In this document: positions 1-64,000 of the stretch, in pieces | How the letters are laid out: each line of letters starts with the position of its first letter | Numbering within the stretch: the stretch's first letter is position 1 | Source: Candidatus Poribacteria bacterium | GTDB lineage: Bacteria; Poribacteria; WGA-4E; WGA-3G | Length of the DNA stretch: 64,000 bases | Reading direction: 5' to 3' | Assembly (NCBI GenBank): GCA_022827625.1 | Contig: JAJEIE010000027.1 | Span: 174,827-238,826 of the forward strand | Program-made: the position numbers and the translations under genes | The notes under the pieces: generated by a model | Database searches by the model: none | Told to the model about the DNA's origin: nothing | The model's input: the letters and a program-made list of their open reading frames with translations, nothing else

Positions 1-1
1 G

Positions 2-631
2 AACTGGAAACTCCGTATCCTTGACTGGCTCTCGAAATGCTATCCGATCACACACGTTTGTGTTGAAGATATAAAGGCACGGACGATAGAACGTGCGAAG
101 AAGTGGAATCAGTCGTTTAGTCCTTTGGAAGTCGGTAAACAGTGGTTCTACACCGAAGTTGAGAAGCGTTGGCAACTGCGAACCCTTCAAGGCTACGAAA
201 CCAAAGAGATACGCGACAGGTTAGGTCTGAAGAAGTCGTCAAAGAAACTATCGGAAACCTTTGATGCTCATTGTGTTGATTCTTGGTGCTTAGCGTACCA
301 CACAATCGGTGGAAACGAAATGCCGGATAACACAGCTATATTCTATATTTCTCCGATACCTATTCGTAGACGAGAACTTCATAGACAAAATCCTCAAAGA
401 GGGGGTAAACGTCCCCGCTATGGCGGCACAACTTGGAGCGGATATGTCAAGAACACACTCGTCAAACACGTCAAACACGGTTTGACCCGGATTAGCGGAT
501 TTAGCAAACAAGGTATCTCCCTGTATTCTTTAGAGGGAAAACGCCTTTGCCAAAATGCGAAGACACAAGATTATAAGGTGCTAACCCGCCTTAAATTTAA
601 CTATAGGAGCGGGGTTTCCTCCCACAGCTAA
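2..631 (+). CDS. RNase H-like (RuvC-fold) nuclease domain protein, 5'-truncated at the window edge; possibly an IS/OMEGA-type (IsrB/TnpB-like) nuclease
   Basis: An open frame runs from nt 2 with no start inside the window. It has a 'VCVEDIKA' acidic motif, and about 70 aa later 'FDAHCVDSWCLAYH', which resembles the RuvC-II (E) and RuvC-III (D/H..D..H) motifs. An Arg-rich basic C-terminal tail follows ('PIRRRELHRQNPQRGGKRPRY'). No HNH and no zinc finger are seen. Confidence 0.3.
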   Translation, partial: NWKLRILDWLSKCYPITHVCVEDIKARTIERAKKWNQSFSPLEVGKQWFYTEVEKRWQLRTLQGYETKEIRDRLGLKKSSKKLSETFDAHCVDSWCLAYHTIGGNEMPDNTAIFYISPIPIRRRELHRQNPQRGGKRPRYGGTTWSGYVKNTLVKHVKHGLTRISGFSKQGISLYSLEGKRLCQNAKTQDYKVLTRLKFNYRSGVSSHS

Positions 632-660
632 AGCAGTGGGTCTCCACCCCGAATACTTTG

Positions 661-747
661 ATGAAAATGCGTCTGTTTTTATGCACAATGCTGCTCAGTT
701 CAGTTTTTATTTCTTTAGGATTCGCACAAGAGAGTTGTCCTGCTTGA
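661..747 (+). other. Signal-peptide-encoding ORF (MKMRLFLCTMLLSSVFISLGFAQESCPA) ending in TGA, in the same frame as the downstream beta-barrel ORF
   Basis: Has an n/h/c region with an AXA-like cleavage site 'GFA|QE'. The TGA at 745-747 is in frame with the ATG at 775. Confidence 0.4.
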
Positions 748-774
748 AGCAATCCCGTCTTACCGCCGAGCGGT

Positions 775-1710
775 ATGATGAGTGAAGTCAGTTCGGCTTC
801 AAAAGAGATAGAGCAATTTCGAGTAAATATCAATATGTTGGCTTCACCTGATGCACAAGGTGGACATCTTGAATCAAGGGGACTTTCACCAACCGGAGAA
901 ATCGTGAATGCTCCTTTGCATAGACACCGTGTAGCGTTGAGTACTTACCGAATTGATGTCGGATTACAATACTTGCTTAACGATCGGTGGATGTTGCAGG
1001 CAAATATTCCGTATGCTGTCAGAGACCAAGATGCCAGCATTGAATGGCTTGATCCAGTGAGTCCTGAAGAGGAACAAGCCATTTTGCGGAGCCGGGATAT
1101 CCATCATCGAGATGAAACCTATACCGGGCTTGCCGATTCAGATTTGTTCTTAGGCTATAAAACTCACGGCCTCTTTAAAACGGATGATATATTGTTTGCC
1201 CGGTTAGGCACCACAATTCCAACCGGCAGAACCGAGGAAAACCCGTGGAAACTTGGAGACGCAGGTATTGAACACCTTCATATCCAGTTTGGCACCGGTA
1301 CTTTTAATCCTACTGTTAGTCTCCAGTACAGTCTGCCTTTCTACCAAAGGGGGTCTGTTAATGCGTCGACGCGTGGAACATTTCCATTCTATGAAAATAG
1401 TAAGACTTATCGAGGTCCAGTCGAATTAAGTTATACGATTGGCTGGAGGTATCGCCTTTTCGATTGGCTTTCATTTAACGGAAACTATCTCGGATTTTAT
1501 CAATCCGCTGCCGCTTGGGATGGCGAGCGCGATATCAATACCGGGTTGCGTTACAGCATGGCAGCACTCGGTGTGTCCTTGGCAACACTGGACGGCATTA
1601 CCGTCTCCGCCAACGTTATGTTTCCGCTGACGCAACAGACCCTTTATGATGAAAGTGATGCGATTGAATTTGGCAATTTGGTCTCTTTGACGACAACCTA
1701 TTCATTTTAG
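775..1710 (+). CDS. Outer-membrane beta-barrel protein with a C-terminal aromatic residue; possible pseudogene, or a read-through/selenoprotein if extended to 661
   Basis: Shows an alternating amphipathic beta-strand pattern and ends '...TTTYSF', typical of an OMP C-terminus. There is no signal peptide when started at 775; the signal peptide lies upstream, separated by an in-frame TGA. Confidence 0.55.
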   Translation: MMSEVSSASKEIEQFRVNINMLASPDAQGGHLESRGLSPTGEIVNAPLHRHRVALSTYRIDVGLQYLLNDRWMLQANIPYAVRDQDASIEWLDPVSPEEEQAILRSRDIHHRDETYTGLADSDLFLGYKTHGLFKTDDILFARLGTTIPTGRTEENPWKLGDAGIEHLHIQFGTGTFNPTVSLQYSLPFYQRGSVNASTRGTFPFYENSKTYRGPVELSYTIGWRYRLFDWLSFNGNYLGFYQSAAAWDGERDINTGLRYSMAALGVSLATLDGITVSANVMFPLTQQTLYDESDAIEFGNLVSLTTTYSF

Positions 1711-1780
1711 TTGGCTGTCAGCATGTTGTCTAAATCCCGGCAAAAGCCGGACAACCAATAAGGTAAAAAAGGAGAAACAA

Positions 1781-2413
1781 ATGAAAATGAAAGTGATGGG
1801 GCGAATTGTCGCCTCCTTCTTAGCAATTACCACCGTGCTGCTGTTTTCAGTCTTTTCGATTAAGGCAGAGGACGCGCACAAGAAGCATGAAACCCATCAT
1901 CAGGGTGATCACATGGCTGCTGATGACGACAAAGTACGTTGTGCAGTTGATGGCATGATGATGAAGCCTTCAGCAATGATCAAAGTCGAACAAGACGGAG
2001 AAGCCTACTATTTCTGCAGCAATATGCAGGTAGAGATGTTCAAGGCGAATCCGAATCAGTTCCTCCAAACAATTTCAGTGGGAAATTTGACATTTGATCT
2101 CAACGTACTAACTACAGATGCTTACAAGATGATGATGTCTCACATGGGAATGGGAGGCATGATAAAAGCCGATGAGATTAAAGGAAAAACACACTATATT
2201 AGTGTGTATCCGACCCAAGAACACGCTAAGGTTATGTTAGGTGATGTGAAACTCGCCATTCAAGTGACCAATACCGAAGGCGAGACGAAGATGGCATTGC
2301 TGAAATACAGCAAAATGACCCACACCTATGCAGGATTCATTGTTATGCCAAAGGGTGAAGAACATGAAGTTCGCATTCGCGTAACAAGTCCAGCTGTCAA
2401 GATTTCGCTTTAG
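1781..2413 (+). CDS. Periplasmic YHS/TRASH-domain metal-binding protein, His- and Met-rich (copper/silver-type)
   Basis: Has a signal peptide, a His-rich stretch 'HKKHETHHQGDH', a YHS-like motif 'CAVDGMMMKPS...YYFCSNMQVEMFKANP', and a Met-rich 'MMMSHMGMGGM'. A good RBS 'aaaggag' precedes the start. Confidence 0.65.
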   Translation: MKMKVMGRIVASFLAITTVLLFSVFSIKAEDAHKKHETHHQGDHMAADDDKVRCAVDGMMMKPSAMIKVEQDGEAYYFCSNMQVEMFKANPNQFLQTISVGNLTFDLNVLTTDAYKMMMSHMGMGGMIKADEIKGKTHYISVYPTQEHAKVMLGDVKLAIQVTNTEGETKMALLKYSKMTHTYAGFIVMPKGEEHEVRIRVTSPAVKISL

Positions 2414-2505
2414 TCTCATCAAATTCACTGGAGCGCGTTCTGAGCGCAATACCTTCAAGTGGAGGAAGTTCCGAACGCTGCTCCTCGCCTGTCAAGGAGC
2501 CGACA

Positions 2506-3864
2506 ATGCGTACAGTTAGTTTAGCATACCAAATGGCGTTAGTTGTTATCGGAAGCGTAATAGTGCTAAATGCTTTGGTCGGAAAAGAAGCGCACGGGAG
2601 CATCCAAGAAGCGTCAACGCCAGAGCAAATCACCGATGTAACGACTCTATTTGCTGAAACGCTTGAGCTGCCAAACTTAATTCGGGTTGCCGTTGCGCGG
2701 AGCCCAAAAGTTAGAGCCGCGAAAGCGCGGTGGCAGGCAACAATTGAACAGTATCCACAAGTGACGGCATTGCCTGATCCGATGTTCATGTACGGCTACT
2801 ATGTGCGGAGCGTGGAGACACGCGTCGGACCTCAACGCCATCGGCTTAGTTTTTCGCAGACATTTCCATATCCCGGCACCCTTGAGGCAGCCGGAGAGGT
2901 TGTCAAAAAGGCAATTGAGGTTGAGCGTGTGAAGCATGAACAAGTGATACGTGATCTCATTGTTGAACTGAAACTGAGTTATCACGAATTGGCGTACCTC
3001 CAACGCGCAGTCGAATTGACGCAACAAAATCACGAACTGTTAACTTCTATTCTCACGATTGCCACGGCGCGCTATGCCGAAGGAAAGGCAGTGCTCAATG
3101 ATGTCCTGAAGGCACAGAGTCAACTCGCCCAGTTGGAATATGATCTCGTCCTGTTGGAGGAATTACAGCGCGTTGAACATGCAAACATTACGGGGACCCT
3201 ATCGATTCCTTCAACAACGGCACTGGGTACGACAGTGCCTGTCCCATACCAGACGCTTGATGTCGGATTGGCTGATGTAGAGAAACAGGCATTATCAAAA
3301 CGGCAGGAATTACGGATTGCCGAATTAAGCATCGAGAAAGCCAGCGAACGGATTGCGCTCGCAGAACTTCAAACCAAACCCATGCTTAAACTTGATTTAA
3401 TGACAATAGAAACCGGTGAAGCATTGATGCCGGATGCCATTGGGAGTGGTAAAAATCCGTTCACCATCGGTTTTGGTGTAACAATTCCGTGGTCAAGTCT
3501 GAAGAACAGGAGCAAGATTCGCGAGGCCCAGCAAAACCGTGAGGTTGTCACGGCGAACAAACGCGCCCTTGAAGATAAAACGAAGGTCGCCCTTCGGAAG
3601 ATTTATTTTCGGCTTGAAAACGCCCGACGGCTCGTCGAACTTTATGAAACCACACTCATTCCACAAGCCGGTGCCGCAATTGAAGTCGCTGAGGAGTGGC
3701 ATCAGGAAGGTCCCAAGAGCATTGCAGGGTTCCTTGAGACGCAGAGCGTTTGGTTGAATTTTAATCTCGCTCGCCTGCGCGCGATCGCAGACTATCAACA
3801 AAACCTCGCTCGGTTGGAGCAGCTCGTCGGAGGGAAAATTGATGATTTACGTCCTGCACAGTAG
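2506..3864 (+). CDS. TolC-like outer membrane efflux protein (OMF) of a heavy-metal RND system (CusC/CzcC-like)
   Basis: Has a signal peptide, two OEP-type coiled-coil/barrel repeats, and an N-terminus 'LPNLIRVAVARSPKVRAAKARWQA' typical of OMFs. Confidence 0.8.
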   Translation: MRTVSLAYQMALVVIGSVIVLNALVGKEAHGSIQEASTPEQITDVTTLFAETLELPNLIRVAVARSPKVRAAKARWQATIEQYPQVTALPDPMFMYGYYVRSVETRVGPQRHRLSFSQTFPYPGTLEAAGEVVKKAIEVERVKHEQVIRDLIVELKLSYHELAYLQRAVELTQQNHELLTSILTIATARYAEGKAVLNDVLKAQSQLAQLEYDLVLLEELQRVEHANITGTLSIPSTTALGTTVPVPYQTLDVGLADVEKQALSKRQELRIAELSIEKASERIALAELQTKPMLKLDLMTIETGEALMPDAIGSGKNPFTIGFGVTIPWSSLKNRSKIREAQQNREVVTANKRALEDKTKVALRKIYFRLENARRLVELYETTLIPQAGAAIEVAEEWHQEGPKSIAGFLETQSVWLNFNLARLRAIADYQQNLARLEQLVGGKIDDLRPAQ

Positions 3865-5458
3865 ACACAAATTACAAGGCCTGTTTACCTCTGTAACACT
3901 GTTCACTACGCTGATAATTCTCACTATTCTGGTGGGCGGGTGTGTGAATCGTCAATTGGAAACGTACCAAGAACTGCGTAGCACTGAGATACAACCACCC
4001 GCGTATTACTATACAGAAGTTAAAAAAGAGATTGCCAATACCGAAAACGAATCGACTGGAGAACCAGACCCGTTCCTCAGTGAGATTGAAGAAAAAGTAT
4101 TGAAATACCAAAAACAGTGGCAAACACAATTAAAAAGTGAAATACCGATACCAAATCTGTTTTATGATCTTTCAACAGACACCGTGAAAACCTATCGGCA
4201 GTTGGCAGCGTCACCCGAAGAAGCAAAAACCCGGCTTACCCAACCTATTGTGTTGGAACTTCTTATAGCACTCGGATACGAATGGAACCCAGGCTTGAAA
4301 TCTGCCCATGAGAAAATTCGAGCTGTGTTAGAGCAATATCCGCAAGCGGCTTACTTAGAGAATGTGTTACGTCAGTATAACGCTTTCACAAAACAACTTG
4401 ATACCAAAGTTGGACCGATGCGCCATAAAGAGATGATGGCAATGAAATTTCCGTTCCCAGACACCTTAACGTTGAAAGGGCAAATCATCACTGAAGATGT
4501 GCTAATTGCCCAAAAAGAGTTTGAAATCGCCCTACGAGATCTGGTGACAGAGATCAAGTTGGCGTACTACGATTATCTTTTTATTCTTGAAGCGACCCGT
4601 ATTAACGAAGAAAATCAAAAATTACTGGAGCAGATGATTGCGATTGCCCAAACGAAGTTTCGGGTCGGACAGGGCAAATATTCAAACGTCATTATGGCAC
4701 AGGTGGAATTATCGAAATTAGCAGAGGTAATTATTACACTTGAGCAACAGCGCGAAACTATCATTGCGCGCCTTAATACGTTGTTGAACGCTTCCGCGGA
4801 TTTGCCTTTAGGACCTCCTGTGCCAATTGAAGAAGAACGCATTACACTTACTTTAGCCGACCTATATAAATTAGCGGTTGAAAAACGTCAGGAAATCCAA
4901 AAACAGAAGTTGGCAATCAGTAAGATGAGTTTGATGGTGGAAATGGCAAAGCAAATGACGTATCCCGACCCGACCCTCGGTGCAAGTTACTTTGAAAACC
5001 GGGCTATAGCAGACTTGAAACATAGAAAAAAAATGCCGATGACATTTTCCACACAACGGACATTGAATCCAGCAAATACTGCATGGTTCGGACACCGCAA
5101 TTCATACATCCACGAAATTAATGTAAAGATTGAAGTAATGGCGCATAAAATTGAAGAACTTGAAAGTAATCTCCGCTTTGTTGTGAAAAAACATCATTTT
5201 GGGATGGAGACAGCAAATCGGAGTATTCGGCTCTATCGCCAGACGCTGCTTCCGCAAGCACAGCAGGCGTTGGAGGCGGCGAATACTGCTTACCAAGCGG
5301 CACAAATTGACTTTTTGAGTTTTCTTGATGTCCAACGTACTTTATTAAATCTGAGGATTGAGGAGCAGCGAGCCTTACGCGATTATCGCCAACATCTCGC
5401 ACAGTTGGAACAGGCAGTTGGCACACTATTACCCAAACAATCGCTGATCCAAGAGTAG
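3839..5458 (+). CDS. Second TolC/NodT-family outer membrane factor, lipoprotein
   Basis: Has a lipobox 'LVGGC' followed by an OMF repeat architecture. Its start overlaps the previous stop; the true start may lie slightly downstream. Confidence 0.7.
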   Translation: MMIYVLHSRHKLQGLFTSVTLFTTLIILTILVGGCVNRQLETYQELRSTEIQPPAYYYTEVKKEIANTENESTGEPDPFLSEIEEKVLKYQKQWQTQLKSEIPIPNLFYDLSTDTVKTYRQLAASPEEAKTRLTQPIVLELLIALGYEWNPGLKSAHEKIRAVLEQYPQAAYLENVLRQYNAFTKQLDTKVGPMRHKEMMAMKFPFPDTLTLKGQIITEDVLIAQKEFEIALRDLVTEIKLAYYDYLFILEATRINEENQKLLEQMIAIAQTKFRVGQGKYSNVIMAQVELSKLAEVIITLEQQRETIIARLNTLLNASADLPLGPPVPIEEERITLTLADLYKLAVEKRQEIQKQKLAISKMSLMVEMAKQMTYPDPTLGASYFENRAIADLKHRKKMPMTFSTQRTLNPANTAWFGHRNSYIHEINVKIEVMAHKIEELESNLRFVVKKHHFGMETANRSIRLYRQTLLPQAQQALEAANTAYQAAQIDFLSFLDVQRTLLNLRIEEQRALRDYRQHLAQLEQAVGTLLPKQSLIQE

Positions 5459-5536
5459 TTTTTCTATAAGACTTGCGCTAAATAACTTTTTGTAAAATAT
5501 CGTTTCACACAAGTAGACCGGACAAGGAGTTTAAAA

Positions 5537-7510
5537 ATGCCTAAGAATTTTTACCGCGCAACCCTACTGATTATTATCGTGCTTTTCGTATTCGGCTGTA
5601 ATCAACAAGAGAACGCTGAGATGGCGCGTCGTGTTAATGAAAAACATGACACGGCATCGGAGGGCATGTCGGGTATGGATGGACACGCCGACCCTGTGTT
5701 GAGTGAAGGACCTGATGCAACATTGGAGAACACATCGGGCATGGATGAACACGGCGACCATGGCACAATGGTGGCATCCTCAGATGAAACGAAAACAATT
5801 CGGTTCTGGACTTGTGTTATGCATCCGACAGTCAAAATGTCAGAACCCGGTAGTTGTCCGGTTTGTAAGATGGATCTGATCCCTATTTATGAAGGTTCAG
5901 GGCTGGAACTGACTGAGCAACAGAAGGCGTTGATGCCGGTCCGCACCGAGCCTATCGCTTTCCGCGAAGTTTCGCGTGAAATCCGAACCGTCGGTGTTCT
6001 GGATTATAACGAGACGCGTATGGCGTATGCTTCAACGCGAATTTCTGGGTGGATTGAGGACTTGCACATTGATTTCACCGGTATCAAGGTGCGTGAGGGA
6101 GATGAACTTTTGTCTATCTACAGCCCAGAATTAGTCACGGCACAGGAAGAATATCTGACAACACTTAAAAGCATTGAGGAACTTCAAAATACAGAATATG
6201 TCCAACTTCGCAAATCGGTTGAACAGACGCTTACCGCTGCGAAATCCAAACTTGAATTGTATGGGCTGACCTTAAACCAGATTGAAGATATTCGCAACCG
6301 CGGAGAAGTCAGCACAACTTTACCACTGTTCGCTCCGATGGCTGGGACTGTGGTTCACATGAACGTTAGCCAAGGGCAGCATGTAAACAGAGGTATGAAT
6401 CTTTACCGTATTGCGGATCTCAATAGTTTATGGATTATGGCGGACGTTTACGAATATGAATTGCCGTGGATTTACATGGGACAAGCCGTTGAAATTACGA
6501 CGCAGGCGATGCCGGGGCAGACGTTTTCTGGCAAAGTTACCTATATTTATCCGTTTTTTGACGCGCAAACGCGGACACAGAAGGTCCAGATAGAAGTCGC
6601 CAATCCGATTGGACGCCTCCGTCCAGGGATGTATGTAACGCTCCAGATAAAACCGACACTTGCAGAAATCTATACACATGGGGCGATCTCTCAAGCACCG
6701 TATGCGTGCCCGATGCATCCATGGGTTACTTCTGAACATCCCACTGAATGTGAGATATGTGGCATGGATCTGGAACCGACACATCCCGATATGATTGGGT
6801 CTGAATCAGCGGCTGAAACAGATAAGAAGTGGGTCTGTCCGATGCATCCTGAAATCCAATCCGAGGAATTCAATGAATGCTCCATCTGCGGTATGGACCT
6901 CGTTGAAAAAGCGGAAATATCTACACCGGCAGAGACGACAGCATCTGTTTGGACGTGTCCGATGCATCCTGAGGAGCAATCTGATGAGTTCGGAGAATGC
7001 TCTATCTGTGGCATGGATCTTATTGAAAAACAGCCAACAGCAGCGGGAACTGACACCCATTTCCATGCACATCAACCTACAGTCCCTTCAGATCAGCCGC
7101 CACTAATTTTTAAATATGTATGTCCTGACCATCCCGATGAGTATGCGACTGTCCCGGGATTGTGTCCACGTGATAGAAAGCCACTTCTTATGACCGGGGA
7201 AGTCTTAACCGTTCCTAAGAGTGCAGTCATCAACACGGGGTTACGAAAGATAGTTTTTGTAGATCGTGGCGAATCGGGTTATGAACAGATTGAAGTCGAG
7301 GTGGGTCCTGAAGCTTGGGGAACATCAGGCGACTCAGAGACCAAACGCCGATACTATCCAATTGTTAGCGGGCTTACGCCTGGCGATATGGTCGTCACCC
7401 ACGGCAACTTCCTGATAGATTCGCAAACACAATTAACAGGCTCCGCATCTGGGGCTTATGGTGGGGCAATCGGTGGTGAAGAATCAGCAGCCCCGGTCCA
7501 TCAACATTAA
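5537..7510 (+). CDS. RND efflux periplasmic adaptor (membrane fusion protein, CusB/CzcB family) carrying five CxxC-type heavy-metal-binding (HMBD/TRASH-like) modules
   Basis: Has a lipoprotein signal 'VFGC' and MFP barrel/lipoyl motifs. The repeated modules are 'WTCVMHPTVKMSEPGSCPVCKMDL', 'YACPMHPWVTSEHPTECEICGMDL', 'WVCPMHPEIQSEEFNECSICGMDL', 'WTCPMHPEEQSDEFGECSICGMDL' and 'YVCPDHPDEY...CPRD'. Confidence 0.8.
   Translation: MPKNFYRATLLIIIVLFVFGCNQQENAEMARRVNEKHDTASEGMSGMDGHADPVLSEGPDATLENTSGMDEHGDHGTMVASSDETKTIRFWTCVMHPTVKMSEPGSCPVCKMDLIPIYEGSGLELTEQQKALMPVRTEPIAFREVSREIRTVGVLDYNETRMAYASTRISGWIEDLHIDFTGIKVREGDELLSIYSPELVTAQEEYLTTLKSIEELQNTEYVQLRKSVEQTLTAAKSKLELYGLTLNQIEDIRNRGEVSTTLPLFAPMAGTVVHMNVSQGQHVNRGMNLYRIADLNSLWIMADVYEYELPWIYMGQAVEITTQAMPGQTFSGKVTYIYPFFDAQTRTQKVQIEVANPIGRLRPGMYVTLQIKPTLAEIYTHGAISQAPYACPMHPWVTSEHPTECEICGMDLEPTHPDMIGSESAAETDKKWVCPMHPEIQSEEFNECSICGMDLVEKAEISTPAETTASVWTCPMHPEEQSDEFGECSICGMDLIEKQPTAAGTDTHFHAHQPTVPSDQPPLIFKYVCPDHPDEYATVPGLCPRDRKPLLMTGEVLTVPKSAVINTGLRKIVFVDRGESGYEQIEVEVGPEAWGTSGDSETKRRYYPIVSGLTPGDMVVTHGNFLIDSQTQLTGSASGAYGGAIGGEESAAPVHQH
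6817..7060 (+). repeat. Internal tandem duplication of about 126 nt inside the adaptor gene, encoding repeated CPMHP...CSICGMDL modules
   Basis: Two near-identical DNA units are visible (aagtgggtctgtccgatgcatcctga... / ...tggacgtgtccgatgcatcctga...). They generate spurious overlapping ORFs on both strands. Confidence 0.7.
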
Positions 7511-7608
7511 TCCGAAAATTTACTAAGTCTTGTTTCTGATGTTGAATTACTAAGAACCCTTTCATCATCCAGAGACAATTGAACTTCACCGAAAACCACC
7601 GTGAAATG

Positions 7609-7634
7609 AAATTATGCCTTAAATGGCATAATTT
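7609..7634 (+). promoter_or_regulatory. Perfect 10-bp hairpin (AAATTATGCC-ttaaat-GGCATAATTT) in the adaptor-pump intergenic region
   Basis: Read directly from the sequence. It could be an attenuator, RNA processing site or operator; the function is unknown. Confidence 0.35.
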
Positions 7635-7682
7635 GTCTTTGCTTTACATTTGGAACGGTGACCAGATTTAATAATTAAAAAA

Positions 7683-10600
7683 ATGATTAACCGAATTATT
7701 GAAATCTGTATGAAAAACCGCCTGTTGGTATTAGTTATCTTTGTGTTTGTCACAATAGCAGGTTGGTGGGCATTGAACCATACACCCATTGATGCACTAC
7801 CGGATATCGGCGAAAACCAGGTAATTGTCTTTGCGGATTGGCCCGGACGCAGTCCGAGGGATATTGAGGATCAGGTTATCTATCCGTTGAGTATTACCAT
7901 GCTTGGAATTCCCGATGTCAAAGATGTTCGCTCGACTTCAATGTTTAGTTTTGGTTACATTAACATTATTTTCAAAGATGATGTTGATTTCTATTGGGCA
8001 CGAACAAGAGTACTGGAACGTATGAACCTTGCCCAAAAAGACATGCCGGAGGGTGTTGTGCCGGTCCTGGGTCCTGATGCAACGGGTGTCGGACAGGTAT
8101 TTTGGTACACCGTTGAGAACGGGTACTATTGCCCGAAGCATCCAACGGAACGCTACGCCGAACCGGGCACCTGTCCGGAAGATGGAGAAAAACTTGTCGC
8201 TGCCAATTTAGAACTACATGAACTTCGATCGCTCCAAGATTGGACGGTTCGTTACTATCTTGCTTCTGCTGATGGTGTTTCTGAAGTCGCTTCAGTCGGT
8301 GGATACGTCAAGCAGTATCAGATCGACATCGATCCGAACACGTTATTAGCCTATAATGTGCCGTTATCAGCGGTTTATAACGCTATCCGAGGGAGCAATC
8401 TTGATGTTGGCGCAAAGGTTATTGAGGAAGGCGGGATGGAGTTCCTAATTCGGGGCTTGGGCTTTATCAAAAACATTGAGGACATAGAAAACATCGTTGT
8501 CAAGGAACATAACGGTGTGCCAATCTACGTAAAAAACCTTGGAACAGTCAGTGAAGGTCCCGACTTTCGGCGCGGTGCTTTAGACAAAGCGGGCGTGCCA
8601 GCGACCGGTGGTGTCGTGCTAATGCGCTACGGGGATAACCCGCTACGTGTGATTGAGAATGTTAAGGCGAAGATAGCCGAGCTTACACCGGGACTGCCAC
8701 CAGGAGTCCGAATTGTCTCGTTTTACGATCGAAGTCATCTTATTCATCGCGCAACAGATACACTGAAGGAAACGCTAACAGAAGAGATCATCGTCGCTGC
8801 AGTTGTTATCCTGCTTTTCTTAGGACAAGTTTCGAGCAGCCTAATAATAGCACTCGTCTTACCGATGGGAGTTTTGCTTGCGTTTGTAGGCATGCGGATG
8901 ATTGGTTTACCCTCGAATATCATGTCGATGGGTGGTATCGCCATCGCGATTGGTGTTATGGTGGATGCTGGTATTGTAATGACAGAAAATATCGCGCGAC
9001 ATTTGCAAGATCCACACCCAAGCGAAAGCAAACTTCAGGTCGCAACTCGTGCAGCTAAAGAGGTCGGTCCGCCCATCTTCTTCGCAATGCTCATTGTCAT
9101 TGTCGCCTTCATACCTGTTTTTTCCCTTACTGGTCAAGCGGGTAAACTCTTCAAACCCCTGGCATATACAAAAACTTTCGCTATGCTTGGTGCAGCACTT
9201 CTCGCAATCAGTTTGGTGCCTGTTTTAGCGTCTATCCTACTCACGGACCCAACGCGGACCCGAACAGGTGCGATTTCCAAGCGAGTCTCACAACTTCTGG
9301 GACTCCTCGGCTGGCCCCTCAGAAAGTTAGCAGATGGGATTACTTGGGTGCTCAGAACCAGCTATCGTCCGATTATTCGGTTGGCTGTAAAAAATATCTG
9401 GACGAAACTTGCCGTTGTCGCTTTGGCACTCCTGGCGTTTGTCGCAAGTATACCACTCACGCCTTTCTATAAAAATATCGGGCAGGAATTCATGCCACCA
9501 CTTAATGAAGGCGCATTGTTGTTTATGCCGGTGCTACTCCCGGGTGCCTCAATCACACAAGCAAAAGATGTGATGGCAAAACAGGATTTGATTATGAATC
9601 GATTCCCGGAAGTTTCACTTGTCGTTGGAAAATTGGGAAGAGCATCAACGGCAACCGACCCGGCTCCTATTGGCATGTTTGAAACGATCGTCAATATAAT
9701 TGACCCAGCGACGTGGCCCCGACGAGCGATTAAACCCAACCCGACAAGAGAACTTGTGTCTGCTCTTGTTCAACGCTTAATACACGACGGACTTATAAGT
9801 GAGGAACATGCAAGCCATATTGGTGCTGATTTTCTGGATGAAATTGTTGCAACGGCGGTAGAACGATTTGATACCTTAGCGACAACATACCACAATTCTT
9901 ATCTGTCAGTTGATGCGCGCGAGAAACTCTATCGCATCTGGTTATTACGGATTCTTTTGGAAGAACTCCTCGCTGAAGAACGGGCAGGCGAAATGCGGTT
10001 GGAACACGTCAGGGTTGGTGAATCTGAAACCGAAAAGAAACTTCATCGGATCGCTGAGGAAATTGAACCTACCCTCAAACATAAGACTTACTTCCGAACG
10101 AAGAACCGAAACGAACTCATCGCTGAACTGACGGAAGCAACCCGAATGCCAGGTGTCTCGCCTATTATGACGCAACCCATCCGTAATCGTGTTGATATGC
10201 TCGCAACAGGCATACAAACCCCCATCGGTATCAAAGTGTTTGGGAAAGACCTCGCGAAAATTGAAGAGATTGCCGTGCGAATTGAGCAGGAACTCCTTAA
10301 ACTTGAGGGCGCGCAAGGTCCCTATGCCGAGCGCATTGGAAATAAGCCATACCTTGAATTTCACATTAACAGAGAGGAAGCAGCGCGCTACGGCATCCAA
10401 ATCCGAACAGTTCAGCAAATCATCATGACAGCCATCGGTGGTATGAATCTGACCTATACTGTTGAAGGACGGGAGCGATTTCCAATTCGTATCCGTTACA
10501 TGAGGGAACTACGGGATAATGTTGAAGCACTCAAGCGTGTTCTCGTCCCATCACCAAAAGGACTCCATATTCCGCTTGAGCAACTCGTAACAATTGAAAG

Positions 10601-11351
10601 ACGTCCGGGACCCGCGAAGATTGCAAGCGAAAATACACTACTCTTTTCGCGCGTCTTTTGTGATGTAGATGTTGACACCATTGGACTGGTTGACTTCGTC
10701 GCATTAGCGCAAAAGACGCTTGATGAGAAGATTAAACCCACGCTACCGCAAGGCTACTTCTACGCTTTTAGTGGGCAGTATGAAGCTGAACTGGAAGCCC
10801 GCAGTCGATTAGCAATTGTCGTCCCGGTGTGTATTGCTGTCATCTTCATATTGCTATACCTCCAGTTCAAGTCGCCGTCTGCGATGTTTTCGATTTTCCT
10901 TGCGATTCCTTTTGCATTCATCGGTGGCATGTGGATGCAGTGGTTGATGCAATACATACCAGAGGCACTCGGCGGTGGTTACGCCATTAAATACAGTACA
11001 GCCGTGTGGGTGGGGTATATAGCCTTATTTGGCATAGCGGTCGAGGATGGCATCGTCTTAATTGAATATTTACTCGAACGCGTCCGAGGCGGTGAACCGA
11101 TTGACGAAGCCGTCATCAGTGCCGGTTTATTACGCGTCCGACCCATCGTCATGACCACGGCGACGACAGTTCTGGCATTATTACCCATTATGTTGGCAGA
11201 AATTAGCACGACTACCGGTGCGGAGTTGATGAAACCCATCGCAGTTCCTACCTTTGGTGGAATGGTGTCGGCAACGATGGCTAATCTTATCTTAGCACCC
11301 GTGTTATTCTCTCTCTTCTATCCCATCGAACGCTGGATTCGTGAACGGTAG
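7683..11351 (+). CDS. Heavy-metal efflux RND transporter (CusA/CzcA family), unusually long
   Basis: The N-terminus 'MINRIIEICMKNRLLVL' resembles CusA 'MIEWIIRRSVANRFLVL', and there are 12-TM AcrB-type motifs. Extras are a 'CPKHPTERYAEPGTCPEDGEKL' CxxC insertion and a roughly 150-aa periplasmic insertion. Confidence 0.85.
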   Translation: MINRIIEICMKNRLLVLVIFVFVTIAGWWALNHTPIDALPDIGENQVIVFADWPGRSPRDIEDQVIYPLSITMLGIPDVKDVRSTSMFSFGYINIIFKDDVDFYWARTRVLERMNLAQKDMPEGVVPVLGPDATGVGQVFWYTVENGYYCPKHPTERYAEPGTCPEDGEKLVAANLELHELRSLQDWTVRYYLASADGVSEVASVGGYVKQYQIDIDPNTLLAYNVPLSAVYNAIRGSNLDVGAKVIEEGGMEFLIRGLGFIKNIEDIENIVVKEHNGVPIYVKNLGTVSEGPDFRRGALDKAGVPATGGVVLMRYGDNPLRVIENVKAKIAELTPGLPPGVRIVSFYDRSHLIHRATDTLKETLTEEIIVAAVVILLFLGQVSSSLIIALVLPMGVLLAFVGMRMIGLPSNIMSMGGIAIAIGVMVDAGIVMTENIARHLQDPHPSESKLQVATRAAKEVGPPIFFAMLIVIVAFIPVFSLTGQAGKLFKPLAYTKTFAMLGAALLAISLVPVLASILLTDPTRTRTGAISKRVSQLLGLLGWPLRKLADGITWVLRTSYRPIIRLAVKNIWTKLAVVALALLAFVASIPLTPFYKNIGQEFMPPLNEGALLFMPVLLPGASITQAKDVMAKQDLIMNRFPEVSLVVGKLGRASTATDPAPIGMFETIVNIIDPATWPRRAIKPNPTRELVSALVQRLIHDGLISEEHASHIGADFLDEIVATAVERFDTLATTYHNSYLSVDAREKLYRIWLLRILLEELLAEERAGEMRLEHVRVGESETEKKLHRIAEEIEPTLKHKTYFRTKNRNELIAELTEATRMPGVSPIMTQPIRNRVDMLATGIQTPIGIKVFGKDLAKIEEIAVRIEQELLKLEGAQGPYAERIGNKPYLEFHINREEAARYGIQIRTVQQIIMTAIGGMNLTYTVEGRERFPIRIRYMRELRDNVEALKRVLVPSPKGLHIPLEQLVTIERRPGPAKIASENTLLFSRVFCDVDVDTIGLVDFVALAQKTLDEKIKPTLPQGYFYAFSGQYEAELEARSRLAIVVPVCIAVIFILLYLQFKSPSAMFSIFLAIPFAFIGGMWMQWLMQYIPEALGGGYAIKYSTAVWVGYIALFGIAVEDGIVLIEYLLERVRGGEPIDEAVISAGLLRVRPIVMTTATTVLALLPIMLAEISTTTGAELMKPIAVPTFGGMVSATMANLILAPVLFSLFYPIERWIRER

Positions 11352-11410
11352 AGGGTATGTATAAGGATTATTTTTTTACTATTTGTCCTGAAAATGAAAT
11401 TGGAGGAATC

Positions 11411-12025
11411 ATGAAACTTCTGACTACATTCGGCATCTGTATACTCGTCGGTCTTGTGGGGTTACCAACTGTTGATGCTGCACTTGAACTCGAAAAATAC
11501 TTACATGTCGCAAAAGGCGGGGTCGTAAGCGTCGGTCGCGGATTAGCGATTACCGATAAAGAATTGGAGATCGCACGCACCGAAGAATTCTCTATCGGAT
11601 TCCAATTAACCCCCGCACTTCGATTCTCAGTGCCATTCAGTCGTTACGTTGTGGATACTCGCGGTGGTAACACTGATGTTTTACCCTTCGGGATGTTGGA
11701 TATTGAGACTGTAGGTATGATGCTGACACTGAGTGGACGTGGGAAGTGGGCACCATTTATTGGGTTCGGAGCAAATTTCTACGCATTTACTGAACAGTTC
11801 GCTGCACCTGCTAATATCCAGAACACTTTTGGGGCAGAAGTGTCTACTGGGGTTAACAGGAGACTTATTGATAGCATCTTTGGTGTCGCTCAGTTGTACG
11901 GATCGTTTGGCTATCAATTCAGTTATTTAAGACCGGGGGTGAGTGTGCCTACCAGACCTGACGTTGAGACGTTATCATTAGGTCGCCATAGCATTAACTT
12001 CCGGTTAGAGGTCTTGGGGTTGTAG
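11411..12025 (+). CDS. Secreted or outer-membrane hypothetical protein
   Basis: A strong RBS 'ggagg' precedes the ATG at 11411, and a signal peptide 'MKLLTTFGICILVGLVGLPTVDAA' follows. The rest is beta-rich. Confidence 0.5.
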   Translation: MKLLTTFGICILVGLVGLPTVDAALELEKYLHVAKGGVVSVGRGLAITDKELEIARTEEFSIGFQLTPALRFSVPFSRYVVDTRGGNTDVLPFGMLDIETVGMMLTLSGRGKWAPFIGFGANFYAFTEQFAAPANIQNTFGAEVSTGVNRRLIDSIFGVAQLYGSFGYQFSYLRPGVSVPTRPDVETLSLGRHSINFRLEVLGL

Positions 12026-12172
12026 TTAAATAGAAATCTAACAGAAAATCCTTGTAAAAATAAACATTTCTGGTAAACTTACAGAGATATTGAAAAAACT
12101 CGTATCGAACTAACTGCCGAGGCATAGCGATCAAATTTTTGTAAAAAAGCACCGGTCAGGAGACTCAAAAAA

Positions 12173-13156
12173 ATGTATTTTCAAATCTACCGCCAGTTTT
12201 GTATAAATATCTTGTTAGTGCTTGTCTTTTTCATAGTAAGTCTGCCATTACTCGGTAACGCCGATGAAGCAGAAATGCCAGATCAAAGGTTGATGGCTCT
12301 CTTTCCAGCAGCGAAAAAATTTGTTCTAAGAAGCCCTATGCTCACAGCCGACCAAATTGCTGGCATTGAAAAAGAACTGGGTGCAGAACTTCTGACGGAA
12401 GATCAGAAACCCGTTTTTTACATTCCGATCAGTGAGAAAAAAAAGCCTTTGGGTTTGGCATTGTTCGCGAATGCTGAGGGACCGAGTGGTGTTATTGAGG
12501 GTGCTGTCGGACTGGATATGCGCGGAAAAGTGGTGAAAGTAGAGGTCTATAAGCATCAGGAATCAGAGGCGATTGTCGGATCGGAATTTCTTAAGCAATT
12601 CATCGGTATGGGTATAGATAACACTTTCAAGGTTGGCGTAGATATTGATACTATTAACGGGCATGAGGAGGCTTCAAACGCAGTCGCGCTGATGCCAAAA
12701 AAGACATTGGTGATGAGTTATGCCCTCTTTTCAAAAAAGAAATCGGAACCGGAACCAAAAGCAGAAAAGACACCAGAGCCTGCTGCACCAGTGAAAGATC
12801 TGCCTGAAGTTGAAGACCTTAAAGCACTCATGATGTTAATGATAGATGACTATTTCGTGGTCGTTGATTACTTTGATGACAAAGAGAGTAAGACGAAAGC
12901 CATTCAGGCAGCAAAGCGACTCGCCAGATATGCAAAGAGTATTTCAAACTTTGAACCCCCGAAAAATGCGGATCAGACGGAAGAGTATGTCTACCTGCAG
13001 GACAAGTTTAGCGAGACACTCCTTAAATTCGCTGAGGCACTTGAGATGGAAGGTATTTCTGACGAAACACGCAAGCAGTGGGATGCTATCGTTACCTTAA
13101 TCAATCAGTCACACCTTCGGTTTAGCGAGGAAGAGATTGACCTGGATACGTATTAG
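12173..13156 (+). CDS. Secreted FMN_bind-like domain protein (NosR/RnfG/NqrC-type fold) with a charged C-terminal extension
   Basis: Has a signal peptide, and the central region resembles an FMN-binding domain. The canonical flavinylated 'SGAT' motif is not obvious. Confidence 0.45.
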   Translation: MYFQIYRQFCINILLVLVFFIVSLPLLGNADEAEMPDQRLMALFPAAKKFVLRSPMLTADQIAGIEKELGAELLTEDQKPVFYIPISEKKKPLGLALFANAEGPSGVIEGAVGLDMRGKVVKVEVYKHQESEAIVGSEFLKQFIGMGIDNTFKVGVDIDTINGHEEASNAVALMPKKTLVMSYALFSKKKSEPEPKAEKTPEPAAPVKDLPEVEDLKALMMLMIDDYFVVVDYFDDKESKTKAIQAAKRLARYAKSISNFEPPKNADQTEEYVYLQDKFSETLLKFAEALEMEGISDETRKQWDAIVTLINQSHLRFSEEEIDLDTY

Positions 13157-13199
13157 TTTAAATTGCTACCTATTTTTTTGAATTTTGATTGGAGACAAT

Positions 13200-14576
13200 A
13201 TGAAAATCTGGATATGTTGCTTGTGTGTAGTCGGTATGTTCGTAAGCACACTGCAGGCGGCAGCGCAGATTCGCCCACCCCGCCGAAGACATAGGATAAT
13301 GGTAGATCCAAGTGCAAAGGAAAAAAAGGACGTACGCAAGGCGGATATAGGTGCGAGTCTCAAAGATATTGCGCAACGGACAACACAGCACGACCAAAAC
13401 CCGAAAGTAGATATTGTGTTCGTTGTTGATGGTAGCAAACGGATGGCGGGACATCTCTTCGACCTTGAGAAAAAGATTGTTGATATGCTCGCTGTTATAG
13501 AGGCAAAAACGATCGACTACAGATTTGGATTGGTGAGTTTCCACGCAGTACAAGGTGAACCGCGTTTGGCACTGCAGCCGTGGACGTTTGACTATCTCAG
13601 TATTACGAAGGCACTCCAGGACATGCAGGTTGAATCCGGAAATAACATTCAATCTGGATATGGGCTTGATGCAGTCGTGAAGGGGCTGAACGACTTGGAA
13701 TTCCGTGATGAAGTCACAACCCAATTTATCGTGGTTACCAACTCGCGCATGCGTACTTCATGGACAGACGCAAAAGCCAAAAACAGGATTAGTGAGCAGA
13801 TTATCAGTCTGTCCCGTCGAAACAACGTTCAACTCAATTTCATCGGTATTAGCGAACGGGTCCAAGCGGAACTCACGGATGAAACGAACGGAAAATGGTA
13901 TCCGATTGACTCGAACCAGCGGCGGATGGATGGACAACGGATTCAGAGTGGCGAGACAATCGCGGATAAAGCCATACTGCGCGTTGATGGCATATTCAAG
14001 CGTATTGCCGAGAACCTCGTCGCAAGTCATCCCGGAAAAGTGGACGTTGTGTTTATCTTTGATTACAGCCTAAGTATGGAAACCAAGACGGAGGCTGCCT
14101 GTGATGGCTTGGATCAGATGGTTTCTGTGTTTAAGTCGGCAGGGTTGGCGTATCGGTTTGGGATGATCCGGTTTTGGGCGGCAGTCGGTGGCGGCGAGAG
14201 TACTATTGTCGTGACCAACCCACCCTTGGAACCGGAGCAGGTGAAATCGCTGTTTCGCCTACCCAAAATGGGGGATGAACATCTGTTAGATGCTGTTATT
14301 GAGGGGATACCGAAACTCCGAACAGATCCAGAACGTCAACTCGTTCTTGTCATTGTCACAGATGAATCAACAAGCAAGCGCACCGAAAAAGGGTATACTG
14401 TCGGACAAGCGATTTCGGTGTGTCGAGGTGCCTTCGCAAGGGTTTATGTTATCGGGGGTGTCACCTCTATGCGAAGCAGCTCCATTTCGGATAATTTCCA
14501 ACGTCAAGTTGCTCAATTAACCAAGGGTGAACATTACATTATGCCGGGTTCTATTATCGCTGACGAGGGACGATAG
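13200..14576 (+). CDS. Secreted protein with two von Willebrand factor A (vWA) domains
   Basis: The RBS and ATG sit at 13200, followed by a signal peptide. The two vWA cores are 'VDIVFVVDGSKRM' and 'VDVVFIFDYSLSM' (DxSxS MIDAS). Confidence 0.65.
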   Translation: MKIWICCLCVVGMFVSTLQAAAQIRPPRRRHRIMVDPSAKEKKDVRKADIGASLKDIAQRTTQHDQNPKVDIVFVVDGSKRMAGHLFDLEKKIVDMLAVIEAKTIDYRFGLVSFHAVQGEPRLALQPWTFDYLSITKALQDMQVESGNNIQSGYGLDAVVKGLNDLEFRDEVTTQFIVVTNSRMRTSWTDAKAKNRISEQIISLSRRNNVQLNFIGISERVQAELTDETNGKWYPIDSNQRRMDGQRIQSGETIADKAILRVDGIFKRIAENLVASHPGKVDVVFIFDYSLSMETKTEAACDGLDQMVSVFKSAGLAYRFGMIRFWAAVGGGESTIVVTNPPLEPEQVKSLFRLPKMGDEHLLDAVIEGIPKLRTDPERQLVLVIVTDESTSKRTEKGYTVGQAISVCRGAFARVYVIGGVTSMRSSSISDNFQRQVAQLTKGEHYIMPGSIIADEGR

Positions 14577-14580
14577 CGTA

Positions 14581-15603
14581 TCACTCCAAAGCCAGTTCAT
14601 CTGCCGTTTTCGCGTGAATAGCGATAAGGACAAAACTGGTTGACTGCAAATTAGCAACCGGTTTTGTTAGTTCTATAGGTGTATTGCTGACGAAGCTCCC
14701 GTCTTCCTGCCGGATACTTGTCAGGTAGTTGATAGAGACACGACGGGTGTTGAGTGGATCGTTTCCAGCGGCGAGTGCCATAACCGCGATGGCGGTAATT
14801 TCGGGATCGCTCGGACTATTTTTATATCTGCCGAATCCGCCGTCATTGTTCTGTAGCTGTTTTAGCCACGCAATTTGCGCGTCGATGTCATAAACGGGTT
14901 CCAAACCTTGTATCACCCAAGATGTGACAAAAATGTCCGACTGTGTGCCGCGCTGCAGTGCCCATCCGCTGTCATAGTTGATACTTTCCGCAAGCCAATC
15001 TGCGCCTTTAGAGACGGGGGCAAAGTTCTGTTTGAAACCCAGCCGTCTGAAACCTGCTAAAACAGCAGCAGTGTAAAGCACATTGTCAGCACTCCGTTCT
15101 TTTCTACCCCAAGCCCCACTCGGATTCTGCGCTTTTTTTAGCCACTGCAGTCCTTTAAAACGGATTTCTGGATCGGTTTCCGCTGTTGCCAAAGCAACAA
15201 GGGCAAAAATGGTATGGGCAGTGTTGTTGTTCCAACTCCCATTATCCCACTGCGTATTCCTGAGATACAGAACGCCTGATCGGATGACCTGCGAGCCTGT
15301 CCCCCATCCGGCATCGATTAACGCCCACATCGCGAACGCCGTGTTCTCGACATTGCTATCTCCACCAGGGACCAGTGGCCAGCCACCATCTCGGTTCTGA
15401 TGCTGCACAATGTAGGCTTTCGCGCTTTCTATGGTTTTATAAAGCGGCGGTTCCTCTGATGCTTGATATGAAGGGAGATCTGTAACAGGAGATGCCTCGC
15501 TATCGGCAAAAGCATCCACTTTAATCCCGATTACGAAATGCAGCAGCATGTAGCAACATATCAATATGTGCATACTTTCATAGTTCTTCATTTTTCGCCC
15601 CAC
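14581..15603 (-). CDS. Secreted prenyltransferase/squalene-oxidase-repeat (alpha/alpha toroid) protein
   Basis: Has a signal peptide and repeated 'QxxDGGW/ DGSW/ SGAWG/ DGGFG' motifs. Confidence 0.6.
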   Translation of the reverse strand: MGRKMKNYESMHILICCYMLLHFVIGIKVDAFADSEASPVTDLPSYQASEEPPLYKTIESAKAYIVQHQNRDGGWPLVPGGDSNVENTAFAMWALIDAGWGTGSQVIRSGVLYLRNTQWDNGSWNNNTAHTIFALVALATAETDPEIRFKGLQWLKKAQNPSGAWGRKERSADNVLYTAAVLAGFRRLGFKQNFAPVSKGADWLAESINYDSGWALQRGTQSDIFVTSWVIQGLEPVYDIDAQIAWLKQLQNNDGGFGRYKNSPSDPEITAIAVMALAAGNDPLNTRRVSINYLTSIRQEDGSFVSNTPIELTKPVANLQSTSFVLIAIHAKTADELALE

Positions 15604-15740
15604 ATATAGGTTAAAGTCGTAAAGTTACAATTATGTAGACCCCTACCCCTTAACAGACGACAGTTCGTAGTAGTGCGATTCATCGCACGTCGTACTAAGA
15701 AGTGCCCAGATTTTGATGGCAATTCAGTGAAGACTTTTCG

Positions 15741-16865
15741 CTACAATTGAGGTTCAATCACAACCTTGTAAACGCCTTCTTGTCCGAGCATGTCAATGCC
15801 TTTTTCCAATTGGTATAACGGCAGATGATGCGTTATCAGTTCATCCAACGGGGCGCGTGTTATCTGAAGGAAATCCAACGCCGTCTGGAACTGGATTTGT
15901 GGATATGCCCACACACCGCAGACATCCAAATCCTTGTTACAAATTTGATGCGGACGCACTCGAGTATCCCCAGAGTCTGTATAGTGTCCGACTTCAATAA
16001 CCTTTCCACCCCGTCGCACGACATCTAATGCTTCGGAGAAAACCATCGGCAATCCAGCGCACTCAATCGCGATATCCACTCCGACACCACTTGTCAGGTC
16101 TTGGATCTGTTCAATCCGTTCTTCAGGTGTCGTGTCCCCAACGTTGATAACGACATCTGCCCCCATCTGTTTCGCCATTTCCAAGCGGCTATCGACGAGA
16201 TCCGTGGCGATGATAGTCCCTGCACCGCTATCCCGCAAGACTGCGACAACGAGTAAGCCTATCGGTCCGCATCCGAGAACTGCAACCCGATTTCCGATGC
16301 TGTATCCGTCGCCGACTTGTGGCACTCCCGGCGCACAGGCACGTTCAACGGCGCGCGTCGCTACGGCTACCGGTTCTGTCAACACCTGAATTGCATCAGG
16401 AATGCTTTCCGGCATCTTATAAACCCAAGAATTCCCGTGAATGTAGGTATACTCAGAAAATTCGCCATTCAGATAGGGTGGCGTTTCGCTGTTGCTAAAT
16501 CCATAGATCGTCCGTCCAGAACAGAGCGTCGGGCGACCTGGGACGTGTAGGCAGTAGTAACATCGACCACAGTTTTTTGATCCCGGCACAACGGTTACGC
16601 GATCCCCCGCTTTAATGGGACCGCCTATCACGTTCATAGCCTGATTCGCATCTTTACCAATCTCTGCTACCGTACCCACAACCTCGTGTCCAGGGATGAC
16701 CGGAAATTTCAGGGCGGTATGCCCAAGATACATGTGTTTATCACTCCCACAGATGCCGACTCTATCGACTTGTAACAGGAGTGCATCGTCTGCAGGTGTC
16801 GGTTTCTCAAATTCGCGGATTTCTATCTGCCCAGGTTCGAGCATCACTGCCGCTTGAACTTGCAT
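15741..16865 (-). CDS. Zinc-dependent alcohol dehydrogenase (MDR family, threonine/sorbitol dehydrogenase-like)
   Basis: Has 'GICGSDKHMY', 'GHEVVGTV', a structural-Zn Cys cluster 'CGRCYYCLHVPGRPTLC', and 'LGCGPIGLL'. Confidence 0.85.
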   Translation of the reverse strand: MQVQAAVMLEPGQIEIREFEKPTPADDALLLQVDRVGICGSDKHMYLGHTALKFPVIPGHEVVGTVAEIGKDANQAMNVIGGPIKAGDRVTVVPGSKNCGRCYYCLHVPGRPTLCSGRTIYGFSNSETPPYLNGEFSEYTYIHGNSWVYKMPESIPDAIQVLTEPVAVATRAVERACAPGVPQVGDGYSIGNRVAVLGCGPIGLLVVAVLRDSGAGTIIATDLVDSRLEMAKQMGADVVINVGDTTPEERIEQIQDLTSGVGVDIAIECAGLPMVFSEALDVVRRGGKVIEVGHYTDSGDTRVRPHQICNKDLDVCGVWAYPQIQFQTALDFLQITRAPLDELITHHLPLYQLEKGIDMLGQEGVYKVVIEPQL

Positions 16866-16917
16866 GGTTAAGTTTCCTCGTTTTCTAAAATATAAAATTA
16901 TTTTGCTATTCTTTAGG

Positions 16918-18075
16918 CTATTGTGACCAGAGAGGGATCAATATTTTTGTGAGTTCTGCGAGGCTTTCCAAATTGTGTGCTGGCAGAAAATAATCGACAT
17001 ACGGCAACGCCGTGCGGATACCTCGACAGATCGGTTGATAGCCGTCGCTGCCGAGCAACGGATTGAGCCAAATCAACCGATAGGCGTGCCGATGCAACAT
17101 CTCCATTGAATAACGCAGCACCTCTACATCGCCACGATCCCAACCGTCGCTGATGAGGATGACCACCGTGCGATACGCCGAGAAAGAGGGCGCGAACTGC
17201 CGATAGAATTCCAACAGACTTTCACCAATTTTTGTGCCACCCGACCAGTCCGGCACAACATCTGCCACTTCATTCAAACCCTCTGCTAACCCTTTCCGAC
17301 GGAGGAGTCCCGTAATGTCCGTCAGATGCGTGCTGAAAACCGCAACCTCCACTTCCTTTAGTTCTTTCTGCATGCCGTATATGAATTGAATAAGAAATTT
17401 AGCGTAGCAGTCCATTGACCCGCTGACATCGCAGAGGAGCAGGATCTTCGTCTTCTTGATTTTTTGTTGTTTCCGAATTAATTCGAGCGGTTCACCGCCG
17501 TGCGAGAGACTCTTTCGCCAACTCCGCCGGAAGTCTATAATTTTACCTTTTTTCCCGACAACCTTTCGACGGCTCAGTCTTGTCGCCAGGATTGCCGCTA
17601 ATTTCGCAACGATTTCCCGTGCTTTCTCCATATCCTCTGTCGTGAACTCGCTAAAATCCTTTCGACTCAGAACTTCTTCTACGCTATAAGCCGTTGAATC
17701 GTCTTCTTCGCCTTCCGCGTTTTCTTCTGTTTCGGAGTCCAACCACTGTTCGAGTATATCCTGTTCGTCGCCTGTATCGGAGAGGTCTTGGAGACTCGAC
17801 GGTTCAGATGTTTCGTTTTCTGAGTCAACGGCTTCAAATTCCGTGCGCGGGTATCGCCAAAACAGATTGAAGGCGAGATCAAATGTTTCCCGGTCAGTGT
17901 CTTGAGAGATAAGATTTGTCCGCGCCGTATGATAAAACGCGTCCCGATCACCGATATCTATGAGTTCAACGCTTTGGCACCAACTGAGTTGATTGGTGGT
18001 CGTTACATTGACACCCATCTGTCGGAGCAAGGCGCAGAAATCTGTGATTTGTTGGAGTAGAGTTTGTTCAGTCAT
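16918..18075 (-). CDS. CoxE-family vWA domain protein
   Basis: Has 'LLLCDVSGSMD', 'ILISDGWDRGD', 'LIWLNPLLG' and an acidic linker. It overlaps the upstream protease gene by 8 nt. Confidence 0.7.
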   Translation of the reverse strand: MTEQTLLQQITDFCALLRQMGVNVTTTNQLSWCQSVELIDIGDRDAFYHTARTNLISQDTDRETFDLAFNLFWRYPRTEFEAVDSENETSEPSSLQDLSDTGDEQDILEQWLDSETEENAEGEEDDSTAYSVEEVLSRKDFSEFTTEDMEKAREIVAKLAAILATRLSRRKVVGKKGKIIDFRRSWRKSLSHGGEPLELIRKQQKIKKTKILLLCDVSGSMDCYAKFLIQFIYGMQKELKEVEVAVFSTHLTDITGLLRRKGLAEGLNEVADVVPDWSGGTKIGESLLEFYRQFAPSFSAYRTVVILISDGWDRGDVEVLRYSMEMLHRHAYRLIWLNPLLGSDGYQPICRGIRTALPYVDYFLPAHNLESLAELTKILIPLWSQ

Positions 18076-18442
18076 TTGTCAAATTTTCAATTGTTACCGT
18101 GCCCTCTGTTACAATATCTAATATCAGACGATTTCCATAGAGCAGGGACATACCTATCAACGGTTTGCCATCTGTCCGTAGTGTCTGCACGATGCGTTTT
18201 TCGTCTCGCCATACGACCACCGCGAGATACATATCTAAGTCTACTTGGCTTCCATCACCGAGAATTATACGGAGTTCACCAACTCGCGGAAGTCCGAGAA
18301 TCTCAATCAAATCGCCCGGTAGCATTAACTCCCCTGTGAAGCCGGTATCAACGACCACTTCAATTTTCTGTGGATGCGCTACACCAGTTACTTCCAATTC
18401 AATAGTAGCTTCTTGATTATTAACAATTTTTCCTGTGATCAT
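18068..18442 (-). CDS. Retropepsin-like (clan AA) aspartic protease, single domain
   Basis: Has an active-site motif 'VVDTGFTGEL' and is the size of a retroviral-type protease monomer. Confidence 0.65.
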   Translation of the reverse strand: MITGKIVNNQEATIELEVTGVAHPQKIEVVVDTGFTGELMLPGDLIEILGLPRVGELRIILGDGSQVDLDMYLAVVVWRDEKRIVQTLRTDGKPLIGMSLLYGNRLILDIVTEGTVTIENLTND

Positions 18443-18451
18443 TTTAGGGGT

Positions 18452-19036
18452 TTAGGGTCTCCATTTGTTTACAGGAGTTCCATAGGTGCCCCTAAAGCCG
18501 AGTTGATATGCTGTCTGTTGCCCAATTCGTACAAGGTAAATTACGGCATTCGGATGTTTTGAAAGAAGGCGGTTTATGGCTGCTGTGCCTTGAGTATCAA
18601 TTTCATAATTTTCTGTCTCAATGTCAATTGCCAAGAATTTTCCGTTGTGGCGAGGCTCAACTTTGCTCTGAAGTTTTTGGTATGCTGCTTCGCCGCGAGT
18701 GCTAACGGTTCCGGAGGGATAGTCCGTGAGGACCGAAAGCCTAAAACCCAGTGGATTCGCGAGACGACATCCGATTCGCGTACAGTAAATCACGGAATTG
18801 GGATGCTTCGCACGGAGTCGAGATGCAGCAACAAAGTCCTTATCGTCAATTTCATAATCACCCGTGTCAATATCAACCACCCAAAATTTTCCGTTATGAT
18901 ATGGTTCAACTTTGCTCCGCTGTTGCTGATATATTGCATCGCCACGGGCAACGATGGTTTCAGGTGTATAATCTGAGTATGGCATTAGGATGCTCCCAAA
19001 GTTTCGGAGTTTATTTTTTTTGCCTAATTTGTTCAA
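18452..19036 (-). CDS. Hypothetical protein made of two tandem copies of an approximately 85-aa domain
   Basis: The internal repeats are 'VEPYHNGKFWVVDIDTGDYEIDDKD...HPNSVIYCTRIG' and 'VEPRHNGKFLAIDIETENYEIDTQG...HPNAVIYLVRIG'. Confidence 0.5.
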   Translation of the reverse strand: MNKLGKKNKLRNFGSILMPYSDYTPETIVARGDAIYQQQRSKVEPYHNGKFWVVDIDTGDYEIDDKDFVAASRLRAKHPNSVIYCTRIGCRLANPLGFRLSVLTDYPSGTVSTRGEAAYQKLQSKVEPRHNGKFLAIDIETENYEIDTQGTAAINRLLSKHPNAVIYLVRIGQQTAYQLGFRGTYGTPVNKWRP

Positions 19037-19044
19037 GTCCTTTC

Positions 19045-19974
19045 CTATTTTTCTAAGTAAGCGATGAACGCATCCAATTCTGATGAGACGTTGTCGAATA
19101 CCGCGCGGACCCGTTTTGCGTTTTCTACCGTTTCTTTGAGGGACAGTTCAAAATGATAGACATGCTCAAACCTGTAGCGGAATTTTAAAAACGGTACCAG
19201 ATCTATAACACTTTTCTGAGAAATCAGAGGCGGACGCAATGGTCTCGCTTCTGCTATTTGTGCTAATAGATCTTTATGTGTGCCTCGCCCCCTCATGACA
19301 TCCATATCAATTTGTCGTGCGATACGCCGGAAAATGCTTTCCAACCGAGCATAGAAACGAAAAAGGTATAAGTCAAGTGTGGTTTTGCAAGCATCCTTGT
19401 ATTTGGTAGGTGCTGTGTCCATTTTTAGCAAAGTTTGTGTGATTTTTCTGACGATCTGTTCTATATCTGCGAGATTTGCGGTGATATGTTGACGGAATTT
19501 CCGCTTATGTGCTTCAGCGGTTAATTTGCTTCTCATCACAAAGTCAGACCGCCAGTGAAAATTCGCTTCCCCATTTTGAATGGGAATGGCTTGCCCCTGA
19601 ATCTGTTCGCGAAATCGTCCTTTCGCGCTATGAAAGTTGATGAGATCAATTTTGAACTCTCGGCTAAAGCCAACAGTTTCCCCTATGGCGCGAAAATACT
19701 TCTCGGATGGGATACCCCAGACAGCAATATCAATATCTGACCCTTTGGAGAACCAATCCCGCCCTGCGAGCGACCCGAACACAGCGACCTGCGTTGCGTC
19801 AAAATCTTCGTAAAGCATGACAGCAACTTGATATGCTGTTTTCCAAGCGCGTCGTAGCAGTGCTTCATCCACTTTCCGATTCTGGAAGTGCTGATCAAGT
19901 CGGCAGCGGTATTCCGCTAATTCTTCAGGCGATAAATCTTTTGCTGTGCGCTGAGTTTCTGAGGATTGAGGCAT
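19045..19974 (-). CDS. Fused minimal nucleotidyltransferase (MNT) + HEPN domain protein (single-chain HepT/MntA-like)
   Basis: N-terminal 'VAVFGSLAGRDWFSKGSDIDIAVW' is the GS...DxD nucleotidyltransferase motif. C-terminal 'FRYRFEHVY' resembles the HEPN Rx4HxY motif. Confidence 0.65.
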   Translation of the reverse strand: MPQSSETQRTAKDLSPEELAEYRCRLDQHFQNRKVDEALLRRAWKTAYQVAVMLYEDFDATQVAVFGSLAGRDWFSKGSDIDIAVWGIPSEKYFRAIGETVGFSREFKIDLINFHSAKGRFREQIQGQAIPIQNGEANFHWRSDFVMRSKLTAEAHKRKFRQHITANLADIEQIVRKITQTLLKMDTAPTKYKDACKTTLDLYLFRFYARLESIFRRIARQIDMDVMRGRGTHKDLLAQIAEARPLRPPLISQKSVIDLVPFLKFRYRFEHVYHFELSLKETVENAKRVRAVFDNVSSELDAFIAYLEK

Positions 19975-20022
19975 ATCCTAATCTCCTTAGAGAATAGGAT
20001 AGCATGAAATGGTTTGGCGTGC

Positions 20023-20063
20023 AATAAAAAAGAGACGGGATAGCCTTTCGGCTTTCCCGTCTC
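20023..20063 (-). terminator. Rho-independent terminator for the minus-strand HTH-S1 gene
   Basis: A 9-bp perfect stem GAGACGGGA...TCCCGTCTC with an inner AGCC-tttc-GGCT, followed on the minus strand by TTTTTTATT. Confidence 0.6.
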
Positions 20064-20129
20064 AATAATTTGTGTTTTCAGTGTGTCACAACCAGATGCT
20101 ATTGGAATGTGATTAACCGTCCACGCTTA

Positions 20130-21980
20130 TCAAAATCGCTTACCGGAGTCTACCACAGTAGAGAGATATAATGTTATTTGTTGTTTCTCAACATTAATAT
20201 CGGAGATGATTGTCTCAATTTCATCACCTTCCATCAGAGACTCTGGCGGAGACATCCGAATAAGACCGTTAATGCCCGGTTCAATCTCAACAAAAACACC
20301 GAAAGTGGTTACGTTTATGATGGGACCTGTAATCTTCGTGCCAACTGGATACTTTTGTTCCAGAAGTTTCCATGGATTTTGCTGCAAATATTTGTAACCT
20401 AACGAGATACGTTTGTCACTTTTTGAAACTTCAAGCACTACGGCGTTGATTTCATCATCTTGATTGAAGTTTGATGGAATTATGCCGTTTGGTTGCCACG
20501 ATAGCTCCGACTTATGAATCATTCCTGTAATACCTTCTTCAAGGTTAAGAAATACTCCATAATCTGTGATGCTGGTAACAATACCTGACACTACTGAACC
20601 AATTGGATATTTATCTTCAACATCACTGTCTTCCCACGGATTGGGCTTTAGCCTCAAATCAATACGCGTTTTCCCTTTTTCTGTTTCTTGATCTATATTG
20701 ATAATTTTGACTCTAACCTCGTCACCAATCGAAACTATATCCTCCGGCCTATTTATGAGTTTCCATGTCAATTCAGGGATACGGATTAATCCCTCAACCC
20801 CACCAAGATCTACAAATGCTCCAAAACGAGCGGTGCTTTTCACTTTTCCATTTACCCATTGTCCAACTTTAAGCCTGCTAAAAGCCTCTGATAGTTCTTG
20901 TGTAGGTTCGAATTTGGGTTGTTTATCGGACGTATCAGCAGTTTTTCTCTCGTCACTAGGTTCCGGAAAAGATCCTACCACTATGTTAGACATATCAGCG
21001 AGTTGTTCCTCGGCAATGATCTTCTCAGTTTCTATTATCGCTAACCGTTTTTCGCTTGCCACTAGTTGTTCCTCGAGCATGGTTACCTTTGTCTGTGCTG
21101 TCTCTAATTCATTTGACATCACCTCAAGGCGTTCCTCTCTGTTATCATAGGAAAGTTCATCGAGAATAGTTTTAACTTCATGTTTTTCATCTGACGCGTT
21201 GATTTTGTCGAGTACGTCAGATATATGAAATAACAGCTTTAGAGTAGTGTCACGTTTTGTGTCTTTTGTCCCTGGATGTGCCCAGTGAATTCTACCATCT
21301 TTTATCACTTCTGCTTCATTCCAGATTGCTTTTCTATTGTTAAATTTCTTAGAAAAGAAAGCGTTAGATTCCCAATATTTTCTGATAAAAGCTGGGAAAT
21401 TTTGAATATCTATTGCAGCTTCAATTTCGTTGTGGATCTCACGGGCAAGCTTTAGATCGTCAGGTGCCACTTCTTTAATTAAATCCTCTAGGGATCTGTT
21501 GTGATTCTTCTCCAGCGATTCAATGATGAATCTGCGCATAGCATCACGGTATATAGTGTATGCCTTATAAATTGCATCTCGGTTAGGATATTTTGTAGTA
21601 ATCATATTTAAAACCTCCATGTAGGCAAAGTTTTTATTGAAATGTTCTCTATTGAGTTTGGGTTTTCTGAGAATGGTTGATTGATCATTGACTATATTTT
21701 CGTTATTCATAATTTCCTCCGTTGCTAAGCTAAGAAGTATCTCAAGTGTTGTATGCAAAGCATCCGCGATGCTTTGCATCTGAAATATATCAGGAATCGC
21801 ATCACCTTTTTCAAACATAGCGATCCGCTGTTGCGTCACGCCAATTTCTTTCCCAAGTTCTGCTTGTGTCATACGCAACTGACGCCGCCGCTTTTTAATG
21901 TTCGATGCGACGTCCTCTATTTTTTTTTCGCTGACAATTTCTTTTGTTCTTGGCATTTGATTCCTTATTAATGTCCACAA
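20130..21980 (-). CDS. XRE-family HTH + helical (possible HEPN-like, 'RIHWAH') + coiled-coil + three S1 RNA-binding domains; unusual architecture
   Basis: N-terminal 'LRMTQAELGKEIGVTQQRIAMFEKG' is an HTH. Three S1-like units follow: 'GQWVNGKVKSTARFGAFVDLGG', 'GSVVSGIVTSITDYGVFLNL' and 'GTKITGPIINVTTFGVFVEI'. The gene is AT-rich relative to the flanking genes. Confidence 0.6.
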   Translation of the reverse strand: MWTLIRNQMPRTKEIVSEKKIEDVASNIKKRRRQLRMTQAELGKEIGVTQQRIAMFEKGDAIPDIFQMQSIADALHTTLEILLSLATEEIMNNENIVNDQSTILRKPKLNREHFNKNFAYMEVLNMITTKYPNRDAIYKAYTIYRDAMRRFIIESLEKNHNRSLEDLIKEVAPDDLKLAREIHNEIEAAIDIQNFPAFIRKYWESNAFFSKKFNNRKAIWNEAEVIKDGRIHWAHPGTKDTKRDTTLKLLFHISDVLDKINASDEKHEVKTILDELSYDNREERLEVMSNELETAQTKVTMLEEQLVASEKRLAIIETEKIIAEEQLADMSNIVVGSFPEPSDERKTADTSDKQPKFEPTQELSEAFSRLKVGQWVNGKVKSTARFGAFVDLGGVEGLIRIPELTWKLINRPEDIVSIGDEVRVKIINIDQETEKGKTRIDLRLKPNPWEDSDVEDKYPIGSVVSGIVTSITDYGVFLNLEEGITGMIHKSELSWQPNGIIPSNFNQDDEINAVVLEVSKSDKRISLGYKYLQQNPWKLLEQKYPVGTKITGPIINVTTFGVFVEIEPGINGLIRMSPPESLMEGDEIETIISDINVEKQQITLYLSTVVDSGKRF

Positions 21981-22063
21981 GCGGTTGGGATTCCCACTTG
22001 CGGATAGTGGTTTTATCCAATACTCAATATATTATACAACAATTAATTGTTTAATGCAAATTA

Positions 22064-22107
22064 AAAACGCAGTTTTTTGACGAACCTTCACCAAAAAATT
22101 GCGTTTT
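22064..22107 (-). promoter_or_regulatory. Near-perfect 15-bp inverted repeat (AAAACGCAGTTTTTT ... AAAAAATTGCGTTTT) in the AT-rich region upstream of the HTH-S1 gene
   Basis: Read directly from the sequence. It is a candidate operator for the HTH protein and/or a bidirectional terminator. Confidence 0.4.
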
Positions 22108-22288
22108 CTTTACAATTTTATTATTTTTTTAGTTTTCTGAGTTATAAATACACTAAAACTATGTAAAAAATCTCGCGCTTAATGGCATGATACGCGAACT
22201 AACAACTATTCCACCGGATCCAATCCCAACGACCGTAGTGAGTTCGAGGCGCGGATTTGAGGTGCCGTATGGAAAGATGGGTCTATGC

Positions 22289-22591
22289 TCATAGGGTAGA
22301 TAGCAACACTTTTTCAACCGCAATAGGCAGTTGGAGAGGATAAAAACGGCTAACTGTATATGCGTAATCTTTGCCGCTTTCATCTATAACGCGAATATAG
22401 CCGTGGGTCGTTGCTTCATCATCAGGAACGACACGATACACTTTCCCAACCTCAAGAGAGGCTGGATGTCCTTTGTTGTTAAGGCACAGGCCAAATTGAG
22501 GGAATTGGTTGTTTTTTGTGTCCATCTTTATGCTACTGCCGCGACTGATTGTTTCGATCTGCTTGATTTCTCCGATAATTTCAAAATCCAC
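22289..22591 (-). CDS. Small hypothetical protein (possibly SH3-like beta)
   Basis: A 100-aa ORF with the motif 'KVYRVVPDDEATTHGYIRVIDESGKDYAYTVSRF'. No family is assigned. Confidence 0.4.
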   Translation of the reverse strand: MDFEIIGEIKQIETISRGSSIKMDTKNNQFPQFGLCLNNKGHPASLEVGKVYRVVPDDEATTHGYIRVIDESGKDYAYTVSRFYPLQLPIAVEKVLLSTL

Positions 22592-22910
22592 TCTGACATA
22601 CCTTCCTAACCGATACTCAATTGTAGCATATCTCTAAAGATTTCTCAAATCAAAACCGATGGTGATTCAGAATTTCATAGTTTTCATAGTAACGTTCTGA
22701 AAATTGCGTCTTTAGAAGCCTCATAAAGTAAGGTGTGGTGTGGGTTTATAGGCAGTCTATGAAAGGGTTGTTTTTTGGGTGTTCCTATGAATCCGAATTT
22801 TTGGGTTCTGATAATTAGGCGTGAAAAGTCAATGGTGGCGTAGGTTTATAGGGTATTCGGATTTGTGGGGTTTTATTGTATCAAGCTACAAACAATAGTT
22901 TTCGACAGCC

Positions 22911-22965
22911 CGGGGAATGCCCATAAGGCATTCATACTCGGGGAAGTGCATAAGCACTTCATACC
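22911..22965 (+). repeat. Tandem direct repeat of about 27 nt, each unit containing a perfect 7-bp hairpin (GAATGCC-cataa-GGCATTC ; GAAGTGC-ataa-GCACTTC)
   Basis: Read directly from the sequence, inside a 600-bp non-coding region. Confidence 0.5.
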
Positions 22966-23102
22966 GTTGATTCTGATACGCCAAGAGCCAAAAAAATTTT
23001 ACGCTTTTCGCAAAATTATTTTTTTTACAACAGAAAAAATTGGGAATCAAACATCAACGAACCCTTACGGAGACTGGGTTCTCTAACGTTACACGCTGGA
23101 CA

Positions 23103-23130
23103 TAAAATGTTACACAAGTGTAACATTTTA
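23103..23130 (+). promoter_or_regulatory. 13-bp-arm palindrome TAAAATGTTACAC-aa-GTGTAACATTTTA, with an extra GTTACAC half-site at 23089; a candidate operator about 60 nt upstream of 23192
   Basis: Read directly from the sequence. Confidence 0.5.
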
Positions 23131-23191
23131 AGGGTAAATTGCTCAAAAATATACCGTTAAGTTAAAACCATATTCACGAAAGCACACCATA

Positions 23192-23428
23192 ATGAAAGCA
23201 TTTGAATGTGAATATTGCAGTGGCGAGATTCGCCAAAAGAAAGTTACCGTCGATCATTGGTATGAAGGCAAGTTGGTAATTATTAAAGATGTTCCCGTAG
23301 GGGTCTGCCAAGAGTGCGGTCAGCGATATTATGCAGCTGCAACACTGGATAGACTTGATATAATGGCACAGAATAGTGATGCTGCGCCGGAAAGAATGTC
23401 CGCCCCTGTCATGGTGATGGGGCCGTAA
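23192..23428 (+). CDS. YgiT/MqsA-type zinc-ribbon protein (antitoxin-like N-domain only)
   Basis: Has 'CEYCSGE...' and 'VCQECGQRYY', a CxxC...CxxC spacing characteristic of the YgiT-type zinc finger. Confidence 0.55.
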   Translation: MKAFECEYCSGEIRQKKVTVDHWYEGKLVIIKDVPVGVCQECGQRYYAAATLDRLDIMAQNSDAAPERMSAPVMVMGP

Positions 23429-23456
23429 TTATTAGTGCAGGAGAACAATACCTCTC

Positions 23457-25388
23457 TTAGGGCCAGAAGTTATACATCGGTTGCTGTGTCACAACACTGA
23501 TAAGGCTCCAGACACCACCTACCGTAAAATCACCTAACATCAAACCGATCGCAAACATCACCAACTGCTGCGAGGCACGGGGTCCTCCAATCTTCAGGAC
23601 GCTCCACTTGATAATCGAACTCACCAACATACAGCTCCACAGATACCGCATACCCCAATCGCTGGAGACAACGAACCCAATCGGATGGAACGGCCACCAG
23701 AAGAAACGCGCCCGCATAAACATCAAGAGGGTCGAAAAGAGCAAGCCAAACACAATGCCGCCAGTGGCATAGAAATTCGGCTCTGTCGGGTAATAGAGCC
23801 AGCCTTGGAGTCCGTTAAAGACACGTCCACCGAACCCTGTTGACCAACCGCTGCCCCCGCTCATATTCAACGCGCCATAAGTATAGAAGATATAAGCGAT
23901 AACCGCGAATACCATCACGGCGGCAAATGCTGAAACGCCTAATAGTGCGAAGAACAGTCGCCTCGGTGCGATGCCGGAACGTTCCGAGAGTTTGAAACCT
24001 TCTAACTGATGTGGCATCGGGTTGCTTGTGTAACTCCGATTGAACCACCGGTAGAGCGTCAAGGCAACGAGGTTGTTCGTCCCTAACATCCGTGTCCCGA
24101 AACCGTCAACGAGGATGTGATGGTTCGGCATATTTTCCATTGCATGCACTGGAAACCCTTGTTCCGCACGCATCCGTGTCAGCACCAAAACAATGATGAA
24201 ATAGATTGTGAAGAACAGCGGAATTAGCCAAAATGACATGCCGAGCCGTCTCGAAAAAATAAAGAGTATTGCCAATCCGCCGATGATGCCCCACAGCGCG
24301 TATCTATATGGAATCGGTTCGTCAGCGTCTTCGCCTGTGCCGCGACGCGCGATGCGGAGCACCCCACGAAAATGGCGTAGGTTCAGTACTAATACAGAGA
24401 TGAAAATCCCGATCGCCGCACCGAAGCACTGTCGATTGATGTATGGAAAACCGGGTAGGCTCGACAGGCCGACCGCACTCGTCATTACCAACTGCGCTTT
24501 GTAGAAGAAAAAGAAGAACCAACTGGAGAACGAAAGGTCTAACGGCATCAGGAGTCCAAGTCCGATGACGAATGGGTAATAGGACATACTGATACCCCCA
24601 ATAGCGTTCCACGGCTTTTCTGTGAACAGATGCCCGAACCCGCGCCAACCCCCGATCCGCTTGATGGGTAAGGTGGGAAGTGTCGGATACAAGAAACTGA
24701 GGCCATTGAGGATGGCTATAGACGCTGCAATTCCGAAACCGAGCCAGGTGATGCGGTGTGAGAACAGTGATTTTGTGTTATGCGTAACGTGAAAGGCGAT
24801 CTGCGTGATTGGATAGGCGAGGCGTTCGCGTTCGACCCACTGTTTCCGTAGAATGACGTTAATACACAACATCACGAGGACCAGAACCGTCATGAATCCC
24901 GCCCAGGAGAGCGTTGGCACTAACCATGCACCGAGAATCTCCATCGTGGAGAGGTTAGATTCACCTCTATAGTACCCCACCAAGACCTTCGGATCGTCTA
25001 CGAGGAGCCATCTCGGAAGATGGTCCCAGAACAGCTGCTTCCATTCATTTTCGGGAGTTGCGAACCAGAAAGCGTGCCCGACAGTTGTGACGAGGATCGT
25101 CATCAGCGTGATGGACGGGAAAGCGCACGCTGTGCTAAGTAAGATGTATATCGTGAGGAGTTCGGCGTCGGTGAATAAACGCCGACGAGCGGTGAAATTG
25201 AGGAGGGTAAAGGCAAATACGACGAAAACGACGTTGTAGAAGGGGACCGCGTACGTGTTCAGCGCGTAACCCACGAGTCCGACTTCGCCCGCGATGATCC
25301 AATAGAAATTAAACGGAATCAGCACGAGTGTAATGGCGATAGATTTCCATGTGACACCGTGTGATTTTGGGCGTTTATCTTCTCTCAT
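23457..25388 (-). CDS. Large polytopic integral membrane protein of unknown function (at least 12 predicted TM segments)
   Basis: Hydrophobic segments run throughout the 643 aa. Its start overlaps the stop of the upstream MNT-HEPN gene by 14 nt, indicating an operon. Confidence 0.6.
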   Translation of the reverse strand: MREDKRPKSHGVTWKSIAITLVLIPFNFYWIIAGEVGLVGYALNTYAVPFYNVVFVVFAFTLLNFTARRRLFTDAELLTIYILLSTACAFPSITLMTILVTTVGHAFWFATPENEWKQLFWDHLPRWLLVDDPKVLVGYYRGESNLSTMEILGAWLVPTLSWAGFMTVLVLVMLCINVILRKQWVERERLAYPITQIAFHVTHNTKSLFSHRITWLGFGIAASIAILNGLSFLYPTLPTLPIKRIGGWRGFGHLFTEKPWNAIGGISMSYYPFVIGLGLLMPLDLSFSSWFFFFFYKAQLVMTSAVGLSSLPGFPYINRQCFGAAIGIFISVLVLNLRHFRGVLRIARRGTGEDADEPIPYRYALWGIIGGLAILFIFSRRLGMSFWLIPLFFTIYFIIVLVLTRMRAEQGFPVHAMENMPNHHILVDGFGTRMLGTNNLVALTLYRWFNRSYTSNPMPHQLEGFKLSERSGIAPRRLFFALLGVSAFAAVMVFAVIAYIFYTYGALNMSGGSGWSTGFGGRVFNGLQGWLYYPTEPNFYATGGIVFGLLFSTLLMFMRARFFWWPFHPIGFVVSSDWGMRYLWSCMLVSSIIKWSVLKIGGPRASQQLVMFAIGLMLGDFTVGGVWSLISVVTQQPMYNFWP

Positions 25389-26319
25389 CTGACTCGTGGG
25401 TTTCGGCTAAAAAAGCGATAAACGTGTCTAATTCTTCAGAAACCGCTGTGAATAGTTCCGTGATTGACTTCGCATGTTCTTTGGCTTTTTCGTAAATCAA
25501 TTCAGTGCCATAGATGTTGTTAACCTTATGACGGAACCTGAGAAGTTGCCTTAATCTCTGCTGGGTCCCTTCGGAAATGACAGGTGGACGTTCTGGGCGA
25601 CCGTCTGTCATTTGTGCCAGCAAATCGGTATGCCACCGCTCACCCTGAGGCAAGTATTTATCAATTTCATTAGCAATCCGCTCGAAGATTCTTTCTATGC
25701 CGCTGTAGACCTCAGCGAGTTTTTTGGCAGTTAACTCTTCAAAAAATTTTCTGTGGTGAGGCGTGGCTACTTCAATTTCTTGCAAGAGTTCCATGATGCT
25801 TCCAATAGTCCGGTCTATTTTTGTACGTTCATCAGCGATACGTTGAATAAGTTCGTCACGATTCACTGTGTAAGCTTCTCCGTTTTCTATACCCGATGCG
25901 TTCACTAATGTGAGAATGTCCGTCCTCGCTTTATCAATAAGGATAGCTTGGCTTAGAATCCGCTCACGGAATAAACTGTTAATGGATTTAAAATTGATAA
26001 TATCTATCTTAAACTCAGAACTCAAGCCTTTTGTCTCCCAGAGCGCGTCCAGGCATTTGTTATATGAGACCCCCCAAACAACGATATCAATGTCTGAGTT
26101 TTGGGTGAACCGTTTCGGTTCAGTGAGGGATCCGAAGACGGCAACTTTCGTGGCGCCAAAGTCTCGATAAAGTACAGTGGCGAGACGACGCGCCGTCTTC
26201 CATGCGCGTTGGAGCAGCTCTTTATCGACCTGACGGTTTTCCCATTGGCGTTTGAGGTTTTCTCTGCATTTCGCGAGTTCTGATGGAGACATTCCACTCG
26301 TCGTGGTTTCGCGACGCAT
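25375..26319 (-). CDS. Fused nucleotidyltransferase + HEPN protein, a paralog of 19045-19974
   Basis: Has 'VAVFGSLTEPKRFTQNSDIDIVVW' and a C-terminal 'LRQLLRFRHKVNNIY'. The N-terminal 'LLQRAWKTA' is alignable with the paralog's 'LLRRAWKTA'. Confidence 0.65.
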   Translation of the reverse strand: MRRETTTSGMSPSELAKCRENLKRQWENRQVDKELLQRAWKTARRLATVLYRDFGATKVAVFGSLTEPKRFTQNSDIDIVVWGVSYNKCLDALWETKGLSSEFKIDIINFKSINSLFRERILSQAILIDKARTDILTLVNASGIENGEAYTVNRDELIQRIADERTKIDRTIGSIMELLQEIEVATPHHRKFFEELTAKKLAEVYSGIERIFERIANEIDKYLPQGERWHTDLLAQMTDGRPERPPVISEGTQQRLRQLLRFRHKVNNIYGTELIYEKAKEHAKSITELFTAVSEELDTFIAFLAETHESDERR

Positions 26320-26393
26320 ATTTAAGCCTCCGTGTTTCCTGACGTGATTCCGGTGCTGCTGAAACCGCGCCTACAGTTATCCAGAATTGATTG

Positions 26394-27380
26394 TTACGGC
26401 TGAATGGAGCCAGCATAGAGGTCGTTCAAAGCATCTTCGGGAAGCGGTTCAGGGCTGTTCTTGGCGAACTCAAGTGCTGCGTCGAGTTCATTTGAAAGCT
26501 CTGCCTCAAGTGCTGAGAGTTCCTCTTGGCTAACGCCTTCTTCTTCGGTGAGAACTTGAGCGAGTCGCCGGATCGGATCGCGTTTCCGTTCCTGTTCCTG
26601 AACCTCTTCGCGGTCACGGTAAGAGGTCCCTGGATCACCGATATGATGTCCTCGGAATCTATAGGTATCACAATTGAGAAGCGTGGGGCCGCCGCCGTCG
26701 CGGGCGCGCGTAACGGCTTCACCTGCTGCCGCATACACCTTAAGCACATCGTTTCCATCGACAGTGGCACCAGGCATATCATAAGCAGGGGCGCGGACGG
26801 CAGCGATATCTTCTACGCGTTGATGTTCCCGTTGGGGTGTTCCCATACCGAATCGGTTATTTTCACAAACGAAGATAGCAGGGAGTTCCCATACAGCGGC
26901 GAGATTGAGCGTCTCGTGGAAGACCCCTTGGTTCGTCGCACCGTCACCGAAGAAGGATACCGCGACTTGCTGCGTGCCGCGCAGTTTTGCAGAGAGAGCC
27001 GCACCCGCCGCCAGCGGAATACCAGCACCAACAACGCCGTTAGCACCGAGGATACCTGTTTCCTTATCGGCGATATGCATGGAGCCACCCTTGCCTTTAC
27101 AGTAGCCGGTCGTGCGAGCGAATAACTCTGCCATCATCCGATCCCGTTTACCACCCTTCGCGATGAGATGACCGTGTCCGCGATGGGTACTCGTGATGTA
27201 ATCGTCATCTTGCAAGTGGGCACAGACACCAACTGCCGTGGCTTCTTCACCGATATAGAGGTGGAGAAAGCCCGGAAGTTGACCGCTCTGATAAAGCGTT
27301 CCAGCGGCTTCTTCAAATTGACGGATTTCTATCATCTTGCGATACATAAAGAGCATCTGGTCTTTACTCGGTTTTGACAT
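26394..27380 (-). CDS. TPP-dependent 2-oxoacid (pyruvate/acetoin) dehydrogenase E1 alpha subunit
   Basis: Has 'GEEATAVG', 'TSTHRGHGH', 'GGSMH' and a TPP-binding motif 'GDGATNQG'. No E1-beta gene is adjacent. Confidence 0.8.
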   Translation of the reverse strand: MSKPSKDQMLFMYRKMIEIRQFEEAAGTLYQSGQLPGFLHLYIGEEATAVGVCAHLQDDDYITSTHRGHGHLIAKGGKRDRMMAELFARTTGYCKGKGGSMHIADKETGILGANGVVGAGIPLAAGAALSAKLRGTQQVAVSFFGDGATNQGVFHETLNLAAVWELPAIFVCENNRFGMGTPQREHQRVEDIAAVRAPAYDMPGATVDGNDVLKVYAAAGEAVTRARDGGGPTLLNCDTYRFRGHHIGDPGTSYRDREEVQEQERKRDPIRRLAQVLTEEEGVSQEELSALEAELSNELDAALEFAKNSPEPLPEDALNDLYAGSIQP

Positions 27381-27457
27381 AATTCCTTTCCCATTTTTGT
27401 AGTATTCAGTTGTCCGGCGATTTCCGAAGCCACCCGGTCACAACGCGCCACCTCAGT

Positions 27458-28153
27458 CTAAAATAAAGAGAGATCATTAGCCTCAAGCGGGGCAATACAT
27501 CCTGGTGAATCATTCGTGGGACGATTGACGAATCTCGATACTGGATACGCCTCCATTTCCTCACCGGGGTAAGGAATAAGGAGGGGTTGAAGGACATCTA
27601 CTGACTGCTCATCTGGCGAGAGCCACTGGGCATAAGCGTCAGCTGGTAGGATGACAGGCATCCTGTGATGAATTTCCTCCAAGAAAGCGTTCGGTGGACA
27701 TGTAATAATCGTACAAGATTTCAGAGGTTCATCCATATCCTTCGCCTGCCATACCTCCCATAATCCTGCTACCGCGAAAGGTTTTTGCGATTTGAGACGG
27801 ATGTACACGGGCTGTTTGGCTCTCTCGCCGGGAATCTTTTGCCATTCATAATAGCCGTCCGCTAAGACGAGACACCTTCTACGTTTATAGGCGTTGCGAA
27901 AAGACGGTTTCTCCACAAGCGTCTCCGAACGGGCATTAATCATCCGATTTCCGATCTTCGGGTCTTTCGCCCAAGATGGAATGAGGCCCCAATGAAAAAA
28001 TTCTGCCTGCTTCTCACGGGTGTTGGGGACAGCCGCTATATCCTGTGTCGGTGAAATGTTGTAGCGAGGCGACAAATTCATCGGCACTTCAAAGTCGAAG
28101 AAAACTTGCTGTAGGGTTTCAGCGTCGCTTGCCAGCGTAAATCGTCCACACAT
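27458..28153 (-). CDS. SOS response-associated peptidase (SRAP/YedK, abasic-site processing protein)
   Basis: Starts 'MCGRF' (catalytic Cys2) at 28153 and contains 'HWGLIPSWAKD'. The annotated ORF start was trimmed from 28252. Confidence 0.8.
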   Translation of the reverse strand: MCGRFTLASDAETLQQVFFDFEVPMNLSPRYNISPTQDIAAVPNTREKQAEFFHWGLIPSWAKDPKIGNRMINARSETLVEKPSFRNAYKRRRCLVLADGYYEWQKIPGERAKQPVYIRLKSQKPFAVAGLWEVWQAKDMDEPLKSCTIITCPPNAFLEEIHHRMPVILPADAYAQWLSPDEQSVDVLQPLLIPYPGEEMEAYPVSRFVNRPTNDSPGCIAPLEANDLSLF

Positions 28154-28181
28154 TTTTTTCTCCTGAAGTGGTTGTGTGCGT

Positions 28182-29021
28182 CTATGTCCGCTTTTTCGGT
28201 TGAGGCACAAGAACGTCATCTCGCCACCGGAGCCGGAAAGACGGGCGGACAAGTGCCTCCGGCGATTGGAGTGTTAGGCCACCGTCTGCAGTCAACACGA
28301 TGCCGGTAACGAAATCCGCCTCATCGGAAGCCAAGAAGAGCGCAGCGTTGGCAATATCTTCAGGTTTCCCGTAGCGACCGATTGGATAGCAATCCCGAGA
28401 GGCTTGTTCTTCCAGGTCGTCCTCAGCAAGAGAGGCTCTACCGCGTTCCCCAACGATCTGTCCGGGGGCAATAGCGTTCGCACGGATACCGTCCCTACCA
28501 TAATCGAGGGCAATGCTCCGAGTCAAGGCGTTCAAGCCGCCTTTTCCTGCACCATAGAGTCCAAACCCCGGATTTGTAATCGTAGCGTTAACGGTAGAGA
28601 TAAATACCAAAGCACCCCCGCCGTTACGGATCATTTCTGGGATACAATACTTCGCACCGAGCCATGGACCCCCAAGGGTTACACCAAGGCTTTCATTCCA
28701 TTCTTCGCGTGTGAATTCAATGGCTTTTTTCGTGTAGGAGTGTGCCGCATTGTGGACAAGCGTTGTTATTTTACCGTAGTTTGACAAAGCCGTTCCAACG
28801 AGTTTCTGCCAAGTCGTCTCATCGGCGACGTCGCCCATAACAGAAACTGCCTCGCCACCAGCATCCTGAATGTGTTGGACGGTTTCAGCGAGTTTTTCTT
28901 CTCGGCGGCGCGTGTTGACAACCACTTTCGCACCTTCACAGGCAAATCTGTAAGCAGTCGCCGCGCCAATACCACCCCAAGCAGCACCGGCGACAATAGC
29001 AACTTTTCCTTCCAATCTCAT
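28182..29021 (-). CDS. SDR-family oxidoreductase
   Basis: Has 'GKVAIVAGAAWGGIG', 'NAA', an 'YGAGKGG' (YxxxK) motif and 'IRANAIAPG'. Confidence 0.8.
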   Translation of the reverse strand: MRLEGKVAIVAGAAWGGIGAATAYRFACEGAKVVVNTRRREEKLAETVQHIQDAGGEAVSVMGDVADETTWQKLVGTALSNYGKITTLVHNAAHSYTKKAIEFTREEWNESLGVTLGGPWLGAKYCIPEMIRNGGGALVFISTVNATITNPGFGLYGAGKGGLNALTRSIALDYGRDGIRANAIAPGQIVGERGRASLAEDDLEEQASRDCYPIGRYGKPEDIANAALFLASDEADFVTGIVLTADGGLTLQSPEALVRPSFRLRWRDDVLVPQPKKRT

Positions 29022-29092
29022 ATTTAAATCCCTTTCCTGATGATTCTACAAACTATCAACTATTATACCATATTTTTCATTTTTGTGCTACA

Positions 29093-29485
29093 ATGATAAC
29101 AATCGTAATGAAGGGAGAGACTTGTGTGAAATCATCAGTAGAAGAATGGCTTGACAATTGCATCAAAAAACTCAACGCAGGCGAGTTGACTGAGGTTGAT
29201 CTACGCCAGATAACAACCGCTTTGGATTCGGAGAAGCAACTGCTCCTCTACCTCTATTCCAAATCAACGAATCTACGTTCACCGCTTGGGGCGTGGGCGT
29301 TGTACGACGCAACCGCACCCGATGAACCTATGCTACCCTCGCAAGAAGCACCCTATGCGTCTGTACTGGATGCGGTTAACGACGGGTGGCGGATCGTCCA
29401 ATTTCCGCGCCCCGAACTCTATAACTTTACGGATGTTGATAACGCCTATCTTACTTATGAGTTTATTTTAGAGAAATTTGTCTAA
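29093..29485 (+). CDS. Hypothetical protein
   Basis: ORF only. Confidence 0.35.
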   Translation: MITIVMKGETCVKSSVEEWLDNCIKKLNAGELTEVDLRQITTALDSEKQLLLYLYSKSTNLRSPLGAWALYDATAPDEPMLPSQEAPYASVLDAVNDGWRIVQFPRPELYNFTDVDNAYLTYEFILEKFV

Positions 29486-29497
29486 AGGAATTACAAA

Positions 29498-30292
29498 ATG
29501 ATTAACGTTGAACCGACGCTAAACGATCATGATGTTAGGCAGTTTATCCATAACGGTTATATCACATTGGAAAGTGTTGTTGATCTGGATTTCAATCAAG
29601 AATGTGAATCGGTGCCGGGTGGACATCTCACGGATTTTGTTCTTACAGACGAGTTTCGCCGAAACGTCCTGTTACATCCAGAGGTCGCTGGCGTAGTCCG
29701 TTCATTATTAGGCGCGAATTTCCTCGTGCCAACGAGCGCACACCATCATCTCTTTGAAGCGGCGCACCGCGGGCAGACATGGCACTCCGATGGACTTACG
29801 GAATACGGATACGGTATCACGCATCTGCAATGCTACTACTACCCGAAAGAGGTGAAGATCGAAGATGGACCGACAATGATATTGCCCGGTTCGCACCATC
29901 GCTTGGTGGATCGAGAGGCAATCGCGCATTACGGCGATATTCTCGGTCAACTCTCACTCACCGTTCCAGCAGGCACCGTCGCTATGACACGCTATGGCAT
30001 TTGGCATAAGGCAGGTCCGAAGTTGAATGCCGATAGACGCGGTATGATTAAATTCTCCTATTTCCGAACGGCGATGCCTAAGCGGGATTGGGTCCGGGAT
30101 TCCGATGAGATTCCACCCTATCAACACGCTGGCAGGCATCCGTATGTCACGGAGGTAGAGTCCTACCGCGATCGACGAAGAGGTGAATTGACATGGAACT
30201 GGCTCTGCGGATTGACAGAAGTCGAGGAAGAGATTCCACCGATACAGATGTTTAACAGTGGAATCCCGTTATCAGAGATTCGACTTCAGTAG
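29498..30292 (+). CDS. Phytanoyl-CoA dioxygenase (PhyH) family Fe(II)/2-oxoglutarate-dependent oxygenase
   Basis: Has 'WHSDG' (HxD), 'TMILPGSHH' and 'YGIWHKAG'. Confidence 0.65.
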   Translation: MINVEPTLNDHDVRQFIHNGYITLESVVDLDFNQECESVPGGHLTDFVLTDEFRRNVLLHPEVAGVVRSLLGANFLVPTSAHHHLFEAAHRGQTWHSDGLTEYGYGITHLQCYYYPKEVKIEDGPTMILPGSHHRLVDREAIAHYGDILGQLSLTVPAGTVAMTRYGIWHKAGPKLNADRRGMIKFSYFRTAMPKRDWVRDSDEIPPYQHAGRHPYVTEVESYRDRRRGELTWNWLCGLTEVEEEIPPIQMFNSGIPLSEIRLQ

Positions 30293-30310
30293 AAGCGGTC
30301 TGTCCTTTGG

Positions 30311-31108
30311 TTAGCGCGCACCGCATGCTTGTAAACACGCCTGCATGTGTCCACGCGATTCTGCAGCAATCGTGCAGCACTGCGCTAAACTATACTCTCT
30401 CGCACCGATTACCTCAAGGTTCAGCGGACCGGTATAGCCGTTCTCATGTAGAACACGGATATAACCCACAAGGTCGATATCCCCGCGTCCGTTCGCTTGT
30501 AGCTCAGGGGCACCAGGACCCCGTTCCATCCCCTTGCAATCCCGGATATGCACATGTTTGACACGCGAGATCACGGCAGCGATCGCTTCAACAGGATTTT
30601 CACCCGCGCGATGGATGTGCGACGGATCCATGTCAATCCCAAATGCTGGCGACGAGATTTCTTCCATAGCACGGAGTGTTGTGGGTGTGTTATAGATGCT
30701 GGCACCAACGTGTGCCTTGACACAGAGCGTTACGCCGTAGTGTTCTGCACGCGCTGAAAGGCTACCCAGCGAATCAACCACCTCGGGCCAAGCAGATTCA
30801 TCATCCGATGCGCCACCCGGACCACAGTTAATAATAGGGATACCTATCTCGGCTGCCGCTTGGAATGCGAGTTCCATGCGTTCCGGGTCGCGTGAGGGCT
30901 GCTCCATCGCCAGGGGTTCAAGTTCATAATCTTTCACGAGGCGTTTGATGTCGCCAGCGAGTTCTTGCCAGTTCGCGAGGACAAGATGCTGACTCATCCC
31001 ATCAATCGCCGAGAGTTCAATGCCGTCGTAACCAGCCATGGCAATGTATTTGAAGGCGGTTTCCATATCGTAACCGCCAAACAGCACTGAATTTGCTCCT
31101 AATTTCAA
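30311..31108 (-). CDS. Sugar phosphate isomerase/epimerase (xylose-isomerase-like TIM barrel)
   Basis: Has 'MKLGANSVLF', 'AMAGYDGIEL' and 'HVHIRDCKG', typical of AP-endonuclease-2/XI-like TIM barrels. Confidence 0.7.
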   Translation of the reverse strand: MKLGANSVLFGGYDMETAFKYIAMAGYDGIELSAIDGMSQHLVLANWQELAGDIKRLVKDYELEPLAMEQPSRDPERMELAFQAAAEIGIPIINCGPGGASDDESAWPEVVDSLGSLSARAEHYGVTLCVKAHVGASIYNTPTTLRAMEEISSPAFGIDMDPSHIHRAGENPVEAIAAVISRVKHVHIRDCKGMERGPGAPELQANGRGDIDLVGYIRVLHENGYTGPLNLEVIGAREYSLAQCCTIAAESRGHMQACLQACGAR

Positions 31109-31155
31109 ATGTAATTTCTCCTTACATAGGGGCAGTTGTTACCCCGTTTGTTCAA

Positions 31156-32238
31156 TTATCCCTTTAGTGACGGAAGCGGTTGTGGACGCACCAAGATACC
31201 GCCCTGCTCGTAGGATTCTATCGCTGCCCAGGTATATTCAAGTGCTGCAAGCGCATCTCTGCCAGAGGCACGCAGCTGTTCTTTCGGCACACCGTTTGTG
31301 ATGTCCTCTAAGAACGCATGAATCCGCAACGGGAACGTCTCACCGAAGTCGCTGATACCAGATTCGGTGACAATCGGTTCTGTATCAGGGAAATCCGGGG
31401 CACCCGGGGAGGGCCAGTATGTTACTTTCTCAATGCAGTTTTCGATACAGAAGGTACCACGCGTGCCAGCGAGTTCAACACTCCACCAGCCGCCGAGACC
31501 GAATGTCGCATCGCCGCGTTGGCTCAGGAGATAACCGATACATCCATTTTCAAACCGGAGATGGATGCCGTTAATGGAGACCATCAGATCTCCCGTATTA
31601 CGCCTAAAATGCGGACGTTCCATGAAGGCTTGCACATGCGTTATATCGCCACAGAAATGGCGCATCACACTGAACGGGTGTGACAAGAAGGCTTTCACGT
31701 GAAAATACGGGAACCCGTCAGAACGCGGGGCTTTTGCGTAACTATAGTTGAATTCGCCGCCGGGAAATCCCATTTTGTGAAGACAGTAGACCATCTCACC
31801 GATGTGTCCATCATCGATATATTTTTTCGCTTGCTCTGCGGGGGGTGTGAAATAGTGGTTCAGATTACAACCGAGATAGAGGTCCTCTGCCGCGGCTTTC
31901 GCGACCATTTCCCGCGCTTGCCCGATGTCGTTAGAAATCGGTTTCTCGACGAGAACGTGTTTCCCGTTATCGAGTGCCTCCATCGTCGGTTCGTAGTGCC
32001 AACTCCCGTTTTCATATCCGCCGGTGCCAACATCAACGATGTCTAAATCCGGCTCACCATCAATCATGTCAGCTAAACTGTAATATGCCTTTACGCCGAG
32101 ACGTTCCGCTGCGCTATCCGCTCGCTCTTTCACAATATCGCAGACAGCAACCAGTTCCGCTAAATCATCATTCGCGTGACAATTCGCGTGATTATTCCCA
32201 ATGCCGCTCATGCCGACAACGCCAACTTTTAATGCCAT
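31156..32238 (-). CDS. Gfo/Idh/MocA-family NAD(P)-dependent oxidoreductase
   Basis: Has an N-terminal Rossmann 'LKVGVVGMSGIGNNH' and 'HVLVEKP'. Confidence 0.75.
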   Translation of the reverse strand: MALKVGVVGMSGIGNNHANCHANDDLAELVAVCDIVKERADSAAERLGVKAYYSLADMIDGEPDLDIVDVGTGGYENGSWHYEPTMEALDNGKHVLVEKPISNDIGQAREMVAKAAAEDLYLGCNLNHYFTPPAEQAKKYIDDGHIGEMVYCLHKMGFPGGEFNYSYAKAPRSDGFPYFHVKAFLSHPFSVMRHFCGDITHVQAFMERPHFRRNTGDLMVSINGIHLRFENGCIGYLLSQRGDATFGLGGWWSVELAGTRGTFCIENCIEKVTYWPSPGAPDFPDTEPIVTESGISDFGETFPLRIHAFLEDITNGVPKEQLRASGRDALAALEYTWAAIESYEQGGILVRPQPLPSLKG

Positions 32239-32433
32239 TTCGTTGTTCCTTCCAATAGATACAGTTTGGTCTCACTTGTAGCGAGAACTCGCGATCCGAA
32301 TATAACCTTGTGAGTAATACGCTACGGTAGATTTTATACCTTCATTATAAGCGCATTCGCGGTTTTGTCAATAGATATATTTGGAAATGCACTTGACAGT
32401 ATTCCGAAGATATGCTATTTTCTCATGTAAACA

Positions 32434-33549
32434 GTGCTCGCGGAGGAAAAGCGAATGAGTATCAGTGTCGGGATGGTAGGTTTAGGAATGTTCGGACCCT
32501 CGTTTATCCAGTCGTATAAATCGCACCCGGATGTGCATCGACTGGCACTATGTGATTTGCGATCAGACAGGTTGTCAAAGTGGGCAAAACAGTTTGAGAT
32601 TTCCGAAACATATTCCAACCTTGATGAGATATGCAAATCGGACTTAGACGCGCTCGTGATTATAACTCAGCATTGGATGCACGCACCCCAGGCAATTCAA
32701 GCCATGGAGTCAGGGAAGCACGTCTATACTGCCGTTCCTGCCGCGGCGTCCTTAGATGAATGCGAGGCACTCGTTAGGACTGTTGAACGGACAGGAATGA
32801 TCTATATGAACGGTGAGACGAGTTATTTCCGACCAGAAACTGCCTTTTGTCGTCAGAAAGCTGCAGAGGGGGCATTCGGGGAGTTCGTTCACTGCCGTGC
32901 AGAATATTTTCACGACATGGACCACGGACTCTACGATGTGGCAAAAAATCGGTGGGGCGCAGATTTCGGGCGAGATAAAATGGGTGGCATTCCGATGCAC
33001 TATCCGACGCATTCAACCTGTTTCCCAATCTCCGTTATGAAGGCGCACGCCACATCGGTTTCAGCACAAGGGTATGTCTACCCAAACGACGACTGGTTTC
33101 GGGAGGATACCATCCACAAAAATCGGTTTTCTAATGAGGTCGGGCTTTTCACAATGAGCAATGGTGCAACGATGCAGATATGTGAGTTCAGGCGAGTTGG
33201 GCATCCCGGTTCCGAACGCGTCAGCGGTATTTATGGAACAGAGGGGAGTTACGAGCAAAGCCTCGCCGGCAGTGTCTGGACAACTAAAAACGAAAGGGAG
33301 ATCGTCGAGCCTTCAAGATTACATGAGGACCTGCCTGAACCCCTCATAGCAGATCTCGGTGGACATGGCGGTTCGCACGCCTATCTCGTCCACGAATTTG
33401 TTGATGCCGTCAATCGTCAACGCTTGCCGCGGGTCAACGTTTGGGAAGCAGTTCGGTATTGCGCACCCGGATTTGTCGCACACCAGTCGGCGCTACGAGA
33501 TGGAGAGTTGCTGCCGGTTCCTGACTGGGGAGACGCACCAGAAATTTAA
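32434..33549 (+). CDS. Gfo/Idh/MocA-family oxidoreductase
   Basis: Has 'ISVGMVGLGMFG' and 'HVYTAVPAA'. The start may instead be at 32455. Confidence 0.7.
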   Translation: MLAEEKRMSISVGMVGLGMFGPSFIQSYKSHPDVHRLALCDLRSDRLSKWAKQFEISETYSNLDEICKSDLDALVIITQHWMHAPQAIQAMESGKHVYTAVPAAASLDECEALVRTVERTGMIYMNGETSYFRPETAFCRQKAAEGAFGEFVHCRAEYFHDMDHGLYDVAKNRWGADFGRDKMGGIPMHYPTHSTCFPISVMKAHATSVSAQGYVYPNDDWFREDTIHKNRFSNEVGLFTMSNGATMQICEFRRVGHPGSERVSGIYGTEGSYEQSLAGSVWTTKNEREIVEPSRLHEDLPEPLIADLGGHGGSHAYLVHEFVDAVNRQRLPRVNVWEAVRYCAPGFVAHQSALRDGELLPVPDWGDAPEI

Positions 33550-33564
33550 AATAGCAGATAAGGC

Positions 33565-33594
33565 TTGACTTTTTATTTCATTTTATGGTATACT
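33565..33594 (+). promoter_or_regulatory. Sigma-70-type promoter (TTGACT-18nt-TATACT) upstream of the sulfite reductase gene
   Basis: Hexamers read directly from the sequence. The implied 5'UTR is about 125 nt. Confidence 0.5.
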
Positions 33595-33722
33595 ACTCTT
33601 TTTAAAAGGTTTCTGCTGGGGAATACTGTGCAATATGAGTTTGCAGGCTTCACCTAAATAGAAAGCAATCGAACATGAATCAACGCACACTACGAATCTG
33701 AGGTTACTACAAGGAGTACAGA

Positions 33723-36170
33723 ATGGCTATTGAACACGCGGGTCCCTACGATGCATCGGCGATTCTGCCAGATGAAGCCCGCGCCATTGAAATTTACGAG
33801 ATCCAACTCGGTCGGGTACAAGCCGGCCAGGTCGAAGAGACCCTCTTTACCGAATTTAGACTTCGGCACGGGGTTTACGGACAACGCGATGATCGGTCGC
33901 AGATGATCCGTGTCAAAATCCCTTTCGGCGGACTCACAGCTGTCCAACTCGAAATGCTGGCGGATGTTGCCGAAGAATTTTCCGATAACATTATTCACAT
34001 CACTACCCGTCAAGATGTGCAATATCATTACGTAGACATCAACAACACGCCGGAACTGATGCGTCGTCTCGCAAGTGTAGACATTACGACAAAAGAAGCG
34101 TGTGGTAATGTCGTGCGGAACGTCACAGCATGTCCGCTCAGTGGTGTCTGCCAAGATGAGACGTTTGATGTAACACCCTACTCTAAAGCGTTATCTGCAT
34201 TTCTTTTGGGGCACCCGGATGCTCAGGATTTCGGACGTAAGTTCAAAATCGCATTCTCCGGTTGCGAAGAACACGCCTGCGGCTTGGCAAATATGCACGA
34301 CATCGGGGCGGTTGCTGCTGTTAAAGAGGTAGATGGTGAAGTCAAACGCGGCTTTAGACTCTACGTCGGTGGTGGACTCGGTGCCGTCCCACATCAAGCG
34401 AAGATTTTCGACGATTTCGTTTCAGCAGAGGAACTCCTCCCGATTTCACAGTCAATTTGCAGAGTCTTCACCCGTTTAGGTGAACGCAGAAATCGGAATA
34501 AGGCACGCCTGAAGTTCGTCATTGCTAAATACGGCATTGAAGAATTCAAGAGACAGGTGCTTGAAGATCGGGCGACCCTACGCCACGATCCAGCATGGAC
34601 TGCGTATCTGGACAATCTCGACGCTTACACGGAAAGTCCGCTCAAGGCACCAACGCAGCTCAACGGCACGGCGAAACCCGATGGGTTTGAAGAGTGGTAT
34701 CAATCTAACGTCCGGTTACAGAGCCAACCCGGCTACGCTTTTGTGACGATTACGCTGCCGCTTGGCGATATTACGGCGGATCAGACGCGTGCTTTGGCAG
34801 ATATTTCGCGGAAATACGTTAAAGATACTATCCGCGCCACAGTTGAGCAAAACATTGTGCTGCGCTGGGTAACGATGACGGATTTGCCAGCACTCTATCG
34901 CGAACTCAAAGCGATCGGTCTCGGTGATCCGGGGGCGGAATCTATGGTGGATATTACGGCTTGCCCGGGTACGGATTCTTGCAAACTCGGTGTTTCTTCT
35001 TCACGGGGGCTCGCAGCGCACCTACGCAGCCATTTCATTGAAGCCGGTGTGCAGAATGAAATCAAAGACTTTCGGATTAAGATTAGTGGATGCCCCAATT
35101 CCTGTGGGCAGCATCACATCGCGAACATTGGTTTCTTCGGTTCATCTCGTCGGATGGGTGAACATATCGCACCCTTCTATCAGGTTCTGCTCGGTGGACA
35201 CATGATTGAAAACGCCAGTTCCTACGGACTTGCTACTGGCAAAATCCACGGTAAGTATATCCCGACGTTTATTGAGGAGTTAACGGGGAAGTACACGGCG
35301 GAACGGAATGAAGAAGAATCCTTTACCGATTACGTCGCACGGCTCGGTAAGGCGGAAATCAAGGAGATCTTGTCCAAGTACGATAAGATTCCTACCTACG
35401 AGGAAGCACCGGAATTCTATGTTGACACTGGCGACACGAAGGATTACCAACTCAAAACTGGGGTCGGTGAGTGTGCAGGAGAGGTCGTCGCACTTGTCTC
35501 TATGAAGTTGGAAGAAGCAGATCGGCTTATCTATGAATCTGGCTTAAGTTTGGAGAAGGGTGAATATCAGGATTCTGCAGGGATGGCTTTTGATGCAATG
35601 ATAAGAGCCGCCGATGGACTGCTGACAACGGCGGGTTTACAATATATTGACAATGCCACCACTGTCAACGAATTCCGCACCCACTTCTTTGAACCCGGTA
35701 ACTTCTTCCCGGGTTACGGTGCCCATATCTTCAAGGCGACGGAAGAAGATAGCTCTACGTTTGATCACGAATTGGCACACCGTCGGGTTGAAGAAGCCAC
35801 CCTCTTTGTAGAGGAATCGCATAACGTCTATAATCGTATGCGCATCAAGCAAGAGGAAGAGGAGGCAAGCCGAAAGGCAGCACGGCGTTCGCGGCGTACA
35901 GCACGGAAACCGAGAGTTGTCAAAAGGGCGAAACCTGTTGAGGAGATCGTTGATAGCATGGATCTCAAAGGTGTCGCTTGCCCGTTCAACTATGTGCAAG
36001 CCAAGATCCGCTTGGAAACGATGGATCTCGGTCAACTCCTTGAGATTACCATTGATGACGGTGAACCGATTGAGAACGTACCGGTAAGCCTTACCAACGA
36101 CGGACACGAGATCGTTGACACGAAGAAGGTCGGAAAACACTACCGCCTTACTATTCGGAAGGGTGAGTAG
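33723..36170 (+). CDS. Ferredoxin-dependent sulfite/nitrite reductase hemoprotein with a C-terminal TusA-like (SirA) domain
   Basis: Has two NIR_SIR ferredoxin-like/4Fe-4S halves ('CGNVVRNVTACP', 'CPGTDSCKLG', 'CPNSCGQHH'). A basic linker 'RKAARRSRRTARKPR' precedes a C-terminal 'GVACPFNYVQAKIRLETMDLGQLLEI', a TusA-like fold. Confidence 0.8.
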   Translation: MAIEHAGPYDASAILPDEARAIEIYEIQLGRVQAGQVEETLFTEFRLRHGVYGQRDDRSQMIRVKIPFGGLTAVQLEMLADVAEEFSDNIIHITTRQDVQYHYVDINNTPELMRRLASVDITTKEACGNVVRNVTACPLSGVCQDETFDVTPYSKALSAFLLGHPDAQDFGRKFKIAFSGCEEHACGLANMHDIGAVAAVKEVDGEVKRGFRLYVGGGLGAVPHQAKIFDDFVSAEELLPISQSICRVFTRLGERRNRNKARLKFVIAKYGIEEFKRQVLEDRATLRHDPAWTAYLDNLDAYTESPLKAPTQLNGTAKPDGFEEWYQSNVRLQSQPGYAFVTITLPLGDITADQTRALADISRKYVKDTIRATVEQNIVLRWVTMTDLPALYRELKAIGLGDPGAESMVDITACPGTDSCKLGVSSSRGLAAHLRSHFIEAGVQNEIKDFRIKISGCPNSCGQHHIANIGFFGSSRRMGEHIAPFYQVLLGGHMIENASSYGLATGKIHGKYIPTFIEELTGKYTAERNEEESFTDYVARLGKAEIKEILSKYDKIPTYEEAPEFYVDTGDTKDYQLKTGVGECAGEVVALVSMKLEEADRLIYESGLSLEKGEYQDSAGMAFDAMIRAADGLLTTAGLQYIDNATTVNEFRTHFFEPGNFFPGYGAHIFKATEEDSSTFDHELAHRRVEEATLFVEESHNVYNRMRIKQEEEEASRKAARRSRRTARKPRVVKRAKPVEEIVDSMDLKGVACPFNYVQAKIRLETMDLGQLLEITIDDGEPIENVPVSLTNDGHEIVDTKKVGKHYRLTIRKGE

Positions 36171-36262
36171 GGTTAATTCCGCACGGATATTGGCGATTAC
36201 CCGTTTGCTGCTAAAATAGGGGTGGGCGTGTAATCGCCTTTTTTCTAATGGGGAGGTCACAT

Positions 36263-36391
36263 TATGGATTCTAAAGAGATGTTTGAAGTGTTACAGCGCG
36301 TGAAAACTTGGCAGCCAGATATGCGTATTGATTTGGCGCGTCGGATTTTGGAGACCGTTGTACCTTCACATCCACCACCCCCCAGACTATG
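36263..36391 (+). CDS. Small ORF (42 aa) with a strong SD (GGGGAGG); possible N-terminal part of a roughly 75-aa protein interrupted at a C6 run
   Basis: Encodes 'MDSKEMFEVLQRVKTWQPDMRIDLARRILETVVPSHPPPP'. A -1 frame continues as 'TLEDIQAIMKTDKPPPTDEECKKIIEEERMKKYG'. Confidence 0.4.
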
Positions 36392-36603
36392 ACCTTGGAA
36401 GACATCCAAGCGATTATGAAAACAGATAAGCCGCCCCCTACTGACGAGGAATGCAAGAAGATTATTGAAGAGGAGCGGATGAAGAAATACGGATGATTCA
36501 CGCGCTAAAACCATAGAACCAGAATATCGCGGGCAACACCTGCCTCCACAAGAAAAGCCCATCGGGGGCATCATATTTATAGAAAAGGAAATTTTTTATC
36601 AGA

Positions 36604-37182
36604 ATGGATCTACAACAGATTAACGTCAAGGTTTTTACAACCGAAGATAGCGAAATCAGCTACACGAACTTCATCAAGGTCTTCAACCGTTGGATGGAGG
36701 AAGCGGATTCGGACGATTACCTCAACTACGCCGACTACTCGCACGTCGATGCGGGACCAGGGGTGCTGTTGATTTTGAAACAAGCCAACTATAGCATTGA
36801 TAACGCTTTCCACGAACACGGTTTCCTCTACAATCGGAAGCATGCAGTCGAAGGAGACAACGCTGGAAAAATTCGTCAAGCACTCACAGAGGTGTTCTCT
36901 AAATGTGAGGATCTTGAAGCAGCGGCGGAGTTGGAAAATGCCGTGCATTTCAACGGCGCAGACCTCCTCTTTATGGTAAATAACCGCCATGTTGCGCCGA
37001 ATACGTCGGAAATCGCAGCTGCTATTCAGGCGGAACTCACGCCTGTTCTTGAGCAGATGTATGGTGGGGACGACTTCACGGTGGAACGGACTTCCGAAGA
37101 TCCGCGCGAACGGTTCGCCTTACGCATCTCCGCAAAATCGGATAAACCGATTTCAGAACTTCTCGCCAATCTGGGAGACTAA
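36604..37182 (+). CDS. Hypothetical protein
   Basis: A 192-aa acidic ORF lying between the sulfite reductase and MoeB genes. Confidence 0.45.
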   Translation: MDLQQINVKVFTTEDSEISYTNFIKVFNRWMEEADSDDYLNYADYSHVDAGPGVLLILKQANYSIDNAFHEHGFLYNRKHAVEGDNAGKIRQALTEVFSKCEDLEAAAELENAVHFNGADLLFMVNNRHVAPNTSEIAAAIQAELTPVLEQMYGGDDFTVERTSEDPRERFALRISAKSDKPISELLANLGD

Positions 37183-37187
37183 GATAC

Positions 37188-37994
37188 ATGTTTAATTTCA
37201 GCAACGAACAGATTGAACGCTACAGCCGACATATCATCCTCAAAGAGGTCGGCGGGATGGGGCAAACGCGGCTCCTCGAATCGAAAGTGCTGCTGATCGG
37301 TGCCGGTGGACTCGGCTCTCCTGTCGGGGTCTATCTCGCTGCTGCCGGAGTCGGGACGCTCGGTATCATTGATGATGATGTCGTTGACCTCAGCAACTTA
37401 CAACGCCAGATTTTACACGGGACCAGCGACATCGGTATCCCAAAGACGAAATCCGCAGAAGCCACTATCGCAGAGATGAATCCCGATGTCAAAGTGATAC
37501 CTTACAACGAGCGCATCACCTCAGAAAACGCCTTCCAAATTCTGGAACAATACGATCTGATTGTGGACGGATGCGATAATTTACCGACCCGTTACCTTCT
37601 CAACGATGCCTCCGTTATGTTAGGCAAACCGATTGTACATGGAAGTATCTTCCAGTTTGAAGGACAGGTCACGGTGCTTTATCCGGGTAAGGGCCCGTGT
37701 TACCGATGCCTCTATCCAGAACCACCGCCACCCGGAATGGTGCCGAGTTGTCAAGAAGCAGGTGTCTTTGGGGTGTTACCGGGCATCATCGGGACGATCC
37801 AAGCCGTTGAAGCGATTAAAATCCTGCTGGACATTGGTGAACCCTTAATCGGCAGCCTCCTACTTTTCAACGCGCTCACAATGGATTTTAAACGACTGAA
37901 ACTTCGTCAGGATGACGGTTGCCCGATGTGTGGTGAAAATCCCACAATCCACGAACTGATTGATTACGAGGAATTCTGTCAAGTTCGGTGGTAA
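37188..37994 (+). CDS. MoeB/ThiF-family E1-like adenylyltransferase (sulfur-carrier protein activating enzyme)
   Basis: Has 'RYSRHIIL', 'LLIGAGGLGSP', 'DDDVVDLSNLQRQ', 'CYRCLYPEPP' and 'CPMCGENP'. Confidence 0.85.
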   Translation: MFNFSNEQIERYSRHIILKEVGGMGQTRLLESKVLLIGAGGLGSPVGVYLAAAGVGTLGIIDDDVVDLSNLQRQILHGTSDIGIPKTKSAEATIAEMNPDVKVIPYNERITSENAFQILEQYDLIVDGCDNLPTRYLLNDASVMLGKPIVHGSIFQFEGQVTVLYPGKGPCYRCLYPEPPPPGMVPSCQEAGVFGVLPGIIGTIQAVEAIKILLDIGEPLIGSLLLFNALTMDFKRLKLRQDDGCPMCGENPTIHELIDYEEFCQVRW

Positions 37995-38024
37995 ATCCAG
38001 GCACGGATTTAGAAGTCGGTATAC

Positions 38025-38405
38025 ATGTCACAACAAACACGGGTTGTTTACTATCGTGAAGAAAGTGGTCGAGTTCCAATTGAAAAATGGCTTATGGACT
38101 TGCCCAGACAGCACTATGGGAAATGTCTGTCATCAATTAGGAGGTTACGCGGGGCGGGTCATCTACTCCGGCATCCACATGCACACGTCCTGGAAGATGG
38201 AATCTGCGAACTGAGACCGAGGTACGGTAAAGTCCGGTACCGGATACTCTATTTTTGGCACGGCGAAGGTACTATAGTCATTTCTCATGGATTCGTCAAA
38301 AAGACTGCCAAGGTCCCGCAACGCGAAATAGAACGGGCACACAACCGAAAACGTCTATTTGAACAGAATCCTGATCTTCATACACAGGAGGCCCGCAATG
38401 TTTGA
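38025..38405 (+). CDS. Type II toxin, RelE/ParE superfamily (HigB/Gp49-like)
   Basis: Has 'ELRPRYGKVRYRILYFWHGEGTIVISHGFVKKTAKVP'. Confidence 0.65.
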   Translation: MSQQTRVVYYREESGRVPIEKWLMDLPRQHYGKCLSSIRRLRGAGHLLRHPHAHVLEDGICELRPRYGKVRYRILYFWHGEGTIVISHGFVKKTAKVPQREIERAHNRKRLFEQNPDLHTQEARNV

Positions 38406-39213
38406 TAAAGACCCTACCGTAAATACCCGTAATATCAAGAAGAGTTTGTTTGATGAGAATCCCAAAATGCTGGAGGAGTTTGAGGAAGAGGAAATTAAAT
38501 TGGATATTGCCGAACATATCTATTATTTACGCGATGCTACTGGGCAAACGCAAGAAGAATTTGGAGAATTGGTCGGCATTGACTCTGTTATTATTGATGA
38601 CCTTGAGGAATCGGACTATGAAGGCGACTCCCTTGCAGTCCTCGCGCACATTGAAAAAGCTCTCCGCAGACACGTCGAAGCACCTATTAAACCAGCAGAA
38701 GATGTCTATCCGAATGCCCTACTCACTGCAACCATAACCGGGCTCAAATTGAGATTGTTCCGGTACCATATCGGCAGAAAAACGAGCTTGACGAACAACG
38801 AAGGATTTGGGACACATTTAAACCAAGATAAACACTATATCCTCAACGAGTTAGAACCGTGGCAAGAGGCTCTACAGCGTAATAAGCAGGAGCTTCGGAT
38901 GTTCGCCCTTGCGGAGATGACGGAGTGGTGCCACCTTGATGGGGGCCTGCGAGGCAATTTCTCTGGAGACCCCAACGCATACATCCAAGCAGCAGCGATA
39001 CACAACCAGTTAATTGAAGCTCTCGAACACTATATCCAAACAGATGAACGCACTGCCTTCAAGCAGTGGCAAGAAAATATAGGGAAACAGGGAGAGACAC
39101 GCTATATCAATGAATTGGAAGCTGCGCTGCAACAAAAAATCTTTGAAGAGTTCCCAGACACAGAATGGCTTGTTCAGGTGCTTCTTGGATTCCTAAAAAC
39201 GTCCGTACTATAG
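38398..39213 (+). CDS. XRE-family HTH antitoxin (HigA-like) with an unusually long C-terminal extension
   Basis: An RBS 'aggagg' precedes the ATG at 38398. The HTH is 'LRDATGQTQEEFGELVGIDSVIIDDLE'. The protein overlaps the toxin gene by 8 nt and is 272 aa long. Confidence 0.55.
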   Translation: MFDKDPTVNTRNIKKSLFDENPKMLEEFEEEEIKLDIAEHIYYLRDATGQTQEEFGELVGIDSVIIDDLEESDYEGDSLAVLAHIEKALRRHVEAPIKPAEDVYPNALLTATITGLKLRLFRYHIGRKTSLTNNEGFGTHLNQDKHYILNELEPWQEALQRNKQELRMFALAEMTEWCHLDGGLRGNFSGDPNAYIQAAAIHNQLIEALEHYIQTDERTAFKQWQENIGKQGETRYINELEAALQQKIFEEFPDTEWLVQVLLGFLKTSVL

Positions 39214-40529
39214 GCTATCGCAGACTTCATAAGTTTCAACGCCGTGTGAATCTGAGGGAGTTCCTCAAACCCATAAGAGATACGGAACTGCCGCTTTCCA
39301 ATCTCGACCATCTCGCCTTTCGGGTGGACGCAGTGTTCACCGGGGATATAAATCACCTTCGGATGTTGGGCATCTGACGGACCATCAATACGCGCTTTTC
39401 CAGTCGTCCGCGTCAAGAACCTGAAGAAATCGGATGTCGCATCGGTTCTAATCTGCTTCAGCGTCAGATAGTAATAGAACCCGGCACTCCCGCCCCGACA
39501 CTCCTGAACACTATCACCCAATAATTCCGTTATCCAGTTTCTGACTGCTTTTGCTTTCTGATGGTACCCATTGTTAACTTTCTCGATTTGTGCTTCAATA
39601 CCGTGGTCGAGGAGATAACTTGCGATTTCCTGATTGATTAATGGCGCGCTGAAACCGATGTCGCTTGTGCGTTGGATAATGCCATTTAAAAAGGCTCCCT
39701 TGGGTCCGATGAGATAGCCGATGCGTAAGCCGGGGGCGAGAATTTTTGACAACGTACCAATCTCATAAACGATACCGAGTTCATCGTAGCAGAGCGCGGA
39801 TGCCAACGGTTCAACGGCACTGTCATGCACGAGATCGCTATAGGCGTTGTCAAAAAAGAGTGGGATTTTCCTGCCGACTTCATAAGAGAGTTGTGTAACA
39901 ATATCGACCAATTCTCTCTTACGGGTATTAGAGAGAATCGTGCAGGTTGGATTGTTAACCGTCACAATATAAAAAAATTGGATTGCCTGTTTCTGATTAC
40001 CGAGTGCTGCTAATTGTGCCTTCAAACGTGTGGTGTCGAGACCTTCGTTATCCTCCGGGACGGCTATAATGTTGAAACCTTTCCGCGCCAAATCGTTACA
40101 GTAAATGTAGTACATCGGGTCTGCAGTAAGCACAAAACCATCGGGAAGGAGGTGTGTAATGCTCTCCAATAGACTCGTCGCGCCGTTCGCACCGATGACG
40201 ATGTCTCGGCTATCGAAAGTCTCTTCAGTTATACCGCCAATTCGGTTTTCAATATAGAATCTCTTGAGTGATTTGATTAAATTTGGCGATCCCTGCGAGC
40301 CGCCATAATTGAGGGCAGCGCGATATTTTATTGGGTCGGCAAGGACTTTTTCGCAGGCGAGTTGAATTTGTTGATGTGGGATCGTCTGTTCGTTGACATA
40401 TCCCACGCCGAGATTGATGTCACATGCGTCTCGAAAACCGACAGCGAAGTCAGTCATCAGTTGATTAACGGCGGAAGGGACACTTGACGCTTTTCCGTAC
40501 GTGGAAAGCAAAACATCGCGAATCTTCAT
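39174..40529 (-). CDS. PLP-dependent aminotransferase (class I/II fold)
   Basis: Has 'GTLSKILAPGLRIGYLIGP' with the Lys and Arg positions typical of AAT-like enzymes. Confidence 0.65.
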   Translation of the reverse strand: MKIRDVLLSTYGKASSVPSAVNQLMTDFAVGFRDACDINLGVGYVNEQTIPHQQIQLACEKVLADPIKYRAALNYGGSQGSPNLIKSLKRFYIENRIGGITEETFDSRDIVIGANGATSLLESITHLLPDGFVLTADPMYYIYCNDLARKGFNIIAVPEDNEGLDTTRLKAQLAALGNQKQAIQFFYIVTVNNPTCTILSNTRKRELVDIVTQLSYEVGRKIPLFFDNAYSDLVHDSAVEPLASALCYDELGIVYEIGTLSKILAPGLRIGYLIGPKGAFLNGIIQRTSDIGFSAPLINQEIASYLLDHGIEAQIEKVNNGYHQKAKAVRNWITELLGDSVQECRGGSAGFYYYLTLKQIRTDATSDFFRFLTRTTGKARIDGPSDAQHPKVIYIPGEHCVHPKGEMVEIGKRQFRISYGFEELPQIHTALKLMKSAIAYSTDVFRNPRST

Positions 40530-40557
40530 GTCTATCTATTATGTTGAGGTCGCTGAC

Positions 40558-41478
40558 TTATAGCAGCGCGTTGAGGGCAGACTCAAGCGTCCGGTAGTAA
40601 AATTCGTAACCACTCGCCTCGGTTCTCTCAGGGATAACGTTCTGGCTCAGCACAATGAAGTCCGCGAATTCACCCATCATTAGTTTTAATCCGAAAATCG
40701 GAACCGGAAACAGTGTCGGTCGCCGTAGTACCGCACCGAGTGTTTTCGTGAATTCTATGTTCCTAACTGGCGTCGGGGCGGTAGCGTTTAAGGGACCATG
40801 AATCTGACTGCTCTCCAGCGCGTGGAGCAGAATACCGACGACATCGTCAATATGTATCCACGACATCCACTGCCTACCGTTGCCGAGTATGCCACCGATG
40901 CCTATCTTGAAAGGTGGAAGTACCTGTTGGAGAAGCCCGCCACCTAACCCAAGCACAAGCCCGATGCGTACCAAGACCACCCGAATACCGAACTCACTCG
41001 CTTTCTGTGCCTCTGCTTCCCATTCCGCACAGACCTCGGCGAGGAAATCCGTGCCAGCAGGGGATGCCTCTGTGAGACTTTCGTGGTTGTTCCCGCCGTA
41101 ATATCCAATTGCTGATGCACAAACGAGTGTTTCAGGTTTAGGATCTGCCTCGCTGAGAGAGGCAATAAGGTTCCGTGTGGAGAGGATCCGACTGTCCCGT
41201 ATTTTCCGTTTCTTTTCAGCGTTCCATCTACCGGCAATAGTTTCGCCCACCAGATGGATGACGGCGTTCGTATCTGATGTAGCTTCTATCGGTAATTTTT
41301 CGGTTTCTGGGTTCCAGCCGTAGACTGCTTTTGCTGAATCCAATTTACTTTGGGCGCGTGCTGGATCACGTGATAGGACGTAGACTGCATCGCCTTTTTG
41401 GTGAAGGGCATCACAAACTCGACTGCCGATGAAACCCGTACCACCACTGACCAATACATTTGCCATTTTTTTCTCCAT
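40558..41478 (-). CDS. TIGR01777/YfcH-type NAD-dependent epimerase/dehydratase family protein (SDR39U1-like)
   Basis: Has 'MANVLVSGGTGFIGS' and an overall length and motif layout that match this family. The likely start is at 41466. Confidence 0.65.
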   Translation of the reverse strand: MEKKMANVLVSGGTGFIGSRVCDALHQKGDAVYVLSRDPARAQSKLDSAKAVYGWNPETEKLPIEATSDTNAVIHLVGETIAGRWNAEKKRKIRDSRILSTRNLIASLSEADPKPETLVCASAIGYYGGNNHESLTEASPAGTDFLAEVCAEWEAEAQKASEFGIRVVLVRIGLVLGLGGGLLQQVLPPFKIGIGGILGNGRQWMSWIHIDDVVGILLHALESSQIHGPLNATAPTPVRNIEFTKTLGAVLRRPTLFPVPIFGLKLMMGEFADFIVLSQNVIPERTEASGYEFYYRTLESALNALL

Positions 41479-41486
41479 GGTGTTTT

Positions 41487-42215
41487 TTAATTTGAAAGTT
41501 CAGCGATAACAGTTTCCAATTGTCGATAGTCGTCAACAACTGCATCGCTGAGCGTATCATTTGTTTCTGATTTATTGAAGCCTGTGAAGCGGATTGCCTT
41601 CATACCCGCCTTTTTCGCACCGACGATATCTGTTCGGTAGATATCGCCGATATGCACAGCTTCCGTTGGTTCGGCGTTGAGTTGTGCTAAAGTTGCGTGG
41701 AACTGCGGCACTTCCGGTTTTGTGTATTCGGTTTCGTCAGAGAACGTGAATGCCGAAAAGAATTGTAGAATACCGTCCCGGTCCATCAGTTGCCGTGCGA
41801 AACTACCAGGTGTTAGTGCTGAATCCGAGATAATTCCGAGGGGATAGTTTTCGCTCAATCGCGAAACAACAGGTTTGACGTTCGCTATCATGATTGGTGG
41901 TGCTTCTAAAAAAGCAGCACCGAGGCACGCAACCAACTGATCGAGATCTGCTGCTTCGAGTTGAATCTCCAGCACCTCTGCAAACCGCATCATGCATCGC
42001 TTTACAGATACGCCTCGATGTTGATGCCATAGCGTCATTACTACGTTGTATGCCTCTTCAAGTCCGAAGCCTATGTCATCTAACCCGCAAGTGTAGCCGC
42101 GACTCTCCAAATACACATGGCACTTTTTCGTACGGATTGCTTGGCGTTTTTGCCAATTTTCTTCGGAGTCGGCATAAAGGGTCTGCCAAAAATCAAATGT
42201 AATCGCTTTGAGCAT
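41487..42215 (-). CDS. HAD-superfamily hydrolase (subfamily IA)
   Basis: Has 'ITFDFWQTL' (motif I, DxD-like) and 'VHIGDIYRTDIVGAKKAG'. Confidence 0.7.
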   Translation of the reverse strand: MLKAITFDFWQTLYADSEENWQKRQAIRTKKCHVYLESRGYTCGLDDIGFGLEEAYNVVMTLWHQHRGVSVKRCMMRFAEVLEIQLEAADLDQLVACLGAAFLEAPPIMIANVKPVVSRLSENYPLGIISDSALTPGSFARQLMDRDGILQFFSAFTFSDETEYTKPEVPQFHATLAQLNAEPTEAVHIGDIYRTDIVGAKKAGMKAIRFTGFNKSETNDTLSDAVVDDYRQLETVIAELSN

Positions 42216-42496
42216 TGAGCTTTCCTATTCTTAAATCGTTTTATTTTCTTCTCCAATTTTCACTGTTCTCGGAATCGTTTGGATACTATTTCTGTGTTCC
42301 ACCATAACACCTCTCACACGAGTGAAAGGAGGACTTAGGTCCTATGATCTTGATTTTATTTTACAGTATTTGTTGAAAAAAGTCAATTAATACGTCGTTT
42401 GGTCGGCACAAAATGGTGTGAGCAAAAGAGGTACCCGCCGGTAACGAAGCACATCACCCGTTAGCATTACGCAATGGAATTTTCACGCAAAAACGT

Positions 42497-44080
42497 GTGC
42501 TCGTCAAAATAGGCTTGCAATTTCCTCTTAAAAGTGATACCATTAATATATTGATATGTTGCGTCCGATGTGTACGGAGGAATACGAAAGTGCGACTGAA
42601 TCGTCGAATTATTCCGGGGTATACAACCACCCGACTCATATTCGTCTATTTCATCGTTGGACTCGGCATGCTGGTCTTCGGATTTGTCTACTACAACCGG
42701 CAAATCTCAGAGTTAAACGCCGATATAGATGCCCAGATAGATATTTTTGCGGATCTGGCAGCGGAACTCCCCAGTGTTGAGGATCGGGAGTTTCAATTGA
42801 AGTTAATAGAGATTGTCAAGAAGTCATTCGCCGGAGGACGAGCACGCGCATTTTCGTTTATTATCACGGATGCAGAAGGAAATATTTTAATCACGCGAGG
42901 GGTTGACCTAAAATTAGATGCTAAGATTGACAATTTGGATGTACATGTCAACCCAAATCAAGGGATTTCGTTAACAGAGGACGAGAGTGTCTTGTTGCAG
43001 TCGACCTTATCACGGATGCGGAAAAAAAATGCGCCCCGTGAAATACTGATGCTCCTTGAAGATAGGCAGTTAAAAGGGTATATTTACTATGGCGATGTGG
43101 CACCGAGTGAAATGACGCACCTCCCGTTTGTGATAACCGATACGACGGGTGCCCCACAGAAATGGCAGATATGGGGGGATGTGATTACGGCTGATAAGGC
43201 GACCGCGCAGCAACGTGAACGCGCCGAAATCTTCGTTCAGAACGCGCAGGCATCCTCTGTGATTGAAACGACACCTGAATGGCATATTGGCTACTTCTAT
43301 TATGAGAGTAAGCCATATTATGGGTTAATAGTACCCTTTATCGTCCCAATTATTCTGTTAGCCTTCGGGATCGTCTGTTTCCTGATTTATCAACGCATAA
43401 GGTCTTATGAACACTCAGCAATTTGGGGGGGCTTGGCGAAGGAGACTGCGCATCAACTCGGAACGCCAATTTCGTCGTTATTGGCGTGGACAGAGCTCTT
43501 GCATGAACGCAGCAAAGAGACAGCCGATCCGACACTCGTTGAACTTGCTACCAGTATGCAAAACGACCTGGAGCGATTACAGAAAACAACTGCCCGCTTC
43601 GGGATGATTGGTACACAACCGCCTCAAACTGAAGTCCATTTGGACGATATTTTTCAGGAAGTTCGACTCTACTTTGAGAAACGGCTACCGCATATTAGTC
43701 GCCGTGTTGAAATTCGGCTCATACGGCACAACATACCGACCATCCTCGCAAATGCCCTGCTGTTACACTGGGTGTTTGAAAATCTGATTCGCAATTCATT
43801 GGATGCTATGGATAAGGCGGATGGATGGATCGAGATTGAAGCGACGCACGAGAAGCGCGCTGGCGATATTGCCATACGGTACGCCGACAATGGAAGCGGC
43901 ATCGCCCGCGAAAATCAGCGAAAAATCTTTGAACCCGGAATGTCTACAAAGGCACACGGATGGGGACTCGGATTGACAGTCGTCCAACGCATTATCCGTG
44001 AGTATCATCACGGCAGTATTCGTATTGTGAAAACGAGTCCTGAAGGAACGACTTTTGAAATTCGGTTGCCTGTCGCATAG
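42497..44080 (+). CDS. Sensor histidine kinase (PorY-like partner of the downstream REC-PglZ regulator)
   Basis: Has TM segments and the HisKA motif 'ETAHQLGTPISSLLAWTELL'. The HATPase_c motifs are 'NLIRNSLDAM', 'DNGSGI' and 'GWGLGL'. Confidence 0.8.
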   Translation: MLVKIGLQFPLKSDTINILICCVRCVRRNTKVRLNRRIIPGYTTTRLIFVYFIVGLGMLVFGFVYYNRQISELNADIDAQIDIFADLAAELPSVEDREFQLKLIEIVKKSFAGGRARAFSFIITDAEGNILITRGVDLKLDAKIDNLDVHVNPNQGISLTEDESVLLQSTLSRMRKKNAPREILMLLEDRQLKGYIYYGDVAPSEMTHLPFVITDTTGAPQKWQIWGDVITADKATAQQRERAEIFVQNAQASSVIETTPEWHIGYFYYESKPYYGLIVPFIVPIILLAFGIVCFLIYQRIRSYEHSAIWGGLAKETAHQLGTPISSLLAWTELLHERSKETADPTLVELATSMQNDLERLQKTTARFGMIGTQPPQTEVHLDDIFQEVRLYFEKRLPHISRRVEIRLIRHNIPTILANALLLHWVFENLIRNSLDAMDKADGWIEIEATHEKRAGDIAIRYADNGSGIARENQRKIFEPGMSTKAHGWGLGLTVVQRIIREYHHGSIRIVKTSPEGTTFEIRLPVA

Positions 44081-44190
44081 AACCAGCTTCACTGGCATTG
44101 GCAGTAAGTGGGAAATATCCCGCAACCTGACACTCGCTGAGGCGAAATTTGGCGATGTGCTACGACTGGGCGGGTTATATAAGTTTAAGT

Positions 44191-45759
44191 ATGTCACAAA
44201 CGCACCAAATCTTATGGATTGATGATGAAATAGAAGCGTTGCAACCGCATATTCATGTGCTACGCGAACGAGGTTATGCTGTCACCCCCGTCACAAACGG
44301 CGAGGATGGTGTCGCGCTCTTAAAGAATCGAGAGACGCAGTACAATGCCATCCTCCTGGATCAAGTCATGCCCGGTAAAGATGGGATAGCGACCCTTGAT
44401 GCCATCCGCAGTATTGACGCACAAATTCCGGTCGTCCTTGTTACGCAATCGAGTGATGAGCATTTTGTAGAAGTCGCCTTGGGAAAACAGGTGACCGATT
44501 TTTTGGTGAAACCGATTGGTGTCGCCCAAATTGCTTCAACGCTAAAACGCATCCTTGATCAACCACAAATAGTTGTCAATCAAATTCCGAGTCAGTATAC
44601 CGCTGACTTCAATATGATACGCACGTTGAAGGACTCAGCACCCACTTGGCAGGACTGGGTTGATATCTACGTGAAGTTATTGGAGTGGGACTTGGTTTCT
44701 GAACGCCTGGCTGAAGGTGGGCTTCAGGAGACGCACCTTGCGCAAAAAAAGGAGTGCAATACTGAATTCTCCGATTTTGTTGAGGCACATTACCGGGACT
44801 GGGTCGCAGGCAGCCCGGATTCGCCACCCCTCTCAGTAGATGTCTTAGATCGGTACGTTATACCCAAGCTCCAAGCCGGAAAATCTGTCTATTTTATTGT
44901 TGTTGATTGCTTCCGTTTAGACCATTGGCTGGCAGTAGAACCCCTTCTTTACCCATATTTCTCCATTGATCGACAATATAGTTTTTCAATCCTACCGAGT
45001 GCGACGATGTATTCGCGTAACGCTCTGTTTAGTGGGTTATTCCCAGCAGAGATTGCTGAACGCTATCCAGAGTATTGGCAGGAGGAATCTGATGGGAGCA
45101 CGAGCACGAATCGTTATGAGCGGCAGCTCCTTGAAGCGCATCTGAGCCGCAGCGGTATTAAGCTGAAACCGGGGCTGCAATACTTCAAAATTTTCGATGC
45201 TCGCGGCGGGAATACCTATAAAAAGCGGGTTGCAGCGACTAAACGCACCAGTCTTTCAGGTTTGGTTATCAACTTCATTGATATTTTAACACATCAACGT
45301 TCACAATCGGATGTCCTCCAGCAGCTCGCACCTGACGAGGCAGCATTCCGTACCTTAGCCCACTCATGGTTTTCGCATTCGGTGCTTTTTGATATTTTGC
45401 GCATCATTGCGGCACGCGATGCCACTGTCGTCCTCACAAGCGACCACGGCTCTGTCTTCTGCAATCGCGCGACACCTGCTTTTGGAAATCGAGAGACGAC
45501 GACGAGTCTACGGTTTAAAATCGGGGCGAATTTAGGGTGCGAAGAGGGAAATGCGGTCTATCTCCGTAACCCTCAAGATTATCGGCTGCCCGCCGAGACT
45601 GCAAGTAAGGACTATATTCTCGCAAAAGACGATTACTATTTCGTCTATCCGAACGATTTTTATAAGTATAAAAGGCAGTTTCAAGGAGGATTCCAGCACG
45701 GCGGCATTTCGATGGGCGAATTGATAACGCCTGTCGTGACGCTGACACCGCGGCTGTAG
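44191..45759 (+). CDS. Response regulator with CheY-like receiver + PglZ (alkaline-phosphatase-like) output domain (PorX-like)
   Basis: The REC domain shows 'ILWIDDE...LLDQVMPGKDG...FLVKP'. The C-terminal 'YFIVVDCFRLDHW...TMYSRNALFSG' is a PglZ core. The start is chosen at 44191; the ATG at 44149 is also possible. Confidence 0.7.
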   Translation: MSQTHQILWIDDEIEALQPHIHVLRERGYAVTPVTNGEDGVALLKNRETQYNAILLDQVMPGKDGIATLDAIRSIDAQIPVVLVTQSSDEHFVEVALGKQVTDFLVKPIGVAQIASTLKRILDQPQIVVNQIPSQYTADFNMIRTLKDSAPTWQDWVDIYVKLLEWDLVSERLAEGGLQETHLAQKKECNTEFSDFVEAHYRDWVAGSPDSPPLSVDVLDRYVIPKLQAGKSVYFIVVDCFRLDHWLAVEPLLYPYFSIDRQYSFSILPSATMYSRNALFSGLFPAEIAERYPEYWQEESDGSTSTNRYERQLLEAHLSRSGIKLKPGLQYFKIFDARGGNTYKKRVAATKRTSLSGLVINFIDILTHQRSQSDVLQQLAPDEAAFRTLAHSWFSHSVLFDILRIIAARDATVVLTSDHGSVFCNRATPAFGNRETTTSLRFKIGANLGCEEGNAVYLRNPQDYRLPAETASKDYILAKDDYYFVYPNDFYKYKRQFQGGFQHGGISMGELITPVVTLTPRL

Positions 45760-45805
45760 AACGCAGCGCGGTGCCTCTTAGAAACAGGCACGATAGGAGG
45801 GAACA

Positions 45806-47374
45806 ATGGAAAAGGAGATACTTATTTCTGATGATGAGTATGAAACGCGCTGTGCGGTGCTTGAAGCAGGAGTGGTGACGGAGATTTATATTGAACGGAA
45901 AGCGGCGACGCAAACATTGGGAAATCTTTACAAAGGACGCGTTGAAAATGTTTTACCCGGCATGCAGGTAGCCTTCGTTGATATCGGGTTGGATAGACAT
46001 GCATTCCTGCATATTTCTGATCTGAAATACGAGAGTGTGAGTGAAGGCGAGATCGAAAATGGGAATGGAAGATCCGCGAGGAACGCTGTTGTTGTTGATT
46101 TGAAGGCGAAGCAGCCCAATCAATCTCGGGGTGGACGCGGGTTCCCGTTTTTGATAAGTGACCTCATCTCTAAGAAGCAGGAACTTCTTGTCCAAGTCGG
46201 CAAAGAACCTATCGGCACAAAAGGGGCGCGCGTCACAAGTAACATCACGCTTCCAGGACGGTATGTCGTTTACATGCCGAATTCTTCAAATATTGGCGTG
46301 TCCCGTCGAATTGAGTCACCGGCTGAACGCGATAGGCTACGAGATATGGCGAAGACGATTAAAGCCGATGTTGAAGGCGGTTTTATCATACGCACTGCCG
46401 CCGAAGGCTTGAGCGAAGACGAGTTCGCAGCTGAAATCCGATACCTCATTGGTCAGTGGAAACAGACTTGTGACCGTGCCAAACGAAAATCCGCCCCCAG
46501 TCTCATCAGTGGAGACCTTAGTTTCACGAATAGAATTGTTCGCGATATGCTCACGAAGGAGGTCAAGCAGCTCCTTATTGATTCAAAAACGGGCTACGAA
46601 GAGGTTCTGGATTACGTTTCTTCGGTTATGCCTGACTTGGAACCGAGGGTGTCGCTCTATAAGGATAATACAACGCTCTTTGATGCCTATGGTGTAGAAC
46701 GTGCGCTTAAAGACGCACTCAGTGAGAAGATTTGGCTCAAGTGTGGTGGACACATCATCATTCAACAGACCGAAGCGATGGTCTCAATTGATGTCAATAC
46801 GGGTCGGTTTGTGGGGAAGTCGGATCCAGATAACACGATTCTCAGTGCCAATCTTGAGGCTGTTGAGGAAGTTGTCCGCCAAATTCAATTGCGAGATTTA
46901 GGAGGTATTATTGTTGTCGATTTCATCGATATGGAAGATGCCTCACACCGAAAGCAGGTCTTTAAGTTGCTCCAAGAGGCACTCCGGAAAGATCGCGCCC
47001 GCACGAATATCTTGCACTTCTCGGATTTAGGGCTCGTTGAGATGACCCGCCAACGCACGCGGCCGAGTCTTGCCACCTTATTGATGGAAGATTGTCCGTA
47101 TTGTGATGGACACGGCACGGTGCTATCAATTGAAACTGTTGTTATTCAGCTGCTCCGTGCGATAAAGTTGGCGCATCACCAAACGCGGCAGTCCGAGTTA
47201 CGCGTTATGGCTAATGATTATGTCGTTTCGCACATCAAGTCCGAAATGGCAAATAAATTGCGGGAACTCAGACGCACCTTGAAATTAAATCTGACCCTTG
47301 AATCTGATGCTGACCTCCACCTCGAAGATTATCGAATCTTTGTAGGCAAAGGTAAAGAACTATTTCTGGATTGA
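45806..47374 (+). CDS. rng: Ribonuclease E/G family endoribonuclease (RNase G-like)
   Basis: Has an N-terminal S1 domain 'GNLYKGRVENVLPGMQVAFVDIG' and the catalytic-region motifs 'VDVNTG' and 'DFIDM'. Confidence 0.8.
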   Translation: MEKEILISDDEYETRCAVLEAGVVTEIYIERKAATQTLGNLYKGRVENVLPGMQVAFVDIGLDRHAFLHISDLKYESVSEGEIENGNGRSARNAVVVDLKAKQPNQSRGGRGFPFLISDLISKKQELLVQVGKEPIGTKGARVTSNITLPGRYVVYMPNSSNIGVSRRIESPAERDRLRDMAKTIKADVEGGFIIRTAAEGLSEDEFAAEIRYLIGQWKQTCDRAKRKSAPSLISGDLSFTNRIVRDMLTKEVKQLLIDSKTGYEEVLDYVSSVMPDLEPRVSLYKDNTTLFDAYGVERALKDALSEKIWLKCGGHIIIQQTEAMVSIDVNTGRFVGKSDPDNTILSANLEAVEEVVRQIQLRDLGGIIVVDFIDMEDASHRKQVFKLLQEALRKDRARTNILHFSDLGLVEMTRQRTRPSLATLLMEDCPYCDGHGTVLSIETVVIQLLRAIKLAHHQTRQSELRVMANDYVVSHIKSEMANKLRELRRTLKLNLTLESDADLHLEDYRIFVGKGKELFLD

Positions 47375-47466
47375 GGCTGGCTTGATAATGTCCGCTTTGA
47401 CGTTTACTCTGTAGGAGGGATTTCCAAATCCCGACTTCTTCCTCTGGTGTAACGGAAAAATCTGAA

Positions 47467-47495
47467 TTGACAACGGCACATTTTTAGTGTATAAT
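47467..47495 (+). promoter_or_regulatory. Consensus sigma-70 promoter TTGACA-17nt-TATAAT for rplU-rpmA
   Basis: Hexamers read directly from the sequence. Confidence 0.6.
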
Positions 47496-47523
47496 TTTAA
47501 TCAGAAAGGAGTGATATAGAAAA

Positions 47524-47862
47524 ATGTATGCAGTCTTTGCAAGCGGCGGGAAACAGCATCGGGTCGAAATTGGCAGCCTTATTGATGTTGAAAAACTGGA
47601 TGCTGATGTCGGTGCCAATGTCACGTTTCCATCTGTCTTGGCTGTTTCTGATGGTGCCGGCAACTTACAAACCGGTTCGCCGTATCTTGAGAATACCGCA
47701 GTTACAGCTGAAGTGATTCAACAAGCACGCGCGAAAAAGACAATTGTGTTCAAGTCGAAACGGCGTAAAGGATATAAACGGAAGTTAGGGCACCGGCAAT
47801 CATTTACACGCGTGAAAATTACCGCAATTGGTGCGGTGGAGGGGGAATCCGATGGCACATAA
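47524..47862 (+). CDS. rplU: 50S ribosomal protein L21
   Basis: Has '[17 protein letters not shown]...[14 protein letters not shown]'. Confidence 0.95.
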
Positions 47863-48118
47863 AAAAGGTGGTGGAAGCACCCGCAACGGACGGGATAGTA
47901 TCGGAAAACGGCTCGGTGTCAAAAGGTTTTCTGGCAATTACGTTACTGCAGGGAGCATCCTCGCCCGACAGCGTGGAACCCACATTCACGCCGGCAATAA
48001 TGTCGGTGTTGGAAGAGATTACACGCTCTATTCAAAGATCGATGGATATGTATGGTTCGAGCGGAAAGACAAATATCGCCGGAAGGTGAGTGTCTATACA
48101 GAACGTCCTGAATTTTAG
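47852..48118 (+). CDS. rpmA: 50S ribosomal protein L27
   Basis: Has '[28 protein letters not shown]'. It overlaps the rplU stop. Confidence 0.95.
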
Positions 48119-48151
48119 CGAATATTCCGGCATCAGGAACAAACGACGAAC

Positions 48152-48202
48152 AGCCTCGCCTGAGGGCGGTGCATTGACGCACCACCTGAGCGGGGCTTTT
48201 TT
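48152..48202 (+). terminator. Probable intrinsic terminator after rpmA
   Basis: A GC-rich compound stem (AGCCTCGCC...GGCGGTGC-attgac-GCACCACC...AGCGGGGCT) is followed by TTTTTT. Confidence 0.5.
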
Positions 48203-48315
48203 GCTAAATGAGTTAATGGTTCTTAGTTATAAGTTATAAGTCAGAGGCGGGTGAGTCACAATTCACCTTTCTTTGGCGTCCTTGAAGTTGGAATGGGTTT
48301 TTACAGAAACACTCT

Positions 48316-48350
48316 TAACTAATAACCAATAACCAATAACCAATAACTAA
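48316..48350 (+). repeat. Heptamer microsatellite (AACCAAT)x4; a (GTTATAA)x2 repeat also lies at 48225-48241
   Basis: Read directly from the sequence, in the promoter region of the lipoprotein operon. Confidence 0.6.
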
Positions 48351-48356
48351 AAATTA

Positions 48357-48764
48357 ATGGTAAAATTGACGGTCTACTTTTTTATTTTTCTAATGTTCAT
48401 TGGCTGCGGTGGGCAATTACAGCAGCTCGCTGTAGAGACTATGGAAAACGCGCAAATCGCGCTCACTTCTGCCAACGCGATGGGGGCGGAGACAGCCGCG
48501 GTGACATCCCTCCGGACTGCTGAAGAGATGCTTGCGAGTGCTGGAAACGCCATGAATGCAGGGGATGCTGAGCAGGCGTATCGGTTAGCCCTACGATCGT
48601 ATCTCCATGCGCGTATCGCAACAGAGACGGCTATTGCTGCTCGCGAAGAGGCGGGCGTTGGAGAAGCACAAGAACAACTGGCAGCCAGTGAACAGCGTGT
48701 CGCTGAAGCACTTCAGCGGCTTGAGGCTATAAAAGCGGAACTTGAGGCGTCGGAGAAATTATGA
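48357..48764 (+). CDS. DUF4398-like Ala-rich helical lipoprotein
   Basis: Has a lipobox 'FIGCGG' followed by an Ala-rich helical repeat. Its stop overlaps the next gene's start. Confidence 0.55.
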   Translation: MVKLTVYFFIFLMFIGCGGQLQQLAVETMENAQIALTSANAMGAETAAVTSLRTAEEMLASAGNAMNAGDAEQAYRLALRSYLHARIATETAIAAREEAGVGEAQEQLAASEQRVAEALQRLEAIKAELEASEKL

Positions 48765-50413
48765 TGAAATCCTACGGATGGCTACTTTTGTTTCTATACC
48801 TTGTTGTTTTTGGGTGTACTGTCCCTGAGATTGATGAGGTTATGCTAACGACGCAACTCCAGGACGCGCAGCAGGCGATTCAGAACGCAGCCGAATTGGA
48901 AGCTGAACCTCTGGTCCCAGAGGAATATGGGAGAGCGGTAAAACTTCTGAATTTCGCACGCGACGCCCGGGAAAAAGGCGATATTCCGCAAAGTGCTGAG
49001 TTTGCGTATCAGGCGGAATTGGTCGCGCAGGTCGCTATTGCGAAGGCACGGCAGCATCAGGCACGGCAACAGGTTATTGATATCCGTGAACAGGTATATC
49101 AGCGAATTATAAAAGCACAAGAGCATGAACGTGAAATTGCACGTATCCGGCAGGTGATTACCGAAAAGCAGCTTGCCCGCGCTGTGAGTTCACACGGTAA
49201 AGAACAGCAGGTCACAGAACGGCTTTCGACCGAAATCGCTGATTTAAAAACCGCACTCCGTCAAGCAGAACTCCGTTTACCTCTCACAAATTTAGAGTCT
49301 CTGACCAATGCTGCGCTGTATTTCTACCCGGCGATTGAAACAACCGCGGATTATGAAAAAGTCCAATTGTCACTTGCCTCGGTAGTGAACCTTATTGAAC
49401 GCGGAGATTTTACTGAAGCAGAGGACGTTCTTGCTAAAACGCAAACGACGGTGAATAGCCTTTACGAGTCGGCGAAACAAAGCCGCAAACGGGAAACAGA
49501 AGCGAAGACCAACGCATGGATTTCAATTGCGAAGGTTGAGGTGGTCATTGCGCGCGCACAACTTCTCAATGCCGCTCAGCATGCACCACAACGATTTGAA
49601 GAGACGAATGCGCAACTGGAACGCGCTACGCAGGCGTTGATAGCCGGTCGTTATGAGCAAGCCGATCAATTCGCCCAACAAGCACAACGGATGGCAGATG
49701 AGATGGTCAACGTTGTGGAGGTAGTGGAATTCAGAAAGCGCGCACAGGACGAATTGAATCTAATAATAGCCGAAGCGGAGCGAGCTGTTCGCACGCTTGA
49801 CGAGAAAATTGCCGCGCAGGCGCGCACGGAGGTGCCGCAATTAGAGGCGAAACTCTATGGACTGGCAAAATCTGCTTACACAGCGGCAAAATCCGCCTTG
49901 GCGACTAAAGAGTATCAGACGGCGATCGAAACGGCAGCGGAAGGCAATGATTATTTGGAACGAGCGATCGCGAGTACGCAACAGGTGACCTCTATCAAGT
50001 CAGACTTAGTGGAGGCGGCGCGGAAAGTTCCTAAGGTTTCCGAGGTTATCGAGCAGCAGAATAGTGTGCTCATCCGTGTTCAGGGGGATGCGTTTGCTGT
50101 TGGGAGTGCTCACCTCCAAGAAGGTTTTCTGCCTACGTTTGCTCTACTTGCAGAAATCCTACAGAGGACTGCTTTTCGCGACTATCCGATCCGAGTTGAG
50201 TCGCATACAACTTCCTTGGGGAATGAGAGTGTGAATCGAAGGTTAAGTATGGCACGCGCCGATACGGTGAAAAATTATTTCGTTGATCAGGGTAAGATTA
50301 ATGTCGAACGCTTGACTGCTGCCGGTTTGGGAGAAACCAAGCCTATTACTTCGGATGGTCTGGACAAAGAGGAACAGAACCTCAGAATTGATATAATCAT
50401 CACAACAAACTAA
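48761..50413 (+). CDS. OmpA-family lipoprotein with N-terminal DUF4398-like and coiled-coil regions
   Basis: Has a lipobox 'VFGC'. The C-terminal OmpA-like domain shows 'RVESHTTSLGNESVNRRLSMARADTV'. Confidence 0.7.
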   Translation: MMKSYGWLLLFLYLVVFGCTVPEIDEVMLTTQLQDAQQAIQNAAELEAEPLVPEEYGRAVKLLNFARDAREKGDIPQSAEFAYQAELVAQVAIAKARQHQARQQVIDIREQVYQRIIKAQEHEREIARIRQVITEKQLARAVSSHGKEQQVTERLSTEIADLKTALRQAELRLPLTNLESLTNAALYFYPAIETTADYEKVQLSLASVVNLIERGDFTEAEDVLAKTQTTVNSLYESAKQSRKRETEAKTNAWISIAKVEVVIARAQLLNAAQHAPQRFEETNAQLERATQALIAGRYEQADQFAQQAQRMADEMVNVVEVVEFRKRAQDELNLIIAEAERAVRTLDEKIAAQARTEVPQLEAKLYGLAKSAYTAAKSALATKEYQTAIETAAEGNDYLERAIASTQQVTSIKSDLVEAARKVPKVSEVIEQQNSVLIRVQGDAFAVGSAHLQEGFLPTFALLAEILQRTAFRDYPIRVESHTTSLGNESVNRRLSMARADTVKNYFVDQGKINVERLTAAGLGETKPITSDGLDKEEQNLRIDIIITTN

Positions 50414-50419
50414 AAGCTT

Positions 50420-50722
50420 GTGTCACATAACCAACCTTATGTCATCCATCAGATTGCGCTTAACCTGTTTGGGGACAGATATATCATCATTTATGGAAAC
50501 ACAATTCAATTCCATAACCACTGCTACCATGTGAGGCGTATTGACAGCCCGGGGCATCCGTATCATGGATGCTACTACTTACAAGACGCGAACACAGGTT
50601 TGGCGATGTGGAGTGATGTCGATTTCGCGCCGCCGGGGCGTTACGGTGTAATCTTTGATCCAGAAACGGGTGATATTATTGATTGCGAACCGATCCGTAC
50701 CTCGCCGATGCAGGGCGTCTAA
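50420..50722 (+). CDS. Hypothetical small His/Tyr-rich protein
   Basis: ORF only. Confidence 0.3.
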
Positions 50723-50748
50723 ATAATCCTAAAATTTACTATAACAAT

Positions 50749-52320
50749 ATGAGTCACACAGATAACATCGCATTAGAACAGCAAGAAACTATCCTTATCT
50801 TAGACTTCGGTTCACAGTACACGCAGCTCATCGCTCGCCGTATCCGCGAACAGAGCGTTTACTGCGAAATTCATCCGTGCACCCTACCGCTCTCGGAGAT
50901 TAAGGCGATTGCTCCGAAAGGGATTATTCTGAGTGGCGGACCAGCGAGTGTCTATGAACCCGATTCTCCGAAAATTGATGCCGAACTTTTTGCGTTGGGC
51001 GTTCCGATATTAGGTATCTGCTACGGTATGCAGCTCATGGCGGCACTCCTGACGGGTGGGGAGGTTCAACCTGCCACTGAGCGGGAATATGGACACGCGC
51101 CGCTTCGAGTGCTTGACGCATCAGAACCGCTATTCGATGGTCTTTCTTCCGAATTTTCCGCTTGGATGAGCCATGGGGACCGGATCGGAACGCCGCCGGT
51201 CGGATTCCGGACGATTGGAGAGACGGAGAACGCGCCGATTGCTGCTATGGTGGATTCTGATCGTGGCTTTTATGGGTTGCAATTTCACCCTGAAGTTGAG
51301 CATACACAGGATGCTGACAGGATTTTACAGAACTTCACGCGGAAAATCTGTGGGTGTCACAGCGCGTGGACAATGCGTGCTTTTATTGCCCGCGCAACGG
51401 CACAAATTCAGGGACAGGTCGGAGCGGAACGCGTTCTATGTGCTGTCAGTGGTGGGGTTGATTCTATGGTGCTCGCAACGCTTCTCCATAAGGCGATAGG
51501 CGATGCACTCGTGCCTGTCTTTGTGGACAATGGGCTACTACGCAAAAACGAGGCTGCGGAAGTTGTTGCGACGTGTAAGGGGCTTGGGATTCCGCTTATT
51601 GCGGTTGATGCCGTGGACCCGTTTCTGAGTGCTTTGGTGGGGGTCACGGACCCTGAAAAGAAACGGAAGGTGATTGGTGCACAGTTTATTGACACCTTCA
51701 GATCAACCGTCCGCGAAACGGCGCAGAACTTCCGATTCCTTGCGCAAGGCACGCTCTACCCGGATGTCATAGAAAGCGTTTCGGTGAAGGGTCCGTCTGC
51801 TACGATTAAGACGCATCACAACGTTGGTGGGTTACCGACAGATATGCCGTTTGAATTGCTTGAACCTTTTCGGGAACTCTTTAAGGATGAGGTGCGTGCC
51901 GTCGGCGCGGAACTGAATATACCGACACATGTTTTGGGACGACATCCGTTCCCGGGTCCCGGACTCGCTGTGCGAATTCTCGGTGAAGTTACCTATGATC
52001 GGTTGGAGGTCCTCCGCGCAGCGGATGCTATTTTTATCTCCGAAATTACAGCGGCGGGCCTGTACGACGAAATTTGGCAGGCGTTAGCGGTGCTACTGCC
52101 GGTCAAGAGTGTTGGTGTGATGGGAGATGCACGGACTTACGAGAATGCTGTGGCGTTGCGAGCCGTCACGAGCAGCGATGCGATGACGGCGGATTGGGCG
52201 CGCATCCCTGCTGATGTACTCGCCAGAATCTCGAATCGTATTATTAACGAGGTACAGGGCATCAACCGTGTTGTTTACGATATTAGTTCAAAGCCGCCGA
52301 GTACGATTGAGTGGGAGTAG
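50749..52320 (+). CDS. guaA: GMP synthase (glutamine-hydrolysing)
   Basis: The GATase region shows '[20 protein letters not shown]' and 'GICYGMQ'. The PP-loop 'SGGVDS' and the C-terminus 'IEWE' are also present. Confidence 0.95.
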
Positions 52321-52326
52321 CCGTTA

Positions 52327-52427
52327 GGGCAGTAAAGTTTAAAAGTTCAAAGGGGTCTAAAGTCCGTAAAGTTGTAGATATTCAAACACAACTTTCAACT
52401 TGCAAACTTTATCAAACTTTGCTGCCC
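52327..52427 (+). promoter_or_regulatory. Structured convergent intergenic region with a 14-bp long-range inverted repeat (GGGCAGTAAAGTTT ... AAACTTTGCTGCCC), an internal 7-bp hairpin and AAAGTT/AACTTT reiterations; probably a bidirectional terminator
   Basis: Read directly from the sequence. Confidence 0.4.
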
Positions 52428-52445
52428 TGATTGCTGACCTCTATT

Positions 52446-53618
52446 TTAGGCATAAGCCTGTGAGGCGGCTTGAACGGCAGTGCCGGGTTTCACACCATGT
52501 CCGTACTCAATTAGCAGTTTCTCCAATGCATTGAGGAATAGCAGGACGTTCCGCTCGTTAGATGAGTCGCCCATGAGTCCAACTCTCCACGCCTTTCCGG
52601 CAAAGATTCCGAGACCGCCACCGATTTCTATGCCGTAGTCTGTGATGAGCCGTCCCCGGATCGTTGCATCGTCAATACCGTCAGGAATGCGTAATGTCGT
52701 TAGCATGGGGGCGCGGTAACCTTCCTCTGCGGCGGGTTGCAACCCAATCGCTTCAGCCCCCGCGAGAAGTGCGCGTGCATTGCGTTCATGCCGTTCATAG
52801 CGAGCTGCTAAACCCTCTTCTAATATGACCCGTAATCCTTCCCGTAAAGCATAGATAAGCGACATTGAAACTGTGTGATGATAACCGCGTTTTTCGGCGT
52901 GCCAATAATTTTCGAGCAATGTCATGTCGAGATAAAAACTCTGAATGGGAGTCTTGCGATTCCGAATGACTTCCACGGCGCGTTTGCTGAAACTGATCGG
53001 CGAGAGCCCTGGCGGACAGGCGAGACACTTTTGGGTGCAGCTATAGGCGACATCAATACGGCGTGCGTCGAGATTTACGGGCTGCCCACCGAGGGAGGTT
53101 ACGCAGTCTGCGAGGAAGAGAGCACCGTTTTCGTGGGCGATTTCGACGGCTTCTGTTAGCGGTTGGAGGATACCGGTGGAGGTTTCGCCGTGAACGAGTG
53201 CCACGAGTTTCGGGTTCGAGACCTGCGCAACGGCGTTAGCGATCTTTTCGGTGGGAATGTGTTTACCCCATTCTGCTTCGACGGTTGTCACGTTTGCACC
53301 GCACCGTGCGGCGATGTCGGCGATCCTGGCACCGAAGTAACCACAGACACCAATAACTACTGAATCACCGGGTTCAATGAGATTCGCGAGTGCGGCTTCC
53401 ATGCCAGCAGTCCCGGTCCCAGAGACCGGTAAGGTGAGGCTGTTTTTGGTTCCAAAGACACAGCGGAGCAGTGCCACGGTATCATCCATTATTTCGACAA
53501 ATTCTGTGTCTAAATACCCCAACATCGGGGTTGTCATTGCTTTAAGTACCCGCGCGTTGGCTTCACTGGGTCCTGGACCGAGTAGCACGCGCGGGGATGC
53601 TATTAATTCGTCATACAC
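52446..53618 (-). CDS. Class V aminotransferase (alanine-glyoxylate / serine-pyruvate aminotransferase-like)
   Basis: Has 'LLGPGPS' and 'YSCTQKCLACPPG' (PLP-Lys region). Confidence 0.8.
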   Translation of the reverse strand: MYDELIASPRVLLGPGPSEANARVLKAMTTPMLGYLDTEFVEIMDDTVALLRCVFGTKNSLTLPVSGTGTAGMEAALANLIEPGDSVVIGVCGYFGARIADIAARCGANVTTVEAEWGKHIPTEKIANAVAQVSNPKLVALVHGETSTGILQPLTEAVEIAHENGALFLADCVTSLGGQPVNLDARRIDVAYSCTQKCLACPPGLSPISFSKRAVEVIRNRKTPIQSFYLDMTLLENYWHAEKRGYHHTVSMSLIYALREGLRVILEEGLAARYERHERNARALLAGAEAIGLQPAAEEGYRAPMLTTLRIPDGIDDATIRGRLITDYGIEIGGGLGIFAGKAWRVGLMGDSSNERNVLLFLNALEKLLIEYGHGVKPGTAVQAASQAYA

Positions 53619-53696
53619 TTTTTTGATAGGCTCCTCAGATACTGCCTAAATCACAGATTTTTGAGATTTGGGAACATTGGGATTAAGGCGAGTTGG

Positions 53697-53728
53697 CAAA
53701 AAATAGAGGATGCCGTATGGCACCCTCT
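53697..53728 (-). terminator. Rho-independent terminator downstream of the TPR gene
   Basis: On the minus strand the hairpin is AGAGGGTGCC-atac-GGCATCCTCT followed by ATTTTTT. A second 9-bp perfect hairpin lies at 53737-53758. Confidence 0.6.
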
Positions 53729-53779
53729 ATTGGGAGGCCTCGGTCAGGCGACCGAGGCTAAAATACGTGCGTGTGGCAA

Positions 53780-56700
53780 TTACTCACCACCACCGCCACC
53801 ACCGGCGGCTTCACCACGAATCTCCAGATTGTTCGCTCTCATGTAACTTTGAATTGTCTGAATCTGGCTGATTGCGTAGGTGAGTGCCTGGTTGACTTTT
53901 GTGTCGACGGGTGGGGTCGTCTCATATTTTGCCCACAACCGGTTGAAGTAATCCAAGGCATCGTTGAAATAGGTATCGTCACTGTCGGCTAAGACCATAT
54001 AGGCTTCACCAATCTGGACGAGACCGAGGTCAGCGTACTTGGTCGTCGGGTAGGTCTCAATAATCTTACTATAGGCAGCGATAGCCCCTTCGATAGCCGG
54101 TTTCTGCGCCTCACCGCTTGCGAGTTTGGCTTCGTTGAGGAGGTCGGTTGCGACCTCATACTCGTAGAAGGTCAACGCGTTTGCCGTATCGTTGAGATAA
54201 TTGAGTGCCGTCGATTTTGATTCGTTCCCGATGCCGGGTGTATCAACTGCTTTCTGATAGTTCTCGATCGCCATCTGATAGAAACTGATACGTTCGGCTT
54301 CCTCAACGCCTTGCTCAGAACCGGCGTTGTAGTACTTGTTGCCGATATTGATCAACGCGTCAGCAGTGTACTGACTGTTTGGATACTCAGCGACGAGGGC
54401 TTCGTTTGCCTCAAAGAGTCGATCGTACCATTGCTGTCTCGCTTCGCCGTCGCCTGCCTTTTCAGCGGCTTCACTCAGGAGCTGCGCACAGGTCGAGATA
54501 GCATACAACGATTCCGCTGCGCTTTTGTGTGTTTTGTTCACAGCGCGGACTTTATCGTATTCTTCGATGGCTTTCTCGAATTGTTGTGCGGCGTAGTAAG
54601 ATTCACCGACGTGATACTGCCAGAAGGCGGCATCGTTCGCGCTCGGATAACGGCGGACCATATCGCGGAAAACGTCACCAGCAGCGATGAAGTAATTCAC
54701 CGCTTTTTCAGACATTTCACCATCGATACCGACCTGCATCCGACCCAACTCGAAGTTAGCAGCGGCGAGGTAGTTCAGTGATGTCTCTGTGTTCTTCCTG
54801 AGACCATCGGATGCGGGGAAAAGCCCTTGATCAACATAGCCAACGAACGTTGTCAGCGGTGTAAGTGCGCTCGTCAAGTCTTGTGGAAGTTTCACACCGA
54901 TACCGACAGAGTAATAGATCTGTCCGGCTTGGAAGAGCGAATTCTGAACATACGGGATGACCGTCTCTTTGTCCGCTTTTTCGATCGGTGCGGCGATGGA
55001 TGTCACTTCAAAGAAGGAACCGGCGGCTTGCCGACTCGCATCAATGTAGGGTTGGAGATCTGTCCCTGCCTCTGTCGAGAAGAGCGAACGCGCTTTATCG
55101 GAATAGAGGAATCCGATGTTGTATTGTGCAGCGGCTTTCTCAGCCACGGTTGCCTGCGGATTCGCCATCGTCCGATCGCGTGCTTCAACGGCTTCAGCAA
55201 TGGCTTCATCTAAACGACCGAGTTCGACGTAGAGCGTGGAGCGACGGATACCGGCGTCGGCGACCATTGAGGCGACGTTGGCGTTATCCGAACCGCTGTA
55301 TTCACCAATCAAAGTCTGGAAGGTTTCCAGTGCTCTGTCAAGCTGCTTGAGTTGGTCTTGATAAATCAAGCCTATGCGATAGTAGGATTGCGCTTTGACG
55401 AGCGGGTCCTCGACCAATTCAATGGCGTTTTGGTAGCTCATCAAGGCTTCCGAATAAGCTTTGAGTTGCTCGTCTTGCGCGAATGCCATAGCGAAGTAGG
55501 AGCGTCCCTTCATATCCGGATCTTCCGTGTTTTCGATAATATACTGATACTCTTGCACCGAGGCGGCGTGGTCGCCGAGTGTGGCGTTGAGTTCAGCGAG
55601 ACGTGAGTGTGCTTGGAAGATGAGAGCCTTCCGTGCTTCGTCCTCCGTCTGTCCCTCTAATGCCGTGACACCTTTGAATGCGTCCGCTGCGCCTTTGTTG
55701 TCTTCGAGACCGAGTTTCGCCAAACCTGCGGTGTAATTCGCACTGATCAGGTTGTCAGCGTCATCTGTCAAGGTTGCGACTTTTTCAGCGGCGGCGACAG
55801 CATTCTGGAGGCTCAACTGCTTACTACCAGCATCCGTAGCGGCTTGTGCAATCTGATAATGGCAGACTGCTGCTTGATACTGTGCGTTGGGTGCCAGTTC
55901 GCTGTTCGGGAATTTTTGGACGAAGTCGAGATATGCTGCCAATCCTTCGTCATAGCGTTTGGCAGAATAGTAGGTGTGTCCAATCTTCAGCTGCGAACGA
56001 CTGCGTGCTTCTTCGGGTGCACCCGTGTTGTTCACAATCCGTTCCAGGGACATTACCAGTGCATCGACATCAACCTCTTCACTACTATTTTCAATAGCGG
56101 TGGCTTTAATCAGATCGATATGTCCAAGTGTCTTGAGAACGAGCTCATTGTCACTTGAGCCATATTTGCTGTTAGCTTCGTCGGCAATCTGAAGGATGAG
56201 TGGCCATTTTTCCGCATCATTCTGTTTTTGCGCTGCATCCCGATAGGCGAGTGCCAGACCGTAATAGGCTTCAACAGCGTTCGGGCTATCAGCATAGTCT
56301 GAAAGCACACGTTTGAATGCCGTCTCAGAGGAAACCAAGAGATCCGGGTTGTCAGTGGCGGCTTGGTAATAACAGAGCCCCACGAGATAGAGTGCATCGT
56401 CTGCGTATTCACCAGACGGGTTGCCATCAACCACGGCTTGATATTGAACAGCAGCTTCTGCAAACCGCTTTTCTGCGCGGAGCAGGTCAGCGAGTTTGAT
56501 CTCTGCCAACGACCTATTGTCAGCATCGGCGAGTTTATCCAAGATGCTATTGTAATAGTCAATTGCATCGTCTTGATTGCCCTGCTTGACATGGCTGTTC
56601 GCGACGAGGAGAAGTGCGCGTTCGTAGTATTCACTGGTTTCCGGAATAGAGGCATAGCGATCGCGTGCCTGTCCCCAGTCACCGAGCATTTCGTGTGAAA

Positions 56701-58483
56701 GGGCTTCGTTCATGATACAGGCTTCTACTTGCGCGATACGCTCGCTGAAGTCGTCATAACGTTCCTCAGCAACACCTGGGAGGAAGGCTTCGTCATTAAA
56801 CATGCCGACCGCCTCTCGGTATGCCGCGACAGACTTCTGGAGGTATTCCATGTTGAACTCAGCACCTGCGTCGCCTTCCTGATAGCCTTCAGGTTTGGCG
56901 GCTTCGTAGTAGGAACGTCCTTCAAAGAACTTACCCATCAATTTGACGAGATGGAACTTCGGCAGCGGACGATAATCCCAGAGTTTCGCGTATTCTTCAG
57001 CGGCTTCAACGTACTGTTTGAATTCTGTCCGCTTGATGTCAGCAAACCGGAGTTGAACCTCGGCGGCAAGGATATCGAACTCGTTGTCGTTCTTGTTCTT
57101 GTCGATAAACTCACGTGCCATGGTTTCTAACTCTTCTTTACGACCGAGATCGTTCAAAGCCCAGATTGCACCGTAGAGTGCGTGGGGTGCGACAGGGTCT
57201 TGTGGGAAATTGTCGATCGTTTTCTGATACCACTGCAGTGAGAGTTCAAGGGTCCCCATTCCGGCTTCAGCGTCCCCGGCATTTCTCTGTTCAGTGCCGA
57301 GCTTGTAGTATGCCTCAGCGATTTGATAGGAGCAGTAGGGGATGAAGTCGGTGGATTCTTGGTGTTCATTGATAACGCGTTCGTACGCTACCGTCGCTTG
57401 ACTCCAATTCGACAAGCGGAAGTAACTATCGGCGATACCGAGTTTTGCTTCAGCGATATAGTCGCTCTCAGGGTATTCTTCGAGGAGTGTGGTGTATGAA
57501 ACGATAGCGTTTTCATAGTCGCCTTGGTCGAAGTAGGTACGTCCGATAGCAGACTGGATTTCTGCCTGTAGCATCCGGTCGGCGGTATTTTGGAGTGCCA
57601 ACTCATAGTTGACGCGAGCGTTGTCATAGTCCTTCTGACGGGCGTAAATTGCGCCTTGGTCGAAGTAGGCTGCTGTGACGTATTGGCTTTCCGGGAACTG
57701 CGTAATGAAGTTGGTGTATCTACCGATAGCTTCATCATCTCTACCGAGTTGATTCAAACTATAAGCGGCTTTGTACATCGCTTCGGCTTGCAGGTCTGGA
57801 TAATTTTTGAATTCCTCCGTCGCAATTTTATCGAATTCCTGATAGGCTTGCTCATAGTTCGATTCATTCAGGAATGATTGTGCGATGAGGTGTTGTGCGT
57901 CATCTTTGAAGTCTGAATTCGGGAAACCGTCAAGCACGGCTTTGAATGCTTGTCGGGAGTCTTCATAATTCTGTAATTTGAAGTTCAACTGCCCGATAGC
58001 ATACCATGCGTTCTCGACGAAGAGGCTGTTGGGGAAGTTCTCGATGAGCTGCATGAACTTCGGTTCTGCCAATTCAAACTGCTCGGTACGGTAAAGGATG
58101 TGTCCCCAGAGATAGGTTAATCCCTCTTGGTGTTTAGGGATTGTTGCGGTGGGGGCGACCTTTTCAATGTACTCAATCGCGCTGTCGTAATAATTGACAT
58201 CGCCCGACTGTTCGGCAAGTCTTGAGTAACTCACCGCGATCTTATAGTTAGCGAGGGTTGCGAAGTCCTTGTCAATAACTTCGGTTTTCACGCCTCGTTT
58301 TGTTGATTCGACGAGTGCCTCGGCATACTTTTCAATCGCACCTTCGTAGTCAGCTTGTCCGCGTAAATCTTCAGCGGATTGGTAAAGCTGCTCGACCTTT
58401 TTGGAGCTCCCCATCATAAGAGGCGAGATGAGCGCGATTATCAAGGCAAGACCGCCGATAATTCCCAAAATCCTTGGGTTCAT
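53780..58483 (-). CDS. Very large tetratricopeptide-repeat (TPR) protein, 1567 aa, N-terminally membrane-anchored
   Basis: Has an N-terminal TM 'ILGIIGGLALIIALISPLMMG' and dozens of TPR-like 34-aa repeats (W/LG/Y/A/F/AP pattern). Ends with a Gly-run tail. Confidence 0.8.
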   Translation of the reverse strand: MNPRILGIIGGLALIIALISPLMMGSSKKVEQLYQSAEDLRGQADYEGAIEKYAEALVESTKRGVKTEVIDKDFATLANYKIAVSYSRLAEQSGDVNYYDSAIEYIEKVAPTATIPKHQEGLTYLWGHILYRTEQFELAEPKFMQLIENFPNSLFVENAWYAIGQLNFKLQNYEDSRQAFKAVLDGFPNSDFKDDAQHLIAQSFLNESNYEQAYQEFDKIATEEFKNYPDLQAEAMYKAAYSLNQLGRDDEAIGRYTNFITQFPESQYVTAAYFDQGAIYARQKDYDNARVNYELALQNTADRMLQAEIQSAIGRTYFDQGDYENAIVSYTTLLEEYPESDYIAEAKLGIADSYFRLSNWSQATVAYERVINEHQESTDFIPYCSYQIAEAYYKLGTEQRNAGDAEAGMGTLELSLQWYQKTIDNFPQDPVAPHALYGAIWALNDLGRKEELETMAREFIDKNKNDNEFDILAAEVQLRFADIKRTEFKQYVEAAEEYAKLWDYRPLPKFHLVKLMGKFFEGRSYYEAAKPEGYQEGDAGAEFNMEYLQKSVAAYREAVGMFNDEAFLPGVAEERYDDFSERIAQVEACIMNEALSHEMLGDWGQARDRYASIPETSEYYERALLLVANSHVKQGNQDDAIDYYNSILDKLADADNRSLAEIKLADLLRAEKRFAEAAVQYQAVVDGNPSGEYADDALYLVGLCYYQAATDNPDLLVSSETAFKRVLSDYADSPNAVEAYYGLALAYRDAAQKQNDAEKWPLILQIADEANSKYGSSDNELVLKTLGHIDLIKATAIENSSEEVDVDALVMSLERIVNNTGAPEEARSRSQLKIGHTYYSAKRYDEGLAAYLDFVQKFPNSELAPNAQYQAAVCHYQIAQAATDAGSKQLSLQNAVAAAEKVATLTDDADNLISANYTAGLAKLGLEDNKGAADAFKGVTALEGQTEDEARKALIFQAHSRLAELNATLGDHAASVQEYQYIIENTEDPDMKGRSYFAMAFAQDEQLKAYSEALMSYQNAIELVEDPLVKAQSYYRIGLIYQDQLKQLDRALETFQTLIGEYSGSDNANVASMVADAGIRRSTLYVELGRLDEAIAEAVEARDRTMANPQATVAEKAAAQYNIGFLYSDKARSLFSTEAGTDLQPYIDASRQAAGSFFEVTSIAAPIEKADKETVIPYVQNSLFQAGQIYYSVGIGVKLPQDLTSALTPLTTFVGYVDQGLFPASDGLRKNTETSLNYLAAANFELGRMQVGIDGEMSEKAVNYFIAAGDVFRDMVRRYPSANDAAFWQYHVGESYYAAQQFEKAIEEYDKVRAVNKTHKSAAESLYAISTCAQLLSEAAEKAGDGEARQQWYDRLFEANEALVAEYPNSQYTADALINIGNKYYNAGSEQGVEEAERISFYQMAIENYQKAVDTPGIGNESKSTALNYLNDTANALTFYEYEVATDLLNEAKLASGEAQKPAIEGAIAAYSKIIETYPTTKYADLGLVQIGEAYMVLADSDDTYFNDALDYFNRLWAKYETTPPVDTKVNQALTYAISQIQTIQSYMRANNLEIRGEAAGGGGGGE

Positions 58484-58654
58484 TCGTGTTTCTCCTTGTT
58501 TATTTTCCTACTGTAAGCAGGACTAAGAGATTAGATACATTTCATTTAATCGATTGCTGGCTGTCAGCCTTCGGCTGTCAGCGATCAGTGATAAAGAAAT
58601 CTTCGGTAATCGTCGGTTGTCGACAATGAATTGCCGATAGCCGACTGCCGACGG

Positions 58655-59650
58655 CTATAATTCTATTGAATCGTAAACTTCTGTAATAGAGAGGATTTCC
58701 AGCGGTACATCCAACAATTTCCTGGGAAATCCATCGATTTGGCTCCATTTGCGTTGATATTGTTGAAGTGCCTGCTGTCCTGAGTGGATACCTTGTAGTA
58801 GTAAGAAGGCGTACCTCCCGTCAGTGAGGACCTCCCGTGCTGTTGGATATTCCCGCGATGCCGCTTGGCTCGGCAGTTCTGCGTAGGTTAGCAGTTCTGA
58901 ATCGATATCCAAGGCGACGCTGGGAAGTGTCCCTTTACTATTTTTACGAAGTGTTGTTAGGATATAACCTTCCGCCATGGGTTCATCGGTAAATTGCCAG
59001 ACATCCGAGCTGGAATCAACCATGGGTGTCTCAGTGGTTCGGTTTCTACTGACGTTTCGCCGTATCTCAGCGGGTTGTGCTGCAGCCGTGTCCTGCTGAA
59101 TGGCAAGTGTTGCGCTGGGCTGGCGCGAAACAGGAGTTGACGTAGAAAACAGTTCTGCTTTTGCCACGGCATATAAACGTTGCAGTAGATGTTCATTGTT
59201 GTTACCGGACGTGCCGAGTTTTAAGGCGAAAGGTGCGACAAGAAGTGCCATCATCGCTGCGACGAGTGTATAATAGGGCAGCATCTTTTGTCGGACGGAG
59301 ATGTGTCCTGTCGGGAGGCAGCGATCGATGTACCGGCGGACTCGCGTCGTCAGCTGCCAAGTCAGCCGGGTGCTGATTTCGTAGACGCGTTGATGGAGTG
59401 CGGTGGGGGCACTTTGTTCGATGCGTTGCCGAAGCGTTTTTGTAAACGCTACATAATAGGCATCGGACGCTTCGGGTTCAACGTAGAAGTTTTCGAGGAG
59501 ATGACACGTCTTTTTCAGAGTGATGGCTTCTCGTTTACAGGTCCGACAGGTATCAAGATGTTCAGCGACATCTTGCATCTGACGTTCGGAGAGTGTAGCA
59601 TCGATGTAGTCTGATAAAAGGCGTTGTGTTTTCTGGCACTTGAAGCTCAT
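58655..59650 (-). CDS. Anti-sigma factor (zf-HC2 type) with a single TM and a periplasmic domain
   Basis: Has 'MSFKCQKTQRLLSDYIDATLSERQMQDVAEHLDTCRTCKRE' and a TM 'YYTLVAAMMALLVAPFAL'. An alternative start at 59746 would overlap the sigma gene. Confidence 0.65.
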   Translation of the reverse strand: MSFKCQKTQRLLSDYIDATLSERQMQDVAEHLDTCRTCKREAITLKKTCHLLENFYVEPEASDAYYVAFTKTLRQRIEQSAPTALHQRVYEISTRLTWQLTTRVRRYIDRCLPTGHISVRQKMLPYYTLVAAMMALLVAPFALKLGTSGNNNEHLLQRLYAVAKAELFSTSTPVSRQPSATLAIQQDTAAAQPAEIRRNVSRNRTTETPMVDSSSDVWQFTDEPMAEGYILTTLRKNSKGTLPSVALDIDSELLTYAELPSQAASREYPTAREVLTDGRYAFLLLQGIHSGQQALQQYQRKWSQIDGFPRKLLDVPLEILSITEVYDSIEL

Positions 59651-59729
59651 GGGTATTCTCCACGACGTTGCGGCTTTCGTGCGCTTACAAGGGTAGATCA
59701 TCACCGGCAATGGTCGTTTAGACTGGCAG

Positions 59730-60314
59730 CTAAATTGCCGCGGCATCTACATAGGGTTTGAGCAAAGTTCGGAGTTTTTTGCGTGCGTAATGCAAGCGAG
59801 AGCGGACTGTTCCTTCGGAGCAGTTAAGAATTGAAGCGATCTCGGCGTGTGTCAATCCTTCAAATTCATGCAGGATGACGACGGTGCGGTGTTTCAGTGA
59901 CAGGCTGTTAACGGCTTCTGTGACGTAGCGTCGGAGTTCAGATTTTTCGGCGTGTACGTGTGGGTCATTGGCATGGATTGTGCGATACCGCAGCTCCGCC
60001 TCAAATTCGGTTTCTGCTATTGTCTCAATAGAGCGTTCCTGTCGGCGTTCCTTGCGTTTGACGAAGTTGAGTGCTTCGTTCACAGCGATCCGGTAGACCC
60101 AGGTTTCAAAAGCAGCGTCCTTCCGGAAGGTGTGAATTGCGCGATAGACCTTAAGAAAAGTTTCTTGCATGACATCCTCGGCATCTGCGTGATTCTTAGT
60201 AATCTGCATTGCGAGTCGATACACCATACGTTTGTACTTTTCTATGAGAGGGGCTAACGCAGTCTCATCGCCTTCGCATAGGTCGGCTATGAGCAAGGCT
60301 TCAGTTCTTTCCAC
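59730..60314 (-). CDS. ECF-subfamily RNA polymerase sigma-70 factor
   Basis: Region 2 is 'YRLAMQITKNHADAEDVMQETFLKVYRAIHTFR'. Region 4 is 'EGLTHAEIASILNCSEGTVRSRLHYARKKL'. Confidence 0.85.
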   Translation of the reverse strand: MERTEALLIADLCEGDETALAPLIEKYKRMVYRLAMQITKNHADAEDVMQETFLKVYRAIHTFRKDAAFETWVYRIAVNEALNFVKRKERRQERSIETIAETEFEAELRYRTIHANDPHVHAEKSELRRYVTEAVNSLSLKHRTVVILHEFEGLTHAEIASILNCSEGTVRSRLHYARKKLRTLLKPYVDAAAI

Positions 60315-60475
60315 CGAACTTTCTCCTTAAGTGTTCTCAATGTGATTAGACAACGCCTTTTGAAAAACCGTTCAAAAAATTTTTGGCTATTGGCTATTGG
60401 TTGTCGGCAGTGGTTTTACCCAATATCGGTATATTAATGTGTTGATTATAGCATTAATGCAAAAATTGTGTCATT

Positions 60476-60507
60476 AAAAAAAGGCAACGTATCCGAAAAT
60501 ACGCTGC
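60476..60507 (-). terminator. Rho-independent terminator downstream of the Ig-like lipoprotein gene
   Basis: On the minus strand the hairpin is GGGCAGCGTA-ttttcgga-TACGTTGCC followed by TTTTTTT. Confidence 0.6.
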
Positions 60508-60532
60508 CCTTAGTGTCGAAATAGCCGCGAAT

Positions 60533-61189
60533 TTACTCTTTACCCTTGGTTACAAAGGTGACGCTAACATCAAGCGAGTTGCCTGCGGCATCAGAGACTT
60601 TACCTGCGATAACGTAGGTGGTTTCGTTGCCAATCTCTTTACCTTTAACGAGTTCGAGTGTACCTGTGGTGCCGTCAACGGATCCGAGCCAACCGACATC
60701 ATCGCCGGCTTCAGTTTGAAGGGCGATGTTTCCAGTTACTTCTTCACTGAAAGTGATTTCAATCTTGGCATCGGTGTTGATAGCTTCGGGATCGACATCT
60801 TTGTCACCATCGCTAACAGTTCCACCTGTAACAGTCGGTGGGTCCGTATCAGGAGCGGTAACAGTGTAGGTAAGTGTCTGAGTTCCATCTGCCCAAGTAA
60901 TCGTCAAACTCAAGGCACCTGGGGTGAAGGGACCGGCGACAGTCACATTTTTACCAGCAGCCGTAGCGACACCAGCACTCGACGTGACATCGGCAGGTGC
61001 GTTGTCGAAAGTCAGGGTAATACTTGCATTAGCAGCAATCGTTGACCCACTTGGCGGGGCTGCGCTCACGAAGTTGGCTGGAGCAGCTTCCGTATCACCG
61101 TTGTCATCGCTCTCACCACAGCCGGAGAGCATAGAAACGGCGAACAAGGCCGCCAGTAATAGTGCGAAGGTTCTAAACAATTTTGTCAT
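60533..61189 (-). CDS. Lipoprotein with two Ig-like (bacterial Ig/SbsA-like) domains
   Basis: Has a lipobox 'LSGCG'. Thr/Ala/Gly-rich beta modules 'TLTFDNAPADVTS...TYTVTAPDTDPPTV' occur twice. Confidence 0.55.
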   Translation of the reverse strand: MTKLFRTFALLLAALFAVSMLSGCGESDDNGDTEAAPANFVSAAPPSGSTIAANASITLTFDNAPADVTSSAGVATAAGKNVTVAGPFTPGALSLTITWADGTQTLTYTVTAPDTDPPTVTGGTVSDGDKDVDPEAINTDAKIEITFSEEVTGNIALQTEAGDDVGWLGSVDGTTGTLELVKGKEIGNETTYVIAGKVSDAAGNSLDVSVTFVTKGKE

Positions 61190-61820
61190 TAGAGTTAACT
61201 CCTTAAATTTAAGTTATCAAAATACACCCGTTGAAATCGGGTGTGCTAAAAACTTTCGGTGCTTCCCCTATATGTTTGCAAGAATGCACCCGAGGGAAAG
61301 TTAGCTTCCGTATTGTTGTTGATTGTACAATTCAACAGGGATGTTGGAAGCCTACGGTTGTATTCTCGTTCAGTCGAGTAACGTAGGGCTATTTCGTTGT
61401 CGCCCCTTACGGAGTCCGCAAAGAACGAACCGACACGTTGAGAATAGAATTTCGCGAGGACGGCTTGCCAATCGAAACACTATTGGCGAAACACCATTGG
61501 AATGCCGTACATTTCGCCCGAAAGTCAATATCTAAACGAGTACCTTAGAGTTTAACAAAAATTATAAACTCTGTAAAGGTAAAAATACCGGTTTTTTGGG
61601 AATTATACAAAAGTTGCTTTCTTTTGTCAAGAAAAAAACTTATTTTTTGGTAAATTTACCATAAATTTAAACGTTGTCAAGAAAAAAAATGATACACGTC
61701 GTTATGCGGAATCGAATTTAAGGACATTGTTCGATGTATTAAGTATACTATAAAGCGAAAAAAAATGCAAGTTTTTTTAGTAGCGGTTAGCAATCAGAGC
61801 GTTCCGCTGCGCTCCACTCT

Positions 61821-61853
61821 CAGCAGTCAGCAGCCAGCAGTCAGCAGTCAGCG
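61821..61853 (+). repeat. Heptamer microsatellite (CAGCAGT/C)x4.5 immediately 3' of the four-helix-bundle gene
   Basis: The sequence reads cagcagtcagcagccagcagtcagcagtcagcg. Its inverted partner lies at 62296-62318. Confidence 0.7.
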
Positions 61854-61854
61854 A

Positions 61855-62214
61855 TTAGACCTTCGTTCTGATATTTTTTAACAAGGCGGTTAGCATCTTC
61901 TTTATGCTGATGATTTCGTTAATTAATTCAACATATTGATCAGAATTAAGATATTTGAGATCGCGCGCAAGGAGAACGAGATATTCTGTTTCACTTGCGG
62001 AACCGACTGCGATCTGAAGAAAACGCGCGAAGTCCGCAGGAGTTTCTCTCCCGCAACCTTCAGCAATGTTTGTCGGAATTGAAGCACAGGCGCGCCGAGT
62101 TTGGCTTGTTAATCCATATATCTCTTCACGCGGAAATGGAACTGTTAGTTCGTATATCTTCAAAGTGAGTTCATGAGCTCTTTCCCAAACTTGTAATCTT
62201 CTGAAGTTTCGCAT
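61855..62214 (-). CDS. Four-helix-bundle protein (TIGR02436 / 23S rRNA intervening-sequence protein family; Avd-like fold)
   Basis: An RBS 'aaggag' sits 7 nt before the ATG at 62214. The sequence 'MRNFRRLQVWERAHELTLKIYELTVPFPREEIYGLTSQTRRACASIPTNIAEGCGR' matches the family signature. Confidence 0.75.
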   Translation of the reverse strand: MRNFRRLQVWERAHELTLKIYELTVPFPREEIYGLTSQTRRACASIPTNIAEGCGRETPADFARFLQIAVGSASETEYLVLLARDLKYLNSDQYVELINEIISIKKMLTALLKNIRTKV

Positions 62215-62295
62215 ATTTACTCCTTTTTTTATTATGGTAAAGTTTAGAATTACGTGGACATTGGCGAGGTTAGGGAACCTTGTTTGCATAATAGT

Positions 62296-62318
62296 TGACT
62301 TCTGACTGCTGACTGCTG
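62296..62318 (+). repeat. Inverted copy of the heptamer repeat (TGACTTCTGACTGCTGACTGCTG), followed by an 8-bp hairpin GGTTTTTC-gta-GAAAAACC
   Basis: It is the reverse complement of the CAGCAGT units found 3' of the gene. Confidence 0.7.
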
Positions 62319-62357
62319 AAAGGTTTTTCGTAGAAAAACCGCCCTGACTGCTAATTG

Positions 62358-63320
62358 CTATTCCTCAAACAGTCCCATCTGTTCGCTGGATGTGCCCGTC
62401 ATGTATGTTTCGAGCTGCTCTGGATTCAGTAGTACCTCAACGACCTTATCGACTTCCGTGGGTGCGAAGGGGAATGCGCCGCTGCGTATCAAGTCTCGCG
62501 GACCTTCACGTATGGGGGATGCGGGTCCGTCCCATCGGCAGGCGAGGAGTGCTTTGTCTTGGCGTTGGGCGTATCGGGCAGTGTGCATGGCACCGCCGGT
62601 CTGCTGTGCCTCAATGACGATTGTTGCCGTTGCGAGTCCGCTAATAATGCGGTTGCGTTGGATGAGGTTGCCGGGTGAGGGTGTGGTGCGGAAGGGATGC
62701 TCTGAAAACAGACACCCGTTCTCATAGATTTGCATGGCGAGTGAATTATTCTGTGCTGGATAGATAGAAGACAGATCTGTTCCGACGACTCCGATGGTTT
62801 TCCCCATAGCAGCGAGCGCGCCAGAGTGGGCAGCGGCATCGGTCCCGGAGGCGAGTCCGCTGACGATAATGAACCCGGCGGATACCAGTGCTGTCGTGAG
62901 TGTGAGTGTGAGTTGAATTGCCTCTGGGCTGGGCTGCTTTGTGCCTACGATGGCGACGCACGCCGTGTTAATCTCTTTTAATTCACCGACATGGCAGAGA
63001 ATTCCGGGGGCATCGGGGAGGGGCTTGAGTTGTGCTGGATAGGCTGGGTCTTCTGGGCATAGGACGCGGATGTCTTGGTTGTTGAGGGCATCGAGTCGCT
63101 CCCGGAACGTCGGGAAATTCCCAGAGACCGTGAGAATCCGTGTCGCGAGCACAGGGTTGAAGGACGGCAGCCGTGCGATTTCCGGGAGTTCTGCCTCGAA
63201 GATTGCCTTGACGCTTCCGAAACGTGCGATGAGTCGGTTAATCCGGACACTGCCTAACCCTTCAACTGAGGAGAGGGCTAACCAGTATTCAAGGGGTGTT
63301 TTTTTTTCTGAGTCCGCCAT
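62358..63320 (-). CDS. dprA: DNA-processing protein DprA (Smf)
   Basis: Has 'LEYWLALSSVEGLG', 'VAIVGTKQPS' and 'IVSGLASGTDAAAHSGAL'. The start is chosen at 63320; the ATG at 63383 is also possible. Confidence 0.85.
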   Translation of the reverse strand: MADSEKKTPLEYWLALSSVEGLGSVRINRLIARFGSVKAIFEAELPEIARLPSFNPVLATRILTVSGNFPTFRERLDALNNQDIRVLCPEDPAYPAQLKPLPDAPGILCHVGELKEINTACVAIVGTKQPSPEAIQLTLTLTTALVSAGFIIVSGLASGTDAAAHSGALAAMGKTIGVVGTDLSSIYPAQNNSLAMQIYENGCLFSEHPFRTTPSPGNLIQRNRIISGLATATIVIEAQQTGGAMHTARYAQRQDKALLACRWDGPASPIREGPRDLIRSGAFPFAPTEVDKVVEVLLNPEQLETYMTGTSSEQMGLFEE

Positions 63321-63493
63321 GTATGTAGGTCCTGTTGGGTAGGGTGTTGGATTTATATACCTATATATTAAGGAGTATAGCATATTGTTAAGGAGAGTGT
63401 CAAGGGCACTGCTAACTGTTTAATAACATTGACAAATAACCAAAAAAAGATTAGAATTAAATTTAAAAGAGATAAGTCAATAGGGAGACAAAA

Positions 63494-64000
63494 ATGGAGA
63501 CGGCTCCGATACGGCTGCTGGCAGTCAATGAAATGAGTAGGCATTATGGTGGGGTCATTGCGCTATCGGATGTGACGATGGCGGTGCACCCGGGACAAAT
63601 TTTCAGCTTAATCGGACCTAACGGTGCCGGGAAGACGACGCTCTTCAACTGCGTCACTGGTCTTGATAGCCCAACATTCGGCAGTGTCGATTTCTTAGGG
63701 GAATCCATCACCGGCTTGCGTCCGGACCAGGTTACAAACCTCGGTATCGGTAGGACTTTCCAGAACATCCGCCTCTTCACGGAACTCACAGTCCTTGATA
63801 ACGTCAAAATCGGACGGCATCCTCGCACTTCAAGCAGCTTCATCGGCTCGGTGTTCCGCACAAAGATACAACAGCGGGAGGAGGCGGATATTGCTGCGCG
63901 CGCACACGATATGCTGGCGTTCGTCGGATTGGACGCGTTGAGCGATCAGTCAGCGGGGAACCTCTCCTACGGGGACCAGCGTCGCGTTGAGATCGCAAGA
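63494..64000 (+). CDS. ABC transporter ATP-binding protein (LivG/branched-chain amino acid-type), 3'-truncated at the window edge
   Basis: The Walker A is 'GPNGAGKTT' and the ABC signature is 'LSYGDQRRVEIAR'. The promoter-like TTGACA is upstream. Confidence 0.8.
   Translation, partial: METAPIRLLAVNEMSRHYGGVIALSDVTMAVHPGQIFSLIGPNGAGKTTLFNCVTGLDSPTFGSVDFLGESITGLRPDQVTNLGIGRTFQNIRLFTELTVLDNVKIGRHPRTSSSFIGSVFRTKIQQREEADIAARAHDMLAFVGLDALSDQSAGNLSYGDQRRVEIAR

What the first reader, a model, noticed from the sequence alone, without database searches (positions are those of the whole stretch)
661..1710. In-frame TGA separates a signal peptide from an outer-membrane beta-barrel ORF, producing a C-P-A-U (CxxU) motif
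The ORF at 661 encodes a textbook signal peptide (MKMRLFLCTMLLSSVFISLGFA|QESCPA) and ends at a TGA (745-747). That TGA is exactly in frame with the ATG at 775 of the beta-barrel ORF, which otherwise has no signal peptide. Read-through would give a mature N-terminus QESCPA-U-SNPVLPPSG... with a CxxU redox or metal-binding-like motif in a heavy-metal efflux neighbourhood. A candidate stem-loop lies 9 nt downstream of the TGA: CGUC-U-UACCGC-CGA-GCGGUA-U-GAUG. A second hairpin is GAAGUC-AGUUC-GGCUUC. Alternative explanations are a nonsense-mutation pseudogene or a sequencing error.
Basis: seen in the sequence. Interest (0 to 1): 0.55.

Follow-up and report, generated by a model that had tools for sequence, protein, structure and literature searches.

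The report
Selenocysteine outer-membrane metal channel gene
The TGA at 745-747 is almost certainly read as selenocysteine, so 661-1710 is one gene for an outer-membrane barrel protein with a Cys-x-x-Sec motif on its flexible N-terminus; this protein family is missing from selenoprotein catalogues and is always mis-annotated as a truncated, signal-less ORF.

Summary

- **The stop.** The TGA at 745-747 joins a signal peptide (661-726) in frame to a beta-barrel ORF.
- **Conservation.** The same in-frame TGA occurs in all 48 distinct Candidatus Poribacteria orthologue sequences. The 16 surrounding codons vary almost only at third positions (2/0/14). It also occurs in five other phyla, many as TGA-x-x-TGA (UxxU).
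- **Cys counterparts.** Bacteroidota and a few other relatives are full length, with C-P-A-C-S-N-P at the same place.
- **SECIS candidates.** Two covarying hairpins follow the TGA (756-780, 783-801). Proteobacterial and myxococcal members carry a GGU-type apical loop at fdhF-like spacing. Cys forms lack the compact hairpin.
- **Machinery.** Published COG tables list SelA, SelB and SelD for Poribacteria WGA-3G, which carries an orthologue.
- **Fold.** AlphaFold gives a 12-stranded barrel (pLDDT 94), closest to the COG4313 channel. It has seven conserved histidines and a disordered N-terminal tether carrying the motif.
- **Partner.** Outside Poribacteria a signal-peptide (HMA)-thioredoxin gene lies immediately upstream in 18 of 18 loci, within Cu/Hg resistance islands. 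Here the gene heads a YHS-OEP-OEP-CusB-CusA cluster.

No Pfam, NCBIfam, PDB or literature entry describes the family. It is a new member of a known kind. The metal-handling function is inferred, not shown.

The parts
661..1710 (+). Full coding sequence of the selenoprotein precursor: 349 codons including Sec29, then stop TAG 1708-1710
   Evidence: Single-frame translation with one internal TGA. The reading frame is conserved across the TGA in 48 distinct orthologue sequences.
661..726 (+). Signal peptide MKMRLFLCTMLLSSVFISLGFA. Predicted signal peptidase I cleavage after G-F-A.
   Evidence: Read from the sequence: basic n-region, hydrophobic core, small-x-small site. Present in frame upstream of the TGA in all orthologues and as the N-terminus of the full-length Cys forms. 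No signal-peptide predictor was available.
736..747 (+). C26-P27-A28-U29 motif (TGT CCT GCT TGA), at residues 4-7 of the predicted mature protein
   Evidence: The motif is CPA-TGA in most Poribacteria, TGA-x-x-TGA in 16 loci of other lineages, and CxxC in Cys forms.
745..747 (+). TGA read as selenocysteine (Sec29)
   Evidence: TGA in 48 of 48 distinct Poribacteria sequences while all flanking codons vary synonymously. Cys codon at the homologous site in L064 and L070-L073.
756..780 (+). Hairpin 1, the SECIS candidate at canonical distance. Lower stem 756-759 with 777-780, upper stem 761-766 with 770-775, apex about 22 nt after the TGA.
   Evidence: RNAfold. Covariation: pair 756/780 is CG 23, UA 10, UG 4, GC 1. 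Minimum free energy at +9..+40 is -13.1 kcal/mol, against -4.7 to -7.4 in Cys forms.
783..801 (+). Hairpin 2, UGAAGUC-AGUUC-GGCUUCA, with a conserved G-U-containing loop. Either a second SECIS element or the SelB-binding one.
   Evidence: 98% of cells paired, 4 of 8 pairs with compensatory changes. Present in Poribacteria, Acidobacteriota, Planctomycetota and Eisenbacteria members.
727..816 (+). Flexible periplasmic N-terminal tether (mature residues 1-30) that carries the CxxU motif and the conserved S-N-P
   Evidence: The first 10 residues of the 775-start ORF have pLDDT below 50. The CxxC segment of the Cys homologue P0127 has pLDDT below 50.
817..1707 (+). 12-stranded outer-membrane beta-barrel. 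Conserved histidines (full-length numbering): H89, H148, H149, H205, H207 invariant; H69, H87 at 90% or more.
775..1710 (+). The truncated ORF (MMSEV...) that gene callers annotate. Not the real gene start.
   Evidence: The top 120 database homologues all stop at 72-89% coverage and none includes the signal peptide. The ATG is not conserved: ATGATG 18, CTGATG 10, ATAGGT 10, TTGATG 8. This ORF has no signal peptide.
1781..2413 (+). Exported YHS-domain, His/Met-rich protein. First gene of the downstream metal cluster.
   Evidence: Pfam YHS E=2e-6, 28.1 bits, below the 30.3-bit cut-off. Follows the barrel gene in about 30 Poribacteria loci.
2506..11351 (+). Heavy-metal RND efflux genes: OEP 2506-3864, OEP 3839-5458, CusB-like with 4 HMBD repeats 5537-7510, CusA 7683-11351
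   Evidence: Pfam. NCBIfam TIGR00914 CusA/CzcA, 939 bits against a cut-off of 701.
1..660 (+). Foreign 5' flank. An ORF running off the window start (to 631) replaces the native upstream region right up to the start codon.
   Evidence: Similarity (99.1%) to locus L069, which encodes the 99%-identical protein P0001, starts exactly at base 661. L069 and other Poribacteria loci have a 146-aa Cys-rich gene upstream instead.

Best explanation
Bases 661-1710 are one gene for an exported selenoprotein.

- **Decoding (inferred from conservation).** The UGA at 745-747 is decoded as selenocysteine by SelB and Sec-tRNA(Sec). These are recruited by an mRNA hairpin just downstream in the coding sequence: hairpin 1 at 756-780, possibly together with hairpin 2 at 783-801.
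- **Product (inferred from sequence and models).** The 349-residue precursor has a Sec-type signal peptide that is cleaved after Ala22. The mature protein is a 12-stranded outer-membrane beta-barrel of the COG4313-like fold, with seven conserved histidines. These are presumably in the lumen or on inward-folded loops, but that was not checked on coordinates. In front of the barrel lies a disordered periplasmic tether of about 30 residues that begins Q-E-S-C-P-A-U-S-N-P.
- **Function (inferred from context).** The Cys/Sec pair is a two-coordinate soft-metal site for Cu(I), Hg(II) or Ag(I), and/or a redox-active selenenylsulfide. It passes metal between the barrel and periplasmic partners. In most phyla the partner is a co-transcribed signal-peptide-HMA(MxCxxC)-thioredoxin(WCGPC) protein. 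In Poribacteria the neighbours are a Cys-rich 146-aa protein and the YHS/Cus efflux cluster.
- **Consequence (follows from the decoding step).** Production of the barrel depends on selenium supply and the Sec machinery. Termination at the UGA would leave only a 28-residue peptide.

The direction of metal flow (uptake or export) is unknown.
For: **1. Conserved in-frame TGA.**
- 48 of 48 distinct Poribacteria sequences keep TGA.
- In the 16 codons QESCPA-TGA-SNPVLPPSG the variable sites fall 2/0/14 by codon position, so there is protein-level purifying selection on both sides.
- In total 66 loci plus the window have TGA at this site, never TAA or TAG.
- 16 loci from Acidobacteriota, Planctomycetota, Eisenbacteria, Pseudomonadota, Myxococcus and divergent Poribacteria have TGA at both motif positions.

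**2. Cys homologues at the same site.**
- P0127, P0143, P0145 and P0147 have CPACSNP. P0245 and L064 have CP[AG]CQNP. P0189, P0216, P0231 and P0259 have CA[GA]C[RG]NP. All are full length with signal peptides.

**3. RNA structure.**
- Hairpins downstream have 95.3% of cells paired, against 24-43% when the partners are slid.
- Seven pairs have changes on both sides, reached by 0 of 500 shuffles.
- In proteobacterial and myxococcal members the stem is kept (CCUCCA/UGGAGG, CCUGCC/GGCAGG, UCUCCC/GGGGGA) while the encoded residues change. Their loops are GGUC, GGC or GUC, about 21-24 nt from the UGA.
- All 52 Sec forms fold at -9.2 to -19.7 kcal/mol over +9..+40. The three distinct Cys forms fold at -4.7 to -7.4.

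**4. Genetic code and machinery.**
- TGA terminates 4 of 43 long ORFs here.
- SelA, SelB and SelD COGs are present in Poribacteria WGA-3G (PMC5649159 Table S4), the genome of orthologue locus L037.
- Sec-containing hydrogenases are reported in Poribacteria (PMC13582414).

**5. The ATG at 775 is not the start.**
- The 775-start ORF lacks a signal peptide, and its ATG is absent in many orthologues.

**6. Fold.**
- AlphaFold2 model of the window barrel: pLDDT 94.4. Model of Cys homologue P0127: pLDDT 90.3, with a disordered motif segment.

**7. Metal link.**
- An (HMA)-thioredoxin gene lies directly upstream in 18 of 18 non-Poribacteria loci that have upstream DNA.
- Neighbouring genes include P-type ATPases, a multicopper oxidase, a CsoR-like regulator and MerTP (NF033556, 273 bits).
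- P0145 is a barrel-HMA fusion.
- A Cus cluster lies downstream here.
- H89, H148, H149, H205 and H207 are invariant; H69 and H87 are conserved at 90% or more.
Against: - There is no direct evidence of Sec incorporation: no proteomics and no 75Se labelling.
- No tRNA-Sec, selA, selB or selD lies in this 64-kb window. The machinery could not be checked in the source genome itself. It is documented only for another Poribacteria genome, and only as COG counts.
- Hairpin 1 in Poribacteria has a C-N-A loop without the G/U seen in well-studied SECIS elements. The hairpin that does have a GU loop (hairpin 2) has its apex about 44 nt from the UGA, beyond the usual 16-37 nt. Which hairpin binds SelB is therefore unresolved.
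- No Rfam family matches, even at E up to 10.
- The covariation sits in coding sequence of related genomes, so the shuffle control overstates significance.
- The metal-binding role rests on gene context and motif analogy only.
- In this window the native 5' flank has been replaced, so expression of this particular copy is not assured.
Confidence: 0.9

Rival explanations
1. The UGA is recoded by the SelB/SECIS route but inserts cysteine, through a tRNA(ReC)/SelC*-type tRNA. The product would then be a CxxC protein, not a selenoprotein.
For: PMC13582414 discusses SelC* tRNAs that decode SECIS-associated UGA as Cys, and looks for them in genomes with UxxU motifs. Nothing in the sequence data can tell Sec from Cys insertion.
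Against: Canonical SelA and SelD, which are needed only to make Sec, are recorded for Poribacteria WGA-3G. A plain Cys codon would give the same product at no cost, yet TGA is kept in 48 of 48 distinct sequences. No tRNA of any kind lies in the window.
Confidence: 0.03
2. These are two separate products: a 28-residue leader peptide ending at the TGA, and a barrel protein started independently at ATG 775, perhaps by translational coupling or as a regulatory upstream ORF.
For: Every gene caller annotates it this way. An ATG lies 27 nt after the TGA in this window.
Against: - A barrel starting at 775 has no signal peptide and could not reach the outer membrane.
- The ATG is replaced by CTG, TTG or ATA-GGT in many orthologues.
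- The nine codons between the TGA and 775 (SNPVLPPSG) are conserved at the protein level, with synonymous changes only.
- Those codons are homologous to the CSNP... segment of uninterrupted Cys forms.
Confidence: 0.03
3. It is a nonsense-mutation pseudogene or a sequencing or assembly error at 745-747.
For: This is the default reading of a single in-frame stop in one sequence. The replaced 5' flank shows that this locus has been disturbed.
Against: The same TGA is present in 66 independent loci from many assemblies, sequencing technologies and phyla. Selection is codon-position biased on both sides, and the barrel is intact and highly conserved.
Confidence: 0.01
4. The organisms use an alternative genetic code or general stop-codon read-through, with TGA read as Trp or Gly.
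For: One database entry (P0185) shows W at both positions (SWGAWSNP), so some pipeline translated it with a TGA=Trp table. TGA is the rarest stop in the window.
Against: TGA ends 4 of 43 long ORFs in the window. Homologues have Cys at the site, not Trp or Gly. The TGA occurs in phyla that use the standard code, and it is accompanied by a local hairpin that Cys forms lack.
Confidence: 0.02

Closest known systems
Bacterial selenoproteins with CxxU/UxxC/UxxU motifs that have Cys-containing homologues (catalogue of 119 families in PMC13188914, Table 1)
   Same: An in-frame UGA at a position occupied by Cys in relatives. A SECIS-like hairpin inside the coding sequence just downstream. A CxxU or UxxU motif. 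Links to heavy-metal genes, as for the MerT-like, E1-E2 ATPase, SO_0444, UxxU metal-binding and YHS selenoproteins.
   Different: This family is not in that catalogue and matches no NCBIfam selenoprotein model. The Sec sits on a disordered N-terminal tether of an outer-membrane barrel, not in a thioredoxin-like fold. In proteobacterial members the first Sec follows directly after the A-F-A that ends the signal peptide, so it may be the first residue of the mature protein.
COG4313 / Phenol_MetA_deg outer-membrane channels (Pput2725, PDB 4RL8)
   Different: Pfam score 19.9 is below the gathering score of 22. Sequence identity is 12%. COG4313 channels are described as carrying hydrophobic molecules. 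They have no CxxC/CxxU tether, no conserved His cluster and no metal-gene context.
PcoB/CopB copper-resistance outer-membrane protein (PDB 7PGE)
   Different: No sequence relationship: no Pfam CopB hit and no PDB sequence hit with the family profile. To my knowledge PcoB uses Met/His-rich repeats rather than a Cys/Sec pair.
HMA-domain MxCxxC sites and the Mer thiol relay (MerP, MerT, MerTP, CopZ)
   Same: A two-Cys (here Cys/Sec or Sec/Sec) x-x-spaced motif suited to linear Cu(I) or Hg(II) coordination. Encoded next to HMA proteins, and in Cyclobacteriaceae two genes (about 300 nt) upstream of MerTP. Selenoprotein versions of HMA and MerT proteins are known (PMC13188914).
   Different: The motif is not inside a ferredoxin-like HMA fold or a transmembrane helix. 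It is on an unstructured tether attached to an outer-membrane barrel. To my knowledge no outer-membrane component of the Mer relay has been described.
[quoted passage not shown]
   Same: Outer-membrane beta-barrel proteins predicted to contain Sec. One has a CxxU motif.
   Different: Different barrel families: 22-stranded TonB-dependent receptor and MtrB/PioB type. No NCBIfam hit to either model. The Sec positions differ.
E. coli fdhF-type bacterial SECIS
   Same: A hairpin starting about 9-14 nt after the UGA with its apex about 21-24 nt downstream. Proteobacterial and myxococcal members have a GGUC, GGC or GUC apical loop. From my own knowledge, fdhF has a GGUC loop with G23/U24.
   Different: Poribacteria hairpin 1 has a C-N-A loop, and a second conserved hairpin with an (A/G)GUU(U/C) loop follows it. 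One element must serve two UGA codons 9 nt apart in the UxxU forms.

Membership tests
Bacterial selenoprotein gene (UGA decoded as Sec) | In-frame UGA conserved among orthologues, with coding-type conservation on both sides | tested here: met
   TGA in 48 of 48 distinct Poribacteria sequences. Variable sites 2/0/14 by codon position in the 16 flanking codons. 66 loci plus the window in total.
Bacterial selenoprotein gene (UGA decoded as Sec) | Homologues with Cys aligned to the UGA position | tested here: met
   CPACSNP, CPGCQNP and CA[GA]C[RG]NP in full-length homologues.
Bacterial selenoprotein gene (UGA decoded as Sec) | SECIS stem-loop in the mRNA immediately downstream of the UGA | tested here: met
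   Hairpin at 756-780, apex about 22 nt from the UGA. It covaries and is absent or weak in Cys forms. Proteobacterial members have GGU-type loops. Caveats: no Rfam match, the Poribacteria loop lacks GU, and which hairpin binds SelB is unresolved.
Bacterial selenoprotein gene (UGA decoded as Sec) | selA, selB, selC (tRNA-Sec) and selD present in the same genome | tested here: inconclusive
   None in the 64-kb window. The source genome could not be searched. COG counts SelA 2, SelB 1, SelD 1 for Poribacteria WGA-3G (PMC5649159 Table S4), which carries orthologue L037. tRNA-Sec was not checked.
Bacterial selenoprotein gene (UGA decoded as Sec) | Selenium physically present in the protein | not testable with these tools
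   Needs 75Se labelling or mass spectrometry.
COG4313 / Phenol_MetA_deg (PF13557) outer-membrane channel | Pfam PF13557 score at or above the gathering threshold | tested here: not met
   19.9 bits against a cut-off of 22 for the window protein. Only a few homologues carry a precomputed PF13557 hit.
COG4313 / Phenol_MetA_deg (PF13557) outer-membrane channel | 12-stranded barrel superimposable on 4RL8 | tested here: met
CopB/PcoB copper-resistance outer-membrane protein | Sequence membership (Pfam CopB, or a PDB 7PGE sequence match) | tested here: not met
Catalogued outer-membrane or metal selenoprotein models (NF049945 TBDR-FCYXU, NF041027 GSU2204, NF041115 UxxU metal-binding, NF033936 SO_0444, NF041384 YHS) | NCBIfam model hit above cut-off | tested here: not met
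   The read-through protein (U written as C) and four Cys forms gave 0 NCBIfam families.
Outer-membrane beta-barrel protein exported by the Sec pathway | N-terminal signal peptide, beta-barrel and C-terminal aromatic residue | tested here: met
   Signal peptide read from the sequence. Barrel model pLDDT 94.4. The protein ends ...TTTYSF. No dedicated signal-peptide predictor was available.

The most novel reading that the evidence does not exclude
The barrel and its Sec/Cys tether could be a so-far unrecognised outer-membrane member of the thiol/selenol relay systems for soft metals (Hg, Cu, Ag). In this reading the flexible UxxU/CxxU/CxxC 'fishing line' picks metal up at the periplasmic mouth of a histidine-bearing 12-stranded channel. 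It then exchanges the metal with a dedicated periplasmic HMA-thioredoxin (or, in Poribacteria, with the Cus/YHS proteins). The thioredoxin domain would keep the diselenol or selenol-thiol reduced in the oxidising periplasm. That would give Mer-like and Cu-resistance systems a specific outer-membrane gate, with selenium tuning its affinity and redox potential.
Probability: 0.35. Interest if true: 0.8.

Novelty: new member of a known kind. Interest (0 to 1): 0.62.

Why it matters
- **Annotation.** Hundreds of database entries for this family (603 homologues) are truncated, signal-less 'hypothetical proteins'. One is even named 'restriction endonuclease subunit S'. Recognising the Sec codon restores the true N-terminus and explains how the protein reaches the outer membrane.
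- **Selenoproteome.** It adds a family that is absent from the 2026 catalogue of 119 prokaryotic selenoprotein families. The family is present in at least six phyla, has CxxU, UxxU and CxxC states, and offers a natural series for studying Cys/Sec exchange and the decoding of two UGA codons by one SECIS region.
- **Metal biology.** The conserved two-gene cassette, periplasmic HMA-thioredoxin plus tethered barrel, sits in Cu/Hg resistance islands. It points to a testable outer-membrane step in soft-metal trafficking, a step that is poorly understood.
- **Sponge symbionts.** Candidatus Poribacteria keep this gene with the Sec codion intact across about 48 species-level genomes, which suggests that selenium-dependent metal handling matters in the sponge habitat.

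Tried and rejected
- **Rfam.** The gathering-threshold scan of the whole window found nothing. The permissive scan of 700-860 gave only a chance snoRNA hit and no SECIS family. Bacterial SECIS elements are too diverse for this to count against the finding.
- **tRNA scan of the window**: no tRNA genes, so no tRNA-Sec here.
- **Structure prediction of the full read-through protein.** I therefore modelled a full-length Cys homologue and, separately, the window's barrel part.
- **Exact look-up of the window's 311-aa ORF** found nothing. The 99% relative P0001 gave locus L069 instead.
- **AFDB fold library** was not available.
- **Profile search of PDB sequences**: no relatives.
- **Literature searches** for a described family returned nothing relevant: selenoprotein + outer membrane + UxxU; selenoproteome + sponge; MerTP + outer membrane + thioredoxin; COG4313 + copper.
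- **Scan of the window for other in-frame TGA sites with Cys/Ser motifs**: only weak, unconvincing candidates besides 745. Not pursued.
- **One alignment for all phyla.** An ungapped alignment of the proteobacterial hairpins could not be scored with a single structure, because 3-nt and 4-nt loops shift the register. I relied on per-sequence folds for those.
- **Considered and rejected:** lipoprotein processing of the first Cys. The Poribacteria site G-F-A|Q-E-S-C is not a lipobox, although some Cys forms (for example V-L-A-C in P0259) look lipobox-like. This was not tested.
Full report
**1. The observation.**

Translating window 661-1710 in one frame gives MKMRLFLCTMLLSSVFISLGFAQESCPA*SNPVLPPSGMMSEVSSASKEIEQFRVNINM...TTTYSF*. 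There is a single internal stop, TGA at 745-747, and the frame ends at TAG 1708-1710. The ORF list shows the short ORF 658/661-747 and the 311-aa ORF 775-1710 in the same frame.

The neighbourhood is a heavy-metal efflux cluster:
- a YHS protein (sub-threshold Pfam match);
- two OEP outer-membrane factors;
- a CusB-like adaptor with four HMBD repeats;
- a CusA/CzcA pump (TIGR00914, 939 bits against a cut-off of 701).

TGA is an ordinary stop in this genome. Of the 43 long ORFs checked, 4 end in TGA, 22 in TAG and 17 in TAA.

**2. Is the stop real, and is it conserved?**

A protein search with the read-through sequence returned 603 homologues. The best 120 (63-99% identical, mostly 289-312 aa) cover at most 89% of the query. 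None includes the signal peptide, so all were called from a start downstream of the stop.

I fetched 68 loci from species-representative genomes. About 50 are Candidatus Poribacteria MAGs. The others are labelled Acidobacteriota, Planctomycetota, Gemmatimonadetes, Eisenbacteria, Myxococcus and Pseudomonadota. Translating upstream of each match shows a signal peptide followed by the same in-frame stop in every Sec-type locus.

At the nucleotide level the stop is always TGA, in 63 sequences including the window, and never TAA or TAG. Most Poribacteria read C-P-A-TGA-S-N-P. Thirteen loci read TGA-x-x-TGA-[ST]-N-P: two divergent Poribacteria, plus members labelled Acidobacteriota, Planctomycetota, Eisenbacteria, Pseudomonadota, Enterobacterales, Klebsiella (GC-rich, probably mis-binned), Myxococcus and Vicinamibacteria. 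Three further loci (L074-L076) read S-TGA-P-A-TGA-S-N-P.

Among 48 distinct Poribacteria sequences, the 16 codons QESCPA-TGA-SNPVLPPSG have 2, 0 and 14 variable sites at codon positions 1, 2 and 3. Every sense codon shows synonymous variants, while TGA is 48 of 48. This is protein-level purifying selection running straight across the stop.

The ATG at 775 is not conserved. The two codons there read ATGATG in 18 sequences, CTGATG in 10, ATAGGT in 10 and TTGATG in 8. An ORF starting at 775 also has no signal peptide. Pseudogene, sequencing error and 'two separate genes' are therefore not tenable.

**3. Cys counterparts.**

The exhaustive search of 50%-identity representatives found 405 relatives. 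Those with an intact N-terminus have Cys at both motif positions, directly after a signal peptide:
- ...AQACPACSNPALQ (P0127);
- FAQGACPACSNPTLPP (P0143);
- CPACQNPNLP (P0245);
- CA[GA]C[RG]NP (P0189, P0216, P0231, P0259).

A search seeded with P0127 found full-length Cys forms of about 350 aa. Every one that carries an organism name is Bacteroidota (Saprospirales, Cyclobacteriaceae, Flavobacteriales, Terrimonas), and all are 'hypothetical protein' without Pfam domains. A conserved UGA that aligns with Cys in homologues is the standard signature of a selenoprotein. One database entry, P0185, shows W at both positions (SWGAWSNP). It was evidently translated with a TGA=Trp table.

**4. The SECIS question.**

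All 52 distinct Sec-type sequences fold into a hairpin that starts 9-14 nt after the (second) UGA, with its apex at about +21 to +24.

- *Window.* Hairpin 1 is CGUC-U-UACCGC-CGA-GCGGUA-U-GAUG (756-780).
- *Proteobacterial and myxococcal members.* The stem is kept through compensatory changes (CCUCCA/UGGAGG, CCUGCC/GGCAGG, CCUGCC/GGCGGG, UCUCCC/GGGGGA) even though the encoded peptide changes (LQAGG, LPVGR, LPVGG). The apical loop is GGUC, GGC, GGU or GUC. From my own knowledge, the E. coli fdhF SECIS has a GGUC loop with G23/U24 contacting SelB. The geometry here is within one nucleotide of that.
- *Second hairpin.* Hairpin 2 (783-801 here, loop (A/G)GUU(U/C)) is conserved in Poribacteria and in the Acidobacteriota, Planctomycetota and Eisenbacteria members.
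- *Covariation.* On a 44-sequence alignment the named structure has 95.3% of cells paired, against 24-43% when the 3' partners are slid. Seven pairs have changes on both sides, reached by 0 of 500 shuffles. Pair 756/780 is CG 23, UA 10, UG 4, GC 1.
- *Energies.* Over +9..+40 the Sec forms fold at -9.2 to -19.7 kcal/mol (mean -12.3). The three distinct Cys forms fold at -4.7, -5.3 and -7.4.

There are three caveats. These are coding sequences from related genomes, so the shuffle control is generous. Rfam has no match. In Poribacteria, hairpin 1 lacks a GU loop, while hairpin 2 has one but sits about 44 nt from the UGA, so I cannot say which hairpin SelB binds.

**5. Sec machinery.**

Nothing in the window encodes it, and I could not search the source genome. 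Two published sources bear on it:
- Table S4 of Slaby et al. 2017 (PMC5649159) lists, for Candidatus Poribacteria WGA-3G, COG1921 SelA = 2, COG3276 SelB = 1 and COG0709 SelD = 1 (the column was identified from the header). Locus L037 is from that very genome and has C-P-A-TGA-S-N-P.
- A 2026 study reports Sec-containing hydrogenases in Poribacteria (PMC13582414).

This feature is therefore supported indirectly. It has not been shown for this genome.

**6. The protein.**

AlphaFold2 was run with an 86-sequence alignment.
- The window's 775-1707 segment gives mean pLDDT 94.4 and pTM 0.87. It is a 12-stranded barrel whose first 10 residues are disordered.
- The full-length Cys homologue P0127 gives pLDDT 90.3. 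Its signal peptide is helical, and the CxxC segment (residues 24-33) is below pLDDT 50, so it is a flexible tether.

By sequence the family is orphan:
- Pfam gives only sub-threshold Phenol_MetA_deg and OMP_b-brl matches;
- NCBIfam gives no hits for Sec or Cys forms;
- the family profile finds no PDB sequence relative.

Conserved columns (full-length numbering; H89, H148, H149, H205 and H207 are invariant, H69 and H87 at 90% or more) lie in the motifs DIHHR-x-ETY and HLHIQFGTGTF(N/D)P. D159, Q209 and W286 are also invariant. From the strand order, the helix-containing loops that carry HHR and HLHIQ should be the long extracellular loops L2 and L3. I did not have model coordinates to confirm where these residues sit. 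Placing them in the lumen is an inference.

**7. Context and likely function.**

*Poribacteria.* A 146-aa Cys-rich, probably membrane-anchored protein precedes the gene. It is followed either by YHS-OEP-OEP-CusB-CusA, as here (about 30 loci), or by a His-rich YtkA-like protein and an FMN_bind protein.

*All other lineages.* The gene immediately upstream on the same strand encodes a signal peptide, usually an HMA domain (GMSCxxC), and a thioredoxin domain (WCGPC). This holds in 18 of 18 loci that have upstream DNA.

*Surrounding genes.* These include:
- HMA-P-type ATPases;
- a multicopper oxidase;
- CsoR-like and ArsR-type regulators;
- a MerTP fusion (NF033556, 273 bits against a cut-off of 180).

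One homologue, P0145, is fused to a C-terminal HMA domain.

*Inference.* The barrel is a metal-related outer-membrane channel, and its N-terminal Cys/Sec pair is a soft-metal ligand and/or redox couple that works with the periplasmic HMA-thioredoxin. The direction of flow and the metal are unknown.

**8. Comparison with what is known.**

The 2026 catalogue of 119 prokaryotic selenoprotein families (PMC13188914, Table 1) lists two outer-membrane barrels: a TonB-dependent receptor with an FCYXU motif, and a GSU2204/MtrB-PioB type. It also lists several metal-related families: MerT-like, E1-E2 ATPase, SO_0444, UxxU metal-binding and YHS. None corresponds to this protein, and none of their NCBIfam models matches it. 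Literature searches found no description of the Cys form either.

It works like any Cys/Sec-exchangeable bacterial selenoprotein. In fold it resembles COG4313 channels, and in logic it resembles PcoB and the Mer relay. It fails the sequence-membership tests for all of these families.

**9. A peculiarity of this window.**

Similarity (99.1%) to locus L069, which encodes the 99%-identical protein P0001, begins exactly at base 661, the A of the start codon. Upstream, the window carries an unrelated ORF that runs off the left edge (to 631). It has no Pfam or NCBIfam match and no copy elsewhere in the window or in the fetched loci. The native promoter region and the 146-aa gene are thus displaced in this genome. 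The coding sequence, TGA and hairpins are intact.

**10. Verdict.**

- The TGA is a selenocysteine codon: confidence about 0.9.
- The family is a previously uncatalogued selenoprotein family, a new member of a known kind.
- The metal-handling role is a well-motivated inference, about 0.6, and the relay model about 0.35.
- Interest is 0.62. This is not a new principle. It is a widespread, systematically mis-annotated family that opens a testable question about how soft metals cross the outer membrane.

Noticed in passing
window 1-660: The sequence upstream of the start codon is unrelated to the native flank. Similarity (99.1%) to locus L069 starts exactly at base 661. An ORF that runs off the window's left edge (to 631) fills the space. 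It has no Pfam or NCBIfam hit and no other copy in the window or the fetched loci. From memory only, its ...VEDIKA...DAHCVDS... motifs resemble a RuvC-type (RRXRR/IscB-like) nuclease of a mobile element.
   Followed up: partly
window 5537-7510 and 7683-11351: The CusB-like adaptor carries four HMBD (heavy-metal-binding) repeats, one N-terminal and three in a C-terminal insertion. The CusA pump is unusually long (1222 aa) and itself has an HMBD match at residues 148-172.
   Followed up: no
window 2506-3864 and 3839-5458: Two tandem, overlapping outer-membrane-factor (OEP/TolC-like) genes precede CusB, instead of the usual single CusC. This arrangement is conserved in about 30 Poribacteria loci.
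   Followed up: no
L069 9264-9704; L003 2266-2706; L014 2265-2705: In Poribacteria a 146-aa Cys-rich protein sits directly upstream of the barrel gene, in the place that the HMA-thioredoxin gene occupies in other phyla. It has an N-terminal hydrophobic helix with C-P-L-L-C, then S-C-C and L-C-C-S. It has no Pfam or NCBIfam match.
   Followed up: partly
P0185 (representatives search): This database entry shows Trp at both Sec positions (QDSWGAWSNPVFP). It was evidently translated with a TGA=Trp table, which is another way this family gets mis-annotated.
   Followed up: no
P0145: A 442-aa Cys-form homologue has a C-terminal HMA domain fused to the barrel.
   Followed up: no
P0002: An NCBI Poribacteria orthologue of the barrel is named 'restriction endonuclease subunit S', an obvious mis-annotation.
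   Followed up: no
L070 2294-4452 versus L071 2131-4452: The HMA-P-type ATPase near the Cys-form cassette is called as one 773-aa gene in L071. In the otherwise near-identical L070 it is split into 29-aa, 43-aa and 644-aa pieces. Whether this is an assembly error or an interruption was not examined.
   Followed up: no
window 19045-19974 and 25375-26319: Two paralogous genes fuse a Polbeta-type nucleotidyltransferase to a HepT-like domain (MNT/HepT toxin-antitoxin-like). Nearby, 20130-21980 encodes an HTH, Swt1-like HEPN and triple S1 domain protein.
   Followed up: no
window 11357-12025: A 222-aa ORF after CusA has no family match. It has a hydrophobic N-terminus and alternating beta-like sequence, so it may be a small outer-membrane protein. 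In genomes without the Cus cluster, the barrel gene lies close to the FMN_bind gene that sits at 12173-13156 here.
   Followed up: partly

What the first reader, a model, noticed from the sequence alone, without database searches (positions are those of the whole stretch)
16918..19036. Operon of a tandem-domain protein, a retropepsin-like aspartic protease and a CoxE-type vWA protein with no MoxR ATPase partner
Three co-directional genes overlap, with the protease stop overlapping the vWA start. CoxE-family vWA proteins normally partner with a MoxR/CoxD AAA+ ATPase. Here the neighbours are instead a free-standing clan-AA protease (DTG) and a protein made of two copies of an uncharacterised roughly 85-aa domain. 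A vWA-plus-protease arrangement resembles effector-chaperone conflict systems but is not a described combination.
Basis: inference. Interest (0 to 1): 0.5.

Follow-up and report, generated by a model that had tools for sequence, protein, structure and literature searches.

The report
Protease pair beside unrelated vWA gene
The three genes are not one system: a small mobile two-gene cassette (a retrovirus-type protease plus its own small partner protein, here duplicated head to tail) sits in a toxin-antitoxin hotspot just upstream of a conserved core vWA gene of a sponge-symbiont (Poribacteria) genome, and the cassette itself is a widespread, unstudied pair that behaves like a toxin-antitoxin module.

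Summary
The gene calls are right. On the minus strand lie a two-domain protein (real start 18985), a 124-aa retropepsin-like protease (TIGR03698, DTG) and a CoxE-type vWA protein. No MoxR lies in the window or about 7-8 kb beyond either end.

The three genes are not a unit. All 80 Poribacteria species examined keep the vWA (64-98% identity). Only 10 have the protease upstream, 10 keep only the small-protein gene, and 60 have neither. The closest relative (vWA 98%) lacks the cassette. The most divergent of the 80 species by vWA identity keeps the canonical MobA-MoxR-vWA order, so MoxR was displaced from this site.

The conserved unit is two genes. In 80 of 80 unrelated metagenome loci, and on Nostoc PCC 7120 plasmid alpha, the protease follows a single ~90-aa homologue of the repeated domain. 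In 58 of 68 pairs the genes overlap by 4 nt (ATGA). None has a vWA or any conserved neighbour.

The small domain has no Pfam or NCBIfam model, yet it has 3,273 clusters. One natural fusion joins two small domains to the protease. The protease decays repeatedly while the partner stays intact, and the reverse is never seen. Several copies sit in toxin-antitoxin islands.

Best reading: a toxin-antitoxin-like protease and neutraliser pair. This rests on genomic evidence only.

The parts
18452..18985 (-). Partner protein of the protease, 177 aa. It consists of two tandem copies of a ~85-90-aa domain (copy 1 about 18746..18985, copy 2 about 18455..18745). Each copy is a long helix followed by strand-strand-helix-strand and a conserved tail motif LGFR. 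It is the presumed neutraliser (antitoxin-like) of the protease.
   Evidence: The halves are 51% identical and align with the single-domain ORFs that precede homologous proteases elsewhere. Structure model. Start codon and ribosome-binding site. No Pfam, NCBIfam, PHROG or PADLOC model, and no PDB sequence match. The family has 3,273 clusters at 50% identity.
18068..18442 (-). Cytoplasmic retropepsin-like (clan AA) aspartic protease, 124 aa, with the active-site motif VVDTGF and the motif LIGMSLL. It is the presumed toxic or effector component of the two-gene module.
   Evidence: TIGR03698 at 57.8 bits. D32, G34 and F35 are invariant in 46 homologues. The AF2 model (pLDDT 92.4) matches retroviral proteases and APRc. 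A small-domain ORF lies directly upstream in 80 of 80 metagenome loci.
16918..18075 (-). CoxE-type vWA protein, 385 aa, with an intact MIDAS motif (DVSGS ... T ... D). It is a core Poribacteria gene and is not part of the protease module.
   Evidence: PF05762, E 1.9e-56. Present at 64-98% identity in 80 of 80 Poribacteria species, 60 of which lack the cassette. MoxR is adjacent only in L086. Plasmid homologues lie in MoxR-vWA-XdhC clusters.
15741..16865 (-). Zn-dependent alcohol dehydrogenase, the conserved downstream neighbour of the vWA. Listed as context.
   Evidence: Pfam ADH_N and ADH_zinc_N. Follows the vWA in 79 of 80 Poribacteria loci.
19045..19974 (-). Fused MNT (Pol-beta nucleotidyltransferase) and HepT-like protein. 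It is one copy of the variable array of toxin-antitoxin-type genes that marks the hotspot upstream of the vWA. Listed as context.
   Evidence: PF18765 plus PF20797. There are 1-5 diverged copies upstream of the vWA in most species. A second copy lies in the window at 25375..26319.

Best explanation
Two independent units lie side by side.

**Unit 1 (18068..18985).** This is a self-contained, horizontally mobile two-gene module.
- A small cytoplasmic retropepsin-like aspartic protease would act as a homodimer, as all retropepsins do. This step is inferred.
- It is made together with a small partner protein encoded just upstream. The typical arrangement is a 4-nt ATGA overlap, which implies translational coupling.
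- I propose that the partner binds and neutralises the protease, perhaps by placing its conserved extended tail (..AY.LG[FG]R) in or near the substrate cleft. The pair would then behave like a type II toxin-antitoxin (addiction) module. This step is inferred.
- In this lineage the partner gene has been duplicated and fused. One chain therefore supplies two partner domains per protease dimer. This step is inferred.

**Unit 2 (16918..18075).** This is a vertically inherited CoxE-type vWA protein.
- Its ancestral upstream neighbours (a MobA-like gene and MoxR) have been replaced at this site by a fast-turnover array of toxin-antitoxin cassettes (MNT-HepT fusions and the protease pair).
- The 8-nt protease/vWA overlap is a recent deletion of the spacer, not a sign of shared function.

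**Confidence.** That the triad is two units, and that the conserved unit is the two-gene pair: about 0.9. That the pair works as a neutraliser and toxic protease: about 0.45.
For: **Shown**
1. All 80 Poribacteria species have the vWA, and 79 have vWA-ADH. Only 10 have the protease, 10 have only the partner gene, and 60 have neither. The nearest relative (vWA 98%, ADH 99% identical) lacks the cassette. In L094 an MNT-HepT gene separates the cassette from the vWA.
2. The protease at 40-57% identity sits in unrelated contexts and is always directly preceded by an ~88-91-aa homologue of the repeated domain. The contexts are a restriction-modification/AAA_15 island, a site between frdA and frdB, and a site next to an S8 peptidase.
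3. In 80 of 80 metagenome loci the partner gene lies upstream. In 58 of 68 pairs there is a 4-nt overlap. There is no vWA, and no flanking gene family is shared by more than 3 loci.
4. The same pair lies on the conjugative plasmid alpha of Nostoc PCC 7120 and on a Tolypothrix plasmid.
5. P0323 is a natural fusion of two partner domains and the protease.
6. Decay is asymmetric. At least 7 different deletion or disruption endpoints remove the protease while the partner ORF stays full-length. The cases are L001, L003/L048/L090, L029, L038/L045, L055, L073, L074 and L083, plus the pseudogenes in L124 and L165. No intact protease lacks a partner.
7. Neighbours are toxin-antitoxin genes in L174 (BrnT, HigB/HigA) and L138 (DUF5615, DUF2442), and in the window itself (MNT-HepT).
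8. The catalytic Asp is invariant.
9. L086 keeps MobA-like, MoxR and vWA in order. Plasmid homologues are MoxR-vWA-XdhC.

**From established knowledge**
- Retropepsins are obligate homodimers with one catalytic Asp per subunit.
- In type II toxin-antitoxin modules the antitoxin is usually encoded first and translationally coupled. Orphan antitoxins are tolerated, whereas orphan toxins are not.
Against: - No experiment shows toxicity, binding or inhibition.
- The partner protein has no recognisable DNA-binding domain, and most type II antitoxins have one.
- PADLOC and PHROGs give no hit. Only 1 of 2.9 million viral contigs carries a relative.
- The fusion protein and the multi-domain forms fit a pro-domain or polyprotein reading equally well.
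- The metagenome survey was seeded with the protease, so the frequency of orphan partner genes outside Poribacteria is unknown.
- The cassette could be ancestral at this Poribacteria site and merely lost repeatedly, rather than mobile there.
- In this window the protease stop overlaps the vWA start, so co-translation here cannot be excluded.
Confidence: 0.55

Rival explanations
1. Processing or zymogen model. The small protein is not an inhibitor kept for addiction. It is the protease's dedicated substrate or detachable pro-domain. The protease cuts at the conserved tail or linker (LGFR) and releases single domains from the tandem, triple or fused forms, much as a retroviral protease processes a Gag-Pro polyprotein.
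For: P0323 fuses two small domains directly to the N-terminus of the protease. Forms with two and three domains exist (25 and 1 of the best 150). The inter-domain linker of the tandem protein keeps the same LGFR motif as the C-terminal tail, and both are predicted disordered. Gene order and coupling are strict.
Against: Fusions are rare (1-2 of 150). The partner gene persists intact after the protease is deleted in at least 10 species, which is odd for a mere substrate or pro-domain. The location in toxin-antitoxin islands and the patchy distribution suggest a selfish module.
Confidence: 0.25
2. The tandem protein, the protease and the vWA form one three-gene conflict or chaperone-effector system that works without MoxR.
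For: The genes are co-directional. There is an 8-nt protease/vWA overlap in this window. The same order is seen in about 10 Poribacteria species. No MoxR lies within the window or its extensions.
Against: 60 of 80 species have the vWA without the pair. The pair never sits near a vWA elsewhere: 0 of 80 loci, plus the plasmids. The overlap is lineage-specific, since other species have a spacer of roughly 60-70 nt. In L094 another gene lies between them. The ancestral partner of the vWA is MoxR.
Confidence: 0.04
3. Housekeeping model. The pair is an ordinary regulatory protease with an adaptor or specificity factor, comparable to RimB with RimA/RimK. It is not selfish and not toxic.
For: Other bacterial retropepsin-like proteases (RimB, RloA) have regulatory roles within operons (PMC11957791 and PMC12239564, found). 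The catalytic residues are conserved.
Against: No conserved neighbour or pathway context exists. One copy is inserted inside the frd operon. Copies lie on plasmids and in toxin-antitoxin islands. Presence varies between near-identical genomes. The protease is lost repeatedly.
Confidence: 0.12

Closest known systems
Type II toxin-antitoxin modules, for example HigB/HigA and BrnT/BrnA, which flank the pair in locus L174
   Same: Two small, co-directional, translationally coupled genes, with the presumed neutraliser first. Patchy and mobile distribution. Location in toxin-antitoxin islands and on plasmids. The presumed toxin decays while the partner stays intact.
   Different: The presumed toxin is a clan AA aspartic protease, which is not a described toxin class as far as my searches show. 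The partner has no known DNA-binding fold. Neither toxicity nor neutralisation has been tested.
Retropepsins (HIV-1, HTLV-1 and FIV proteases) and the Rickettsia retropepsin-like protease APRc (PDB 5c9b)
   Same: Single-lobe fold of about 120 aa, a D-T-G active site, and a G-M/R-x-hydrophobic motif near the C-terminus. Foldseek probability 1.0.
   Different: Free-standing cytoplasmic protein. It is not part of a polyprotein (apart from the rare fusion P0323) and is not membrane-anchored as APRc is. The motif is DTGF, not DTGA. It has a dedicated small partner gene.
RimB and RloA, bacterial retropepsin-like proteases (PMC11957791, PMC12239564)
   Same: Bacterial single-lobe aspartic proteases encoded in small operons with partner proteins.
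   Different: A different family: no Pfam hit at all was found here. The partners differ (RimA/RimK, or RloB/RloC). Those are conserved chromosomal operons rather than a mobile cassette.
CoxD-CoxE-CoxF of Afipia (Oligotropha) carboxidovorans plasmid pHCG3
   Same: The window vWA is 34% identical to CoxE over residues 52-379 and matches PF05762. The MIDAS motif is intact.
   Different: There is no adjacent MoxR (CoxD), no XdhC (CoxF) and no Mo-hydroxylase genes. The neighbours are a Zn-dependent alcohol dehydrogenase and toxin-antitoxin cassettes.
Pfam DUF5678 (PF18929)
   Same: The strand-strand-helix-strand core of the small domain resembles it. The best BFVD structural match is a Pandoravirus DUF5678 protein (E 5.9e-3, target TM 0.60). 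One family member scores 20.4 bits against the model.
   Different: It falls below the Pfam threshold (23.2 bits), and 0 of 121 members scanned match. An extra N-terminal helix and a conserved tail are present. DUF5678 itself has no known function.

Membership tests
TIGR03698 clan AA (retropepsin-like) aspartic protease | Profile score above the curated cut-off | tested here: met
   57.8 bits against a cut-off of 57.35, so only just above. Homologues are named 'clan AA aspartic protease' by NCBI and JGI.
TIGR03698 clan AA (retropepsin-like) aspartic protease | Catalytic D-T/S-G motif and retropepsin fold | tested here: met
   VVDTGF is present, and D32, G34 and F35 are invariant in 46 sequences. 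The AF2 model (pLDDT 92.4) matches HTLV, HIV and APRc proteases.
TIGR03698 clan AA (retropepsin-like) aspartic protease | Homodimerisation and proteolytic activity | not testable with these tools
   Needs biochemistry or a multimer structure prediction.
CoxE-type vWA (PF05762) as part of a MoxR-vWA maturation system | VWA_CoxE profile match and an intact MIDAS motif | tested here: met
   191 bits, E 1.9e-56. DVSGS, a later T and D are present in the translation.
CoxE-type vWA (PF05762) as part of a MoxR-vWA maturation system | Adjacent MoxR/CoxD AAA+ ATPase | tested here: not met
   tblastn with four MoxR proteins finds none in the window, none in its extensions of about 7 kb and 8 kb, and none in 79 of 80 Poribacteria loci (+-10 kb). 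It is present only in L086. An unlinked copy elsewhere in the genome could not be searched for.
CoxE-type vWA (PF05762) as part of a MoxR-vWA maturation system | Adjacent XdhC/CoxF and molybdenum hydroxylase genes | tested here: not met
   No tblastn hit for XdhC or CoxL in the window or in the Poribacteria loci. They are present in the three plasmid examples.
Type II toxin-antitoxin module | Two small co-directional genes, translationally coupled, with the neutraliser upstream | tested here: met
   80 of 80 loci have the partner upstream on the same strand. In 62 of 68 pairs the genes overlap, 58 of them by 4 nt. In the window the gap is 9 nt.
Type II toxin-antitoxin module | Mobile, patchy distribution in variable islands and on plasmids | tested here: met
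Type II toxin-antitoxin module | The toxin is never without its antitoxin, while the antitoxin can be orphaned | tested here: met
   No intact protease lacks a partner gene. At least 10 species, plus L001 and L003, have an intact partner with a deleted or disrupted protease.
Type II toxin-antitoxin module | The toxin arrests growth, and the antitoxin binds and neutralises it | not testable with these tools
   No experiment or complex prediction was available.
Type II toxin-antitoxin module | The antitoxin carries a DNA-binding domain for autoregulation | tested here: inconclusive
Pfam DUF5678 | Score above the gathering threshold | tested here: not met
   0 of 121 members match. One fusion protein scores 20.4 bits against the 23.2-bit threshold. 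The structural resemblance is only weak.
Known anti-phage defence systems (PADLOC) | Profile match of any of the three proteins | tested here: not met
   No hit for the tandem protein, the protease or the vWA.

The most novel reading that the evidence does not exclude
The pair is the founding example of a toxin-antitoxin family whose toxin is a retropepsin-like aspartic protease. Its antitoxin is a previously unmodelled domain of about 90 aa, distantly DUF5678-like. The partner family has over 3,000 clusters at 50% identity. Members are spread across Poribacteria, Acidobacteria and cyanobacteria, and they occur on plasmids of the model organism Nostoc PCC 7120. The tandem and triple partner forms and the fused form would reflect matching of partner domains to the two-fold symmetric protease dimer.
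Probability: 0.4. Interest if true: 0.65.

Novelty: new variant of a known kind. Interest (0 to 1): 0.4.

Why it matters
The proposed vWA-protease 'conflict system' does not exist as a unit, so it should not be carried forward. What remains is useful in three ways.

1. A strictly conserved and very widespread gene pair has no Pfam or NCBIfam model for one partner. I could find no literature on it. If the protease is a toxin held in check by its partner, it would add a new enzymatic class (aspartic proteases) to toxin-antitoxin biology. It would also give a function to thousands of 'hypothetical protein' and 'clan AA aspartic protease' annotations.
2. The pair can be tested directly in Nostoc PCC 7120 or in E. 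coli.
3. In most Poribacteria the CoxE-type vWA has lost its MoxR neighbour to a toxin-antitoxin hotspot yet stays highly conserved. This is a modest puzzle about whether such vWA proteins can work with an unlinked ATPase or with none.

Tried and rejected
- **MoxR regex.** A screen for Walker A plus DE[IVLFMA]NR found nothing. It was too narrow: the L086 MoxR has DEVDR. I replaced it with tblastn using real MoxR/CoxD sequences.
- **AlphaFold database fold search.** Not available on the machine.
- **Promoter and terminator scan.** Counts over 15.6-22.2 kb were no higher than in shuffled sequence, so they say nothing about operon structure.
- **Phage origin.** Only 1 weak relative in IMG/VR, so this is rejected.
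- **Literature.** No paper links TIGR03698, retropepsin-like proteases or DUF5678 with antitoxins. No paper mentions CoxE in Poribacteria.
- **Extending the window.** Two look-ups with edge genes failed because the exact product was not on record. Two others worked.
Full report
**What is in the window**

The minus strand carries three consecutive ORFs:
- 18452..19036, a protein with two repeated domains.
- 18068..18442, 124 aa.
- 16918..18075, 385 aa.

Pfam assigns the last to VWA_CoxE (E 1.9e-56). It finds nothing for the other two. NCBIfam places the 124-aa protein in TIGR03698, 'clan AA aspartic protease', just above its cut-off at 57.8 bits against 57.35.

The AlphaFold model of the protease is confident (pLDDT 92.4). 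Its best PDB matches are the HTLV-1, HIV-1 and FIV proteases, Rickettsia APRc and Ddi1. The catalytic Asp of VVDTGF is invariant in 46 homologues.

The two halves of the first protein are 51% identical. Each half folds as a long helix followed by strand-strand-helix-strand.

The sequence itself gives four details:
- The tandem gene starts at ATG 18985, with GGGAG 7 nt upstream. All homologues begin MPYSDYT.
- A 9-nt gap separates it from the protease gene.
- The protease stop overlaps the vWA start by 8 nt.
- The protease has no hydrophobic N-terminus, so it is cytoplasmic.

**The organism and the vWA**

Source names attached to homologues identify the organism as Candidatus Poribacteria, a sponge symbiont.

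A scan of one genome per species returned 80 Poribacteria loci carrying the vWA at 64-98% identity. In 79 of them it is followed by the same Zn-dependent alcohol dehydrogenase, and in all 80 a prenyltransferase-like gene lies downstream. The vWA is therefore a conserved core gene.

What lies directly upstream varies:
- Usually there are one to five diverged copies of a fused MNT-HepT gene, ending 4-7 nt before the vWA ATG.
- Only 10 species have the protease there.
- 10 species have only the small-protein gene.
- 60 species have neither.

The closest species (L015; vWA 98%, ADH 99% identical) has no cassette. In L094 an MNT-HepT gene separates the cassette from the vWA. In the other species with an intact protease, a spacer of roughly 60-70 nt precedes the vWA ATG. 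The 8-nt overlap seen here is therefore a recent microdeletion.

**MoxR**

Plasmid-borne homologues of this vWA (29-36% identity) all sit in MoxR-vWA-XdhC clusters next to molybdenum hydroxylases. One of them is the reference coxD-coxE-coxF cluster of Afipia carboxidovorans pHCG3.

I used those MoxR proteins as tblastn queries against 1.78 Mb of sequence, comprising the window and 94 loci. The only hit was in L086, the species with the most divergent vWA. There a MobA-like gene, a MoxR (AAA_5) and the vWA are adjacent.

Using the L086 MoxR as a query gave no further hit. Same-species contigs (99% identical) that extend the window by about 7 kb and about 8 kb hold no MoxR, XdhC, MobA or CoxL either.

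The ancestral arrangement was nevertheless canonical, and MoxR has been displaced from this site. I could not test whether an unlinked copy exists.

**The real conserved unit**

Protease homologues at 44-57% identity lie in quite different places:
- a restriction-modification/AAA_15/transposase island (L006);
- between frdA and frdB of a fumarate reductase operon (L007);
- next to a GFO oxidoreductase and an S8 peptidase (L011).

Each is immediately preceded by an 88-89-aa ORF. That ORF aligns with both halves of the window protein.

A metagenome scan with the protease profile returned 80 loci:
- All 80 proteases with enough upstream sequence have exactly one such ORF directly upstream on the same strand.
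- In 58 of 68 pairs where the start could be placed, the genes overlap by 4 nt.
- No vWA (phmmer, E<=1) was found in the 368 kb of these loci. No MoxR-like ORF was seen either, though only with the narrow motif regex.
- No flanking gene family is shared by more than 3 loci.

The same pair, annotated 'hypothetical protein' and 'clan AA aspartic protease', lies on the conjugative plasmid alpha of Nostoc sp. PCC 7120 and on a Tolypothrix plasmid.

A profile of the single domain finds 3,273 clusters at 50% identity (1,274 at E<=1e-10). Of the best 150, 123 have one domain, 25 have two and one has three. One protein, P0323, is a natural fusion of two small domains and the protease.

The domain has no Pfam, NCBIfam, PHROG or PADLOC model, no PDB sequence match, and no significant PDB fold match. 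Two weak clues point to DUF5678, itself uncharacterised: a sub-threshold Pfam hit and the best BFVD structural match.

**How it probably works**

The pair has the genomic signature of a toxin-antitoxin-like module:
- Two small, coupled genes with the smaller one first.
- No fixed neighbours.
- Presence or absence differs between near-identical genomes.
- Copies occur on plasmids.
- One copy is inserted inside an operon.
- Neighbours include BrnT, HigB/HigA, DUF5615 and DUF2442, and MNT-HepT in this window.

The most telling observation is asymmetric decay. In Poribacteria the protease has been deleted or disrupted with at least seven different endpoints:
- Only the first 4 or about 21 codons are left (L029; L038 and L045).
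- Only the last 20 codons are left (L055).
- The gene is removed exactly from its ATG to the vWA ATG (L003, L048, L090).
- The DTG region is lost (L001).

In every such case the partner ORF remains full-length. In L124 and L165 the protease match is split over two adjacent ORFs (an apparent frameshift or internal stop), again with a partner gene directly upstream. No intact protease lacks a partner.

I therefore propose that the partner binds and neutralises a potentially harmful cytoplasmic protease. Retropepsins act as homodimers (established knowledge). A tandem partner would then supply two domains per dimer (inference).

The conserved, disordered tail and linker motif LGFR could occupy the substrate cleft (inference). 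It could equally be a cleavage site. That is the main rival: a substrate or pro-domain model, supported by the fusion and the multi-domain forms.

**Comparison with known systems, and novelty**

The protease passes the sequence and fold tests for retropepsin-like clan AA proteases. It belongs to a different family from the studied bacterial examples RimB, RloA and APRc.

The vWA passes the CoxE profile and MIDAS tests. It fails the tests for a linked MoxR and a linked XdhC.

The pair meets the genomic criteria of a type II toxin-antitoxin module. The functional criteria are untested, and the partner lacks a recognisable DNA-binding domain.

I found no paper describing this pair. One survey notes retropepsin-domain proteins of about 100 aa next to type III-D CRISPR loci in Sulfolobales (PMC3973734).

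**Verdict**

The triad is a chance neighbourhood created by a cassette hotspot. The underlying two-gene module is real, widespread and uncharacterised, and it is best classed as a new variant of a known kind.

Noticed in passing
window 19045..19974 (-) and 25375..26319 (-); loci L015-L094 upstream of the vWA: Fused MNT (Pol-beta nucleotidyltransferase) plus HepT-like_2 genes form arrays of 1-5 diverged tandem copies (about 40-55% identical) directly upstream of the vWA in most Poribacteria species. Their stop codon lies 4-7 nt before the vWA ATG. This is a fast-turnover toxin-antitoxin hotspot.
   Followed up: partly
L080 8983-9099 and L081 8981-9067: A duplicated fragment of the first 30-39 codons of the vWA lies between two MNT-HepT copies. 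It is a footprint showing that the array grows by tandem duplication that includes the 5' end of the vWA.
   Followed up: no
L086 8372-11179: The Poribacteria species with the most divergent vWA (64% identity) keeps a MobA-like NTP transferase, a MoxR (AAA_5) and VWA_CoxE adjacent, and it lacks the alcohol dehydrogenase. All 79 other species lack MoxR within +-10 kb.
   Followed up: yes
window 20130..21980 (-): A 616-aa protein combines an N-terminal HTH_3, a weak Swt1-like HEPN match and three S1 RNA-binding domains. PADLOC gives RmrA-like HTH hits. This is an unusual architecture in the same variable island.
   Followed up: no
window 23192..23428 (+) and 22289..22591 (-): A 78-aa protein has a weak MqsA-antitoxin (zinc-ribbon) match. 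A 100-aa ORF with no family match lies nearby. They may be further toxin-antitoxin remnants.
   Followed up: no
L007-L010 (about 4735-5387 in L007): A copy of the small-protein/protease pair is inserted between frdA and frdB of a fumarate reductase operon. Its protease has DRG in place of DTG.
   Followed up: partly
L175 2732-3381 (Nostoc sp. PCC 7120 plasmid alpha, NC_003276.1 280759-281408): The same pair (WP_044523651.1 plus WP_010999818.1, 4-nt overlap) lies on a conjugative plasmid of a genetically tractable model cyanobacterium. tblastn reports a second match elsewhere on the same plasmid.
   Followed up: partly
L177 3492-4008 (Azospirillum lipoferum plasmid AZO_p3): A DUF4160/DUF2442 toxin-antitoxin-like pair is inserted between the xanthine-dehydrogenase-family subunit genes and MoxR-vWA-XdhC. 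This is another case of a small cassette lodged inside a CoxD/CoxE-type cluster.
   Followed up: no
window 13185..14576 (+) and 14581..15603 (-): A second vWA protein, which has a hydrophobic, signal-peptide-like N-terminus, and a prenyltransferase/squalene-cyclase-like (alpha-macroglobulin TED-like) protein are conserved next to the vWA-ADH pair in all Poribacteria loci.
   Followed up: no
L181 8990-9349: A near-identical (99%) same-species contig carries an extra 119-aa gene (23S_rRNA_IVP / bAvd-like) between the DprA and CopC-like genes. Over the corresponding stretch of the window (about 61190-62357) the ORF list (150 aa or longer) shows nothing; shorter ORFs there were not examined.
   Followed up: no

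Follow-up and report, generated by a model that had tools for sequence, protein, structure and literature searches.

The window, a 64,000-nt stretch of a contig from a Candidatus Poribacteria genome, carries on its (-) strand a gene whose product combines a helix-turn-helix (HTH), a HEPN domain, a coiled coil, and three S1 domains. The features of this gene and its surroundings are as follows, in the direction of transcription.

22064..22107 (no strand): inverted repeat with 21-nt arms, just upstream of the -35 element
22038..22051 (no strand): perfect 14-bp palindrome AACAATT/AATTGTT in the -35/-10 spacer, read from the sequence
22031..22060 (-): promoter-like site TTTGCA-18-TATAAT, 10 of 12 consensus matches
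21974..22004 (-): 5'-UTR hairpin, z only -2.4, which moves with the HTH cassette
20130..21956 (-): CDS of the HTH-HEPN-coiled coil-triple S1 protein, 608 aa, start codon ATG at 21956
21738..21899 (-): XRE-type HTH, aa 28-81, by Pfam HTH_3 and PHROG/PADLOC matches
21606..21737 (-): linker, aa 82-125; over its last ~28 codons it shows homology to the leader, untranslated there, of an HTH-less relative (locus L002)
21603..21618 (-): internal GGAGG Shine-Dalgarno (21614-21618) and ATG of M126 (21603-21605), read from the sequence
21141..21605 (-): Swt1/Abi2-clade HEPN domain, aa 126-280, all-alpha
21276..21293 (-): Rx4H motif R230-I-H-W-A-H235, predicted catalytic dyad, from conservation in homologs
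20979..21140 (-): coiled coil resembling a leucine zipper, aa 281-334, predicted to mediate dimerisation, from heptads and an AF2 helix
20880..20978 (-): disordered acidic linker, aa ~335-367, pLDDT below 50
20661..20879 (-): S1 domain 1, aa 368-440
20385..20615 (-): S1 domain 2, aa 456-532
20151..20357 (-): S1 domain 3, aa 542-610
20022..20063 (-): intrinsic terminator of the gene, a GC-rich hairpin with 14-bp arms followed by UUUUUUAUU
19045..19974 (-): fused MNT nucleotidyltransferase and HepT-like HEPN protein, 309 aa, a conserved downstream neighbour beyond the terminator

The gene, its control regions, and its neighbours

The open reading frame of the initial annotation is present at 20130..21980 (-) and is the maximal one, with 616 aa from a TTG at 21980; residue numbers throughout refer to it. 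The ATG at 21956 is the likely start, because database gene calls use it and a Shine-Dalgarno sequence, AAGGA, lies 6-10 nt ahead of it. The database gene call P0001 has 608 aa and is 100% identical to the window protein. All family members that lack the HTH start at a GGAGG-ATG equivalent to that of M126, and the M126 ATG is a possible internal start in the window gene.

Both regulatory elements proposed in the initial annotation, a terminator of the gene's own and an upstream inverted repeat, proved real. The terminator hairpin (20032-20063) plus its U-run reaches a dG of -25.3 kcal/mol with z -6.6. The arms of the inverted repeat at 22064-22107 are 86% complementary, and its half-site is commoner in the window than in any of 100 shuffles. 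As RNA, the repeat would fold into a hairpin of dG -21 kcal/mol (z -4.4) with UUUUUAAUUU behind it, and it could serve equally as an operator or to terminate transcription of the upstream ORF. The 14-bp palindrome is unique in the window and is the better operator candidate of the two, with weak statistical support: 34 of 100 shuffles also contained a match with at most two mismatches. Promoter-like matches in the region are no more numerous than in shuffles. Both the palindrome and the 21-nt repeat are conserved in L009/L010, and neither was found at L018, a locus that carries the same HTH. A tRNA or tmRNA fragment at ~22190-22290 was considered and dropped when ARAGORN and Rfam gave no match. 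More broadly, an Rfam scan of 19900-23300 as permissive as E<=1 gave no match that reached the gathering score, for RF03085 or any other family.

The initial annotation placed the gene in an AT-rich island. The low GC content holds (0.39-0.40 at 20-23 kb vs ~0.48 elsewhere in the window), but the island has a conserved, syntenic chromosomal position, and a mobile insertion is not obvious. The core gene occupies the same chromosomal position, with the same gene order and metabolic genes on its flanks, in several genomes. It sits in the one part of the locus that is variable and AT-rich, with arrays of MNT-HepT paralogs around it; the other contents of this part vary, and it is bounded by DUF6785 and by MNT-HepT arrays or VWA_CoxE. 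The host genome is sponge-symbiont-like and Poribacteria-related.

MNT-HepT fusions, often as tandem paralogs, lie immediately downstream in the window, L002, L003, and L013, and ~2 kb off in L017. This adjacency is lost in L012 and L015/L016, and a second MNT-HepT copy is found on the upstream side of DUF6785, at a distance from the HEPN-S1 gene. The neighbour in the window has a weak NCBIfam match to MntA. A ParE toxin gene adjoins one relative with two S1 domains. No antitoxin or immunity gene is consistently adjacent among the loci compared. To lack both a constant antitoxin partner and an abiF-type ncRNA is unusual for a toxic HEPN RNase.

Domains of the protein

The N-terminal domain is an XRE HTH, as first annotated, although it spans aa 28-81 rather than falling within the first 60 residues. 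It matches Pfam HTH_3 (PF01381) over that span with 47.3 bits vs a cut-off of 23 (E 2e-12), and PHROG and PADLOC both returned repressor-type HTH matches for this region. The HTH was all that PADLOC recognised in the window protein; no defence model matched outside it.

Among HEPN domains, the middle domain falls into the Swt1/Abi2 clade, and it retains an Rx4H dyad, in line with the Rx4-6H motif conserved in the superfamily. An exhaustive HMMER profile search with this domain recovered 551 representatives at E<=1e-3, 111 of them at E<=1e-30; a word-indexed search had added only 12 proteins, and the exhaustive search was needed to reveal the family of 551. Among the matches listed for the window domain profile, all at E<=3.3e-26, 42 of 87 relatives match HEPN_Swt1 (PF18731), the best at E 1e-12. 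The window protein itself matches PF18731 at aa 141-260 but falls under the Pfam cut-off (23.5 bits vs 27.5, E 7e-5). The segment DGRIHWAHPG, first described as HEPN-like from its Rx4H spacing, is present. R230, W233, A234, H235, and P236 are invariant in 17 of 17 close homologs. Across 143 representatives, the His is invariant, the Arg is present in at least 90%, and the consensus is RNxxAHPG. In the window's subfamily, the consensus Asn next to the Arg is gone (RNxxAH to RxxWAH), a change that might alter or abolish catalysis. The AF2 model of the domain (pLDDT 91.6, pTM 0.86) suggests an all-alpha fold like that of solved members of the HEPN superfamily. Neither profile linked the domain to solved structures at the sequence level, and Foldseek found no significant match in the PDB. 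Metal-independent endoribonuclease activity is predicted for the HEPN domain.

The heptad coiled coil of the initial annotation is well supported, with ~8 clean heptads (aa 285-334; a positions L285, L292, V299, L306, L313, K320, L327, and V334) and a single long AF2 helix at 281-333. A coiled coil next to the HEPN domain would favour HEPN dimers, in which the active site would be composite. P0019, a member of the family, has no such coiled coil. The acidic linker that follows is poorly conserved, with 43% aa identity to P0002.

The three C-terminal S1 repeats were likewise correctly called: PF00575 matches three stretches above its cut-off (142.6 bits, E 5e-42), and AF2 models this part at pLDDT 85-95 as beta-rich, as expected of an OB fold. 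The triplet is collinear with repeats 3-5 (residues 361-571) of P0107, a ribosomal-S1-like protein with six S1 domains, at 56% identity; identity to other S1 proteins is ~40%. The P0107 gene adjoins metK and ahcY. Repeats 3-5 of ribosomal S1 bind mRNA. Whereas rpsA-like proteins also have N-terminal repeats, the window protein has only these three, fused to HEPN and HTH. Full-length rpsA equivalogs carry four to six S1 repeats; the best NCBIfam equivalog score here is 257.9 bits vs a cut-off of 524 and spans only model positions 210-458 of 580. With every rpsA equivalog cut-off missed and repeats 3-5 alone represented, we reject an identification as ribosomal S1 or as a different housekeeping S1 protein.

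Rarity and assembly of the family

The initial annotation regarded the architecture as non-standard, and our results agree: the protein is none of ribosomal S1, Tex, CvfB, and RNase E/G. Besides the missed rpsA cut-offs and the lack of a Tex or RNase E match, the full combination of XRE HTH, HEPN, coiled coil, and three S1 domains occurs in just 2 protein clusters among 5.8 billion, the only clusters with the HTH-bearing form. The form with three S1 domains is itself rare, with ~20 clusters among the 5.8 billion; a pattern-limited scan of 185,579 species genomes gave 5 loci, and ~90% of the subfamily lacks the HTH. The search for homologs and neighbourhoods that the annotation had suggested uncovered a family at a conserved site beside MNT-HepT genes. 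The ~490-aa core (HEPN, coiled coil, and three S1 domains) makes up a family that is specific to one lineage and associated with Candidatus Poribacteria.

How did the HTH come to be part of this protein? The linker and the leader of the HTH-less relative in L002 share 82.5% nucleotide identity across 143 nt, and in L002 the in-frame leader remnant has stop codons ahead of it. The HTH is a recent N-terminal addition to the core protein that brought ~75 nt of 5'-UTR along with it. The former leader of the core gene now codes for the linker, and the fusion junction is traceable. The 5'-UTR hairpin also occurs upstream of P0276, an unrelated HTH protein, and what L018 has in common with the window is confined to the 5'-UTR and the coding sequence of the HTH. 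This limited sharing gives no support to an operator that moves with the HTH cassette. An origin of the HTH from a separate upstream gene of the relatives likewise found no support: the genes upstream of HTH-less relatives encode unrelated proteins (a DnaQ-like protein of 336-367 aa, an unknown protein of 323 aa, and small ORFs).

Both gene halves are under purifying selection (omega 0.26-0.41). Diversifying selection on the S1 half was rejected, as omega is 0.26 there and the halves differ instead in dS (0.60 vs 0.09). This difference in dS points to recombination, and the gene is a mosaic produced by intragenic recombination between alleles. In relatives, the HEPN module is joined to other C-termini, namely Mrr_N, DUF4268, DUF499, UDG, LRR, wHTH, helicase, or two S1 domains. 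Such swapping of nucleic-acid-binding or sensor C-termini follows the pattern of conflict systems in which an effector is paired with a variable targeting module.

Proposed function and alternatives

On balance, and with moderate confidence, we favour a modular and probably dimeric protein: an endoribonuclease of the HEPN type that is guided by its S1 domains, belongs to a stress or conflict island, and controls its own expression through the HTH. Cleavage of RNA, dimer formation, and binding to DNA are all predicted properties of the window protein. The coiled coil would join two HEPN domains, which would then share an active site of the composite kind usual in HEPN RNases, and the S1 triplet would capture single-stranded RNA, as ribosomal S1 binds mRNA, and feed it to the HEPN site. 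The result would be an effector that cleaves mRNA or other single-stranded RNA in stress or anti-invader responses. The HTH may bind a palindrome in its own promoter, either the 14-bp AACAATTAATTGTT in the -35/-10 spacer or the 21-nt repeat by the -35 element, or both, and such binding would keep expression of a potentially toxic RNase low.

The protein is a variation on a known nuclease family and no new kind of system. In the Swt1-related passages of the 2013 HEPN census, Swt1 domains are fused to PIN, AAA+ ATPase (DUF499), Zn-ribbon/dsRBD/NACHT, aegerolysin, TM helices, and helicases, and fusions to S1 or to an XRE HTH do not appear there (Anantharaman et al. 2013, PMC3710099). The window protein resembles the Swt1-like/Abi2 (AbiD/AbiF) HEPN clade, with the differences that its own PF18731 score is below threshold and that its subfamily lacks the Asn. 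In the type III-like AbiD/AbiF (Abi_2) systems, an Abi_2 domain is paired with a cis-encoded abiF-motif ncRNA (RF03085); neither was found here, and the window protein has no Abi_2 Pfam match. RNase E/G, RNase II/R, PNPase, and Tex/YhgF likewise carry an S1 module for single-stranded RNA on a nuclease or nuclease-like core, and Tex/YhgF (HTH, YqgF-like, and S1) also pairs an HTH with S1. However, their catalytic domains are unrelated to the window HEPN, and outside the S1 part Pfam and NCBIfam gave no above-cut-off match to S1-bearing RNases or Tex. XRE HTHs are typical autoregulatory elements of toxin-antitoxin (TA) and defence operons. Like type VII HepT/MNT and XRE-regulated TA systems, the locus has a predicted HEPN RNase as a potential toxin and co-located MNT-HepT genes, but here the HTH and HEPN share one polypeptide and there is no conserved separate antitoxin gene. 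Type VII systems place a small HepT toxin and an adjacent MNT in one operon, whereas the window HEPN is of the Swt1 type and its MNT-HepT neighbour is a self-contained fusion behind a terminator.

Vertical inheritance at a conserved locus and purifying selection also fit a housekeeping role in RNA metabolism. The core could be a lineage-specific poribacterial enzyme of RNA maturation or turnover, or an RNA chaperone, in the manner of S1-bearing enzymes such as RNase E/G, RNase R, or PNPase, rather than an effector of conflict; in the window variant, the HTH would add transcriptional feedback only. Metabolic flanks in several genomes, an S1 module derived from a ribosomal-S1-like protein, and the lack of both a constant antitoxin-like partner and a PADLOC defence match beyond the HTH point the same way. 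The initial annotation would have abandoned its reading for a protein that clusters with housekeeping S1 proteins in conserved synteny and has no nuclease fold; conserved synteny is indeed seen, and ribosomal-S1-like proteins come closest to the S1 part, but on the decisive point the middle domain does not lack a nuclease fold. We consider a housekeeping role unlikely, given the rarity of the family, its place in the sole variable segment among MNT-HepT arrays, the shuffling of the HEPN module onto many other C-termini, and the recombination between alleles. Moreover, the Abi2/Swt1 clade is chiefly linked to defence in the parts of the HEPN census that deal with it (PMC3710099).

Two further readings seem very improbable to us. 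In its HTH-bearing form, the protein might mainly be a DNA-binding regulator, an RNA-sensing transcription factor whose HEPN and S1 domains sense invader or stress RNA and shift operator occupancy, controlling its own gene and perhaps MNT-HepT. It has a genuine XRE HTH with repressor-type relatives, palindromes at the promoter, and a subfamily-wide loss of the Asn of RNxxAH, but the strict invariance of R230 and H235 argues for kept catalysis. Furthermore, ~90% of the subfamily lacks the HTH, and therefore the core function cannot rest on DNA binding; a strong terminator also lies between the gene and the downstream MNT-HepT. Alternatively, the adjacent MNT-HepT may regulate HEPN-S1, for example by nucleotidylylation as MntA does on HepT in type VII systems, and the pair would be a functional unit. 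Their proximity at the loci named above and the weak MntA match favour such a unit. Yet the adjacency is lost at other loci, the MNT-HepT proteins are self-contained TA-like fusions with a second copy elsewhere, a terminator separates both genes, and co-occurrence may merely mirror vertical synteny in one lineage.

The S1-guided endoribonuclease reading, which we prefer, admits a more specific version that we regard as quite unlikely in its entirety: an RNase that represses its own gene, all in one chain, and acts as a mimic of ribosomal S1. Its triplet would rival the ribosome for A/U-rich mRNA leaders, and the dimeric HEPN would cut translation-initiation regions of host or phage mRNAs. Full-length and M126-started HTH-less isoforms may heterodimerise via the coiled coil, such that promoter occupancy reports the nuclease level.

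The architecture is previously undescribed among HEPN RNases: its RNA-targeting module seems to have been taken over from ribosomal protein S1, and two known variants add a DNA-binding autoregulatory cassette on the same chain. If the enzyme is active, its HEPN substrates would be selected via S1 and not via guide RNAs (Cas13), CARF sensors (Csm6), or antitoxins. With its traceable junction and its intragenic recombination mosaic, the gene offers a clean example of how a multi-domain effector is assembled. The family seems to be restricted to sponge symbionts that are uncultivated, and its practical impact is modest for now; sponge symbionts are known for large defence repertoires.

The gene and its HEPN domain

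The gene is an ORF of 616 aa counted from a TTG, and residue numbers here refer to it. In public assemblies, independent gene calls place the start at ATG 21956, which has an AAGGA Shine-Dalgarno sequence 6-10 nt on its 5' side, and yield the 608-aa P0001 (100% identical).

20130..21980 (-): ORF, in a region (20-23 kb) with GC 0.39-0.40 vs ~0.48 elsewhere
20032-20063: terminator, a strong GC-rich intrinsic hairpin (dG -25.3 kcal/mol, z -6.6), then UUUUUUAUU

The initial annotation had described this minus-strand ORF as lying in AT-rich DNA with its own terminator, and as encoding an XRE HTH, a helical HEPN-like Rx4H region, a heptad coiled coil and three S1 domains; every one of these elements held up. 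Pfam HTH_3 matches aa 28-81 (E 2e-12). The coiled coil has a clean heptad register over aa 285-334 (a positions L, L, V, L, L, K, L, V), and AF2 predicts a single long helix at aa 281-333. After a disordered, poorly conserved stretch (aa ~335-367), Pfam S1 matches three stretches (E 5e-42), each modeled by AF2 at pLDDT 85-95.

The middle domain matches Pfam HEPN_Swt1 below threshold (aa 141-260, 23.5 bits vs a cut-off of 27.5, E 7e-5). A full-length homolog search returned mostly S1 proteins, yet it revealed a close family: one cluster, P0002, that is 82% identical to the window protein and also carries the HTH, and ~15 more of ~490 aa with no HTH, whose first residue falls exactly at the position of M126. 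R230, W233, A234, H235 and P236 are invariant in this family, giving the motif R-x4-H. Queried alone, the middle domain added only 12 proteins in a word-indexed search, while exhaustive HMMER searching with a domain profile recovered 551 representatives at E<=1e-3 (111 at <=1e-30). In these host proteins of 130-1133 aa the domain is nearly always N-terminal, and 42 of the 87 longer representatives match HEPN_Swt1 (best E 1e-12). Across the wider family the consensus reads RNxxAHPG; its H is invariant and its R is kept in at least 90%. We assign the middle domain to the HEPN superfamily; fold and motif place the window protein in the Swt1/Abi2 clade, and it would work alike.

In the wider family the N-terminal HEPN module is joined to various other C-termini: Mrr_N, DUF4268, DUF499 AAA+, UDG, LRR, wHTH, helicase or two S1 domains. 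Of the shorter two-S1 relatives (P0133, P0134, P0153 and P0273; loci L011 and L017), one adjoins a ParE toxin gene in L011 and another lies in DUF6785/MNT-HepT-array surroundings in L017, as in the window.

The architecture had been called non-standard, and we agree. The window protein is not a ribosomal S1, because it misses all NCBIfam rpsA equivalog cut-offs, and it is neither Tex nor RNase E/G. Nor is it a HepT/MNT pair. An AbiF system was rejected for want of an Abi_2 match and an abiF RNA. Full-text literature searches found neither HEPN + S1 nor XRE + HEPN + S1, and both are absent from the passages on 'Swt1' in the 2013 census (PMC3710099). The nearest mention concerns OST-HTH + multiple S1 effector modules, which occur in conflict systems of other kinds (PMC8195603). 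All the modules are already known, and combining them gives a predictable mechanism; the architecture is rare, and how it was assembled can be read unusually clearly.

Assembly of the gene

The nearest relatives of the S1 triplet are six-S1 proteins of 840-920 aa. Window aa 365-577 are collinear with residues 361-571 (repeats 3-5) of one ribosomal-S1-like protein, P0107, at 56% identity, compared with ~40% for other S1 proteins. The P0107 gene adjoins metK and ahcY and comes from a metagenome assembly that also holds one HEPN-S1 locus. We infer that a ribosomal-S1-like gene, from the same lineage or a related one, was the source of the captured triplet.

HTH, HEPN and three S1 domains occur together only in P0001 and P0002. 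The fusion is present in at least four assemblies and is therefore not an assembly artefact. With aa 9-125 as query, one more protein emerged, P0276 (locus L018), which shares the HTH (75% identity over ~96 aa) and ~75 nt of 5'-UTR before continuing into unrelated sequence; HTH and leader thus behave as a portable N-terminal cassette. At the HTH-less locus L002, the 84 nt ahead of the start codon share 82.5% identity with the DNA that encodes the window's linker. Read in frame, this leader gives SRKPKLRREYHNTDFIYTEVLN where the window linker has LRKPKLNREHFNKNFAYMEVLN, and stop codons precede the remnant, so the relative's 5'-leader is the window's linker. On these comparisons the HTH is a recent N-terminal add-on. 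An HTH-less isoform may still be made from M126, since a GGAGG is kept 8 nt before its ATG.

21974-22004 (-), and ~275-349 in L018: 5'-UTR hairpin and ~75 nt of leader, conserved with the HTH coding region
21603-21618 (-): GGAGG Shine-Dalgarno and ATG of M126, the start of all HTH-less homologs

Between the window and the P0002 locus (L009), upstream DNA, HTH and HEPN are 94-97% identical (dS 0.09), whereas identity is 66-83% (dS 0.60) from the coiled coil through the linker and S1 domains. Purifying selection acts on each half (omega 0.41 in the 5' half, 0.26 in the 3' half). The abrupt step, at window ~21100 (around aa 285-290), together with this selection argues for an intragenic recombination mosaic and points to a junction at the HEPN/coiled-coil boundary.

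Chromosomal setting and proposed mechanism

When one genome per species was scanned, the middle domain turned up in five loci, four of them labelled Candidatus Poribacteria; the family appears restricted to uncultivated sponge symbionts. Gene order in the window is collinear with that of the relatives' loci, which puts the gene at a conserved chromosomal site.

29021 to 14581 (-), in order: SDR, SRAP, E1 dehydrogenase, MNT-HepT, DUF6785, variable segment, HTH-HEPN-S1, MNT-HepT, two small genes, VWA_CoxE, Zn-ADH, cyclase-like gene
19045-19974 (-) and 25375-26319 (-): the window's two MNT-HepT genes
L003 9620-11480, L013 5277-8295, L017 9317-13152: MNT-HepT genes in related loci

We think it somewhat probable that the protein is a HEPN endoribonuclease, dimerised by its coiled coil, with a composite Rx4H site to which the S1 triplet would present captured single-stranded RNA. 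It would serve in a stress or anti-invader response, with the HTH of the present variant acting as repressor of its own promoter. The comparisons show the domain identities, motif conservation, fold, family distribution, synteny and origin of the fusion; catalysis, dimerisation, RNA targeting, autoregulation and biological role are predicted from them. One main caveat is the sub-threshold HEPN score. In addition, the subfamily has lost the Asn that follows the Arg of RNxxAHPG, the compared loci share no antitoxin gene, and the search for an abiF-type ncRNA was negative.

Inheritance looks vertical and housekeeping-like, a further caveat and one that would suit a lineage-specific housekeeping RNA-processing factor. 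We consider such a factor unlikely; the exchange of C-termini would follow the pattern of effector plus variable recognition module that established comparative genomics finds typical of conflict systems (PMC3710099). PADLOC recognises the HTH alone, another caveat to the RNase reading. An RNA-sensing transcription factor would put DNA binding first. With R-x4-H invariant across a family in which ~15 clusters lack the HTH, we hold this to be quite improbable. Equally doubtful is a functional unit with the neighboring MNT-HepT proteins: downstream fused genes number from none to four tandem copies across genomes, and no constant immediate partner gene exists among the compared loci.

Upstream elements and neighboring genes

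22060..22031: promoter-like TTTGCA-18-TATAAT, a consensus match
22038-22051: perfect 14-bp palindrome AACAATT/AATTGTT, within the promoter-like spacer
22064-22107: inverted repeat with 21-nt arms, 86% complementary

Promoter-consensus matches in this region are no more numerous than chance. The palindrome is unique in the window but of weak significance: 34 of 100 shuffles also gave a match with <=2 mismatches. The inverted repeat, present as annotated initially, stops 4 nt upstream of the -35. Its half-site is more frequent than in shuffles. Its RNA would form a hairpin (-21 kcal/mol, z -4.4) followed by UUUUUAAUUU, so the repeat may terminate the upstream 100-aa ORF instead of serving as an operator, or it may do both. 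Palindrome and repeat, both candidate operators, are kept in L009 and L010, where the whole block is equally conserved; neither lies upstream of P0276.

The segment directly upstream of the HEPN-S1 gene varies by genome: a DnaQ-like 340-aa protein, a 2OG oxygenase with an unknown protein, UvrD-like fragments, small ORFs or Uma2. The DnaQ-like protein (336-367 aa, conserved, no Pfam family) lies directly upstream of HTH-less genes and has a 'VGFNQLQFDYKIL' motif and a weak PHROG match to a DNA polymerase exonuclease subunit. The window lacks it; an unrelated 100-aa ORF (22289-22591) takes its position.

L002 6721-7809, L004 3120-4130, L005 6823-7926: DnaQ-like upstream gene
18452-19036 (-): 194-aa protein with two tandem ~90-aa repeats (…YHNGKFWVVDIDTGDYEIDD… / …RHNGKFLAIDIETENYEIDT…)
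18068-18442 (-): clan AA (retropepsin-like) aspartic protease, TIGR03698
23192-23428 (+), and L002 5466-5705 in a related genome: YgiT/MqsA-type zinc-finger ORF (78 aa in the window)

The repeat protein has no match in Pfam, NCBIfam, PADLOC or PHROGs; the protease gene directly follows it, and L003 has an unannotated ORF of like size (183 aa) in its place. The MNT-HepT fusions join an MNT-type nucleotidyltransferase (Polbeta) to a HepT-like_2 HEPN in a single chain of ~300-315 aa. Their tandem arrays in related genomes, with up to four paralogs, suggest that these fused, type VII toxin-antitoxin-like proteins underwent a lineage-specific expansion. The zinc-finger ORF, beside DUF6785 on the opposite strand, does not match the MqsA HTH-domain model and may be a truncated antitoxin-like gene.
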